This document shows, one piece after another, positions 1 to 32,000 of a stretch of DNA of 32,000 bases. The notes under the pieces were generated by a model that was not told the DNA's origin, did no database searches, and saw only the letters and a program-made list of their open reading frames with translations. The stretch is from Desulfobulbus propionicus DSM 2032 (GTDB taxonomy: Bacteria; Desulfobacterota; Desulfobulbia; Desulfobulbales; Desulfobulbaceae): positions 2,910,001 through 2,942,000 of the forward strand of contig NC_014972.1 of the NCBI RefSeq assembly GCF_000186885.1, read 5' to 3'. Both the position numbers and the translations under genes were made by a program. Positions within the stretch are counted from its first letter, which is position 1, and every line of letters starts with the position of its first letter.

Positions 1-884
1 CCGAATCCCTCGGCCACGCTGGTGGTCACCGCCACATCGGCCAGCCGGAGCAGCTCGACAAAACTGTATCGGTCCGGCCGTACCATCTCGAAATGCACCG
101 GCAGTGCCAACTCCGTGGCCACCCGCTTCCACCGCTGATAGCGCGGTTGTTCCAGCGGATTTTCCGGTCCGGAGGTCACCGCAAACAAGGCGTCTTCGGG
201 GGCCAGGATCGACCAGAGGAGAAATTCCCCCAGATTCTTGCGTCGGATGGCGCGGGTGGGATAGAGCCACAGGGAAGGCAACTCGGCGCGAGTGGGCTTG
301 TCCTCGTCAATCTGACCGAGCTCCACCGGGTTGGGCAGGGAGTGGAGATGTTCGGCATCAAGGCCGGCATCACGCAGGTAGCGGTAATCGCGGCTGTTGA
401 GCACCGCATAATGCAGATGCCCCGCCTGGGGGTAGAGCAAACGGGACAGGGATGTTCCCCGGCTTGCCGCCATCCTGGCGCGCATGGCTTGATAGTTGGC
501 CGGGCGGCCGTCCTCGGCGAAATCATGGATCTGCAGGAGCAGGTGCTCACCCTCTTCGGCCAGTTGGCGCAAAGCCACGGGCAAGACCAGGCTCTTGCCC
601 AGACTGTGATTATGCACATGCCACAGATCGGGCGGGCCGCCCAGGGCCGCGCTTGCCTCCGCCCGCATCTGGGCGGCCAGCTCCACGGCGGTGATCGCCG
701 GCCGATCCGCCTCGTACTGCAATCCGGGAACAACCCGCCAGGGACCATGGACCTGCACGGCCGGCGGCTTGCCGGTGAGCGCCACGGTTTTCAGGCCACG
801 GTCGCCCAGGGCCTTTTGCAGGTGGCAGATGATCCGGGTCACGCCGCCGTTCTGCAGATGATAATGAACAATGGCCACCCGCAT
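1..884 (-). CDS. Glycosyltransferase family 4 (GT-B fold), 3' end outside window; possibly a second sugar-transfer step after GpgS
   Basis: Absent from the ORF track because it runs off the left edge. Hand translation of the minus strand from ATG 884 gives MRVAIVHYHLQNGGVTRIICHLQKALGDRGLKTVALTGKPP... It stays open to base 1 and ends ...LRLADVAVTTSVAEGFG, the EGFG start of the GT4 EX7E motif. The ATG lies 3 nt after the gpgS stop (TGATCCATG). Confidence 0.6.
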   Translation of the reverse strand, partial: MRVAIVHYHLQNGGVTRIICHLQKALGDRGLKTVALTGKPPAVQVHGPWRVVPGLQYEADRPAITAVELAAQMRAEASAALGGPPDLWHVHNHSLGKSLVLPVALRQLAEEGEHLLLQIHDFAEDGRPANYQAMRARMAASRGTSLSRLLYPQAGHLHYAVLNSRDYRYLRDAGLDAEHLHSLPNPVELGQIDEDKPTRAELPSLWLYPTRAIRRKNLGEFLLWSILAPEDALFAVTSGPENPLEQPRYQRWKRVATELALPVHFEMVRPDRYSFVELLRLADVAVTTSVAEGF

Positions 885-887
885 GGA

Positions 888-1910
888 TCAGCCCTCCGAG
901 ACAACGGTCGCCGGTTCAGCGGCTGCGACGGACTCGGCACCGGCCAGCTCCCTCTTGCGGCGGTAGGCAGCCACCCGGACCAGCGGCGGCCGTTCATGTT
1001 CCGCCAGCCGATGCACCTCCCGTTGCCAGTGCCCCTGCCGACGGACAAACTGGTGCAAACCGTTGGCACATTCCAACGACGCCGCCAGGACGCCCCGCTG
1101 CCACAGCCGCCGATGCACGACCTGGAGCAGGGCATGGGCCATGCGCCCCAATTCCCGGTTGCTGCGGCGGCGGTGGTCGCGACGTTCCAGATCGACCTGG
1201 GCCAGGGAGGCCAGGCCATGTGCGGTCCAGACATCGATCAGATGGGCCAGTTCAACGCCATACCCCACCGGAAAGGGTAACTGTTCGAGCACCGATCGGC
1301 GGGCGGCGTACTCGCCGGCAAGCGGCTGGATGCAGTCGGCCAGTGCAGGGAAATAGAGGGAAAGCAGCGGTCGGATCAGGATCTCCGTCACCCTGCCGCC
1401 CTCACCCCAAGGGTCATCGGCGCCGCCGGCAGGACGATCGTAGAAGGCCTTGACATAGCCGAGATCGGGCCGGTGCAGCAGTGGCCCAACCAGCCCGGTG
1501 ACGAATCGCGGCCGAAGGTTGGTGATATCGGCATCGATGAACAGCAGAATATCGCCCTTGAGCTGATGGACCGCCTTCCACAGGTTTTCACCTTTGCCCC
1601 GGTACCGGCCCAGGTGCGGCAGGATATCGGCGGCACGGTACACATCCGCTCCCGCGGCGGCGGCCAGCTCCAGGGTTCGGTCCGTTGAACCGGAATCGAT
1701 CACCGCCAATTCATCGAGCAGGTGAACCGTATCCCGCAACGGCCGCAGCCGATCGACCACCATGCCGATGGTTGCCGCCTCGTTCAAGGTGGGAAAGCAC
1801 AACGACAGCCGCACCCCCTGCCGCGCCTTCAGCCGAACCAGGGCGGCAACATCGGCGAACTGCTCGTGATGAAAGGTGTGGGTTGCCAGCCATTGATCGG
1901 TTCTGTCCAT
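888..1910 (-). CDS. gpgS: Glucosyl-3-phosphoglycerate synthase (GT81)
   Basis: Collinear similarity, recalled from memory, to mycobacterial GpgS: PTLNEAATIG, VIDSGSTDRT, GKGENLW, FIDADI (DXD), GGRVTEILIRPLL, QPLAGEYAARR, PVGYGVE. The track starts at GTG 1922. I prefer ATG 1910, which is preceded by GAGGGG 6 nt upstream. Confidence 0.8.
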   Translation of the reverse strand: MDRTDQWLATHTFHHEQFADVAALVRLKARQGVRLSLCFPTLNEAATIGMVVDRLRPLRDTVHLLDELAVIDSGSTDRTLELAAAAGADVYRAADILPHLGRYRGKGENLWKAVHQLKGDILLFIDADITNLRPRFVTGLVGPLLHRPDLGYVKAFYDRPAGGADDPWGEGGRVTEILIRPLLSLYFPALADCIQPLAGEYAARRSVLEQLPFPVGYGVELAHLIDVWTAHGLASLAQVDLERRDHRRRSNRELGRMAHALLQVVHRRLWQRGVLAASLECANGLHQFVRRQGHWQREVHRLAEHERPPLVRVAAYRRKRELAGAESVAAAEPATVVSEG

Positions 1911-2060
1911 TCGGCCCCTCACGGTGTCGATTCAAGCCCACAGGGTGGCAGCGGCTGAACGCCGTCCCCGCTGACTGGCACGCCGTGCGCCGTCAAGTCG
2001 CTCCCCAAGAAAAAAGTGCCTGGCGCGAATCGATATCTTATTAAAAATTAAATTATTTCG

Positions 2061-2089
2061 ATTATATGCACGAGAGCACTGCAAATCAA
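2061..2089 (-). promoter_or_regulatory. Putative sigma70-type promoter for gpgS operon
   Basis: The minus strand reads cTTGATT-tgcagtgctctcgtgca(17 nt)-TATAAT. It sits inside the only strongly AT-rich island (about 2030-2075) of the divergent intergenic region. Confidence 0.4.
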
Positions 2090-2237
2090 GCCCGGCGTGT
2101 CCTCTCGCGGCTAAATCTCTGTTTCGCGGCCGCCGCAGCGGGACGCCGCTTCCTCCCGCCAGGGGCCGCACACGGTACCGCAGTCGGCATCAAGCGGCAA
2201 CAGCTCAATATTTCACTCTTTTTTCGCAAATAAAGGC

Positions 2238-2266
2238 TTGCTGAACAGAAGGCGACCTTATATGCT
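2238..2266 (+). promoter_or_regulatory. Putative sigma70-type promoter for the response-regulator operon
   Basis: TTGCTG-N17-TATGCT, about 38 nt upstream of ATG 2304. Confidence 0.3.
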
Positions 2267-2303
2267 GGGCGAATAAAAATACATTTTGTCCTCCAGGTCT
2301 CTC

Positions 2304-3017
2304 ATGTCGGAATCACTCGCCTGCACCGTGTTACTTTTTGAAGACGACCCCGCCATCCGCGCCATGCTCGCCGCCTTTTTCTCCACCCAGGGGGCCAAGG
2401 TGGTGACCGCGGAGGACGGCCGCGAGGCCATGGCCCGAATCGAGGCGGCCCGGCCCGACGTGCTGTTGCTCGACGTGGTCATGCCCTACCGCGATGGCTT
2501 GTCCATTCTCGCGGAGCTGCGCTCGGTGGATGTCGAGCTGCCGGTCATCCTTCTCACCGAACGAAACGGCGAGGACGACAAGGTCACCGGCCTGGATCAC
2601 GGAGCTGACGATTATCTCACCAAACCCTTCAGCCCCCGTGAACTGCTCGCCAGGGTGCGGGCGCTGTTGAGGCGGAGCAAACGGTCCGGGGCCAGCGGCG
2701 GGCAGCACTTGATCGTCGGCCAGGTCCGCATCGATCCCGCCGCCCGGGAAGTCCGCCTGCCGGACGCCTCCCTCCTGCCCCTGACCAAGACCGAGTTCGA
2801 TCTCCTCTACCACCTGGCATCCAGGCCGGGTGCGGTGGTCACCCACGGCGAGCTGCTCCAGGAGGTGCTGGGCTACGATCCCCACGTCGAAACCAAATCC
2901 CTGGTGATGCACATCGCCAACATCCGGCGCAAAATCGATCGAACCTGCCCCCAGGCCCTGAGCATCAAGTCCGTGGCCGGTGTCGGTTACAAACTCATTC
3001 CCGGAGAGGCCCGATAA
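2304..3017 (+). CDS. OmpR/PhoB-family response regulator (receiver + winged-helix DNA-binding domain)
   Basis: Receiver motifs VLLFEDD, LLLDVVMP, DDYLTKPF. The C-terminal winged helix carries LTKTEFDLLYHL and VGYKL. The track starts at TTG 2286. ATG 2304 gives the usual short N-terminus (MSESLACTVLLFEDD). Confidence 0.9.
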   Translation: MSESLACTVLLFEDDPAIRAMLAAFFSTQGAKVVTAEDGREAMARIEAARPDVLLLDVVMPYRDGLSILAELRSVDVELPVILLTERNGEDDKVTGLDHGADDYLTKPFSPRELLARVRALLRRSKRSGASGGQHLIVGQVRIDPAAREVRLPDASLLPLTKTEFDLLYHLASRPGAVVTHGELLQEVLGYDPHVETKSLVMHIANIRRKIDRTCPQALSIKSVAGVGYKLIPGEAR

Positions 3018-3050
3018 TCCGTCTGCTCCGCGCACCCCTGCGAGGTTCCC

Positions 3051-4721
3051 ATGTCCGTCTTCCATCCGACCCGTCTCTCCCTGCCGCTTGTCCTGCTGGC
3101 CGTCCTGCTCTGCCTGACTCTCCCCTGCTCGGCCGCGGAAACGACCAAAGAGGAGGCCATGGTGCCGCTGCATGTGGCCGCCGGCACCAACCTGATCCAC
3201 ATCGCCCGCGACTACTGCCGCGACCGCAGCGACTGGAAAACCATCGCCCGCATCAACCAACTGTCCGATCCCTACCTGATCATCCGCGACACGCGTATCC
3301 AGGTGCCGCTGTCACTGCTCGTTATCGAGCGGTTGAGCGCCACGGTGGCGTCAATCCATGGCCAGGTCCATCTGTCCGCCGACGGTCGCGATCCCGTTGC
3401 CCTGCGCCAGGGCGACACCCTGCTCCCCGGCCAGACGGTGCGCACCGGCGCGGACGGCTATACCCACCTGCTCCTGCCGAACAACACCTACACCCGCATC
3501 GAGCCGGATTCCCAGCTGACCCTCAACTATCTGTTGCGCCTCAAGGACGGCAACGTCAAGGCCGACTTCTTCCTCGGCCGGGGCAACGTCATCCACTGGG
3601 TCCAGGACAAGCTGCGCGCCAACGAGAGTTTCCAAACCCGGACCCCGATCGCGGTCACCGGCATTCGCGGCACCGAATTTCGCCTGAAGATGGCCGAAAT
3701 CACGGCCAATACCGTCGAAACCCTGCGCGGCCGGGTCGAGGTCAGCAGCTCGGGCCGCGCAACCACTCTCGGTCCCGGCCAAGGCCTGCGGGTGGAGGAA
3801 GGCCAGCCGCCGCAACCGCCCCGGCCCCTGCCCGATCCACCGGACAAACCGGCCCTGGAGCCGCTCTACCGCAGCCTGCCGGTGATCATCGCCGCCCCGC
3901 CCCATGCGAAGGCCAAGGCCATCCGCCTGCGGATCACCGCCGATCGGCAGACCCAGGCCACCCTCTTTGACCAGAGTGTCGCGCCGGGCGGCCGCTTCAC
4001 CATCGGCACCCTGAGCGACGGCGCCTTGTTCGCCTCTCTGACCGCCATCGACCAGGACAATTTCGAAAGCACGGTGGTGGGCCCGCTGCCGTTCAACCTG
4101 CGCACCGTGCCGGCCAATCCGATGATCGTTTCCCCCAAGTCCGGCTCCACCCTCTGGGGCACCCACGGCACGATCGAATGGCTCGATTCGGACCAGGTCG
4201 ATCACTACGATCTCCAGCTGGCGAGGAACCCGGAGTTCACCGACCTCATCGACCGCCAGCAGATCAAGGAGGCCCGTTACACCAGCCCCGAGCTGCAACC
4301 GGGCACCTACTATTTCCGGGTCAAGGCCGTGGCCCCGGACGGCTTCACCACCCTGTACTCCATCCCGGTGGCCTGGACCTTGAAACCGGCACCCAAGATG
4401 GACGGCATGGAAGCCACCGCCAACCAAAGACCAACCCTACAATGGCCGGCGATGGCCGACGGCTGGGCGTACGACCTGCAGGTGGCCAGCGACAAGGACT
4501 TCGGCCAGCTGGTGGTCGATCAGCAGGGATTGCCGACCACCTCCTACACCCTGGAGGACATGCTTGCCGCAGGCACCTACCATGTGCGCATCCGTGGGGT
4601 GGAAAACGGTCAGCCGGTCAGTCCGTGGACGCCTCCGCAAACCATGACAGTCAAGCCCAAGCCCTTGGGCTGGGAAGAGCTGTTTTTCGGGGCGGTCACG
4701 CTTGGCCTCATCCTCCTGTGA
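3051..4721 (+). CDS. Secreted LysM + FecR domain protein with two FN3-like repeats and a C-terminal hydrophobic tail
   Basis: Signal peptide LVLLAVLLCLTLPCSAAE. LysM-like segment (about nt 3159-3311: LIHIARDYCRDRSDWKTIARINQLSDPYLIIRDTRIQVP). FecR-like segment (GQVHLSADG...LRQGDTLLPGQTVRTGADGYTHLLLPNNTYTRIEPDSQLTL). Pro-rich linker. Two repeats of about 85 aa (nt 4122-4390 and 4407-4665). Terminal LFFGAVTLGLILL. GAGG SD lies 6 nt before the ATG. Confidence 0.75.
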   Translation: MSVFHPTRLSLPLVLLAVLLCLTLPCSAAETTKEEAMVPLHVAAGTNLIHIARDYCRDRSDWKTIARINQLSDPYLIIRDTRIQVPLSLLVIERLSATVASIHGQVHLSADGRDPVALRQGDTLLPGQTVRTGADGYTHLLLPNNTYTRIEPDSQLTLNYLLRLKDGNVKADFFLGRGNVIHWVQDKLRANESFQTRTPIAVTGIRGTEFRLKMAEITANTVETLRGRVEVSSSGRATTLGPGQGLRVEEGQPPQPPRPLPDPPDKPALEPLYRSLPVIIAAPPHAKAKAIRLRITADRQTQATLFDQSVAPGGRFTIGTLSDGALFASLTAIDQDNFESTVVGPLPFNLRTVPANPMIVSPKSGSTLWGTHGTIEWLDSDQVDHYDLQLARNPEFTDLIDRQQIKEARYTSPELQPGTYYFRVKAVAPDGFTTLYSIPVAWTLKPAPKMDGMEATANQRPTLQWPAMADGWAYDLQVASDKDFGQLVVDQQGLPTTSYTLEDMLAAGTYHVRIRGVENGQPVSPWTPPQTMTVKPKPLGWEELFFGAVTLGLILL

Positions 4722-4739
4722 CAGGAGAGGGACGGCCCG

Positions 4740-6992
4740 GTGAGCAAGCGATTGGCCGCGCCGGTGCTGGCGCTGCTGCTCCTGGGCCTGTTCCAGCTGG
4801 GCGGCCTGCGCCCAGGCCTGAGCAACGACGGACTCGACCTGCTGTTCAGGCTGCGCGGTCCGCAGCCACCGGACCAACGCATCGTCCTCATCGGTATCGA
4901 TGAACCCAGCCTGCGCCGGCTGGGGGCTTGGCCCTTTGCCCGCCGTCTCCATGCCCAACTGCTCGACCGTCTCCGCCAAGCCAAGGCCGTGGGCTTTGAT
5001 CTGCTCTTTCCCGAACCGTCAGCAGACGACAGCCTCTTCAACCAGGCCCTCGCCCAGGGATCGCCGGTGGTCCTGGCCGTGGCCCATGAACGCGATGGCC
5101 GCCTGGCGCGGCCTGCTCCCACCCTCGACGGCTCCAGGGGCCTCGGCCATATCGAAACCCAGCTGGCCGGTGACGGCATCGTCCGCCGGGTCAATCTGGA
5201 CAGCCTGGGAGATGTTGCCCCCTTTTCCCTTGCCCTGCTGCAAGCCGCGGCGATCACCTCGCCGCTGCCCGTACCTGTGGGCCCACAGATCATCAACTTC
5301 CACGGTCCGGAAGAGAGTTTTCTCTTCCTGTCCTACCACGAGGTTCTCAGCGGTCGCTATCCGCCGGCATTCTTCCGCGACCGCCTGGTGCTGGTCGGCG
5401 CTCGGGCCGTCGGCCTGGGCGACAGCCACATCACCGCTTTTACCAGGGAGCTGCCCACGCCGGGGGTCGAGATCCAGGCCACCATTGTCAGCAACTTGTT
5501 GCAACAGGCCTTCATTCGTCCCCTGCCGCTGGTCGCGTGGCTGCTGATCGGCCTGATCGGCCTGCTGGCGGTGCTGGTCTGGCCCGACTGCGGCGAACGG
5601 GTCAACCTCGTGGTCAACCTCGCACTGGCGGCAGCCATTTTCCTCCTGGCCCTGTTCCTCTTCCGTCAGGCCTGCTTTGTCGACTATCCGCTGGTCCTGC
5701 TCTTTCTCTTCCTGGCCTACCCCATTCACCTGCTCCTCCAGTTGCTCCGAGCCGCGAGCCGTATCCTCCTCCAGGCACGGCGGCTTGACCGTGAGCTCGA
5801 TGCCGGCCTGCGCCTGGTGGCCGGCACCATTCCCGCCCCCTATCTGCGCACCGCCCACCGGGCCAACCCGCTCACCGCTTCCGCCATCCAACGTCATCTC
5901 GACCGGCTGCAGACGGCGGTGCATGCCCTCGGTCTGCAACACCACTTTCTCGAACAGTTGCTCAAGGAGGAATTGCCGCCGCTGATTCTGTGGGAACAGG
6001 CAAGCGGCCACGCCCTGTTCGCCAACAGCGCCTTTGTCCGCCTCTGGCAGGACTGCACTGGAGCGGGCCAGCCCCTGCCGTCGCACCCTCGTTTTCTCGA
6101 AACGATCGCCGGTTCCCAGGCCACGGAAAACGATCTGCCTCCATTTCGCGACCCAGGCACCTTCGAGGTGCTCGGCCCCGGCGGCCGACGGTTCTACCAG
6201 GTCGAGCTGCATCCCCTGCTGGCACCCAAGACCGGTTTTCACGGCCTGCTGGCGGTGCTGCAGGACATCACGGGGATCAAGGAACTGGAGCGAGTCAAGG
6301 ACGAGGTGGTGGCCATTGTCTCCCACGAGCTGAGACTTCCGCTGACCACCATCCTGGGCTATGGCGAGCTGCTCAGCGACGCGCTCAGCGGCGATCATCA
6401 GTTGTACGCCCGCGAGATCTGCGGCCAGTCGCGGCGGCTGCAACGGATGATCGAGGATTTTCTCGATATCGCCCGCCTGGAAAGCGGCCGCACCCAGGTC
6501 CGCCGCTTTCCCTTTCCGCCCGGGCGGATGCTGGAGGACGCCATCGCCGCCGTGGGGGATCGGGCGCGGCGCAAAGCCATCGCCATTGTGCTCAACCAGC
6601 CCCGCCGGACCACGCCCCTGGTCGGTGACGAATCCCTGCTTCTTCAGGCCCTCATCAACCTGCTGGACAACGCGATCAAATTCAGTCCCGCGCAGACCAC
6701 CGTCACCGTCGACCTGGAAGAGCAGCCCGCCTGCTTCCTCTTCCGGATCGCCGATCAGGGGCCGGGCATTGCCGTTGAAGATCGGGCGCGGATCTTCGAC
6801 AAGTTCCAGCGTGGCCGCCAGGCCGCCACCGCCGAAGGCTTTGGCCTCGGGCTCCATCTGGTCCGCCAAATCGTCGAACGTCATCAGGGACGGATCGAGG
6901 TGCTGGAGGCCGTCGCAGGCGCGATCTTCCAGATTGTGCTGCCCAAGCGGGAGACCGCCGCTCATCCGGAGGAAGCCGAATCATGCGCGTGA
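4740..6992 (+). CDS. CHASE2-domain sensor histidine kinase
   Basis: N-terminal CHASE2 signature (RIVLIGIDEPSLRRLGAWPFARRLHAQLLDRL..AVGFDLLFPEPS). A cluster of TM helices. H-box VAIVSHELRLPLTTILGY. HATPase_c N/G boxes (NLLDNAIKFSP, DQGPGI, GFGLGLHLV). GTG start preceded by GGAGAGGGA. Confidence 0.85.
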   Translation: MSKRLAAPVLALLLLGLFQLGGLRPGLSNDGLDLLFRLRGPQPPDQRIVLIGIDEPSLRRLGAWPFARRLHAQLLDRLRQAKAVGFDLLFPEPSADDSLFNQALAQGSPVVLAVAHERDGRLARPAPTLDGSRGLGHIETQLAGDGIVRRVNLDSLGDVAPFSLALLQAAAITSPLPVPVGPQIINFHGPEESFLFLSYHEVLSGRYPPAFFRDRLVLVGARAVGLGDSHITAFTRELPTPGVEIQATIVSNLLQQAFIRPLPLVAWLLIGLIGLLAVLVWPDCGERVNLVVNLALAAAIFLLALFLFRQACFVDYPLVLLFLFLAYPIHLLLQLLRAASRILLQARRLDRELDAGLRLVAGTIPAPYLRTAHRANPLTASAIQRHLDRLQTAVHALGLQHHFLEQLLKEELPPLILWEQASGHALFANSAFVRLWQDCTGAGQPLPSHPRFLETIAGSQATENDLPPFRDPGTFEVLGPGGRRFYQVELHPLLAPKTGFHGLLAVLQDITGIKELERVKDEVVAIVSHELRLPLTTILGYGELLSDALSGDHQLYAREICGQSRRLQRMIEDFLDIARLESGRTQVRRFPFPPGRMLEDAIAAVGDRARRKAIAIVLNQPRRTTPLVGDESLLLQALINLLDNAIKFSPAQTTVTVDLEEQPACFLFRIADQGPGIAVEDRARIFDKFQRGRQAATAEGFGLGLHLVRQIVERHQGRIEVLEAVAGAIFQIVLPKRETAAHPEEAESCA

Positions 6993-9031
6993 TCCGTGTT
7001 CTCGTCATCCCCCTGCTGGTCGTCCTGCTGACCCTGCTCGCCTTTCGCCTCGCCTGGATGGAACGGCTTGTCCCGACGGCGTTGAGCTGGGTGGGCATTC
7101 AGCAGGCGCGCCTGGACCTGCACAGCTGGAACTGGCAGGAAATACGCATCGACAGCCTGCATCTGGCCCTCGACCACGCACCCGGCCCGGTGTCGATCAC
7201 CGTTACCGACGCGGTGCTGCGCTATCGGCTTGCCGACCTGCTGCGCGGGCAGCTCGCCGAGGTCACCGCCACCACGGTCGCCATTTCCCTGCCGACGGCC
7301 GGTGTCGAGCGGAACCAATCGTTTGCCGGCGGAACGCCTGATCCGAAATCCCTCGTCGATGCGCTCCACCTGCGTCATCTGCCGGCACGGCAACTGCATC
7401 TTCCACGGCTGTCGGTCGATTTTGGCCCCTTGGCCTCCACCAACCCGTTGGTTCTGTCCGTGACGCTGCGCAGCAGCGACAACGAAAGCCGCCTGAACAT
7501 CGTCACTGTGGGCAAGGAAAAAACGCCTCCCCTTGCCGTGGACCTGCACCGCACCGAGGCAGGACTCAACGGCTCGCTTTTCCTCGATTGGCAGCGACTC
7601 CGGGAGTTCCTGCCTCCATCAATGACCGCCGCCCTGCCCGATCAAGGCAGGATCGAGGCCACCCTGCGGTCCACCGCCGACAGCCCCCTGCGTCTGGCAT
7701 GTTCGCTCTCCGGGCTCTGCCATCAATGGTTCAGCGCCGAGAACCTTTCCTTCCACATGATCAGCGCTCAGCCGCTGTCCGCCCGTTCCCTGACCGTTGC
7801 CCCCGCCTCCCGGCTGACGGCACGCGCTGTCCAGGGGCAGGGCTTTGCCGTGGCCGCCCTTGAGGCGGGCCTCGGCGGTTCGCTCGCCATGGACGGCGAC
7901 GGTCTGCGCCTGCACCTTGCCCCTCCTGCCCCCTGGAGCGTCAGCGGACTGACGATGGGATCCCTCCGCCTGGCCCCGCTCCACCTCGCCAATCTTGCCC
8001 TGCATCTGGAGCTGGATCGGTCCGGGCTGCGGGCCGTTTGCACCCTGACGCCGCCCGGCGGCCGCGGAACGCTGCGCGCCGAATGCACACAAGCAGGCGA
8101 AGACACGCGCAAGGGACAGTGCACGGTGCGGAGTGAAGGCCTGCAAATGGATGCGGACCGCAATCCGCTCGCCCTGCTCGTCGAACCGAAGCTGCCTCTT
8201 GCCCTCCACCAGGGAACGCTGACTTTTTCCCTCCAAGGCCGGTGGCAGCCAGGAGCCCCCCTTGCCCTCGATCTGGAACTTGACGGCAAGGTGGCGCGGG
8301 GAACCGCGTTTGCGGCGCCTTTCTCGGGCCTGGTTGTGCAACAACGGCTGCATCTGCTGCCAGCACTACGTTCGATCACCGCTGGCCTGGTGCAGTTGGA
8401 CAAGCTGGAGGGCCCGATCCCGGTCGACCAGCTCACCATGCACACCCGGTTCACGGCCCCTGCGGGCGGTCAGGCCCCCGTGGTGGCCATCGAACGGGCC
8501 GATGCGGCGCTCTTCAACGGCAAGATTCGTTTGGCAAACTGTGTCTATGACCGCGGCAATCCGGACACGGCATGCCTGGTGCGTTTGGACGATCTTGACC
8601 TCCAGCCGATCGTCGCCCTGCAAAAGGTTGACGGCCTGACCGTCACCGGCCGGGTGAGCGGTCAACTGCCGCTGCGGTTCTCGCCCCAAGGGGTCCGCAT
8701 TCACCAGGGCCGAGTGGAAAACATCGGCAGCGGTCTCATTCGCTATCATCCCGCAGGCAACACCCTCGAAGGCTCCCCGCTCACCGTGTATGCCCGCAAC
8801 GCCTTGGAGGAACTGCACTACCAACGGCTGACCGCCCACATCGATTATCTGCCTGACGGAACCCTCACCGTGGCCCTGCATCTCCAGGGGCAGAACCCGA
8901 AACTGGAGGGAGGAAGGGCGGTGCACCTCAACCTCAACACCGAGCAGAATCTGCTTTCTCTCCTCAAAAGTCTTCAGTATAGTCACTCCTTGTCCTCGGA
9001 GCTCGACCGGACCATCCGGCAGCACCGATAA
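6983..9031 (+). CDS. ydbH: YdbH-like AsmA-family intermembrane phospholipid transport protein
   Basis: N-terminal TM anchor (VLVIPLLVVLLTLLAF). Long beta-rich body. The C-terminal region resembles the DctA-YdbH family (GRVSGQLPL..., YLPDGTLTVALHLQGQNPKLEGGRAVHLNLNTEQNLLSLLKSLQ). It is followed immediately by ynbE and ydbL homologues, as in E. coli. GGAGGAAG SD. Its start overlaps the kinase stop by 10 nt. Confidence 0.7.
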   Translation: MRVIRVLVIPLLVVLLTLLAFRLAWMERLVPTALSWVGIQQARLDLHSWNWQEIRIDSLHLALDHAPGPVSITVTDAVLRYRLADLLRGQLAEVTATTVAISLPTAGVERNQSFAGGTPDPKSLVDALHLRHLPARQLHLPRLSVDFGPLASTNPLVLSVTLRSSDNESRLNIVTVGKEKTPPLAVDLHRTEAGLNGSLFLDWQRLREFLPPSMTAALPDQGRIEATLRSTADSPLRLACSLSGLCHQWFSAENLSFHMISAQPLSARSLTVAPASRLTARAVQGQGFAVAALEAGLGGSLAMDGDGLRLHLAPPAPWSVSGLTMGSLRLAPLHLANLALHLELDRSGLRAVCTLTPPGGRGTLRAECTQAGEDTRKGQCTVRSEGLQMDADRNPLALLVEPKLPLALHQGTLTFSLQGRWQPGAPLALDLELDGKVARGTAFAAPFSGLVVQQRLHLLPALRSITAGLVQLDKLEGPIPVDQLTMHTRFTAPAGGQAPVVAIERADAALFNGKIRLANCVYDRGNPDTACLVRLDDLDLQPIVALQKVDGLTVTGRVSGQLPLRFSPQGVRIHQGRVENIGSGLIRYHPAGNTLEGSPLTVYARNALEELHYQRLTAHIDYLPDGTLTVALHLQGQNPKLEGGRAVHLNLNTEQNLLSLLKSLQYSHSLSSELDRTIRQHR

Positions 9032-9060
9032 CCTCTCCCTTTTCCCCTGCAGGAGGCTGC

Positions 9061-9249
9061 ATGTCCCGACACCTGGCCTTGCTTGCGCTGGCGGCCTTCG
9101 CCTTTTCCGCCTGCTCTCCGACGGTAACGGTGGCTCCGCCCGACAAGCCAATCACCATCAACCTGAACGTCAAGATCGAACACGAGATCCGCGTCAAGGT
9201 GGAAAAGGAGCTGGAGAGCGTCATCAACCCGGAAAGCGGGCTGTTTTAA
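9061..9249 (+). CDS. ynbE: YnbE-family lipoprotein
   Basis: 62 aa. Lipobox LAAFAFSAC. The PITINLNVKIEHEIRVK core matches the E. coli YnbE core as I recall it. AGGAGG SD lies 5 nt upstream. Confidence 0.8.
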   Translation: MSRHLALLALAAFAFSACSPTVTVAPPDKPITINLNVKIEHEIRVKVEKELESVINPESGLF

Positions 9250-9262
9250 ACGGAGGATACCC

Positions 9263-9583
9263 ATGAAACGATGGATCATGACCGTGCTTTTTCTGTTGCT
9301 GTGCGGCCAAACCGCCCTTGCGCTCGATTTGCAGACGGCCAAGGCCCAAGGCCTGGTCGGCGAAACCCCCAGCGGTTATCTGGCCCAGGTACAGAGCGGC
9401 AACGGAGAGACAGCCCAACTGGTGCATTCCATCAATGCTCAGCGCAAACAGGAGTACGAAAAAATCGCCCAGCGCAACAAGACGTCCCTGCAGGCGGTCG
9501 AACAGCTGGCCGGCCAGCAGGCCATGGACAAGACGCCGGGCGGCCAATATATCCTGGTCAACGGCACCTGGACCAAGAAATAA
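9263..9583 (+). CDS. ydbL: YdbL / DUF1318 family periplasmic protein
   Basis: Signal peptide. AKAQGLVGETPSGYL and INAQRKQEYEKIAQRN motifs typical of DUF1318. Ends GTWTKK. Third member of the conserved triad. GGAGGA SD. Confidence 0.75.
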   Translation: MKRWIMTVLFLLLCGQTALALDLQTAKAQGLVGETPSGYLAQVQSGNGETAQLVHSINAQRKQEYEKIAQRNKTSLQAVEQLAGQQAMDKTPGGQYILVNGTWTKK

Positions 9584-9652
9584 CCGATGTGCGAGGGTGA
9601 CGAACCGCCGCTCCCCTTCCCGGCCCAATGTGCCGCTCCCACCACAATCAGC

Positions 9653-9681
9653 TTGACAGGATAAAACTATACGTTTAAGAT
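9653..9681 (+). promoter_or_regulatory. Putative sigma70 promoter giving a leaderless transcript for the ArsR-family gene
   Basis: TTGACA (9653-9658)-N17-TAAGAT (9676-9681). The A of ATG 9689 lies 7 nt after the -10 element. No SD-like purine run between them. Confidence 0.4.
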
Positions 9682-9688
9682 TTTCGAT

Positions 9689-10000
9689 ATGAAAACCAAC
9701 TACACCCGCACCCTGCCCGATGCCTGGAAACCGATGTCCCGGGTGTTCACCGCCCTGGGCGACGAGCACCGTCAGCGCATCCTCCTGTTGTTTGACCAGG
9801 GCGAACGGCTCAACGTGGGCCAGATCGCCGAGGTGTCCACGCTCTCCCGCTCCACCGTCTCCCACCACCTCAAGATCCTCCGCGAGGCCGAGGTGCTGGC
9901 CTCGGAGAAAATCGGCAAGGAGGTCTGGTACTGGATCAACTGCCCCTATCTGGAAACAGTGCTGACCAACGTGCTGGACTACATCCGCCTGATCAAATAA
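9689..10000 (+). CDS. ArsR/SmtB-family winged-helix transcriptional regulator (no canonical metal site seen)
   Basis: LGDEHRQRILLLF...LNVGQIAEVSTLSRSTVSHHLKILREAEVL...KEVWYWIN. Only one Cys (WINCPY) and no CXC motif in helix 3. Confidence 0.85.
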   Translation: MKTNYTRTLPDAWKPMSRVFTALGDEHRQRILLLFDQGERLNVGQIAEVSTLSRSTVSHHLKILREAEVLASEKIGKEVWYWINCPYLETVLTNVLDYIRLIK

Positions 10001-10071
10001 TTTTGTTCAACATGTCGAAATTCCTAAACTCATCAATCAATCGCTCCTGCCCATTCACGAGGAACCCTGCC

Positions 10072-12216
10072 ATGATGCGCTCGATTGTGATCGTTGTTCT
10101 CCGCGGCCTGTGCCGCCTGCTGTTCCGGGTCGATATCCAAGGAGCAGCCGCCGGATTCAACGCCGACCGGCTGCTGGTGGTCGCCAACCACGAGTCCCTG
10201 CTCGATGGCCTGCTGCTTGGCCTGTTCATCCCGATCAATCCAGTGTTCGTGGTCCATACCGCCGTGGCCAACAAACCTTTCTTCCGTCTCATCCTCTCCC
10301 TAGTCGATTATCTGGCCGTGGACCCGACCAACCCCATGGCCATGAAACAGGTGGTCCGCTTGCTGGAGGCCGGCCGCCCGGTGGTGATCTTCCCCGAGGG
10401 GCGGATCACCACCACCGGCAGCCTGATGAAGGTCTACGACGGTCCGGCCTTTGTCGCCGCGCGGACCGGAGCCACCATTCTGCCGGTGCGGCTGGACGGT
10501 CCGTCGCGCAGCTACTTCTCCCGCCTGTCCGGCAAATATCCCAAGGTCCTCTTTCCCCGCATCCGCCTCACCATCCTGCCGACCACGACCATTCCCCTGC
10601 CTTCGGCACCGACCGCCAAACTGCGCCGCCGTCTGGCCGGCGAGGCCATGCGCCGCCTGATGCAGGAGATGGTCTTTTCTTGCCGGCCGGCCCAGACCCT
10701 GTTTGCCGCCTTGTGCGACGCCGCCGAGATCTTTGGCCGCAACCGGCGGCTGCTCGAGGATGTCCGTCAAATCGAATACTCCTACAACGACCTGCTCAAG
10801 ATGGCCCTGCTCCTCAGCCGGCAGGTCGAGCGGATGACCGCGGTCGGGGAGCGGGTCGGCCTGCTGCTGCCCAACATGGCGCCAACGCTTGGCCTGCTGC
10901 TCGGCCTGACCGCCCGCCGCCGCATCCCAGCCATGCTCAACTACACCGCTGGTCTCGACGCCCTCCGGGCCGCCTGCACTGCCGCCGAAATCCGCACCGT
11001 ACTCACCTCGCGCGCCTTTGTCGCCCAGGCCAAGCTGGCCGACAAGCTGGCCGGTCTGCACGGGGTGCAGTTGGTCTATCTGGAGGATCTCAAGGCCAAC
11101 ACCCGTCTGGCCGACACCCTGTGGCTGCTCGCCTACGCGATCCATGCGCCCCGATCCCATGCTCTGCCCGCTTCGCCGGAAGATCCGGCGGTGATCCTCT
11201 TTACCTCGGGCTCCGAGGGTATGCCCAAGGGGGTGGTTCTGTCCCACCGGGCCCTCCTGGCCAACATCGCCCAGGTGCGAGCGGTGATCGATTTTTCCGT
11301 GGACGACAAGGTGCTCAACGCCATGCCGATCTTCCACTCCTTTGGCCTCACCGCCGGCACCCTGCTGCCGATACTCACCGGAGCGAGCCTCTTTCTCTAT
11401 CCAACGCCGCTGCACTACCGGGTCATTCCCGAATTGGCCTATGATCGCAACTGCACCGTGCTATTCGGCACATCCACCTTCCTCAACAACTACGCCCACC
11501 ACGCCCATCCCTATGATTTCTACCGGTTGCGCTATGTGGTGGCCGGGGCGGAGAAACTCTCCGAAGCGGTGCGCAGCCTGTGGTTCGAAAAATTCGGCAT
11601 CCGCATCTTCGAGGGCTACGGGACCACCGAAACCGCCCCGGTGCTGGCGGTGAACACGCCCATGGCCTACCGCACCGGCACGGTCGGCACCCTGCTGCCC
11701 GGCATCGAGGCCCGCCTGGTCGCTGTTGCCGGCGTCGAGCGGGGTGGCATCCTCCACGTACGCGGTCCGAACCTGATGAGCGGCTACCTCAAGGCCGACC
11801 GGCCCGGAGTGCTGCAGCCGCCGTCCTCCGAACTGGGCGAGGGCTGGTATGCAACCGGCGATGTGGTGGAGATCGATAGCGAGGGGTTTGTGCGCATTGT
11901 CGGCCGCATGAAGCGTTTTGCCAAGATCGCCGGCGAGATGATCAGCCTGGAGGTGGTGGAGCGATTGGCCGTGGCCGCCTCCCCGACCTGCAGCCATGCG
12001 GCCGTGAGCCAACCGGATGCCGCCAAGGGCGAAGCCCTGGTGCTCTTCACCACCGACCCGGCGCTCAGCCGCGACCAGTTGAGCACAGCGGCCAGGGAAC
12101 TGGGTGTTGCCGAACTGGCCGTGCCACGCACCATCCGGCCGGTCGAATCGCTGCCTCTAATGGGCACCGGCAAGGTCGATCACCTCGCCCTGCAACGGTT
12201 GGCGGCATCTGCCTGA
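10072..12216 (+). CDS. aas: Bifunctional 2-acylglycerophosphoethanolamine acyltransferase / acyl-ACP synthetase (Aas)
   Basis: N-terminal PlsC-type acyltransferase (NHESLLDG = HX4D; FPEGRITTTG). C-terminal adenylate-forming domain (ILFTSGSEGMPKGVVLSH, GYGTTE, GDVVEIDSEGF, GRMKRFAKIAGE). The track starts at TTG 10003. ATG 10072 has a GAGGAA SD 8 nt upstream. Confidence 0.85.
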   Translation: MMRSIVIVVLRGLCRLLFRVDIQGAAAGFNADRLLVVANHESLLDGLLLGLFIPINPVFVVHTAVANKPFFRLILSLVDYLAVDPTNPMAMKQVVRLLEAGRPVVIFPEGRITTTGSLMKVYDGPAFVAARTGATILPVRLDGPSRSYFSRLSGKYPKVLFPRIRLTILPTTTIPLPSAPTAKLRRRLAGEAMRRLMQEMVFSCRPAQTLFAALCDAAEIFGRNRRLLEDVRQIEYSYNDLLKMALLLSRQVERMTAVGERVGLLLPNMAPTLGLLLGLTARRRIPAMLNYTAGLDALRAACTAAEIRTVLTSRAFVAQAKLADKLAGLHGVQLVYLEDLKANTRLADTLWLLAYAIHAPRSHALPASPEDPAVILFTSGSEGMPKGVVLSHRALLANIAQVRAVIDFSVDDKVLNAMPIFHSFGLTAGTLLPILTGASLFLYPTPLHYRVIPELAYDRNCTVLFGTSTFLNNYAHHAHPYDFYRLRYVVAGAEKLSEAVRSLWFEKFGIRIFEGYGTTETAPVLAVNTPMAYRTGTVGTLLPGIEARLVAVAGVERGGILHVRGPNLMSGYLKADRPGVLQPPSSELGEGWYATGDVVEIDSEGFVRIVGRMKRFAKIAGEMISLEVVERLAVAASPTCSHAAVSQPDAAKGEALVLFTTDPALSRDQLSTAARELGVAELAVPRTIRPVESLPLMGTGKVDHLALQRLAASA

Positions 12217-12254
12217 CACAACCTCTTCCGATCATTCAGTCCAAAGGCCACACC

Positions 12255-14135
12255 ATGAGTTCACAATTCGGTTTGCTCAAGACCCCGCGTTTCCTGCCCT
12301 TCTTCATCACCCAGTTTCTCGGCGCCTTCAACGACAACCTGTTCAAGAACGCCCTGATCGTGCTGCTCACCTTCCAGGCGGCCAGTTGGACCAGCCTCAA
12401 GGCCGAGATCCTGGCCAACCTGGCGGCGGGCATCTTCATCCTGCCCTTTTTCCTCTTCTCCGCCACCGCCGGTCAGTTGGCGGACAAGCACGACAAGGCC
12501 ACCCTCGCCCGGCTGGTCAAGGTGCTGGAGATGGCGATCATGGCCGTGGCCGCCGCCGGCTTCTGGCTGCACAGCCTCCCCCTGCTGCTCGGGGCCCTGT
12601 TTCTGCTCGGCTGCCATTCCACCCTGTTCGGGCCGGTCAAGTACGCCATCCTGCCCCAGCACCTCCATGAGGACGAGCTGGTCGGCGGCAACGCCCTGAT
12701 CGAGGCCGGCACCTTTGTCGCCATCCTCATCGGCACCCTGACCGGTGGCCTGTTGGCCGGTGCGGTCACCCACCCGGTGTGGGTCGCCGCTGGGGGCTTG
12801 CTGGTGGCCTTTGTCGGTTACCTGAGCAGCCGGGGGATCCCCACCGCACCACCGCCGGCCCCGGAGCTGCGCGTCAATCCCAATCCGATCACCGAAACCT
12901 GGCGCAACATTGCCTTTGCCCGCGAAAACCGCACCGTGTTCCTCTCCATCCTGGGTATCTCCTGGTTCTGGCTCTACGGCGCCCTGTTCCTGGCCCAGTT
13001 TCCGGCCTATGCCAAGAATGTGCTCGGTGGCGCGGAATCCACGGTCACCCTGCTGCTGGCCATCTTCACCATCGGTATCGGCATCGGCTCGCTGCTGTGC
13101 GAACGGCTGTCCGGCAAACGGGTGGAGATCGGACTGGTGCCCTTTGGTTCCATCGGCCTGACCCTGTTCGGCCTGGATCTGGCCCTGGCCTCTCCCGCCG
13201 GGCCGATTGCCGGTGCTCCGCTCGGTCTGGGAATGCTGCTCGGTCAGTGGTCCACCTGGCGAATCCTGGTGGATCTGGTGCTGATCGGCATGTTCGGCGG
13301 CTTTTTCATCGTCCCCCTCTATGCCCTGGTGCAGGTGCGCAGCGCGACTGAACATCGAGCGCGGATCATCGCCGCCAACAATATCCTCAACGCCCTGTTC
13401 ATGGTGGTGGGAGCCGTGGCCGCCGGTGCCCTGCTGGGCGCGGGCATGACCATTCCCTGGCTGTTTGCCGTGGCAGCGGTGTGCAACGCCGTGGTCGCCC
13501 TCTATATCTACGGCCTGATCCCCGAGTTCCTCCTCCGCTTCCTCGCCTGGCTGCTGGTGCACGGTGCCTATCGGCTGGAGAAGCGGGGCATCGACCATAT
13601 TCCCGTGGAGGGGCCGGCGGTGCTGGTGTGCAACCATGTCAGTCTGGTGGACGTGTTGGTGATCATGGCCGCCTCGCCACGGCCGGTCCGCTTTTTGCTC
13701 GACGAACGCTTCTTCCGCCTGCCGATCCTCGGCAGTCTACTGCGCCGCAGCGGTGCCATCGGCGCGGACCTGAGCGATGCGCACTCCGCCTCCCTGGTGC
13801 GAGTCCAGGAGGAGGCCGCCGCCACCCTGGCCGCGGGCAACCTGGTGGCCCTGTTCCCGGAGGTGACCCACACACCGGACGGCCACCTGCAACCCTTCCG
13901 CCCGATCGTCACGCCCATCGTTGCCCGCATCCCGGCACCGGTCATTCCCATGGCGCTGCAGGGCTTGTGGGGCAGCTTCTTTTCCCGGATCGAGGGGAGG
14001 GCCTTGGGCCGCCCTTTCCGCCGGGGGCTGCTGTCACGCATCGCGATAGTGATTGGAGCGCCATTGACCGCTGACGAGGCCACGCCCGAGCGGCTGCGAC
14101 AGGCGGTGCAGGATTTGCGAGGAGAATGTCGTTGA
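12255..14135 (+). CDS. lplT: Lysophospholipid transporter LplT (MFS) fused to a C-terminal PlsC-type acyltransferase domain
   Basis: N-terminus FLPFFITQFLGAFNDNLFKNALIVLL and about 12 predicted TM segments typical of LplT (about nt 12255-13520). The C-terminal roughly 200 aa carry VCNHVSLVDVLV (HX4D, nt 13631-13651) and FPEVTHTPDG. Confidence 0.8.
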   Translation: MSSQFGLLKTPRFLPFFITQFLGAFNDNLFKNALIVLLTFQAASWTSLKAEILANLAAGIFILPFFLFSATAGQLADKHDKATLARLVKVLEMAIMAVAAAGFWLHSLPLLLGALFLLGCHSTLFGPVKYAILPQHLHEDELVGGNALIEAGTFVAILIGTLTGGLLAGAVTHPVWVAAGGLLVAFVGYLSSRGIPTAPPPAPELRVNPNPITETWRNIAFARENRTVFLSILGISWFWLYGALFLAQFPAYAKNVLGGAESTVTLLLAIFTIGIGIGSLLCERLSGKRVEIGLVPFGSIGLTLFGLDLALASPAGPIAGAPLGLGMLLGQWSTWRILVDLVLIGMFGGFFIVPLYALVQVRSATEHRARIIAANNILNALFMVVGAVAAGALLGAGMTIPWLFAVAAVCNAVVALYIYGLIPEFLLRFLAWLLVHGAYRLEKRGIDHIPVEGPAVLVCNHVSLVDVLVIMAASPRPVRFLLDERFFRLPILGSLLRRSGAIGADLSDAHSASLVRVQEEAAATLAAGNLVALFPEVTHTPDGHLQPFRPIVTPIVARIPAPVIPMALQGLWGSFFSRIEGRALGRPFRRGLLSRIAIVIGAPLTADEATPERLRQAVQDLRGECR

Positions 14136-14151
14136 GAGCGGAAACCGGAAT

Positions 14152-15849
14152 TTACATCCGGCCGTGGCGGATAATCGAGAGCAGCAGCCAGAACCCCATG
14201 ACGCCGGCGAACAGAAAACCGAGCAGGCCGATGACCGGAATGCTGTGCCAGTGGGGGGGGATGTCGGAGAGGACGATCAGCGAACTGCCGACAATGAGGG
14301 CGGCCAGAACAATGGCAAAGCTGATCCGGTTGGACACCCGGTCCAGGGTGGAGTCCAAGGACTTCAGTCCCCGGTGCTCGAACTCCAGCCGCATCCGGCC
14401 GCTGCGCAGCTGGGAGAGGATGGTGCGGAGCTCGTCGGGCAGGTCGCGCAGCAGCTGCAGGTAAGAGGTGCCGGTGTGGGACAGTTCCTCGGCGATCCGT
14501 CCGGGCTGCATCCGCCCCAACCGGATCTTGCGCATGAACGGTTTGGCCAGGCGGATCAGTTCGAGCTTGGGGTCGAGCATCAACCCCACCCCCTCCACCG
14601 TGCTCAGGGCCTTCATCATCAGATAGAGGCTTGGCTTGAAGGAGAGTTTGTGCCGTGATACCAGGTCGAGCAGATCCTGAAGAATCTTGGCGGCCTCTAG
14701 ATCCTCCAGCGGCCGATAGAGGTACATGTCCATCAGACTGCCCAGATCGCGGCCCAGATTTTCCCGGTCGACCTCGCCCAGTTGCACCGTCACCTTGAGC
14801 ACGCCGCTGACCACCTGCTGCTCGTTGCCGGCCACCAAGTCGAGCACCAGGTCGGTGAAATCCTCTCGATCCTTGAGTGACAGCCGCCCCATCTGCCCGA
14901 AGTCAATAAAGCAGAGCACATTGTCCGGCAGGACAAACACGTTGCCCGGATGGGGATCGGCGTGGAAAAAACCGTGGACAAAGATCTGCTCCATCACCAG
15001 ATTGGCCCCGCGCTCGGCGATCAACGGCAGGTCATAGCCCTGCTCGCGCAGCAGATGCACTTTGGATGACTTGATGCCGATCACATATTCCATCACCAGA
15101 ATGCGATCGGTGCTCAGCTCTGGATAGACCAAGGGCACATGGATGGCCGGGTTGCCCTCGAACTGGCGGGCAAAGCGCTGGATGTTGGCCAGTTCGATGG
15201 AAAAATCGATCTCCCGGCTGAGGCTGCGGGCAAACTCGTGGACAATGGCCATGGGCTGATGCCCCTGGACCTCCTCCAGGTACTGCTCCATCAGCTCGGC
15301 GATGTGGGCCAGGATCTCCAGATCCACGGCGATGACGTTTTCGATCCCGGGCCGTTGTACCTTGACCACCACCTCGGCGCCGTTGTCCATGCGCGCCCGG
15401 TGTACCTGGCCAATGGAGGCCGCGGCCAAGGGCTCGGTGTCGAAATAATGGAAAATCTCCTCCGGCGCCCGCCCCAGTTCCTCCTTGATGATCGCCTGCA
15501 CCTCGTCGATGCCGAAAGCGGCGATATCATCCTGGAGCTTGGCCAATTCGTCAAGGAAATCGGCGGGAATCAAGTCGGGCCGGGTGGAGAGCAGTTGGCC
15601 GAGTTTGATAAAGGTTGGCCCCAACTCCTCGAAGACCAGCCGCAGCCGCTCCGGCCGGGACAGCCGCGCGATCTGCTCGCGCGGCTTGCGGTTGATCATC
15701 TGCAGTCCGGACTCCAGGTACTGGTCGATGTGCAGACGGTCAACCAGATCATTGAAGCCGTACTTGAACAGCACCCGCAGGATGCGGTGATAGCGGTTGA
15801 GGTGGCGGTAGGTCCGGCCGATGGCGCCGAGCTTGCGGATACTGAACAT
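14152..15849 (-). CDS. ubiB: ABC1/UbiB-family atypical kinase with C-terminal TM helices
   Basis: RLRLVFEELGPTFIKLGQLLSTRPDL, AAASIGQVHRA, VVVKVQRPG, FFHADPHPGN, IDFG. Two hydrophobic helices at the C-terminus. Confidence 0.9.
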   Translation of the reverse strand: MFSIRKLGAIGRTYRHLNRYHRILRVLFKYGFNDLVDRLHIDQYLESGLQMINRKPREQIARLSRPERLRLVFEELGPTFIKLGQLLSTRPDLIPADFLDELAKLQDDIAAFGIDEVQAIIKEELGRAPEEIFHYFDTEPLAAASIGQVHRARMDNGAEVVVKVQRPGIENVIAVDLEILAHIAELMEQYLEEVQGHQPMAIVHEFARSLSREIDFSIELANIQRFARQFEGNPAIHVPLVYPELSTDRILVMEYVIGIKSSKVHLLREQGYDLPLIAERGANLVMEQIFVHGFFHADPHPGNVFVLPDNVLCFIDFGQMGRLSLKDREDFTDLVLDLVAGNEQQVVSGVLKVTVQLGEVDRENLGRDLGSLMDMYLYRPLEDLEAAKILQDLLDLVSRHKLSFKPSLYLMMKALSTVEGVGLMLDPKLELIRLAKPFMRKIRLGRMQPGRIAEELSHTGTSYLQLLRDLPDELRTILSQLRSGRMRLEFEHRGLKSLDSTLDRVSNRISFAIVLAALIVGSSLIVLSDIPPHWHSIPVIGLLGFLFAGVMGFWLLLSIIRHGRM

Positions 15850-15857
15850 GCGCGATA

Positions 15858-16166
15858 TTACTCGCCGTCACTCCGGTTGGTGGCCACCTGCAGTTCCTCG
15901 ATCTTGCGCTGCAACTCGGCGATTTCGTCCTTGGTGGCCAAATTGAGCTGCTTGATCCGGTCCTCGACCCGCTTATTGATCCACAGATCCAGCTGATCCT
16001 TGGCCTTTTCGGATTTGCGCAACAGGTCATCGACGAACTGTTTGCCCTCTTCCTGGGACATCTTGCCCTTTTCAATCAGTTCGCCCTTGAGCTCCTCGAT
16101 CTTTTCCTTGGTGAGAAAGGCCGCGCCGATTCCGGCATAGACTATGTTTTTCAGCATCTCTTTCAT
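15858..16166 (-). CDS. Phasin-family / COG3937-like coiled-coil protein
   Basis: MKEMLKNIVYAGIGAAFLTKEKIEELKGELIEKGKMSQEEGKQFVDDLL...ATKDEIAELQRKIEELQ. The track start is 16226. I prefer ATG 16166 because GGAGGAG lies directly upstream (ATGGAGGAGATCATG). Its stop is 8 nt before the ubiB start. Confidence 0.55.
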   Translation of the reverse strand: MKEMLKNIVYAGIGAAFLTKEKIEELKGELIEKGKMSQEEGKQFVDDLLRKSEKAKDQLDLWINKRVEDRIKQLNLATKDEIAELQRKIEELQVATNRSDGE

Positions 16167-16232
16167 GATCTCCTCCATGGGTGCAAAAACGTGGACTATA
16201 CTGGGCGCGCTCGCAGAGCCGCCCATCCCGTG

Positions 16233-16604
16233 TCAATTTTTGTCGACATCCCGATGGGCGACCTCCGCCCGCAGCCCCTGCCGCTCAAGAAGGGCGCGCA
16301 GGTACTCGACCACGGCCACCGAGCGGTGTTTGCCGCCGGTACATCCCACCGCCACGGTCACCGACTCCCGCCCTCCCGCCGCGTACTCATTCAACAAAAA
16401 AATCAGCAGGGGTTCAAGCAGGGCAAGAAACCGTGCGCCGCTCTGGTTGCCGAGCACATAGCTGGCCACCCGTGGCTCCCTGCCGGTAAAGGGTTGCAGC
16501 TCCGGCACCCAAAACGGGTTGGGCAAGAAACGGACATCCCAGACCAGATCGGCCGCGGCCGGACCATGCTTGAACCCAAAGGAATAGAGGGAAATTTTCA
16601 CCAT
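16233..16604 (-). CDS. Stand-alone RapZ C-terminal domain protein (no P-loop N-terminal domain)
   Basis: 123 aa. SFGFKHGPAAADLVWDVRFLPNPFW and VAVGCTGGKHRSV align with about residues 152-281 of E. coli RapZ (FESFGFKHG..DVRFLPNPHW..IGCTGGKHRSV) as I recall that sequence. The upstream 143 nt are non-coding and are followed by the ClC 3' end. Confidence 0.75.
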   Translation of the reverse strand: MVKISLYSFGFKHGPAAADLVWDVRFLPNPFWVPELQPFTGREPRVASYVLGNQSGARFLALLEPLLIFLLNEYAAGGRESVTVAVGCTGGKHRSVAVVEYLRALLERQGLRAEVAHRDVDKN

Positions 16605-16646
16605 AGCCTCATGAATGGCTGCGAAAAGGGGGACAGGATATAATGC

Positions 16647-16674
16647 AGTATAAGCACCGCTTGTATTTGTTCAA
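16647..16674 (-). promoter_or_regulatory. Putative sigma70 promoter for the rapZ-CTD/phasin/ubiB genes
   Basis: The minus strand reads TTGAAC (16674-16669)-N16-TATACT (16652-16647), about 40 nt upstream of ATG 16604. Confidence 0.45.
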
Positions 16675-16687
16675 TCTTTGTTCAATC
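16666..16687. repeat. Perfect 11-bp tandem direct repeat TTTGTTCAATC x2 (GATTGAACAAA x2 in gene orientation)
   Basis: Read directly: 16666-16676 and 16677-16687 are identical. The promoter-proximal copy supplies the -35 TTGAAC. Confidence 0.9.
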
Positions 16688-16747
16688 GCAAAAAGCGTTT
16701 TTTATGAATCAGCTCGGCCGGATAGCCGGGAGCTGCCCGGCTTTGCC

Positions 16748-18529
16748 TCAGCTCGCCGAACAGATCATACGGATGGACTCGGCCCGTTCGTTGATGCCGC
16801 GCTTGAGCATCTCATGGTTGTAGGCGGCGATCACATCCTGGCGTTTGAGCATGCCCAGGACCCAAGGTTCCTCCAGGGTCTCCACCACAGGGATCTCGTC
16901 GATCCCCTTGATGTCAAAAAGCTTCATCGCTTCATAGCAATTGGTGTCCGGGGTGAGCATGATCACGTCGCGGGTACAGATGGATCCCACCAGGTGGCAG
17001 ACACGCTCTTCCTCGCTGTGGAGGACAGTCTTCACATCCTGCATCGACACCACCCCGACCATCATGCCGTGGGCGTTGATCACCGGAAAATAGAAGCTGT
17101 TGCGGGCAAAGCGAAACAGTTCGAGCAAATGATTGATATTTGCGTTTTCACTAATAAAATCGACATCTTCGGTGATCGCCTTGCCCACTCGGATCGACTT
17201 CATGATCGCCACCTCGCGGCCTTCGTGAATATCGATCCCCTCGCGGGTGAAATCCACCGTGTCCATGGAGTCGCCGTACAACCAGGAAGAGGTCACGGTC
17301 CCCAGGACGGCGGTCAGCATCACCGGGATGATGATCATGTAGTTGCCGGTCATCTCGAACAACAAAAAGATGGCGGTCAGTGGCGCGTGGGTGGTGGCGG
17401 CGAGGAACGCGCCGATCCCCACCGTGGCATAGGCGCCGGCGGTGGCCGTGTAGCCGGGAAGGAAATGGTGGACAATGCCGCCAAAGGCGCCGCCAAGCAC
17501 GGCGCCAATGAACAGGGCCGGAGCAAAAACGCCGCCGGCGCCGCCCGAGCCCAGGGTGATGGCGGTTGCCAGCGATTTGAGGAAGACCAGAAGCATCATC
17601 CGCCAGACCAGGGTGTCGCCCGCCAGGGCCTTGGCAATATAGTCGTAGCCGTTGCCCATGACCTGGGGAAAGAAGAGGGCGATGCACCCCACCAGCAGGG
17701 CACCGAAGATCGGCTTGATTTGCGGGTGGAGCGGGATTCGCTGAAACTGGTCGCGAATCAGATAAAAAAAGCGAATGTGGAGCACCGCCGTCGCCCCGAC
17801 GACAACGGCCATGACCGTGTACAACGGCAATTCGACAAAGGGGTTGACGATCGAATAGTCGGGGATGGGAAAAGCCGGAATCTCGCCATAATAGGCGCGG
17901 GAGACCACGGTGGACAGGGCCGAGGCGATCACCAAGGCGGCAAAGGAGGATATCTCATAGGTGCCGAGCAGCACGATCTCCGCCGCGAAAAACATCCCGG
18001 CCAGGGGCGCGTTGAAGATACCGGCAATACCGCCGGCGCATCCGGCGGCGATGTAGACCTTCATGCGCTTGCCGGACACCCGGAAACGCTGCCCAACCTG
18101 CGACCCCAGGGCGCCGCCGATCTGGGCAATCGGCCCTTCGACACCGGCCGAGTTGCCGGAACCGATGGTCAGGGCGGTGCTGATGATCTTGATGAAGATG
18201 GTGCGCGCCCGGATCACGCCATTCTCCAGATTGACCCGGCGAAGGAAATTGGTGAACCCGTAGCCGTTGACCTCGCCGGGAAAGGCGAGGGAAAGGGGGA
18301 TGAGCAGAGTGGCGCCGAGCATTGGCAGCAGCGGCAAAAGCAGTTTCCGCCACCCGCCCTGGCCAATACCGAGAGCCTCGTAGCCCCAGACAAAAATGAG
18401 CTCATGGATGAGATCAACCGCCTCGCGGAAGACAATGATGGCCAAGCCGGACATCACGCCGATGAAGGCGGCGATCAGGATCATCCGCGCCCGCTCGCCC
18501 GGCAAAAACGCCTTGACCCTGGTCAGCAT
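16748..18529 (-). CDS. ClC-family chloride channel / H+-Cl- antiporter with C-terminal CBS-domain pair
   Basis: Selectivity-filter-like motifs GSGNSAGVEGP and GGVFAPALFIGA. About 10 or more hydrophobic helices. The C-terminal roughly 150 aa form a CBS pair (VGKAITEDVDFISEN..., GMMVGVVSMQDV, IDEIPVVE). GGAG SD. Confidence 0.9.
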   Translation of the reverse strand: MLTRVKAFLPGERARMILIAAFIGVMSGLAIIVFREAVDLIHELIFVWGYEALGIGQGGWRKLLLPLLPMLGATLLIPLSLAFPGEVNGYGFTNFLRRVNLENGVIRARTIFIKIISTALTIGSGNSAGVEGPIAQIGGALGSQVGQRFRVSGKRMKVYIAAGCAGGIAGIFNAPLAGMFFAAEIVLLGTYEISSFAALVIASALSTVVSRAYYGEIPAFPIPDYSIVNPFVELPLYTVMAVVVGATAVLHIRFFYLIRDQFQRIPLHPQIKPIFGALLVGCIALFFPQVMGNGYDYIAKALAGDTLVWRMMLLVFLKSLATAITLGSGGAGGVFAPALFIGAVLGGAFGGIVHHFLPGYTATAGAYATVGIGAFLAATTHAPLTAIFLLFEMTGNYMIIIPVMLTAVLGTVTSSWLYGDSMDTVDFTREGIDIHEGREVAIMKSIRVGKAITEDVDFISENANINHLLELFRFARNSFYFPVINAHGMMVGVVSMQDVKTVLHSEEERVCHLVGSICTRDVIMLTPDTNCYEAMKLFDIKGIDEIPVVETLEEPWVLGMLKRQDVIAAYNHEMLKRGINERAESIRMICSAS

Positions 18530-18846
18530 GGCTGCTCCGAGCTGGTGTCCATGACGGGCCGGGGAGGAAGCGTGGGAAGGATGGCGCGTGAACAGTCGCT
18601 CGGCTCACCGGAACACCCAGCCAGAACCGTCACTCGCCCGAATGTATCCATATTGCCCGTCCTCCACTCTCTGCTGGCCTGGCGGCCCTGGTCGTTGCGC
18701 CGATCTCCTTTTCCGCCGTTCGAAAAAGAAGAATGGAACATAACAAAAACCCCTGGCGAATTAAACTGGTTTCTGGCCGCCGCCTGTTCCCGGGCAGACA
18801 CCCGCTCTCAGACGAATCCTCATCCAATGAAACGGCCCGAGGATTC

Positions 18847-18875
18847 TTGTGCTATGGCTGCCTTTTTCGTATAGT
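18847..18875 (+). promoter_or_regulatory. Putative sigma70 promoter for the small acidic protein gene
   Basis: TTGTGC (18847-18852)-N17-TATAGT (18870-18875). It would give a leader of about 60 nt to ATG 18942. Confidence 0.35.
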
Positions 18876-18941
18876 TGGGTCTCATGCAGATCACCCGTTC
18901 CCGGGGTGCATCGTTGCCAGACAGTCTCAGCGAGGTACATC

Positions 18942-19115
18942 ATGCCTGACCAAAAGAAGCCCGATCCCGCCAAGGTTGCCTTCCTCCGATCCCTGCCCGA
19001 CGACGTCAAGGCGGTGATCACGGGCGAGGAAGCAGAGCAGTTCATGTTCGGGGAATATATCCCGGAGTCACTCTACGAAAAGATCAAGGACTACCTGGAG
19101 GAAAGTCCCGACTGA
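18942..19115 (+). CDS. Small acidic hypothetical protein (57 aa)
   Basis: MPDQKKPDPAKVAFLRSLPDDVKAVITGEEAEQFMFGEYIPESLYEKIKDYLEESPD. GAGG SD 5 nt before the ATG. GC-rich third positions like neighbouring genes. The track's longer version (18849) adds a Cys/Trp-rich, non-protein-like N-terminus. Confidence 0.5.
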   Translation: MPDQKKPDPAKVAFLRSLPDDVKAVITGEEAEQFMFGEYIPESLYEKIKDYLEESPD

Positions 19116-19116
19116 A

Positions 19117-19142
19117 CAAGCGGCTGCCCTCACGCAGCCGCT
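19117..19142 (+). terminator. Perfect 10-bp stem-loop directly after the small ORF (no U-tract)
   Basis: AAGCGGCTGC-cctcac-GCAGCCGCTT starts 2 nt after the stop codon. It is followed by gccgatcg, so it is either a U-less terminator or an mRNA-stabilising hairpin. Confidence 0.35.
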
Positions 19143-19485
19143 TGCCGATCGCCTTCCGGCCAAGTCCATCAGCGACACCCAGCGGCTTGCCGGGTCGCGG
19201 TGCACAACAACAGGCCGCAACTGCATGGCTTTTGGGCCAACGGTTTAGGATTGCAGAATGCGCTGTTTTGGTTTATCGTGGCCAACTAAATAACTGAATG
19301 CCAATTCATTACCGTGGCCGGGGAAGGTCACCCCATGAAGCGGCGCGGTGTTGTTGAAACGTGGCCACCCCGTGGTGGACGGATGATTGTGACAAACCGG
19401 ATGGAAATACCAAGCATCTTTCTCGGCAATCAAACAACCATCGGTTTTTTGCGCTCTGTGCATGCCGCCACCCCGTGCTTGCCTG

Positions 19486-19510
19486 TCCCCCCCTCCTCCC
19501 CTTTTTTTTC
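19486..19510 (+). other. 25-nt homopyrimidine tract (tcccccctcctccccttttttttc)
   Basis: Read directly: every base from 19486 to 19510 is C or T. It contains the anti-SD-like CCTCCT. Confidence 0.9.
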
Positions 19511-19680
19511 ATCATGAGGCAGAGAACAACTGAACCGTAAACAGCATCACCAGAGAGAAGACCAAAGCGGGTAAGTACACTTTTTGAGGTTCTGCGGAAC
19601 CTTTTTCATAGCGTTCATCTTAACCGTTTCCGGCAGTTCCTGCCGGCAAACACCAACCACCGTGTAAGGAGAATGATCTT

Positions 19681-22600
19681 ATGTCGCGAAAAATGGTCAC
19701 CATTGACGGAAACCAGGCATGTACGCATGTTGCGTATGCCACAAGTGAAGTCATAACAATCTATCCCATTACGCCATCCTCTCCGATGGCTGCCGAGTCC
19801 GACGCCAAAGCCAACGCCAAACAAGAGAATATCTGGGGATCCATCCCGGTTATTACCCAGATGCAGTCCGAGGCCGGTGTCGCCGGTTCCATCCACGGTT
19901 CTCTGGGCGCCGGTGCCCTGTGCACCACCTTCACCGCTTCCCAGGGTCTGCTGCTGCTGACCCCCAACATGTACAAGATCGCCGGTGAGTTGTTGCCCAC
20001 GGTTTTCCATGTCACCGCCCGCGCCATCGCCTGCCAGGGTCTGTCTATCTTCGGTGATCACGGCGACGTCATGGCCGTCCGCCAGACCGGTTGGGCCATG
20101 CTCTGCTCCCAGGACGTGCAGGAAGCCCAGGATATGGCACTGATTGCCACCTCTTCCACCCTGCAGTCCTCCATTCCGTTCCTCCACTTCTTCGACGGGT
20201 TCCGGACCTCCCACGAGGTCATGAAGATCGAGCAGCTGACCATGGACGACATGCGCGCCATGATCGACGAGGACCTGATCATCAAGCACCGCGAGCGCGC
20301 CCTGACCCCGGATCGCCCCACCATCGGCGGTACGGCCCAGAACCCGGACGTCTACTTCATCGGCCGCGAGACCGTAAATAAATTCTATGACGCCGTTCCG
20401 GGTATCGTCCAGGCCACCATGGACAAATTCGCCGCCCTGACCGGTCGCCAGTATCACCTGTTCGACTACATCGGCGCCCCGGATGCCACCGACGTCATCG
20501 TCATCATGGGTTCCGGCGCCCTGACCGTTGCCTCCACCGTCGAGCACCTGATTGCCGAGGGCAAGAAGGTTGGTCTGGTCATCGTTCGTCTGTTCCGTCC
20601 GTTTGATCCGAAAGCCATGGTCAACGCCCTGCCGCCCACCGTTGAGCGCATCACCGTGCTTGACCGCACCAAAGAGCCGGGCTCCAACGGCGATCCGCTC
20701 TATCTCGACGTCCGCACCGCCGTCACCGAGGCTGCCGAGGCCAACCCCACCATGTTCGTCCCGGTTATCCTCAACGGCCGTTACGGTCTGGGCTCCGCCG
20801 AGTTCACCCCGGCCATGGTCAAAGCCGTGTTCGACAACATGGCATCGCTTGCGCCGAAAAAGAAATTCTGCGTTGGCCCGAACGACGACCTGGCCTTCAC
20901 TAGCCTCAAGTATGACAAGTCCTTCAACATCGAAGGCAGCGACGTGTTCCGCGCCCTGTTCTACGGTCTGGGTTCCGACGGTACCGTTGGTGCCAATAAG
21001 AACACCATCAAGATCATCGGTACCGAAACCGATAACTCGGCCCAGGGCTACTTCGTCTACGACTCCAAAAAGTCCGGCTCCATGACCGTTTCGCATCTGC
21101 GTTTCGGCAAGAATCAGATCGTTGCCCCGTATCTGATCAACAAGGCCAACTTCGTCGCCTGTCACAACCCGGCCTTCCTTGACACCTACGACATGTTGGC
21201 CAACCTGGAGACCGGCGGCACCTTCCTGCTGACCACCACCTTCACCAAGGACGAGATCTGGGACCACCTGCCCTCCCTGGTGCAGAAGCAACTGATCGAG
21301 AAGAAGATCAAATTCTACATCATCGACGCGGTCAAACTCGGCCTGGCCCTTGGCCTCGGCGCTCGCATCAACATGATCATGCAGACCGCCTTCTTCGCCA
21401 TCTCCGGCATCATCAGCAAGGATGAGGCGATCAAGTCGATCAAGAAGGCAATCAAAAAGACCTACGGCATCAAGGGCGACAAGGTCGTCAACATGAACTA
21501 CGCCGCGGTTGACGGCGCCATCGAAAACATCGTCGAGGTCAAGGTTCCCAAGAAAATCACCGGCCACGAGATGCCGCCGATCGTTTCCGACGAAGCACCT
21601 GAGTTCGTCAAGACCGTCACCGCCAAGATGATGGAAGGTCACGGCGAGGACATCCCGGTTTCCCAGTTCCCGAACGACGGCCGCTGGCCGACCGCCACCT
21701 CCCAGTGGGAGAAGCGCAACATCGCCGTTCAGGTTTCTTGTTGGGATGCCGAGACCTGCATCCAGTGCGGCCGCTGTTCGCTGGTTTGCCCGCATGGCTG
21801 TATCCGCATGAAGGTCGCCACCCCTGAAGCCCTGGCCGCCGCCGGCGCCGATGCCTCCTTCAAGACCGCCGATGCGGTAGGCAAGGAGTTCAAGGACATG
21901 AAGTTCACCATGCAGATCTCCACGGCCGACTGCTGCGGCTGTACGCTGTGCGTCACCGTTTGCCCGGCTCGCAAGAAGGATGCCGAGGGCAACAAGACCG
22001 AGATCCGCGCGCTGTCCATGGTGATGAACACCGAGGAGATCAAGCAGGAATCCCTGAAGAACTGGAAGACCTTCCTGGCCCTGCCCGAGGTTGACGACAG
22101 CCTGATCAACGTCGGCACCATCAAGGGCAGCCAGTTCAAACGGCCGCTGTTCGAGTTCTCCGGCGCCTGCGCTGGCTGCGGCGAGACCCCGTACATCAAG
22201 CTGGTCACCCAGATGATCGGCGACCGTATGTTGGCCTCCAACGCCACCGGTTGTTCCTCGATCTACTCCGGCAACCTGCCCACCACCCCGTACTGCAAGC
22301 GCGCCGACGGACGTGGGCCGGCCTGGTCCAACTCGCTGTTCGAGGATAACGCCGAGCACGGCTTGGGTATGCGTCAAGCGGTCGACAAACTGGCCAGCCA
22401 GGCGGTCGAACTGTTGGATGCGGCTGTCAAGGAAGGTCTGGTCGCCAAAGAGTTGGCCGACGCCCTGCTCAACGCCCCGCAGAAGGAGCAGGCCGAGATC
22501 GAGGCCCAGCGCGCTCGCGTGGCCGAGTTGAAGGCGGCCCTCGAGGGCAAGAAAGACGCCATCGCCAAACGGCTCTATCATGTGGCCGACTACCTGGTGA

Positions 22601-23256
22601 AAAAATCCGTCTGGATCATCGGTGGCGACGGTTGGGCCTATGATATCGGCTACGGCGGTGTTGACCATGTTCTGGCTTCCGGCAAGAACGTCAATATCCT
22701 GGTGCTGGATACCGAGGTCTACTCCAACACCGGTGGTCAGATGTCCAAGTCCACCCCGCGTGCAGCCGTGGCTCAGTTTGCCGCCGGCGGCAAGAGCATG
22801 CCCAAGAAGAACATGGGCCTGATCTTCTCCACCTTCGGCACGGTCTATGTTGCCCGCATTTCCCTCGGCGCCAACCCGCAGCAGGCGATCAAGGCCATTC
22901 AGGAGGCCGAGGCCTATGACGGTCCGTCCCTGATCATCGCCTATGCCCACTGCATCAACCACGGCATCAACATGGCCATGGGTCTGGAGCAGCAGAAGAA
23001 GGCCGTCGAGTGCGGGCACTGGTCGTTGTTCCGTTACAACCCGGCGCTTGAGGCCGAAGGCAAGAACCCGCTGATCATCGACTCCAAAGAGCCGACCATC
23101 AGCTTTGCCGACTACGCGATGAACGAAAACCGTTACCGGATGCTCAAGCTGTCCAATCCGACAATGGCTGACGAGTTGATGGCACAGTCGCAGAAAGACG
23201 TCGACAAGTCCTGGAAATTGCTGAAAGGCTGGGCCAAGGCGCTTGAGACCGAATAA
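19681..23256 (+). CDS. nifJ: Pyruvate:ferredoxin (flavodoxin) oxidoreductase, homodimeric single-chain type
   Basis: 1191 aa. N-terminus MVTIDGNQA..HVAY..SEVI.IYPITPSS. Two ferredoxin-type 4Cys clusters (CIQCGRCSLVCP, CCGCTLCVTVCP). TPP domain (GGDGWAYDIGYGG, GCGETPYIKL). AAGGAG SD 9 nt upstream. Confidence 0.95.
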   Translation: MSRKMVTIDGNQACTHVAYATSEVITIYPITPSSPMAAESDAKANAKQENIWGSIPVITQMQSEAGVAGSIHGSLGAGALCTTFTASQGLLLLTPNMYKIAGELLPTVFHVTARAIACQGLSIFGDHGDVMAVRQTGWAMLCSQDVQEAQDMALIATSSTLQSSIPFLHFFDGFRTSHEVMKIEQLTMDDMRAMIDEDLIIKHRERALTPDRPTIGGTAQNPDVYFIGRETVNKFYDAVPGIVQATMDKFAALTGRQYHLFDYIGAPDATDVIVIMGSGALTVASTVEHLIAEGKKVGLVIVRLFRPFDPKAMVNALPPTVERITVLDRTKEPGSNGDPLYLDVRTAVTEAAEANPTMFVPVILNGRYGLGSAEFTPAMVKAVFDNMASLAPKKKFCVGPNDDLAFTSLKYDKSFNIEGSDVFRALFYGLGSDGTVGANKNTIKIIGTETDNSAQGYFVYDSKKSGSMTVSHLRFGKNQIVAPYLINKANFVACHNPAFLDTYDMLANLETGGTFLLTTTFTKDEIWDHLPSLVQKQLIEKKIKFYIIDAVKLGLALGLGARINMIMQTAFFAISGIISKDEAIKSIKKAIKKTYGIKGDKVVNMNYAAVDGAIENIVEVKVPKKITGHEMPPIVSDEAPEFVKTVTAKMMEGHGEDIPVSQFPNDGRWPTATSQWEKRNIAVQVSCWDAETCIQCGRCSLVCPHGCIRMKVATPEALAAAGADASFKTADAVGKEFKDMKFTMQISTADCCGCTLCVTVCPARKKDAEGNKTEIRALSMVMNTEEIKQESLKNWKTFLALPEVDDSLINVGTIKGSQFKRPLFEFSGACAGCGETPYIKLVTQMIGDRMLASNATGCSSIYSGNLPTTPYCKRADGRGPAWSNSLFEDNAEHGLGMRQAVDKLASQAVELLDAAVKEGLVAKELADALLNAPQKEQAEIEAQRARVAELKAALEGKKDAIAKRLYHVADYLVKKSVWIIGGDGWAYDIGYGGVDHVLASGKNVNILVLDTEVYSNTGGQMSKSTPRAAVAQFAAGGKSMPKKNMGLIFSTFGTVYVARISLGANPQQAIKAIQEAEAYDGPSLIIAYAHCINHGINMAMGLEQQKKAVECGHWSLFRYNPALEAEGKNPLIIDSKEPTISFADYAMNENRYRMLKLSNPTMADELMAQSQKDVDKSWKLLKGWAKALETE

Positions 23257-23288
23257 ACCGTCTTCGGACGCATGATGGAACAAAAAAG

Positions 23289-23317
23289 CCCTGCCGGGAA
23301 ACCGGCAGGGTTTTTTT
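23289..23317. terminator. Bidirectional intrinsic terminator
   Basis: AAAAAAG-CCCTGCCGG-GAAA-CCGGCAGGG-TTTTTTT. A 9-bp GC-rich stem with a GNRA loop, an A-run 5' and a T-run 3'. It serves nifJ (+) and the convergent ykgJ-like gene (-). Confidence 0.7.
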
Positions 23318-23329
23318 GTTGATCGCGTT

Positions 23330-23364
23330 ACCGGGGATTGAGCTCGTCATCCCCGGTATTTTTT
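23330..23364 (+). terminator. Second (tandem) intrinsic terminator after nifJ
   Basis: ACCGGGGA-ttgagctcgtca-TCCCCGGT followed by ATTTTTT. Confidence 0.45.
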
Positions 23365-23369
23365 CTGAC

Positions 23370-24344
23370 TCAGCTGTCCGCTTGTTTTTTCCGTGCCGCG
23401 GCTTCGCGCTCCTGCCGCTCCTTGAGCATCCGGTCGCGCTCCGCCTTCAATTCCTCGTATTCGCGTTCAGCCGCCAGCAGCGCTTCATCCTGACGTTTTT
23501 TGATTTCCTCGACTTTGGCTTTGATTTTGTCTTCCTTGATGGTCAGCCCAGGCGCACCAAAGAGGGTATTGGCCAGATATTTAAAGGAAAAAAGCATCAA
23601 TTCCACATCGTCTTCCTTGATTTTGGCCAGGGTATCGGCATCCATCTCATAGGTGTCGAGGAAGGAACTCTCGAAAATAAACTTGCGGAAGGTATCGAGA
23701 TCGGTGGAAGCCATGAAGAACATCCGCTTGGCCGCCTCACTCAAGGTCGCTTGCAGGCCGAAGGATTTGCGCCGCATGACCAATCGCAGCCACTCCTTGT
23801 TCATCTCATCGCGCAGATCGACCCCCTGATCGGCCCGCCACTCGCCGATGGTCCAGTGCTTGGGTTCTTCATGGCCCTTGCAGTGCGGCTCCTTGACCAG
23901 GAAGAAAAATTTCTCCTCGGAGGCATCGTTGGTGCCGCCCTCATGGAAATCGGCCATGCCCACCGGGTAGTACCGGCAGGCCGAGGGGCGATCCGAATAA
24001 ACGGTGCAGCCCTCAGGGGTGACAAAGGGGCAACCGTTCTTCTCGCCCCGCAATTTCAACTGGACGCCGGGCATATCGGTCTTCTCCAAATAGGCGGGCT
24101 CGGTGTATTCGGTGATGAATTCGTGGGCCGGGATGTTCAACCGTTTGCGGAGGATGAGGATGTCATACGGAGTGAGGATGATTTTGATATTGTGACAGCA
24201 GGCGGTGAAGCAGCTTACCCCTGGATGGCAGGCAAACTGCAAGTGCGAGCTGAGCGTCAGTTTCTCCGGGAGAATATTGGAGGGATTCTTGTCGGTGGAC
24301 TTGATAAAATCAGATTCGTTATCAATATATTCTTCTGTCGCCAT
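23370..24344 (-). CDS. YkgJ-family (CxxCxxCC-type) cysteine-cluster protein with C-terminal charged coiled-coil tail
   Basis: FACHPGVSCFTACCHN and GCPFVTPEGCTVYSDRPSACRYYP match the putative Zn/Fe-chelating domain family. The K/E/R-rich tail is ...KKRQDEALLAAEREYEELKAERDRMLKERQEREAAARKK. ATG 24344 is preceded by AGAGGAA. The track start at 24413 adds an unlikely extension. Confidence 0.75.
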   Translation of the reverse strand: MATEEYIDNESDFIKSTDKNPSNILPEKLTLSSHLQFACHPGVSCFTACCHNIKIILTPYDILILRKRLNIPAHEFITEYTEPAYLEKTDMPGVQLKLRGEKNGCPFVTPEGCTVYSDRPSACRYYPVGMADFHEGGTNDASEEKFFFLVKEPHCKGHEEPKHWTIGEWRADQGVDLRDEMNKEWLRLVMRRKSFGLQATLSEAAKRMFFMASTDLDTFRKFIFESSFLDTYEMDADTLAKIKEDDVELMLFSFKYLANTLFGAPGLTIKEDKIKAKVEEIKKRQDEALLAAEREYEELKAERDRMLKERQEREAAARKKQADS

Positions 24345-24643
24345 GGCAGTTCCTCTGAGTGCGGAAGGATGAAAGGCATGCGCCCAAAATGGCGCCGAAT
24401 AAAAAAGAAACACTTTACCATGTGCGCCCCCGGTGTCAAATCCTATCCGGACGCTTGACGATGAGGCAGGGAAGGATTCCCTCCTGCCAGTAAAAAAACT
24501 TCATGCCTTTGCCGTCAGATTCAGCGACAGGAAGACCGCACCGCCTGAAAAAATCCATACCGGGGCCGCTTATTTTATGTCATTTCCCGGTCAAACCTGC
24601 TAAGAGAAAAGCAATAATTTTTCCATTTCACCCCATTAAGTGC

Positions 24644-24841
24644 ATGAAACGAATTTTTTCCAATCCCATCGATCTGAGCAAGGTCGACACGCTTATCTAT
24701 CATCTGCCCGATGGGCCTACCCTATCCGTCGAAATGGACGGTCTGGGGAGCTTTTTCGATTTCGACATGGAAATCGGTGACATTTGCGACACTTCCGACA
24801 TCGATGGCGTCGTTCATTTTTTTCCCAAAGGCAACGCCTGA
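24644..24841 (+). CDS. Small acidic hypothetical protein (65 aa)
   Basis: MKRIFSNPIDLSKVDTLIYHLPDGPTLSVEMDGLGSFFDFDMEIGDICDTSDIDGVVHFFPKGNA. Protein-like composition but no clear SD. It ends 58 nt upstream of the PHP gene. The longer track ORF (24503) runs through an AT-rich, promoter-like region. Confidence 0.35.
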   Translation: MKRIFSNPIDLSKVDTLIYHLPDGPTLSVEMDGLGSFFDFDMEIGDICDTSDIDGVVHFFPKGNA

Positions 24842-24899
24842 TCGCCGCTCTTTTTGTCCCTCCGCGCATCACTCCTGGTTCTGTCCCACCTGAAGCCAC

Positions 24900-25685
24900 A
24901 TGGTTCCCCTGATCGACACCACCGTTGACGGCCACGTCCACACCCGGCTCTGCAAGCATGCCGTCGGTGAAATGGAGGAATACGTCGAGCAGGCAGTGCG
25001 CCGTGGGCTAACGACCGTCTGCTTTCTCGAACACCTGGAAACGGACATTGCCTATCAGCCGCCCTGCTGGCTGGATGACGATGAATTTGCCTACTACTTC
25101 GAGGAAGGGTTGCGCTTGAAAGAGCGTTATCGGGGCGTGGTGGCTGTTCGTCTGGGGGTGGAGATGGGGTGCAATCCGGCGGCGATCGACGCCATCCGTC
25201 ATCGGTTGAAGCGGTATCCGATCGAACGCATCGGTCTTTCCTGCCACTTCCATCAGCACGGACTCTCCCACCTAAATCTGCTCAGCCGGCGGCCGCAAAG
25301 TCTTGATCGCCTGGCCGCCATTGGCGCCGACGCGGTGATTTCCACCTATTTTGCGACCTTGATCAAGGCGGTGGCCAGCCTGGACTGCGATGTCCTCTGC
25401 CACCTGGACGCAGTGTTACGTCACCTGCCCGGCATCACCTTCAACAACGAACACCGTGGGCAAATCGCGCAATTACTGGATGCGATGCAGGGAAAAGACA
25501 TTGCCCTGGAAATCAACACCTCGGGGTTCGATTACCGTGGGTCGGCCTTCCCCGCCCCGTGGATCATCTCCGCGGCCCTCGAACGCGGCATCAGGCTGGA
25601 GGCGGGCTCGGATGCCCATCACCCCAGCGAGGTCGGCCGTTATTTCGACCAACTGCCGCACTATCTGGAACCGTTATGCCGATAA
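24900..25685 (+). CDS. PHP-family histidinol-phosphatase-like metal-dependent phosphoesterase
   Basis: DGHVHTRLCKHAVGEMEEYVEQAVRRGLTTVCFLEHLE, CHLD and GSDAHHP are metal-binding His/Asp motifs of the HisJ/PHP family. Confidence 0.75.
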   Translation: MVPLIDTTVDGHVHTRLCKHAVGEMEEYVEQAVRRGLTTVCFLEHLETDIAYQPPCWLDDDEFAYYFEEGLRLKERYRGVVAVRLGVEMGCNPAAIDAIRHRLKRYPIERIGLSCHFHQHGLSHLNLLSRRPQSLDRLAAIGADAVISTYFATLIKAVASLDCDVLCHLDAVLRHLPGITFNNEHRGQIAQLLDAMQGKDIALEINTSGFDYRGSAFPAPWIISAALERGIRLEAGSDAHHPSEVGRYFDQLPHYLEPLCR

Positions 25686-25732
25686 AACGGCTCCTCCCCA
25701 ACCGGTTCCGCACGCTCCGACCGTTTTCTCGG

Positions 25733-27361
25733 TCAATGCCCCTTGATATATTTGCCCATGGCCGTGCGCAGGGATTCGGCGCTGAAGGGCTTGATCAGGA
25801 TGTCGTTGACCCCTGCCGCCGAGGCAGCTTCGTGATCCTGGACATCAGACTGGGTGGTGACCATGATCACCGGCAGACTCTCCGAGGGATACAAGGTCCG
25901 GATACGCCGGGTGAGTTCGATGCCGCTGATCTCGGGCATGTTGAGATCGGTCAGCACCAGGGCCGGCTTCTCCTTGGCCAGCCACTCCAAGGCCCCGGCA
26001 GGAAACTCAAACAGCACCGGCTCGAAACCGAGCTCGTGAAGGGTTGCCTTGTAAATATTGAGGATCATGCGTGAATCGTCAACGGCACAGACTTTGATTC
26101 GTGTACCTCCTTCCCGCTCCTCGCCGGCAATGCGCGCCGCAAACTCCCCCAATCCCTCCTTGTTGAGCAGGGCAATATAGTGCTGTCGAATGTCCCGGTG
26201 TGCATGGGGCAGATAAATCAGGGCCAATTCCTGAAAATAGTCTTCCTTGGCCAAACGCAGAAACAGATTGTCGACCTGGGCATTGACTATGATCTTGACG
26301 ATATGGCGCGCCTCGTCATTCTGAGCACGGACCATGTTCTTGATGCCGGCGGCGAGAATTTCGTTGAAATTGCGGTCGATGGCCCGGGCAGCGGCGGTAC
26401 AGACATGATCCTCGCTGTCGTTCAAACCGGCGGCCAGGGTATAGGCCCCCTTACGCAAAGGGAGCAGAGCCAGGGCCTCGTAGGCGGCAAAGCGGACGTT
26501 GGGATTGCGCGGCATGGTATTGAGCAGGGAACGGATCGGCATAATCGCGCTCTCGTCACCGATCTCGCCGAGCACGTTCAAGGTGTGGATCAGCAGATCG
26601 CTGTCACTCTCCTTCAGGTTCTCAATTAATACCGGCACGGCCTTGACCCCGATACGGACCAGCTCGTCCTTGGCGTAGATGCGCATGTGCGCGTAGTGGG
26701 ACCGGAGCGTATCATTCAACTTTTCCAGGGAAACCTGGTCCTGGACCTCGGAAAAGACCCCAAGGATGATCAGGTCCAACTCGTTGTCCGTTCCCATCCG
26801 CTCGGCCAGACGGTGCATGGCCGTGTTGGTGCCGACCTGCCCGAGGGCGTGGATGGCGGCGATGATCAGTTCCCGATCCGCGGCGTAAAGGTAATCGGTC
26901 AGGGCATTGATCGACTCGGGATCGCCGATCAGTCCCAGATTTTCAATAATCAGCTTGATGGTGGCCGTCTTGTTGGTCGCGGCTAGCAGGCCGACCAGCA
27001 CCGGGGTGGCTTCCTCGAATTTCAACTCGCCCGCTGTTTCGATCATCACCGTCTTGTCGGCAAGGTGGGGATCGACCAAGCAATTGAGCAGAACATCCGG
27101 ATAGGCGATCAGATGGGAAATGAGCGTTTCGCGGATGATCGGCAAATCGGTGCACAACTCCGGCTGAGTGGTAAGCAGATGGTTCAACAGGGGGACGGTA
27201 AAGGCTACCTCGCCGCGCGACAATTCATACAACAGCCGATTCTGCGTCTTCTTGTCGACTTCACCGAGATGATCTAGAACCAGCCGGGCCTTGAGGGCAT
27301 CCCCGGTCTGAATATTGGCCTGGATCTCCTCAATCATATGATCAGCGTTCAACGCAGCCAT
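25733..27361 (-). CDS. HEAT-repeat protein with C-terminal receiver (REC) domain
   Basis: The N-terminal roughly 400 aa hold repeated HEAT/PBS-lyase-like units (GDPESINALTDYL..DRELIIAAIHALGQVG; GDESAIMPIRSLL..NVRFAAYEALALL). The C-terminal REC has VCAVDDS, LVLTDLNMPEISG, VIMVTT, ILIKPF. Confidence 0.8.
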   Translation of the reverse strand: MAALNADHMIEEIQANIQTGDALKARLVLDHLGEVDKKTQNRLLYELSRGEVAFTVPLLNHLLTTQPELCTDLPIIRETLISHLIAYPDVLLNCLVDPHLADKTVMIETAGELKFEEATPVLVGLLAATNKTATIKLIIENLGLIGDPESINALTDYLYAADRELIIAAIHALGQVGTNTAMHRLAERMGTDNELDLIILGVFSEVQDQVSLEKLNDTLRSHYAHMRIYAKDELVRIGVKAVPVLIENLKESDSDLLIHTLNVLGEIGDESAIMPIRSLLNTMPRNPNVRFAAYEALALLPLRKGAYTLAAGLNDSEDHVCTAAARAIDRNFNEILAAGIKNMVRAQNDEARHIVKIIVNAQVDNLFLRLAKEDYFQELALIYLPHAHRDIRQHYIALLNKEGLGEFAARIAGEEREGGTRIKVCAVDDSRMILNIYKATLHELGFEPVLFEFPAGALEWLAKEKPALVLTDLNMPEISGIELTRRIRTLYPSESLPVIMVTTQSDVQDHEAASAAGVNDILIKPFSAESLRTAMGKYIKGH

Positions 27362-27393
27362 GCATCACCCCTGTTGAAGATTTGTTTCTGCCG

Positions 27394-29121
27394 TTATTTC
27401 AATAACCAGTCGACGTCCAACCGGCTGATCACATTCAAGCCGCCACACAATACCATGCTAGCGGATTTTCCCAGGTGGTCAAGGAAGACTTGCACCTCAT
27501 AGGACCGCGGGCCGGCGTTGCACAACAGGATGAAGGTCTTGCCGGCCGGCAGCTCGCCGTGGCGCGTCCGCACCTGTCCGTATTCCATCGCGATCCAGCG
27601 CTCGGCACCGTACCTCTCAACATAGGGAGCGGCCTCCACGGGATGCCGCAGGTCGAGCACCGCCCAGTCGGGCTCGCTGGCCATGTTGTCCATCCAGGCC
27701 AGAAAGCGGCCAAGCTCGATCTGGCGCAACCGGTTGTCGCACAAGTTTTCCGCCACATAGGCGGCAGCGTTGATCGAGTCGATGGCCGAGGAGAACGGTG
27801 GCGCATAGGCCATTTCCACCATGCCGAAGTCCTCGATGGTCGCCCCCTTGGCGATCAGCGCCGCGGCGGTGTCCACTCGGGCGGAAATCGAGTCATTCAT
27901 CATTCCGAAGGCCTGCAACCCCAGGACCCGCCGGTTTTTCCGCTCAAAAACCAGTTGCAGGATCACCACCGCCTGATCCGGAAAAAAGTGGGCCCGATCA
28001 GCCGGCGCGGTCAGGGCATAGTCGGCGTCAAACCCTTCGGCCCGAGCCGCTTCAACGGTGAGCCCCGTTGCGGCGATGCACCGTTCAAAGGCTTTCATGA
28101 TGAAAGAACCGCAGACCCCGTTAAATACCGTGGGATAGCCGGCCAGGTTATCGCCCACCACCCGGCCTTCGCGGTTGGCCAAGGAGCCGAGCGGCGCATA
28201 GGTTTCCCGGCCGGTGATCAGGCTGGTCACGGCGATGCAGTCGCCGGCGGCGTAAATATCGGGATCCGAGGTCTGCAACCGCTGGTTGACCTTGATGCCG
28301 CCCCAGGGGGCGACATCCAGCCCGGCAGCCTTGGCCAGTTCGCTGCGGGGCCGCACGCCCACGGCCATGATCACCAGGTCGGCCTCCAGGGTGCGCTGGC
28401 CGGTTTTGACCCCGCAGACCTTGCCCTGGCCGTCATTCAGCAACTCGGTGGCCGACTCACGGGCATACACAGCCACCCCCTTTTCCTGGAGATGCTTTTT
28501 CAACATGGCGGCAAAATGCCAATCAACGATGCGCGGCAACAGTTGCGGCGCCAGCTCCAACAGGCTGGTCTCGATGCCCCAGAGATCGGTCAGGGCCTCG
28601 GCCATCTCGATGCCGATGGCACCGCCGCCGATGACCACCGCCCGACTGACCTTGCCCTGGGCAATCCTCTGTTTAATCTCAATCGCCTTGTGCAGGTTGG
28701 CGATGGTGAACACCCCATCCAGATCAGCACCGGGAATGGGCAGATCAAAGGGCCTGGATCCGGTGGCCAGCATCAGCTTGTCATAGGGCAGATCCTGCTG
28801 GGCACCGGTTTCGAGATTTTCCACCCGCACCGTTTTGGCCTGGCGATCAATGGCCAGGGCCTTTGTTTGGGTCAGCACCCGCACCCCCTTGGAATGCTCA
28901 AAAAAGGTGGCGTCACGCACCACATGGAAACTGGTGGCCCGCAGCTCGCTCTCGTCGGAGACATCGCCGCTGACATAGTAGGGAATGCCGCAGCCGCCGT
29001 AGGAAATCAGGCTGTCCTGATCGACCATGGTGACCTCCCAGTCCGGCCGCAGTCGTTTCAATCTGCAGGCAGCCTTGGGTCCTGCGGCCACCGCCCCGAC
29101 AATCACTATTTTCTTGCTCAT
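27394..29121 (-). CDS. CoA-disulfide reductase-type FAD/NAD(P) oxidoreductase fused to a C-terminal rhodanese domain (Npsr / CoADR-RHD-like persulfide reductase)
   Basis: IVIVGAVAAGPKAA (FAD fold). Redox Cys44 in SYGGCGIPYY. VIGGGAIGIEMAE (NAD fold). AAGDC. C-terminal rhodanese loop LLCNAGPRS. ATG 29121 is preceded by GGAGGAAATACC. The track start at 29241 is an artefactual extension. Confidence 0.85.
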   Translation of the reverse strand: MSKKIVIVGAVAAGPKAACRLKRLRPDWEVTMVDQDSLISYGGCGIPYYVSGDVSDESELRATSFHVVRDATFFEHSKGVRVLTQTKALAIDRQAKTVRVENLETGAQQDLPYDKLMLATGSRPFDLPIPGADLDGVFTIANLHKAIEIKQRIAQGKVSRAVVIGGGAIGIEMAEALTDLWGIETSLLELAPQLLPRIVDWHFAAMLKKHLQEKGVAVYARESATELLNDGQGKVCGVKTGQRTLEADLVIMAVGVRPRSELAKAAGLDVAPWGGIKVNQRLQTSDPDIYAAGDCIAVTSLITGRETYAPLGSLANREGRVVGDNLAGYPTVFNGVCGSFIMKAFERCIAATGLTVEAARAEGFDADYALTAPADRAHFFPDQAVVILQLVFERKNRRVLGLQAFGMMNDSISARVDTAAALIAKGATIEDFGMVEMAYAPPFSSAIDSINAAAYVAENLCDNRLRQIELGRFLAWMDNMASEPDWAVLDLRHPVEAAPYVERYGAERWIAMEYGQVRTRHGELPAGKTFILLCNAGPRSYEVQVFLDHLGKSASMVLCGGLNVISRLDVDWLLK

Positions 29122-29243
29122 GGTATTTCCTCCTATGCGAAAAAAAATGACAACAATACAACCACAATCAACTTGATCCGAGAAGAACCGGCGCGCACGG
29201 CGCCACCCGGGGGGCACAGGATCTGCTCCGGCCTCTACCATTT

Positions 29244-32000
29244 TCAGGGGGCAGACGGCTCCTCTGTTTGCCGTTCGTTCGACGGCGGCGTTGGCTCCGT
29301 GGCGAGCCGTGTTGCCGCGGCCGCCAAAAAGGCCTGACGATCAAACACAGGGCGAGAAACGGTGCCGGAAATCTCCGTCTCGATCGTGGCCTCTTCCACC
29401 ACTACCCCGCCGACGTTCCGGGCCGTATGTTCCGTCAACGGCATCCGCAGGCGGATGGACAACGCGCCATTGGCCTCCGCGCCACCGCTGACAACCAGTT
29501 CGCTATCGCCGGCCAACAGACGGATCGGCGCGCAGCTCACGCTGCCATTCTTGCCGTCGCAGACAAGTTCCCGGTCCTGGAAGCGCAGCCTGCTTCGGTC
29601 CAAACCAGCTGCAAGCAAGGCATCCCGCAAGGCGCCCTTTGCCTTGAGTCGTGTTTTTTCCAGACCGAGCACGACAGTAAAGGTCGGCCGTTGCCTGCCC
29701 GCGGTGTTGACCGGCCAGAAAAAATGTTCCATGCGCAGATCGATTGTCCCTTCAACCTGGGCCAGCGCTCCGAACAAGGGATGCATGGGCGCCAGCAGGC
29801 CTTCGACCAGCGACCGTTTCAGGGGCACGCCAAGCAAGACCTGGCTGGCTGGCGGTAAGGTCATCGTTGCCCGGCGATCTTTCCATTGCCACTCGGGTCG
29901 CAGGGTAACCTTGCCGCCATTGAGCGGGCCAGAGAGCTGAGCCCGCAACCGGCCCCGATTGCACTCCAGCGACAAGGCATTGTCCCGCAGGTCGATCCGG
30001 TGAAAACCAAGCCGCGCGAGGGGCAGATGCGTGTCCAAGGTCAGTTGCTCCAAATCAAGCGGCAGGCGAAGGGGCAGACTGAGAAGAAAGGAGCCCGGCT
30101 CGTTGCCGCTCAGGACGATCTCCCGGCCGATCATGGGCTGGAGCAGCGGCAGCAGCGCCGGAAAATGGGGGGTTAACCGTCCCTGCAGTTCCACACGGGC
30201 CGTTGGCTGCGTCCGTATCAGCCCGGTTCCTTCGAGGCCAAACGGAGCGGCATGCAGGGAAAAGGCGGGAATCCTCACCTCTTCCTTGCCGTCCCGGGCG
30301 CCGAGCGTGCGCATCTTGAGCGTCAGGCGGGGATCGGTGAACACGTTGCGGGTACCGTCAAACAAGGCAAAAGGCGCCATGGTCACGGTCAGATCGCCCT
30401 CCACCACATCGTCGCTGGCCTGGCGGGTCCATGACGTCCGAGCCCTGCCCTTCACCCCCATGCCCTGTCCGATCCATCCCCCGGCCTTGGCCAGGCCCGC
30501 CAGCAGGCTGGCGTCGTGATCGCCATGCACTTCCAGGGAAACGCCGGACCGTTTGTCGTGCCAATTGTCCATGGAATAACCGAAGTCAACGACATTGGCC
30601 GCGCTCGTGAAACGCAGGTGGCGCAGATCGAGCTGATGGGCCGCGAAATCAAGCAGCAGAAAAGCCCGTTCCTGGTCATTCAAATCCTGCCAATTGTCGG
30701 CAACCATCAACTGCCCCAAGGCAACGCCCCCTCTGGAAAGTGGGCCGCCCTCGAAACCGAGACCCACCCGTGGTTCACGGACCAACGGCCCTGCCTCGGT
30801 GGCCACGAGCAGCTGAGCCACATGGCCGTCGAGGCGGTCCAGCACGATCCGTTGGCCGTTCCAGGTCCCCGATGCATCAAGCGACAGCTGCCCCTCCAGC
30901 CCCAGGGGCAGCGGCCTGCCGCCAAGACCGCGCGCCACGGCACCCATCCGGCCCAGATCCGCCGTTCCCTTGACAAAACAATTGGCGGGGGGCCCCGATG
31001 CCTCCGCCAGTTCGATCGTTCGCGCCTCCGGCTGGATATTGTCGGCCTGCAGGGAAAATGTCCCGGGCCAGCCGGTTGCCTCCAACCGCAGGGCGTGCAT
31101 CCGGCCGTCACGGAACCATGTCGGCGGCCCTTCGATCTCCGCCCGCAGGGAGAGGTCGTGCTCGGGAAACAGCACGGCCTGCTCTCGCAGGAAACCAAAA
31201 CCGCCGATGTCCAGCCGACTTTCCAGCCGATACCGCCCGTCCTCCCCCAGGCGGGACGAGGCGGCGAATGCGGCCTGGCCTCGGGGCCGCACCTCCAGGG
31301 CGAAGATCTTGCCCAATTCGGCGAACATCCGGTCGAGATCGGCCTGCGCTTGCACGGTGAAAGCATCCAAGGTACCGCTGCCGCCGGCCTCGAAGAAAGG
31401 AGCCCGGGCCTGTGCGGTGCGCACCAAAATCTTCCCCTGGTTCGACTCGGCCTCAAGGTTCAAGCGCAACGGCGAATCCCAGGCGATATGCTGTCCCGCA
31501 TGTACTGCCTCCAGCCGCTCGGTCCCGCAGTCGGCCTTGACGGTCAGTTGATCGGGCCGCCCCGCAGCCTGGAGGGAAAAATCGACCCGCCCGTTCTCAA
31601 TGGTTGTCTTCTGGTGCACGGACAGCAGGTGGGGCAGCTGAGCCGCCATTGCCGCCAGGTCGAGCGAACCCGTGGCGGTCAACTGGACATCTTTCTGGTC
31701 CAGATGGCCACTTGCCTGGAATTGAAGCGGATCGGATCGAAGTTCCAAGGCGGACAGCCGCCAGCCTTCGTCGCGATGGTGGCTCCCGGTGAACGTGAAG
31801 CGCAGATCGGTCAAGAACGGCCGGTCTTGACCGAGCACGCCTCCAAAAAGCGCCATCTCCCGCAACGAGGCCTCGCCACGGAGTTCCGCGTCCCTGATCC
31901 CGGCGACGTTCAACCGGCAGGTGGCGTTCAGCAGTCCTTGGCCTCGGGGGAACTTGCCCCGTGCAGCGGCCAACTCAAGAAAATCGGCAATTTCCAGTTG
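29244..32000 (-). CDS. Large AsmA-like / TamB-like beta-rich envelope protein, 5' end outside window
   Basis: 918 or more codons. The frame stays open upstream of the TTG at 31973 to the window edge (…QLEIADFLELAAARGK). Repetitive beta-strand-like segments (LxLxAxG, DLxxxRLxxxLxG). The C-terminus (ETEISGTVSRPVFD) is similar in style to AsmA-family C-terminal regions. Assigned from composition and architecture only. Confidence 0.45.
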   Translation of the reverse strand, partial: QLEIADFLELAAARGKFPRGQGLLNATCRLNVAGIRDAELRGEASLREMALFGGVLGQDRPFLTDLRFTFTGSHHRDEGWRLSALELRSDPLQFQASGHLDQKDVQLTATGSLDLAAMAAQLPHLLSVHQKTTIENGRVDFSLQAAGRPDQLTVKADCGTERLEAVHAGQHIAWDSPLRLNLEAESNQGKILVRTAQARAPFFEAGGSGTLDAFTVQAQADLDRMFAELGKIFALEVRPRGQAAFAASSRLGEDGRYRLESRLDIGGFGFLREQAVLFPEHDLSLRAEIEGPPTWFRDGRMHALRLEATGWPGTFSLQADNIQPEARTIELAEASGPPANCFVKGTADLGRMGAVARGLGGRPLPLGLEGQLSLDASGTWNGQRIVLDRLDGHVAQLLVATEAGPLVREPRVGLGFEGGPLSRGGVALGQLMVADNWQDLNDQERAFLLLDFAAHQLDLRHLRFTSAANVVDFGYSMDNWHDKRSGVSLEVHGDHDASLLAGLAKAGGWIGQGMGVKGRARTSWTRQASDDVVEGDLTVTMAPFALFDGTRNVFTDPRLTLKMRTLGARDGKEEVRIPAFSLHAAPFGLEGTGLIRTQPTARVELQGRLTPHFPALLPLLQPMIGREIVLSGNEPGSFLLSLPLRLPLDLEQLTLDTHLPLARLGFHRIDLRDNALSLECNRGRLRAQLSGPLNGGKVTLRPEWQWKDRRATMTLPPASQVLLGVPLKRSLVEGLLAPMHPLFGALAQVEGTIDLRMEHFFWPVNTAGRQRPTFTVVLGLEKTRLKAKGALRDALLAAGLDRSRLRFQDRELVCDGKNGSVSCAPIRLLAGDSELVVSGGAEANGALSIRLRMPLTEHTARNVGGVVVEEATIETEISGTVSRPVFDRQAFLAAAATRLATEPTPPSNERQTEEPSAP

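Follow-up and report, generated by a model that had tools for sequence, protein, structure and literature searches.

A CHASE2/FecR sensor cassette overlapping the ydbH-ynbE-ydbL genes in Desulfobulbus propionicus: a candidate regulator for the phospholipid bridge

Analysis of the window (the whole 32,000-nt stretch of Desulfobulbus propionicus DSM 2032 DNA studied here) led to six same-strand genes at 2304-9583, in which a sensor triad of response regulator, LysM/FecR protein and CHASE2 histidine kinase overlaps the ydbH-ynbE-ydbL genes of the inner-to-outer-membrane phospholipid bridge. Judged from the sequences, what is new here is this clade-restricted combination of known parts. Co-transcription of the six genes is likely, and we consider the chances about even that they act as one unit, in which an envelope-sensing kinase and its response regulator set the expression of their own operon and hence the output of the ydbHEL bridge.

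Gene content and domain architecture

The spacings between the six genes are 33, 18, -10, 29 and 13 nt (ORF coordinates); re-derivation of the coordinates agreed in every case with the same-strand array and spacings of a preliminary description of this DNA. The first gene (2304-3017, plus strand) encodes an OmpR/PhoB-type response regulator (RR) of 237 aa, whose Pfam matches to Response_reg (104 bits) and Trans_reg_C (PF00486, 71 bits against a cut-off of 26.2) both pass. The receiver residues E13, D14, D15, D57 and K107 are all present in the translation. The protein falls under every NCBIfam equivalog cut-off and is therefore not PhoB, CpxR, CreB or another named regulator.

The second gene (3051-4721, plus strand), located 18 nt upstream of the CHASE2 gene, encodes an exported protein of 556 aa with a LysM-like region, a FecR domain and three Ig/fn3-like domains. 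The FecR domain (PF04773) scores 45.2 bits against a cut-off of 24 and is also matched by 11 of 11 orthologues. LysM was unreported in the whole-protein Pfam search, and the isolated N-terminal segment reached 18.1 bits, under the cut-off of 20.9. Five of the 11 aligned orthologues match Pfam LysM (best E-value 1e-6), and positions 34-88 of the orthologue profile match the PDB LysM proteins Ecp6, CEBiP and Kbp (E-values 3e-4 to 8e-3); the putative N-terminal LysM is supported at the orthologue and profile level only. The preliminary description missed the Ig/fn3-like domains, visible as Pfam matches to fn3 and Ig_J, and also a conserved C-terminal hydrophobic tail. The alignment showed that this tail (GWEEL...GIILL) is kept in 10 close orthologues and is lacking in the distant L003 protein. 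Among 79 sampled metagenome CHASE2 loci, most have a FecR-profile match directly upstream of the CHASE2 gene.

The CHASE2 sensor histidine kinase (4740-6992, plus strand, GTG start, 750 aa) consists of an N-terminal TM segment, a periplasmic CHASE2 domain, a TM bundle, a weak PAS-like region, HisKA and HATPase_c. CHASE2 (PF05226, residues 10-276, 176.5 bits), HisKA (62.3 bits) and HATPase_c (91.5 bits) all pass their Pfam thresholds, and PAS_4 (17.6 bits) stays under its own. Hydrophobic segments were read by eye from the translation at about 8-24 and 265-340, and the H-box SHELRLPL, the N box and the G box are visible in it. Both the RR and the kinase retain their catalytic residues, as read from the translations.

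The fourth gene (6983-9031, plus strand) encodes a short YdbH-like (AsmA-like) inner-membrane protein of 682 aa, matching PF11739 with 217.3 bits (cut-off 26.3) over profile positions 2-125 and 380-892. NCBIfam YdbH (PRK10695) aligned to the C-terminal ~210 residues only, with 68.2 bits against a cut-off of 824, hence the protein is not an equivalog of E. coli YdbH. The search returned 3932 homologues, the closest with 42% identity, and no PDB sequence match. It is followed by a YnbE-like small lipoprotein of 62 aa (9061-9249, plus strand; PF13617, Lipoprotein_19, 64.3 bits, passing) with the lipobox FSAC at residues 15-18, and by the periplasmic protein YdbL (DUF1318) of 106 aa (9263-9583, plus strand), which passes PF07027 with 97.2 bits and matches PDB 28oj, 'chaperone-like protein YdbL', at E 9.8e-15. 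Nearly all of 80 genome loci have the trio conserved; ynbE adjoins ydbH in 77 of them, and of the exceptions two end before the gene and one scores below threshold. Pfam thus upheld the RR, FecR, CHASE2 kinase, YdbH, YnbE and YdbL assignments of the preliminary description, with LysM alone falling below threshold.

The kinase/ydbH junction

The kinase stop and the ydbH start share 10 nt, ATGCGCGTGA (6983-6992), and ydbH begins within the kinase ORF, preceded by the SD GGAGGAAG (6968-6975) in the kinase 3' end; the whole junction occupies 6968-6992 of the plus strand. Both elements had been reported before and were located in the sequence. Terminator scan and RNA folding found neither a terminator-like site nor significant RNA structure at the junction, which, together with the overlap and SD, bears out the operon-like arrangement proposed previously. 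At the sequence level the array shows what is expected of a single operon, namely one strand, short or negative spacers and no internal terminator. The promoter scan found no sigma-70-like site in the window's kinase 3' end. Over the final 100 codons of the kinase, third-position identity (0.52-0.59) does not exceed the average for the gene (0.53) and gives no hint of an embedded conserved promoter.

The overlap, in the form ATGCGCnTrA, is kept in eight loci (the window, L001, L007, L008, L085, L017, L087 and L088), across which its stop codon alternates between TGA and TAA. L100, with a kinase identity of 45%, bears an independent 4-nt ATGA overlap, and L010 has a +7 nt gap instead of an overlap. 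The junction is steadier than its flanks, where GT1/GT2, arsR-aas-lplT or an SDR gene have been gained or lost. The tight spacing of six same-strand genes is ordinary; it is the conservation of the junction in other species that goes beyond chance.

Promoter region

The predicted operon promoter (2238-2266, plus strand) has a -35 element TTGCTG at 2238, a 17-nt spacer and a -10 element TATGCT at 2261. It scores under the threshold of a simple promoter scan and rests on the upstream alignment, in which CTTGCC-N17-TTTTATGGT is conserved in L007, L008, L085, L015, L002 and L009; in L009 the promoter now precedes ydbH. The conserved box AACAGCTCAATATTTCAC lies at 2199-2216 (plus strand), its centre about 65 nt upstream of the predicted transcription start. 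The window contains a single copy (0 matches expected by chance); L001, L007, L008, L085, L087 and L088 also have one copy each, in every case ahead of the RR gene, and the box occurs nowhere else in the 165 loci (~20 kb inspected per genome). In the upstream alignment it is conserved neither in L009, which lacks the sensor, nor in L002, which carries it. The box may be a binding site of the response regulator. The promoter scan also placed a promoter-like site, TTGATT-17-TATAAT (2061-2089, minus strand), at the left boundary of the unit. Its motif is conserved whether or not a locus carries the sensor module, and the site therefore belongs to the GT2 glycosyltransferase gene (888-1922, minus strand), divergent from the sensor operon, and not to that operon.

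Downstream lipid genes

The same-strand array extends to 14135, a feature that had been overlooked, with an arsR-family regulator gene (9689-10000), aas (10072-12216) and a gene for an LplT-like MFS-PlsC fusion (12255-14135), all on the plus strand. The arsR product matches NCBIfam HTH_metalloreg with 68.7 bits against 55, the Aas acyltransferase/acyl-ACP synthetase passes its equivalog cut-off (PRK08043, 980.7 bits against 886), and the MFS protein stays under that of LplT (100.7 bits). Neither scan nor folding found a terminator or significant structure between ydbL and arsR. The promoter scan detected TTGACA-17-TAAGAT ahead of arsR (9653-9681, plus strand), the best sigma-70-like match in 1900-14300 (10/12); this promoter-like site may act as an internal promoter of the lipid-repair genes that follow. 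The block was found in L001, L007, L008, L017, L087 and L088, in L015 without arsR, and is absent from L085, L009, L014, L031 and L055. It forms a second, separately variable membrane-lipid gene block.

Distribution, gain and loss among relatives

Concerning Desulfobulbales-type ydbH loci with at least 2.5 kb of upstream DNA, 8 of 37 have the full module upstream and 2 of 37 the RR and FecR genes only; at gammaproteobacterial ydbH loci the sensor module was found in 0 of 18. Loci with the full module upstream of ydbHEL are L007, L008, L010, L015, L017, L085, L031, L055, L087, L088 and L100, and kinase identity among them drops to 45-47%. All module-bearing loci fall in one clade of the UbiB tree, which indicates that Desulfobulbus and Desulfogranum have the module by descent. 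The link between sensor and ydbHEL is confined to one clade of sulfate-reducing Desulfobulbaceae, within which the region from cytB to ubiB is syntenic throughout, so that adjacency could persist by inertia.

The neighbourhood survey of ydbH loci showed that the adjacency is conserved and not unique to this genome. The preliminary description had called the two halves 'hard-wired', which is too strong, since several relatives break the linkage. The sensor occurs without ydbHEL at the same chromosomal site (L002, L090, L091, L101) and at other sites (L092, L093, L094, L104), and ydbHEL occurs without the sensor in L009, L013 and L014. The kinase-ydbH spacer is 116 nt in L031, where it carries its own TTGAGC-N17-TATACT site, and 708 nt in L055; in L097 an opposite-strand gene intervenes. 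L009 bears a deletion scar that fuses RR aa ~35 with kinase aa ~646, with the promoter retained before ydbH; the last ~100 kinase codons are retained and degenerate at the protein level.

Comparison with known systems

As a cassette, the RR-LysM/FecR-CHASE2 triad is already known and widespread, and the genes downstream of it vary. The BiofilmReg operon of Burkholderia contaminans, the BCAL1443 locus of B. cenocepacia, comprises an RR, a LysM-FecR protein (COG4254), a CHASE2 kinase and DUF4136, and the fourth gene of such cassettes varies between taxa (PMC5192318). Both systems have the three genes in the same order on one strand, tightly spaced, with an OmpR-class RR first, an exported FecR protein with a LysM or LysM-like region and a kinase of CHASE2, TM bundle, (PAS), HisKA and HATPase. 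Here, however, the fourth gene is ydbH, joined by a start/stop overlap and followed by ynbE-ydbL, in place of DUF4136 or no gene, and the FecR protein has three extra Ig-like domains and the C-terminal hydrophobic tail. The CHASE2 region shares ~30-35% identity with the CHASE2 proteins retrieved from outside the Desulfobulbaceae, Burkholderia not being among them.

In E. coli, ydbH-ynbE-ydbL form a three-gene operon for which a dedicated regulator is not reported (PMC11126948; bioRxiv 10.64898/2026.03.16.712125). The three families and their order are identical here: YnbE has its lipobox, YdbL matches the solved E. coli structure, and YdbH carries a hydrophobic anchor at its N-terminus and the conserved C-terminal YnbE-pairing region, although it measures 682 aa against 869-879 aa in E. 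coli. Also, E. coli ydbH and ynbE overlap, with translational coupling (PMC6728339), whereas here they lie 29 nt apart and the overlap is with the upstream kinase.

The CHASE2 adenylate cyclases CyaD1, CyaD2 and CyaK of Sinorhizobium meliloti act with the outer-membrane protein NsrA (summarised in PMC13001267), a comparable case of CHASE2 receptor input via an envelope partner protein and not a known small-molecule ligand. They differ in having cAMP output instead of phosphotransfer, an outer-membrane beta-barrel partner instead of FecR/LysM, and no link to lipid transport. The genes directly downstream of ydbL resemble the LplT-Aas lysophospholipid retrieval and re-acylation system, with an Aas equivalog and then an LplT-like MFS on the same strand; here the MFS carries an additional fused PlsC-type acyltransferase domain, and an ArsR-type regulator gene with a promoter-like site of its own comes before the pair, in a block that is an independent indel among relatives.

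Proposed mechanism and alternative explanations

We propose that the conserved sigma-70-type promoter upstream of the RR gene would drive a six-gene transcription unit. The CHASE2 kinase and its exported LysM/FecR/Ig-like partner would sense some feature of the cell envelope, the kinase would phosphorylate the OmpR-type regulator on D57, and the regulator would act at the box 2199-2216, thereby setting transcription of its own operon. Since ydbH starts within the last codons of the kinase, YdbH, YnbE and YdbL output would track sensor-operon expression, and the outcome would be an envelope-responsive supply of the phospholipid bridge. What genome comparison itself establishes is which genes these are, how they are spaced, that the junction and the promoter are conserved, and how the two halves were gained and lost. 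Sensor control of ydbHEL expression is something we infer from the sequence, and the same holds for autoregulation via the box, for what the signal is and for any influence on lipid transport. The one-operon reading is favoured by the overlap with its SD, the missing terminator, the kept junction and its steadiness relative to the flanks, the occurrence in 8 of 37 loci and in a single clade, the promoter retained in L009, the single-copy box, the lack of any hint of a promoter within the kinase 3' end and the intact catalytic residues. It is weakened because the halves separate easily, because L031, L055 and L097 have a spacer or an intervening gene, because clade-wide synteny could preserve the adjacency by inertia, because L002 has the sensor but not the conserved box, because 0 of 18 gammaproteobacterial loci have the module, and because in other settings the cassette stands ahead of unrelated genes or of no gene at all (PMC5192318).

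A second, somewhat unlikely scenario is positional hitch-hiking, in which an ancestor would have acquired a mobile RR-FecR-CHASE2 cassette at the site between cytB/GT2 and ydbH, and later compaction would have joined the cassette to ydbH. The genes would share a transcript, but the RR would have its true targets at other places, such as the surface polysaccharide or biofilm genes suggested for Burkholderia, and ydbHEL would receive roughly constitutive read-through. Such hitch-hiking agrees with the wide occurrence of the cassette with variable or missing downstream partners (PMC5192318; CHASE2 loci sampled), with viable sensor-only and ydbHEL-only relatives at the same locus, with the persistence of ydbHEL without the sensor after the L009 deletion, and with the general cytB-to-ubiB synteny of the clade. 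It accounts less well for an overlap maintained in at least eight loci, with a second overlap type in L100, for a junction that resists the indels affecting both flanks, and for a putative regulator box seen only at its own operon promoter (~20 kb per genome inspected).

Independent expression from a ydbHEL promoter in or just after the kinase 3' end, with an incidental overlap and no transcriptional or regulatory coupling, seems improbable. The promoter-like site in the L031 spacer, the long spacer or intervening gene of L055 and L097, and the L009 deletion, which spared both the upstream promoter and the final ~100 codons of the kinase, would fit it. Against this, the window's kinase 3' end has no sigma-70-like site and no excess synonymous-site conservation, the L009 kinase remnant is degenerate at the protein level, and the ydbH start codon with its SD lies inside the kinase ORF. 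A physical partnership is highly doubtful: here the FecR/LysM/Ig protein and CHASE2 would contact YdbH-YnbE-YdbL or gauge the surrounding peptidoglycan or periplasm, the kinase would report the state of the bridge, and the overlap would aid co-translational assembly. Subunits of heteromeric complexes are enriched in short gene overlaps (PMC10666635), YdbH-YnbE is considered too short to reach across the periplasm, and additional partners may be required (PMC11126948, PMC12447247), and the FecR-like protein is long and multi-domain and is predicted to be membrane-tethered with a PG-binding-type domain. However, close relatives have the sensor but no ydbHEL, or ydbHEL but no sensor, and the same FecR architecture accompanies CHASE2 proteins without a nearby ydbH.

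No paper in the library searched links YdbH to any sensor system, in line with the earlier remark that a dedicated signalling system for ydbH-ynbE-ydbL is not known to have been described. On the strength of genome comparison, the sensor cassette can be regarded as a first candidate regulator for such an outer-membrane phospholipid bridge. In a bolder and rather improbable extension, the YdbH-YnbE-YdbL bridge would have a dedicated feedback sensor, made up of the CHASE2 kinase and a FecR/Ig partner tethered to peptidoglycan. This sensor would respond to the occupancy of the bridge, to periplasmic geometry or to a shortage of phospholipid in the outer membrane and would tune bridge production accordingly, in certain genomes in coordination with the adjacent Aas/LplT lipid-repair genes. 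If true, an AsmA-like lipid transporter would for the first time have a dedicated signalling system, and a CHASE2/FecR pair would for the first time have an assigned physiological input and output.

Organization of the Array and Its Junctions

Re-derivation of the ORFs led to six plus-strand genes between 2304 and 9583, with coordinates and spacings exactly as in the preliminary description. The array opens with a response regulator gene (RR, 2304-3017), followed after 33 nt by a FecR-like gene (3051-4721) and after a further 18 nt by a CHASE2 kinase gene with a GTG start (4740-6992). At a spacing of -10 nt from the kinase lies ydbH (6983-9031), followed by ynbE (9061-9249) and ydbL (9263-9583) after gaps of 29 and 13 nt, respectively. 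The kinase gene ends and ydbH begins within the shared sequence ATGCGCGTGA (6983-6992), and GGAGGAAG is located at 6968-6975, within the kinase gene. This arrangement had been taken for classic translational coupling; the overlap and the upstream GGAGGAAG are real, but the -10 nt overlap, although short, is not the classic case, as canonical coupling distances are overlaps of -4 and -1 nt (PMC10666635).

Among the loci of relatives compared (L-numbers), L001 is a 99%-identical contig from a Logan assembly, and the nearest species-level genome is L007, an uncultured Desulfobulbus MAG. The overlap, in the form ATGCGCnTrA, is kept in the window and in L001, L007, L008, L085, L017, L087 and L088, with a stop codon varying between TGA and TAA. 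The kinase-ydbH spacing is +7 nt in L010, +52 in L015, +116 in L031 and +708 in L055, and locus L100 has a 4-nt ATGA overlap. A consensus scan found no terminator-like site at any junction of the six genes, and RNA structure at the kinase/ydbH junction (6880-7040) was no better than that of shuffled sequence (z = +1.0). Gene anatomy and comparison with relatives support co-transcription of all six genes well, and it is quite likely.

Protein Identities

The RR, FecR, CHASE2-kinase, YdbH-like, YnbE-like and YdbL assignments proposed earlier all pass the curated Pfam cut-offs. The RR contains Response_reg and Trans_reg_C and retains D57, K107 and the acidic pocket, and the kinase combines CHASE2, HisKA and HATPase_c with its H, N and G boxes retained. 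YnbE matches the YnbE-like Lipoprotein_19 family and YdbL matches DUF1318, the latter also aligning with the solved YdbL structure 28oj (E-value = 9.8e-15). The YdbH-like match reaches 217 bits. Window YdbH is a short form of 682 aa; the Desulfogranum proteins have ~830 aa and that of Escherichia coli 869-879 aa. It scores 68 against the 824 of the NCBIfam E. coli YdbH equivalog and is a family member, not a close orthologue of the E. coli protein. YdbH also evolves much faster than its neighbors: identity between the window and L007 is 48% for YdbH, 68% for the kinase and 93% for UbiB.

The N-terminal segment of the FecR-like protein had been described as LysM. Tested alone, the window segment stays below the cut-off (18.1 bits vs. 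20.9), but orthologues show good conservation of this region, 5 of 11 of them match LysM (best E-value = 1e-6), and a search of PDB with their profile retrieves the LysM proteins Ecp6, CEBiP and Kbp. It is treated here as a divergent LysM with putative peptidoglycan binding. The protein also bears two features absent from the preliminary description: three Ig/fn3-like domains besides FecR, and a hydrophobic C-terminal tail (GWEEL..G.V..GIILL, encoded at 4671-4718) with no basic residues after it, which is kept in 10 of 10 close orthologues and may be a tail anchor or sorting signal.

Flanking Genes

The same-strand array runs on past ydbL with genes for an ArsR-type regulator, Aas and an LplT-like MFS to which a PlsC acyltransferase is fused (9653-14135), after which ubiB is convergent. 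Aas clears its equivalog cut-off (981 against 886). In the consensus scan, the strongest sigma-70-like match across this region lies at the ArsR-type regulator gene (9653-9681), and no terminator or RNA structure was detected between ydbL and arsR (9575-9695, z = +0.7). The arsR-aas-lplT block is present in L001, L007, L008, L017, L087 and L088, occurs without arsR in L015 and is missing in others. Since only some relatives have it, it is a second, independent indel, of membrane-lipid genes, beside the lipid-bridge genes.

The upstream flank consists of divergent GT2 and GT1 glycosyltransferase genes. The GT2 promoter is near-consensus (TTGATT-17-TATAAT, 2061-2089, minus strand) and conserved across species with or without the sensor cassette (RR, FecR-like protein and kinase). 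In two Desulfocapsa MAGs, L057 (294-6141) and L063 (233-4726), a FadD-like acyl-CoA/ACP ligase precedes ydbH-ynbE-ydbL (ydbHEL), and L057 has a gene for a FadL-type outer-membrane fatty-acid channel between the ligase gene and ydbHEL. These genes are another lipid-themed neighbor of ydbHEL in Desulfocapsa; weaker tblastn signs were seen in L039, L048, L059, L062, L070, L075 and L083. Elsewhere in the window, a 909-aa ORF (29244-31973, minus strand) and a 380-aa ORF (23316-24458, plus strand) gave no match to Pfam at E ≤ 1e-5, and the ORF at 25733-27361 (minus strand) encodes HEAT repeats together with a receiver domain at the C-terminus.

Distribution of the Sensor Cassette and of ydbH

The neighborhood survey comprised 80 + 79 loci, with ~20 kb inspected per relative; relatives are mostly MAG or metagenome contigs, and gene calls are greedy longest-ORF. 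A first word-indexed YdbH search, with 5 matches, was replaced by an exhaustive representative search and an alignment-driven genome scan. The exhaustive HMMER search yielded 3932 YdbH homologues, the closest 42% identical, and alignment of the closest ones led to 80 ydbH loci from GTDB species genomes, which were screened with tblastn, phmmer and a CHASE2 HMM. Counting loci for which 2.5 kb or more of upstream sequence was available, the full RR-FecR-CHASE2 module precedes ydbH in 8 of 37 Desulfobulbales-type loci, so the adjacency is not unique to this genome; neither the full module nor RR-FecR only was found in 18 gammaproteobacterial loci or the single Chlorobium locus. The eight are L007, L008, L010, L015, L017, L085, Desulfogranum mediterraneum L031 and D. 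marinum L055. Two further Desulfobulbales-type loci, D. japonicum DSM 18378 L068 (7300-12460) and L074 (6083-11068), have intact RR and FecR-like genes immediately before ydbHEL, lack the kinase gene and show no detectable remnant of it; what is left is an orphan regulator plus FecR protein. A recurrent kinase link near ydbL (L023, L028, L029, L057, L063, L084) was rejected: these hybrid kinases have PAS or dCache domains and are unrelated to the window kinase. In the Desulfobulbales loci a gene on the opposite strand intervenes between them and ydbL, and in L084 they lie several genes downstream.

The reverse survey combined word-index matches with a metagenome scan using the CHASE2 region (79 loci). 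L087 and L088 carry the full window-like array, including ydbH after the kinase, and in L097 an opposite-strand gene of unassigned family lies between kinase and ydbH. On four independent contigs from a related lineage (L002, L090, L091, L101) the cassette occupies the same syntenic site (cytB ... ubiB), with the kinase stop 12 nt from convergent ubiB and with ydbHEL and arsR-aas-lplT absent. Cassettes lacking ydbH occur at other sites as well, before convergent glmS (L092, L093) or unrelated genes (L094, L104). No similarity to a divergent ydbH was found after the kinase on short contigs near L100 (L098 and others). A weak YdbL-profile match (27 bits) lies beside the CHASE2 gene of L153.

Gain and Loss of the Module

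Trees were neighbor-joining and built from single proteins. In the UbiB tree, the loci that carry the module all fall into one clade (Desulfogranum plus Desulfobulbus) and the ydbHEL-only lineages lie outside it, which fits a single acquisition of the module upstream of ydbHEL with later losses. In the kinase tree, ydbH-linked members are interleaved with ydbH-less ones, and the sensor-ydbH link has thus been broken several times. One such loss is directly visible in L009, a Desulfobulbus MAG without the sensor, as a deletion scar between GT2 and ydbH (9720-9965). In this decayed stretch, RR residues ~4-35 are joined in frame to kinase residues ~646-719, and the kinase remnant is 46% identical to the L015 kinase (E-value = 2e-8, small database). 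The old operon promoter is retained upstream, and ydbH follows the scar in its ancestral register. The link between sensor and ydbHEL is demonstrably dispensable in both directions.

Promoter, Regulation and Alternative Explanations

The promoter upstream of the RR (-35 CTTGCY, 17 nt, -10 TATGGT-like, 2238-2266) is conserved, L009 included. An 18-nt box at 2199-2216, a candidate RR binding site, is conserved in six loci and single-copy across the 165 loci surveyed; it is not conserved in L009. A motif common to the RR promoter and the ydbH-proximal spacers of L031 and L055 was rejected, as it was one 13-mer with 2 mismatches and an estimated ~0.4 expected by chance.

In the explanation we favor, which has about an even chance of being correct, the two-component system would act at its own promoter, presumably through the box, and set the expression of a single operon, from which the supply of YdbH, YnbE and YdbL would follow. 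It is also possible, if rather doubtful, that a promiscuous cassette has merely hitch-hiked to this position. CHASE2/FecR sensor pairs are common, and the great majority of the 79 loci have a FecR-profile gene ahead of the CHASE2 gene, irrespective of output domain. The degree of conservation makes the fusion a credible functional lead.

That ydbH is driven by an independent promoter is improbable: over the final 100 codons of the kinase gene, identity at synonymous sites (0.52-0.59 vs. 0.53 overall) is not elevated, which is weak evidence against a conserved promoter within the 3' end of that gene. In Desulfogranum, ydbH may have its own promoter, because the 116-nt L031 spacer (9825-9945) contains a good promoter-like site (TTGAGC-N17-TATACT). 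Physical partnership between sensor and bridge is very unlikely. Returning to the single operon regulated at its own promoter, the earlier proposal of an envelope-sensing circuit was right about the array itself, and the circuit gains partial support.

Relation to Known Systems and Significance

The sensor half corresponds to the Burkholderia "BiofilmReg" operon (RR / LysM-FecR / CHASE2-kinase), whose fourth gene differs between taxa (PMC5192318). In S. meliloti, CHASE2 receptors receive input via an envelope partner (PMC13001267). The transport half corresponds to the E. coli ydbH-ynbE-ydbL operon (PMC11126948; bioRxiv 10.64898/2026.03.16.712125), in which ydbH and ynbE overlap and are translationally coupled (PMC6728339). 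In this array, two known modules are fused into one operon-like unit whose distribution is restricted to one clade. Our literature search found no paper naming both YdbH and CHASE2, and the publications it returned on YdbH, YnbE or YdbL name no regulator of them.

If the fusion is only positional, it would be a clear example of a mobile sensor cassette captured by, and lost from, a neighboring operon, with the L009 deletion scar as part of that record. Cultured strains allow testing, namely Desulfogranum mediterraneum DSM 13871 and D. marinum DSM 2058 for the spaced form and D. japonicum DSM 18378 for the kinase-less form. The overlapping junction kept across several species offers a concrete hypothesis, that of an envelope sensor linked to lipid-bridge output, which bears on the coordination of phospholipid delivery with outer-membrane growth in Gram-negative bacteria.

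What the first reader, a model, noticed from the sequence alone, without database searches (positions are those of the whole stretch)
16233..16604. Stand-alone RapZ C-terminal domain gene outside the usual rpoN-ptsN context
RapZ normally has about 284 aa: an N-terminal P-loop kinase-like domain plus a C-terminal PFK-like domain that binds the sRNA GlmZ and a sugar-phosphate ligand. It is usually encoded in the rpoN/hpf/ptsN/rapZ/npr cluster. This 123-aa ORF aligns only to the C-terminal domain (SFGFKHG...DVRFLPNPFW...GCTGGKHRSV). It has its own promoter and SD, and the upstream DNA is non-coding, so it is not a truncated pseudogene remnant. It heads an operon with a phasin-like protein and a UbiB kinase. 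A natural CTD-only RapZ would separate RNA or ligand binding from the NTPase function and suggests an undescribed adaptor role.
Basis: partly seen in the sequence, partly recalled or inferred. Interest (0 to 1): 0.65.

Follow-up and report, generated by a model that had tools for sequence, protein, structure and literature searches.

The report
Stand-alone RapZ C-terminal domain protein
This is a real, well-conserved small gene that encodes only the ligand-binding C-terminal half of the regulator RapZ; in Desulfobulbus-type bacteria it always sits next to a phasin-like gene and a UbiB/ABC1 kinase-like gene, and it most likely acts as a phospho-metabolite sensor rather than an RNA adaptor.

Summary
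Window 16233-16604 (-) is a 123-aa ORF that matches the whole Pfam RapZ C-terminal domain (PF22740, E 5.5e-40). It has no P-loop domain and no room for one. It is not a remnant or an artefact. More than 120 protein clusters of about 122 aa share 57-80% identity with it, and related loci reach down to 49%. Named members are Desulfobulbus or Desulfobulbaceae. All RapZ-family invariant residues are kept, and the AlphaFold model (pLDDT 96.6) overlays E. coli RapZ-CTD (TM 0.91). The order RapZ_C / phasin-like / ABC1-UbiB held in every locus with enough flanking DNA (27/27 and 23/23 metagenome loci). A sister clade pairs or fuses the same domain with an Fe-S nitroreductase, and one protein fuses it to a SLOG domain. 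The nearest full-length RapZs lie in lptB-rpoN-ptsN clusters.

The RNA-adaptor idea is weakly supported. The enterobacterial basic RNA-binding tail is missing and the family is slightly acidic. The phosphate/GlcN6P pocket (C-T-G-G-K/R-H-R-S) is invariant. My best reading is a dimeric phospho-metabolite sensor working with different partner modules. I could not test whether the genome also has a full-length rapZ. Novelty: new variant of a known kind. Interest: moderate.

The parts
16233..16604 (-). Stand-alone RapZ C-terminal domain gene (123 aa). Contains the invariant C88-T-G-G-K-H-R94-S95 phosphate-binding loop, K12/H13, the dimer strand L20-V-W-D23 and W32.
   Evidence: ORF. PF22740 over its full length, E 5.5e-40. 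NCBIfam RapZ model positions 161-278 only. 41% identity to E. coli RapZ-CTD 5O5S. AF2 model pLDDT 96.6 and TM 0.91 to 5O5S. Residue conservation.
16605..16747 (-). Non-coding spacer between the ClC gene and the RapZ_C gene. It holds a GAGG Shine-Dalgarno (two bases between it and the ATG) and a sigma70-like match, TTGAAC-16-TATACT, at 16674-16647.
   Evidence: Sequence. Promoter scan, 9/12 match. No Rfam family. The spacer is not conserved in sequence among relatives and is 10-1172 nt long.
15858..16166 (-). Phasin-like small coiled-coil protein, probably 102 aa (the mechanical ORF extends to 16226). Always the next gene after RapZ_C.
   Evidence: Pfam Phasin E 6e-07 and NCBIfam phasin-related domain NF047773 at 43.2 bits (cutoff 35). 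GGAGGAG lies 5 nt before the ATG at 16166. Homologues are 102-104 aa. Present in 27/27 group-A loci with enough downstream DNA.
14152..15849 (-). ABC1/UbiB-family atypical kinase-like protein (565 aa) with hydrophobic C-terminal segments. It starts 8 nt after the phasin-like stop.
   Evidence: PF03109 ABC1, E 6.7e-77. TIGR01982 UbiB at 425 bits, below its equivalog cutoff of 487. Present in 23/23 group-A loci with at least 900 nt downstream. Median phasin-to-UbiB gap is 9 nt.
16748..18529 (-). ClC chloride channel with CBS domains (593 aa). It is the usual but not obligatory upstream neighbour on the same strand.
   Evidence: PF00654 and PF00571. Upstream in 30/31 group-A metagenome loci. Absent in L003/L004 and separated by inserted genes in L083/L086.

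Best explanation
The gene encodes a functional, naturally N-domain-less member of the RapZ family. It is a self-folding protein of about 122 aa that probably forms a homodimer. It keeps the conserved phosphate/sugar-phosphate pocket of the RapZ C-terminal domain but not the enterobacterial RNA-binding tail.

I infer that it senses a phosphorylated metabolite, with GlcN6P or a related amino-sugar or nucleotide-sugar phosphate as the obvious candidate. I further infer that it passes this state on by protein-protein contact rather than by presenting an sRNA to RNase E. In Desulfobulbaceae the likely partner or co-regulated module is the invariably adjacent phasin-like protein plus ABC1/UbiB atypical kinase. 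That module handles membrane lipid or isoprenoid quinone. The pairing would couple envelope-precursor status to membrane-lipid or quinone homeostasis.

Shown here: domain identity, fold, residue conservation, lineage-wide loss of the N-domain and gene linkage.
Inferred: dimerisation, the ligand, and the functional link to UbiB/phasin.
For: - Identity and fold.
- Purifying selection: 31 invariant columns among 77 sequences with 69% mean column identity. Every residue that is invariant in full-length RapZ C-domains is also invariant here (S166, F167, G168, G172, D178, D182, R184, N188, P189, G200, G246-C-T-G-G250, H252-R-S-V255, H276, R277).
- Pocket residues T248, G249, H252 and R253, plus C247 and K170, are needed for E. 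coli RapZ activity (PMC9841335). All are invariant here. Position H190 is Y/F, as in most non-enterobacterial full-length RapZs.
- The isolated E. coli CTD dimerises, and it binds GlcN6P about 10-fold more tightly than the full-length protein (KD 10 nM) (PMC5737377, PMC7073468). The dimer strand is kept as L-V-W-D.
- The N-domain loss is old and lineage-wide.
- The linkage to phasin-like and ABC1/UbiB is invariant in the Desulfobulbus-type clade.
- The same domain is paired or fused with other modules: Fe-S nitroreductase and cpYpsA SLOG. This is the behaviour expected of a portable sensor or ligand module.
Against: - There is no experimental datum for this protein.
- Ligand identity is extrapolated from E. 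coli at 41% identity.
- Gene adjacency does not prove physical or regulatory interaction. The sister clade lacks the UbiB link entirely, so the partner is not universal.
- Gaps of 41-211 nt between RapZ_C and the phasin-like gene allow separate transcription.
- C247 invariance, and the report that GlcN6P appears chemically transformed in the E. coli pocket (PMC9841335), fit an enzyme as well as a sensor.
- A full-length RapZ or a separate P-loop partner elsewhere in the genome was not excluded.
Confidence: 0.4

Rival explanations
1. Catalytic module. The domain is an enzyme that uses the invariant Cys in a strand / C-X5-R-S / helix phosphate-binding loop. This is formally the signature of Cys-dependent phosphatases such as PTP, LMW-PTP and ArsC. 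It would transform a phosphorylated sugar or nucleotide. The neighbours (ABC1 kinase-like protein, nitroreductase, SLOG or P-loop domain) would then be pathway partners rather than regulatory targets.
For: G-C-T-G-G-[KR]-H-R-S is invariant in 120/120 stand-alone and 66/66 full-length C-domains, apart from the K/R position. In the model C88 ends strand 81-88 and R94 opens helix 94-108. The pocket binds sulfate or malonate in E. coli crystals through backbone amides and R253. C247S is inactive and GlcN6P density looks 'chemically transformed' (PMC9841335).
Against: No catalytic activity of a RapZ C-domain has been published in the papers I read. Foldseek finds no phosphatase among the structural neighbours, only RapZ and then weak PFK or kinase matches. 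The motif match is my own reading of the sequence and was not tested.
Confidence: 0.2
2. Split RapZ. The P-loop N-domain is encoded as a separate gene elsewhere, and the two polypeptides reassemble into a RapZ-like tetramer.
For: W191, which mediates the N-domain/C-domain contact in E. coli (PMC5737377), is 120/120 invariant here but only 16/66 in full-length C-domains. The whole genome could not be searched.
Against: No N-domain was found in the window or within 10 kb in any of about 90 related loci. Two N-domain searches returned no Desulfobulbus-named protein and no hit on the large Desulfobulbus contigs, though the lists are capped at 120. The motif P231-x-Y-x-x-E-G-K238, typical of full-length C-domains, has changed.
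Confidence: 0.12
3. It is an RNA-binding adaptor that presents an sRNA to a ribonuclease or sequesters RNA, freed from NTPase control.
For: The E. coli CTD alone binds GlmY/GlmZ. K170, R184, R238, K251 and the pocket residues that touch the RNA backbone are conserved.
Against: K270, R282 and K283 are absent. K194, R211, R223 and R266 are mostly acidic or neutral. Mean net charge is -1.8 and pI 6.5, against +5 and 9.5 for the E. coli CTD. The literature restricts the RNA-binding determinant and GlmY/GlmZ to Enterobacteriaceae. No Rfam RNA was found in the window. The E. coli CTD alone does not support RNase E cleavage in vitro.
Confidence: 0.1
4. A decaying remnant or an annotation or assembly artefact with no function.
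For: None beyond its small size.
Against: Constant length, full domain coverage, invariant functional residues, conserved synteny across 49-100% identity, and an identical protein on nine independent contigs.
Confidence: 0.01

Closest known systems
E. coli RapZ (YhbJ), C-terminal domain (PDB 5O5S; full length 5O5O/5O5Q; complexes 8B0I/8B0J)
   Same: Same fold (TM 0.91, rmsd 1.7 A, 41% identity). Same pocket residues (C247, T248, G249, K251, H252, R253), plus K170 and H171. Dimer strand retained. The isolated E. coli CTD is known to fold, dimerise and bind GlcN6P on its own.
   Different: No P-loop N-domain. No basic C-terminal tail (K270, R282, K283). H190 is F/Y. Acidic rather than basic surface positions. 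Not in the rpoN operon. No GlmY/GlmZ expected outside Enterobacteriaceae.
Full-length RapZ/YvcJ/Rv1421 family of other phyla (PF03668 + PF22740), including the nearest relatives P0154 and P0123 from Desulfobacterales-type bacteria
   Same: The C-domain is 50-57% identical and all family-invariant residues are shared. Y/F at position 190 and the lack of a basic tail are also shared.
   Different: Those proteins carry the UDP-sugar/NTP-binding P-loop domain (PMC11229554, PMC7525490). They sit in lptB-rpoN-(ptsN)-rapZ clusters or, from general knowledge, in yvcJ-glmR-whiA clusters. The stand-alone clade has a 1-aa deletion at position 175, F181W, fixed W191 and P224, and changes at 231, 236, 238 and 239.
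Sister NTD-less RapZ_C proteins of other Desulfobulbales (L005 is a Desulfocapsaceae MAG), including Fer4-nitroreductase-RapZ_C and cpYpsA(SLOG)-RapZ_C fusions
   Same: Same W-D-V-R-F-L-P-N-P-Y-W signature, same size, no P-loop domain.
   Different: No phasin-like/UbiB neighbours. Instead an Fe-S nitroreductase is adjacent in 20 loci or fused in 5 loci plus L005. One representative carries a SLOG domain fusion.
ubiJ-ubiB arrangement of ubiquinone-producing proteobacteria (recalled from general knowledge, not tested here)
   Same: A small lipid-associated accessory protein is encoded immediately upstream of an ABC1/UbiB gene.
   Different: The small protein here is phasin-like, not SCP2-type. 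The UbiB homologue scores below both NCBIfam UbiB equivalog cutoffs. From general knowledge, sulfate reducers of this group use menaquinone. No RapZ-like gene is part of the classical operon.

Membership tests
RapZ C-terminal domain family (Pfam PF22740) | Full-length match to the domain HMM above the gathering score | tested here: met
   136.8 bits against a cutoff of 27; profile positions 2-121 of 121.
RapZ C-terminal domain family (Pfam PF22740) | PFK-like alpha/beta fold of the E. coli RapZ-CTD | tested here: met
   AF2 model pLDDT 96.6. Foldseek top hit 5O5S, TM 0.91, rmsd 1.7 A.
RapZ C-terminal domain family (Pfam PF22740) | Conserved phosphate/metabolite pocket (C247, T248, G249, H252, R253; H190 in E. 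coli) | tested here: met
   C-T-G-G-K/R-H-R-S is invariant in 120/120. Position 190 is Y/F/H, as in full-length homologues.
RNase adaptor RapZ (NCBIfam NF003828 equivalog; E. coli-type function) | Two-domain architecture with the N-terminal Walker A/B P-loop domain (PF03668) | tested here: not met
   Only model positions 161-278 match; 138.6 bits, below the cutoff of 244. The ORF is closed by an in-frame stop upstream. No N-domain in any frame of the window or related loci.
RNase adaptor RapZ (NCBIfam NF003828 equivalog; E. coli-type function) | Basic C-terminal RNA-binding determinant (K270, K281, R282, K283) | tested here: not met
   K270 is L/V/Y. The protein ends one residue after K281, so there is no R282/K283 equivalent.
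RNase adaptor RapZ (NCBIfam NF003828 equivalog; E. coli-type function) | Cognate sRNAs GlmY/GlmZ in the genome | not testable with these tools
   No Rfam family hit in the 32-kb window. The whole genome is not available. The literature restricts GlmY/GlmZ to Enterobacteriaceae.
RNase adaptor RapZ (NCBIfam NF003828 equivalog; E. coli-type function) | Location in the lptB-rpoN-hpf-ptsN-rapZ cluster (typical, not strictly defining) | tested here: not met
   None of these genes appears among the window's large ORFs. The nearest full-length relatives do sit there.
RNase adaptor RapZ (NCBIfam NF003828 equivalog; E. coli-type function) | Homotetramer built from N-domain and C-domain dimers | not testable with these tools
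   The C-domain dimer strand is conserved (L-V-W-D). A tetramer via N-domain dimers is impossible without that domain. No multimer modelling was available.
Cys-dependent phosphatases (C-X5-R-[ST] P-loop) | Strand / C-X5-R-S/T / helix signature | tested here: met
   C88-TGGKH-R94-S95 lies between strand 81-88 and helix 94-108.
Cys-dependent phosphatases (C-X5-R-[ST] P-loop) | Fold membership and catalytic activity | tested here: not met
   No PTP, LMW-PTP or ArsC structure among the Foldseek hits. Activity is not testable here. I therefore do not file it as a member; the resemblance is only a lead.

The most novel reading that the evidence does not exclude
The RapZ C-terminal domain is an autonomous, ancient phospho-metabolite-binding, and possibly Cys-catalytic, module. 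Its primordial job is metabolite sensing or turnover, not RNA presentation. In Desulfobulbales it has shed the P-loop domain and been rewired to alternative partners: ABC1/UbiB plus a phasin-like protein, an Fe-S nitroreductase, or a SLOG domain. In Desulfobulbus this would form a previously unknown link between amino-sugar/envelope-precursor status and membrane quinone or lipid homeostasis through a UbiB-family protein.
Probability: 0.25. Interest if true: 0.65.

Novelty: new variant of a known kind. Interest (0 to 1): 0.45.

Why it matters
RapZ is understood mechanistically only in E. coli, where the RNA-adaptor role depends on enterobacterial extras: GlmY/GlmZ and a basic tail. What the family does in other phyla is an open question. 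The authors of the E. coli work themselves speculated that metabolite-dependent signalling by the C-domain is the primordial function.

A lineage that has kept only the C-domain under strong purifying selection is a natural experiment on that question. It has also re-partnered the domain with three unrelated modules. It isolates the conserved pocket from both the NTPase domain and the RNA tail. It also gives concrete, testable partners (ABC1/UbiB, whose own function in bacteria is poorly defined, and an Fe-S nitroreductase).

The finding is not categorically new. The domain-only architecture is already visible in databases (UniRef 'RapZ C-terminal domain-containing protein'; NCBI labels it 'RNase adapter RapZ', which overstates what is known).

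Tried and rejected
1. Full-length rapZ or a separate P-loop gene in the same genome.
- An N-domain query from the closest full-length relative gave 16 hits, none Desulfobulbus.
- A 13-sequence N-domain profile gave 7261 hits, of which only the best 120 are shown. None is Desulfobulbus-named or lies on a contig of 3.25, 3.38, 3.85 or 4.78 Mb.
- This is inconclusive, not negative.

2. Source genome. A look-up of the window protein did not reveal the source record. The contig size of 3,851,869 bp matches my recollection of Desulfobulbus propionicus DSM 2032, but this is unverified.

3. Literature. Searches for a described stand-alone RapZ C-domain, for RapZ in Desulfobulbus and for a phasin-UbiB link found nothing relevant.

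4. Anti-phage defence context. No PADLOC hit for RapZ_C, phasin-like, UbiB or ClC.

5. Regulatory RNA. No Rfam family in the window.

6. Recent truncation or pseudogene. Rejected by the constant length and conservation. Homologues called at 130-161 aa only carry unconserved N-terminal over-extensions from upstream start codons.

7. Conserved promoter upstream of RapZ_C. The spacers do not align, so a promoter could be neither confirmed nor excluded.

Full report
**1. Observation**

The minus strand carries an ATG-initiated ORF of 123 aa at 16233-16604. It is closed upstream by an in-frame stop, so it cannot be longer. The translation (MVKISLYSFGFKHG...DVRFLPNPFW...GCTGGKHRSV...AHRDVDKN) matches Pfam PF22740, the RapZ C-terminal domain, over positions 2-121 of 121 (E 5.5e-40, 136.8 bits, cutoff 27). 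Against the NCBIfam RapZ equivalog model it covers only positions 161-278 of 278 and scores 138.6 bits, below the cutoff of 244.

The upstream gene is a ClC/CBS channel at 16748-18529 on the same strand. It ends 143 nt before the start codon, which leaves no room for a 150-aa P-loop domain. A RapZ N-domain HMM run without filters finds nothing in any frame of the window. The same protein is found on nine independent contigs from different assemblies.

**2. A conserved family, not a remnant**

The best 120 protein clusters related to it are all 121-161 aa long and carry PF22740 only. They are 57-80% identical to the window protein. Where a source names them, they come from Desulfobulbus. The variants of 130-161 aa differ only by unconserved N-terminal extensions from upstream start codons.

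Two Desulfobulbaceae MAGs with proteins 55% and 49% identical are also closed by stop codons just upstream of the domain.

A DNA-pattern scan of JGI metagenomes for the clade signature W-D-V-R-F-L-P-N-P-[YF]-W matched 101 stretches, of which 80 were held as loci. Only one of the 80 has a RapZ N-domain.

Among 77 aligned members, 31 columns are invariant and mean column identity is 69%.

An AlphaFold2 model has mean pLDDT 96.6. It superposes on the crystal structure of the isolated E. coli RapZ C-domain (5O5S) with TM 0.91 and rmsd 1.7 A.

**3. Residues kept and residues lost**

I aligned 120 stand-alone proteins and 66 C-domains of full-length RapZ representatives against the E. coli numbering.

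Kept:
- Every residue invariant in the full-length set is also invariant in the stand-alone set. These are S166, F167, G168, G172, D178, D182, R184, N188, P189, G200, G246-C247-T248-G249-G250, H252-R253-S254-V255, H276 and R277.
- This set includes the sulfate/malonate/putative GlcN6P pocket. It also includes C247 and K170, whose substitution inactivates E. coli RapZ (PMC9841335; PMC5737377).
- H190 is Y/F here (H in 14/120). Y/F is also the commonest state in full-length homologues.

Lost:
- The E. coli RNA-binding determinants are largely missing. K270 is L/V/Y, and the protein ends one residue after K281, so R282 and K283 have no equivalent.
- K194, R211 and R223 are mostly E or D.
- Mean net charge of the family is -1.8 (pI 6.5), against +5 (pI 9.5) for the E. 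coli C-domain. The window protein itself is +2.
- This agrees with the published statement that the metabolite site is widely conserved while the RNA-binding domain is restricted to Enterobacteriaceae (PMC7073468).

Specific to this clade:
- a one-residue deletion at position 175
- F181W in the dimer strand
- an invariant W191 (the N-domain/C-domain contact residue in E. coli)
- a fixed P224
- replacement of the P231-x-Y-x-x-E-G-K motif

**4. Gene context**

Downstream on the same strand lie two genes.
- A phasin-like coiled-coil protein. The mechanical ORF is 15858-16226. The likely start is 16166, which gives 102 aa, as in all relatives, with GGAGGAG 5 nt upstream.
- An ABC1/UbiB-family protein at 14152-15849, starting 8 nt later (PF03109, E 6.7e-77). 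It scores below both UbiB equivalog cutoffs.

The order RapZ_C / phasin-like / ABC1 recurs widely.
- It is present in every Desulfobulbaceae locus examined individually: L001, L003, L004, L083, L084/85, L086 and L188.
- Among 34 metagenome loci of this type, it is present in 27/27 with at least 450 nt downstream (phasin-like) and in 23/23 with at least 900 nt downstream (ABC1).
- Median gaps are 72 nt from RapZ_C to phasin-like and 9 nt from phasin-like to ABC1.

The ClC gene is upstream in 30/31 of those loci. It is absent in L003/L004 and separated by inserted genes in L083/L086. The ClC-to-RapZ_C gap ranges from 10 to 1172 nt, with a median of 65 nt.

In the window a 9/12 sigma70-like match (TTGAAC-16-TATACT, 16674-16647) and a GAGG Shine-Dalgarno precede the gene. 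The spacers of relatives do not align. Whether RapZ_C heads its own transcript or is co-transcribed with ClC is therefore open. The scan predicted no terminator-like site on the minus strand within the triad.

The wider window is rich in envelope-lipid genes: YdbH-like, Aas-like and LplT-like-acyltransferase.

**5. Evolutionary setting**

A neighbour-joining tree of C-domains places the Desulfobulbaceae proteins in one clade. Its sister group contains three kinds of protein.
- Other short proteins of 130-138 aa.
- A Desulfocapsaceae protein in which the domain follows, in frame, a 4Fe-4S + nitroreductase module (L005, 486 aa).
- A cpYpsA (SLOG, PF12694) + RapZ_C fusion (P0155).

In the 46 metagenome loci of this second type there is no phasin/UbiB link.
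- The same Fe-S nitroreductase gene is directly upstream in 20 loci.
- It is fused in frame in 5 loci. One fusion of 456 aa was verified by Pfam.
- 12 loci have other neighbours, 8 are too short to judge, and 1 is a full-length RapZ.

The nearest full-length relatives are P0126 and P0154. The N-domain relatives of P0154 are named Desulfobacteraceae or Desulfosarcina. P0154 and a second full-length representative, P0123, both lie in lptA-lptB-rpoN-(ptsN)-rapZ clusters.

The simplest reading is that an ancestor of Desulfobulbales lost the P-loop domain from a canonical rapZ and the gene moved out of the rpoN cluster. This is an inference from a distance tree of a 120-residue domain.

**6. Mechanism**

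Established knowledge covers three points. The isolated E. coli C-domain folds and dimerises through strand 179-182. It binds GlcN6P with a KD of 10 nM, about ten-fold tighter than the full-length protein. It releases RNA in response to GlcN6P (PMC5737377, PMC7073468).

The protein here keeps the pocket and the dimer strand but not the RNA tail. My best-supported explanation (confidence about 0.4 for the mechanism, above 0.95 for identity) is a dimeric phospho-metabolite sensor that acts by protein contacts. The co-conserved phasin-like/ABC1 module is the likely partner in Desulfobulbaceae.

The rivals are as follows.
- A Cys-dependent enzyme (0.2). The invariant C-X5-R-S loop between a strand and a helix is formally the phosphatase P-loop signature. 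C247S is inactive in E. coli and GlcN6P appeared chemically transformed in the pocket. Against this, no phosphatase appears among the structural neighbours.
- A split RapZ with a separately encoded N-domain (0.12). It is prompted by the invariant W191 and not excluded, because the whole genome could not be searched.
- A non-functional remnant (0.01).

**7. What could not be done**

The presence or absence of a full-length rapZ, a separate PF03668 gene, or GlmY/GlmZ-like RNAs elsewhere in the genome was not testable.
- The two N-domain searches list only the top hits.
- The source record is not exposed.

Literature searches found no description of a natural stand-alone RapZ C-domain.

**8. Verdict**

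This is a real, conserved, N-domain-less RapZ variant with a firm gene association. It is a new variant of a known kind. It is of moderate interest because it isolates the conserved, poorly understood core of the RapZ family and names testable partners. The RNA-adaptor interpretation is not supported by the sequence evidence.

Noticed in passing
L005 8933-10393; metagenome loci L098, L103, L120, L128, L143: In-frame fusion proteins of about 456-486 aa: 4Fe-4S dicluster + nitroreductase + RapZ C-domain. In 20 further loci the same nitroreductase is a separate gene directly upstream of a stand-alone RapZ_C.
   Followed up: partly
P0155 (representative protein, 307 aa): Fusion of a circularly permuted YpsA SLOG domain (PF12694, E 6e-54) with the RapZ C-domain, inside the sister clade of the Desulfobulbus proteins.
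   Followed up: no
window 16323-16346 (codons for C88-S95): The family-invariant C-T-G-G-K/R-H-R-S forms a strand / C-X5-R-S / helix loop, the formal signature of Cys-dependent phosphatases. I did not find this noted in the RapZ papers I read. It fits the reported C247S defect.
   Followed up: partly
window 6983-14135 (+): A run of envelope-lipid genes converging on the UbiB gene: YdbH-like intermembrane phospholipid transport protein (6983-9031), Aas-like acyltransferase + AMP-binding protein (10003-12216), and an MFS (LplT-like) + acyltransferase fusion (12255-14135). In relatives YdbH/Lipoprotein_19/DUF1318 directly follow UbiB.
   Followed up: no
window 15858-16226 (-): The mechanical ORF of 122 aa for the phasin-like protein is probably over-extended. 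The ATG at 16166 has GGAGGAG 5 nt upstream and gives the 102 aa seen in all relatives and called on identical DNA elsewhere.
   Followed up: yes
window 16643-18874 (+) and 19615-23283 (-): Very long ORFs (743 and 1222 aa) antisense to the ClC and PFOR genes. The composition of their translations suggests shadow ORFs of GC-rich coding DNA, not genes.
   Followed up: no
window 19681-23256 (+): A pyruvate:ferredoxin oxidoreductase (1191 aa) is syntenic with the ClC/RapZ_C block in all Desulfobulbus-type loci seen. An HD-domain gene lies between PFOR and ClC in several relatives but was not found in the window.
   Followed up: no
one search hit table: NCBI names several of these 122-aa proteins 'RNase adapter RapZ', and JGI names them 'UPF0042 nucleotide-binding protein' or 'Predicted P-loop-containing kinase', although they have no P-loop domain. 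The annotation is over-transferred.
   Followed up: yes
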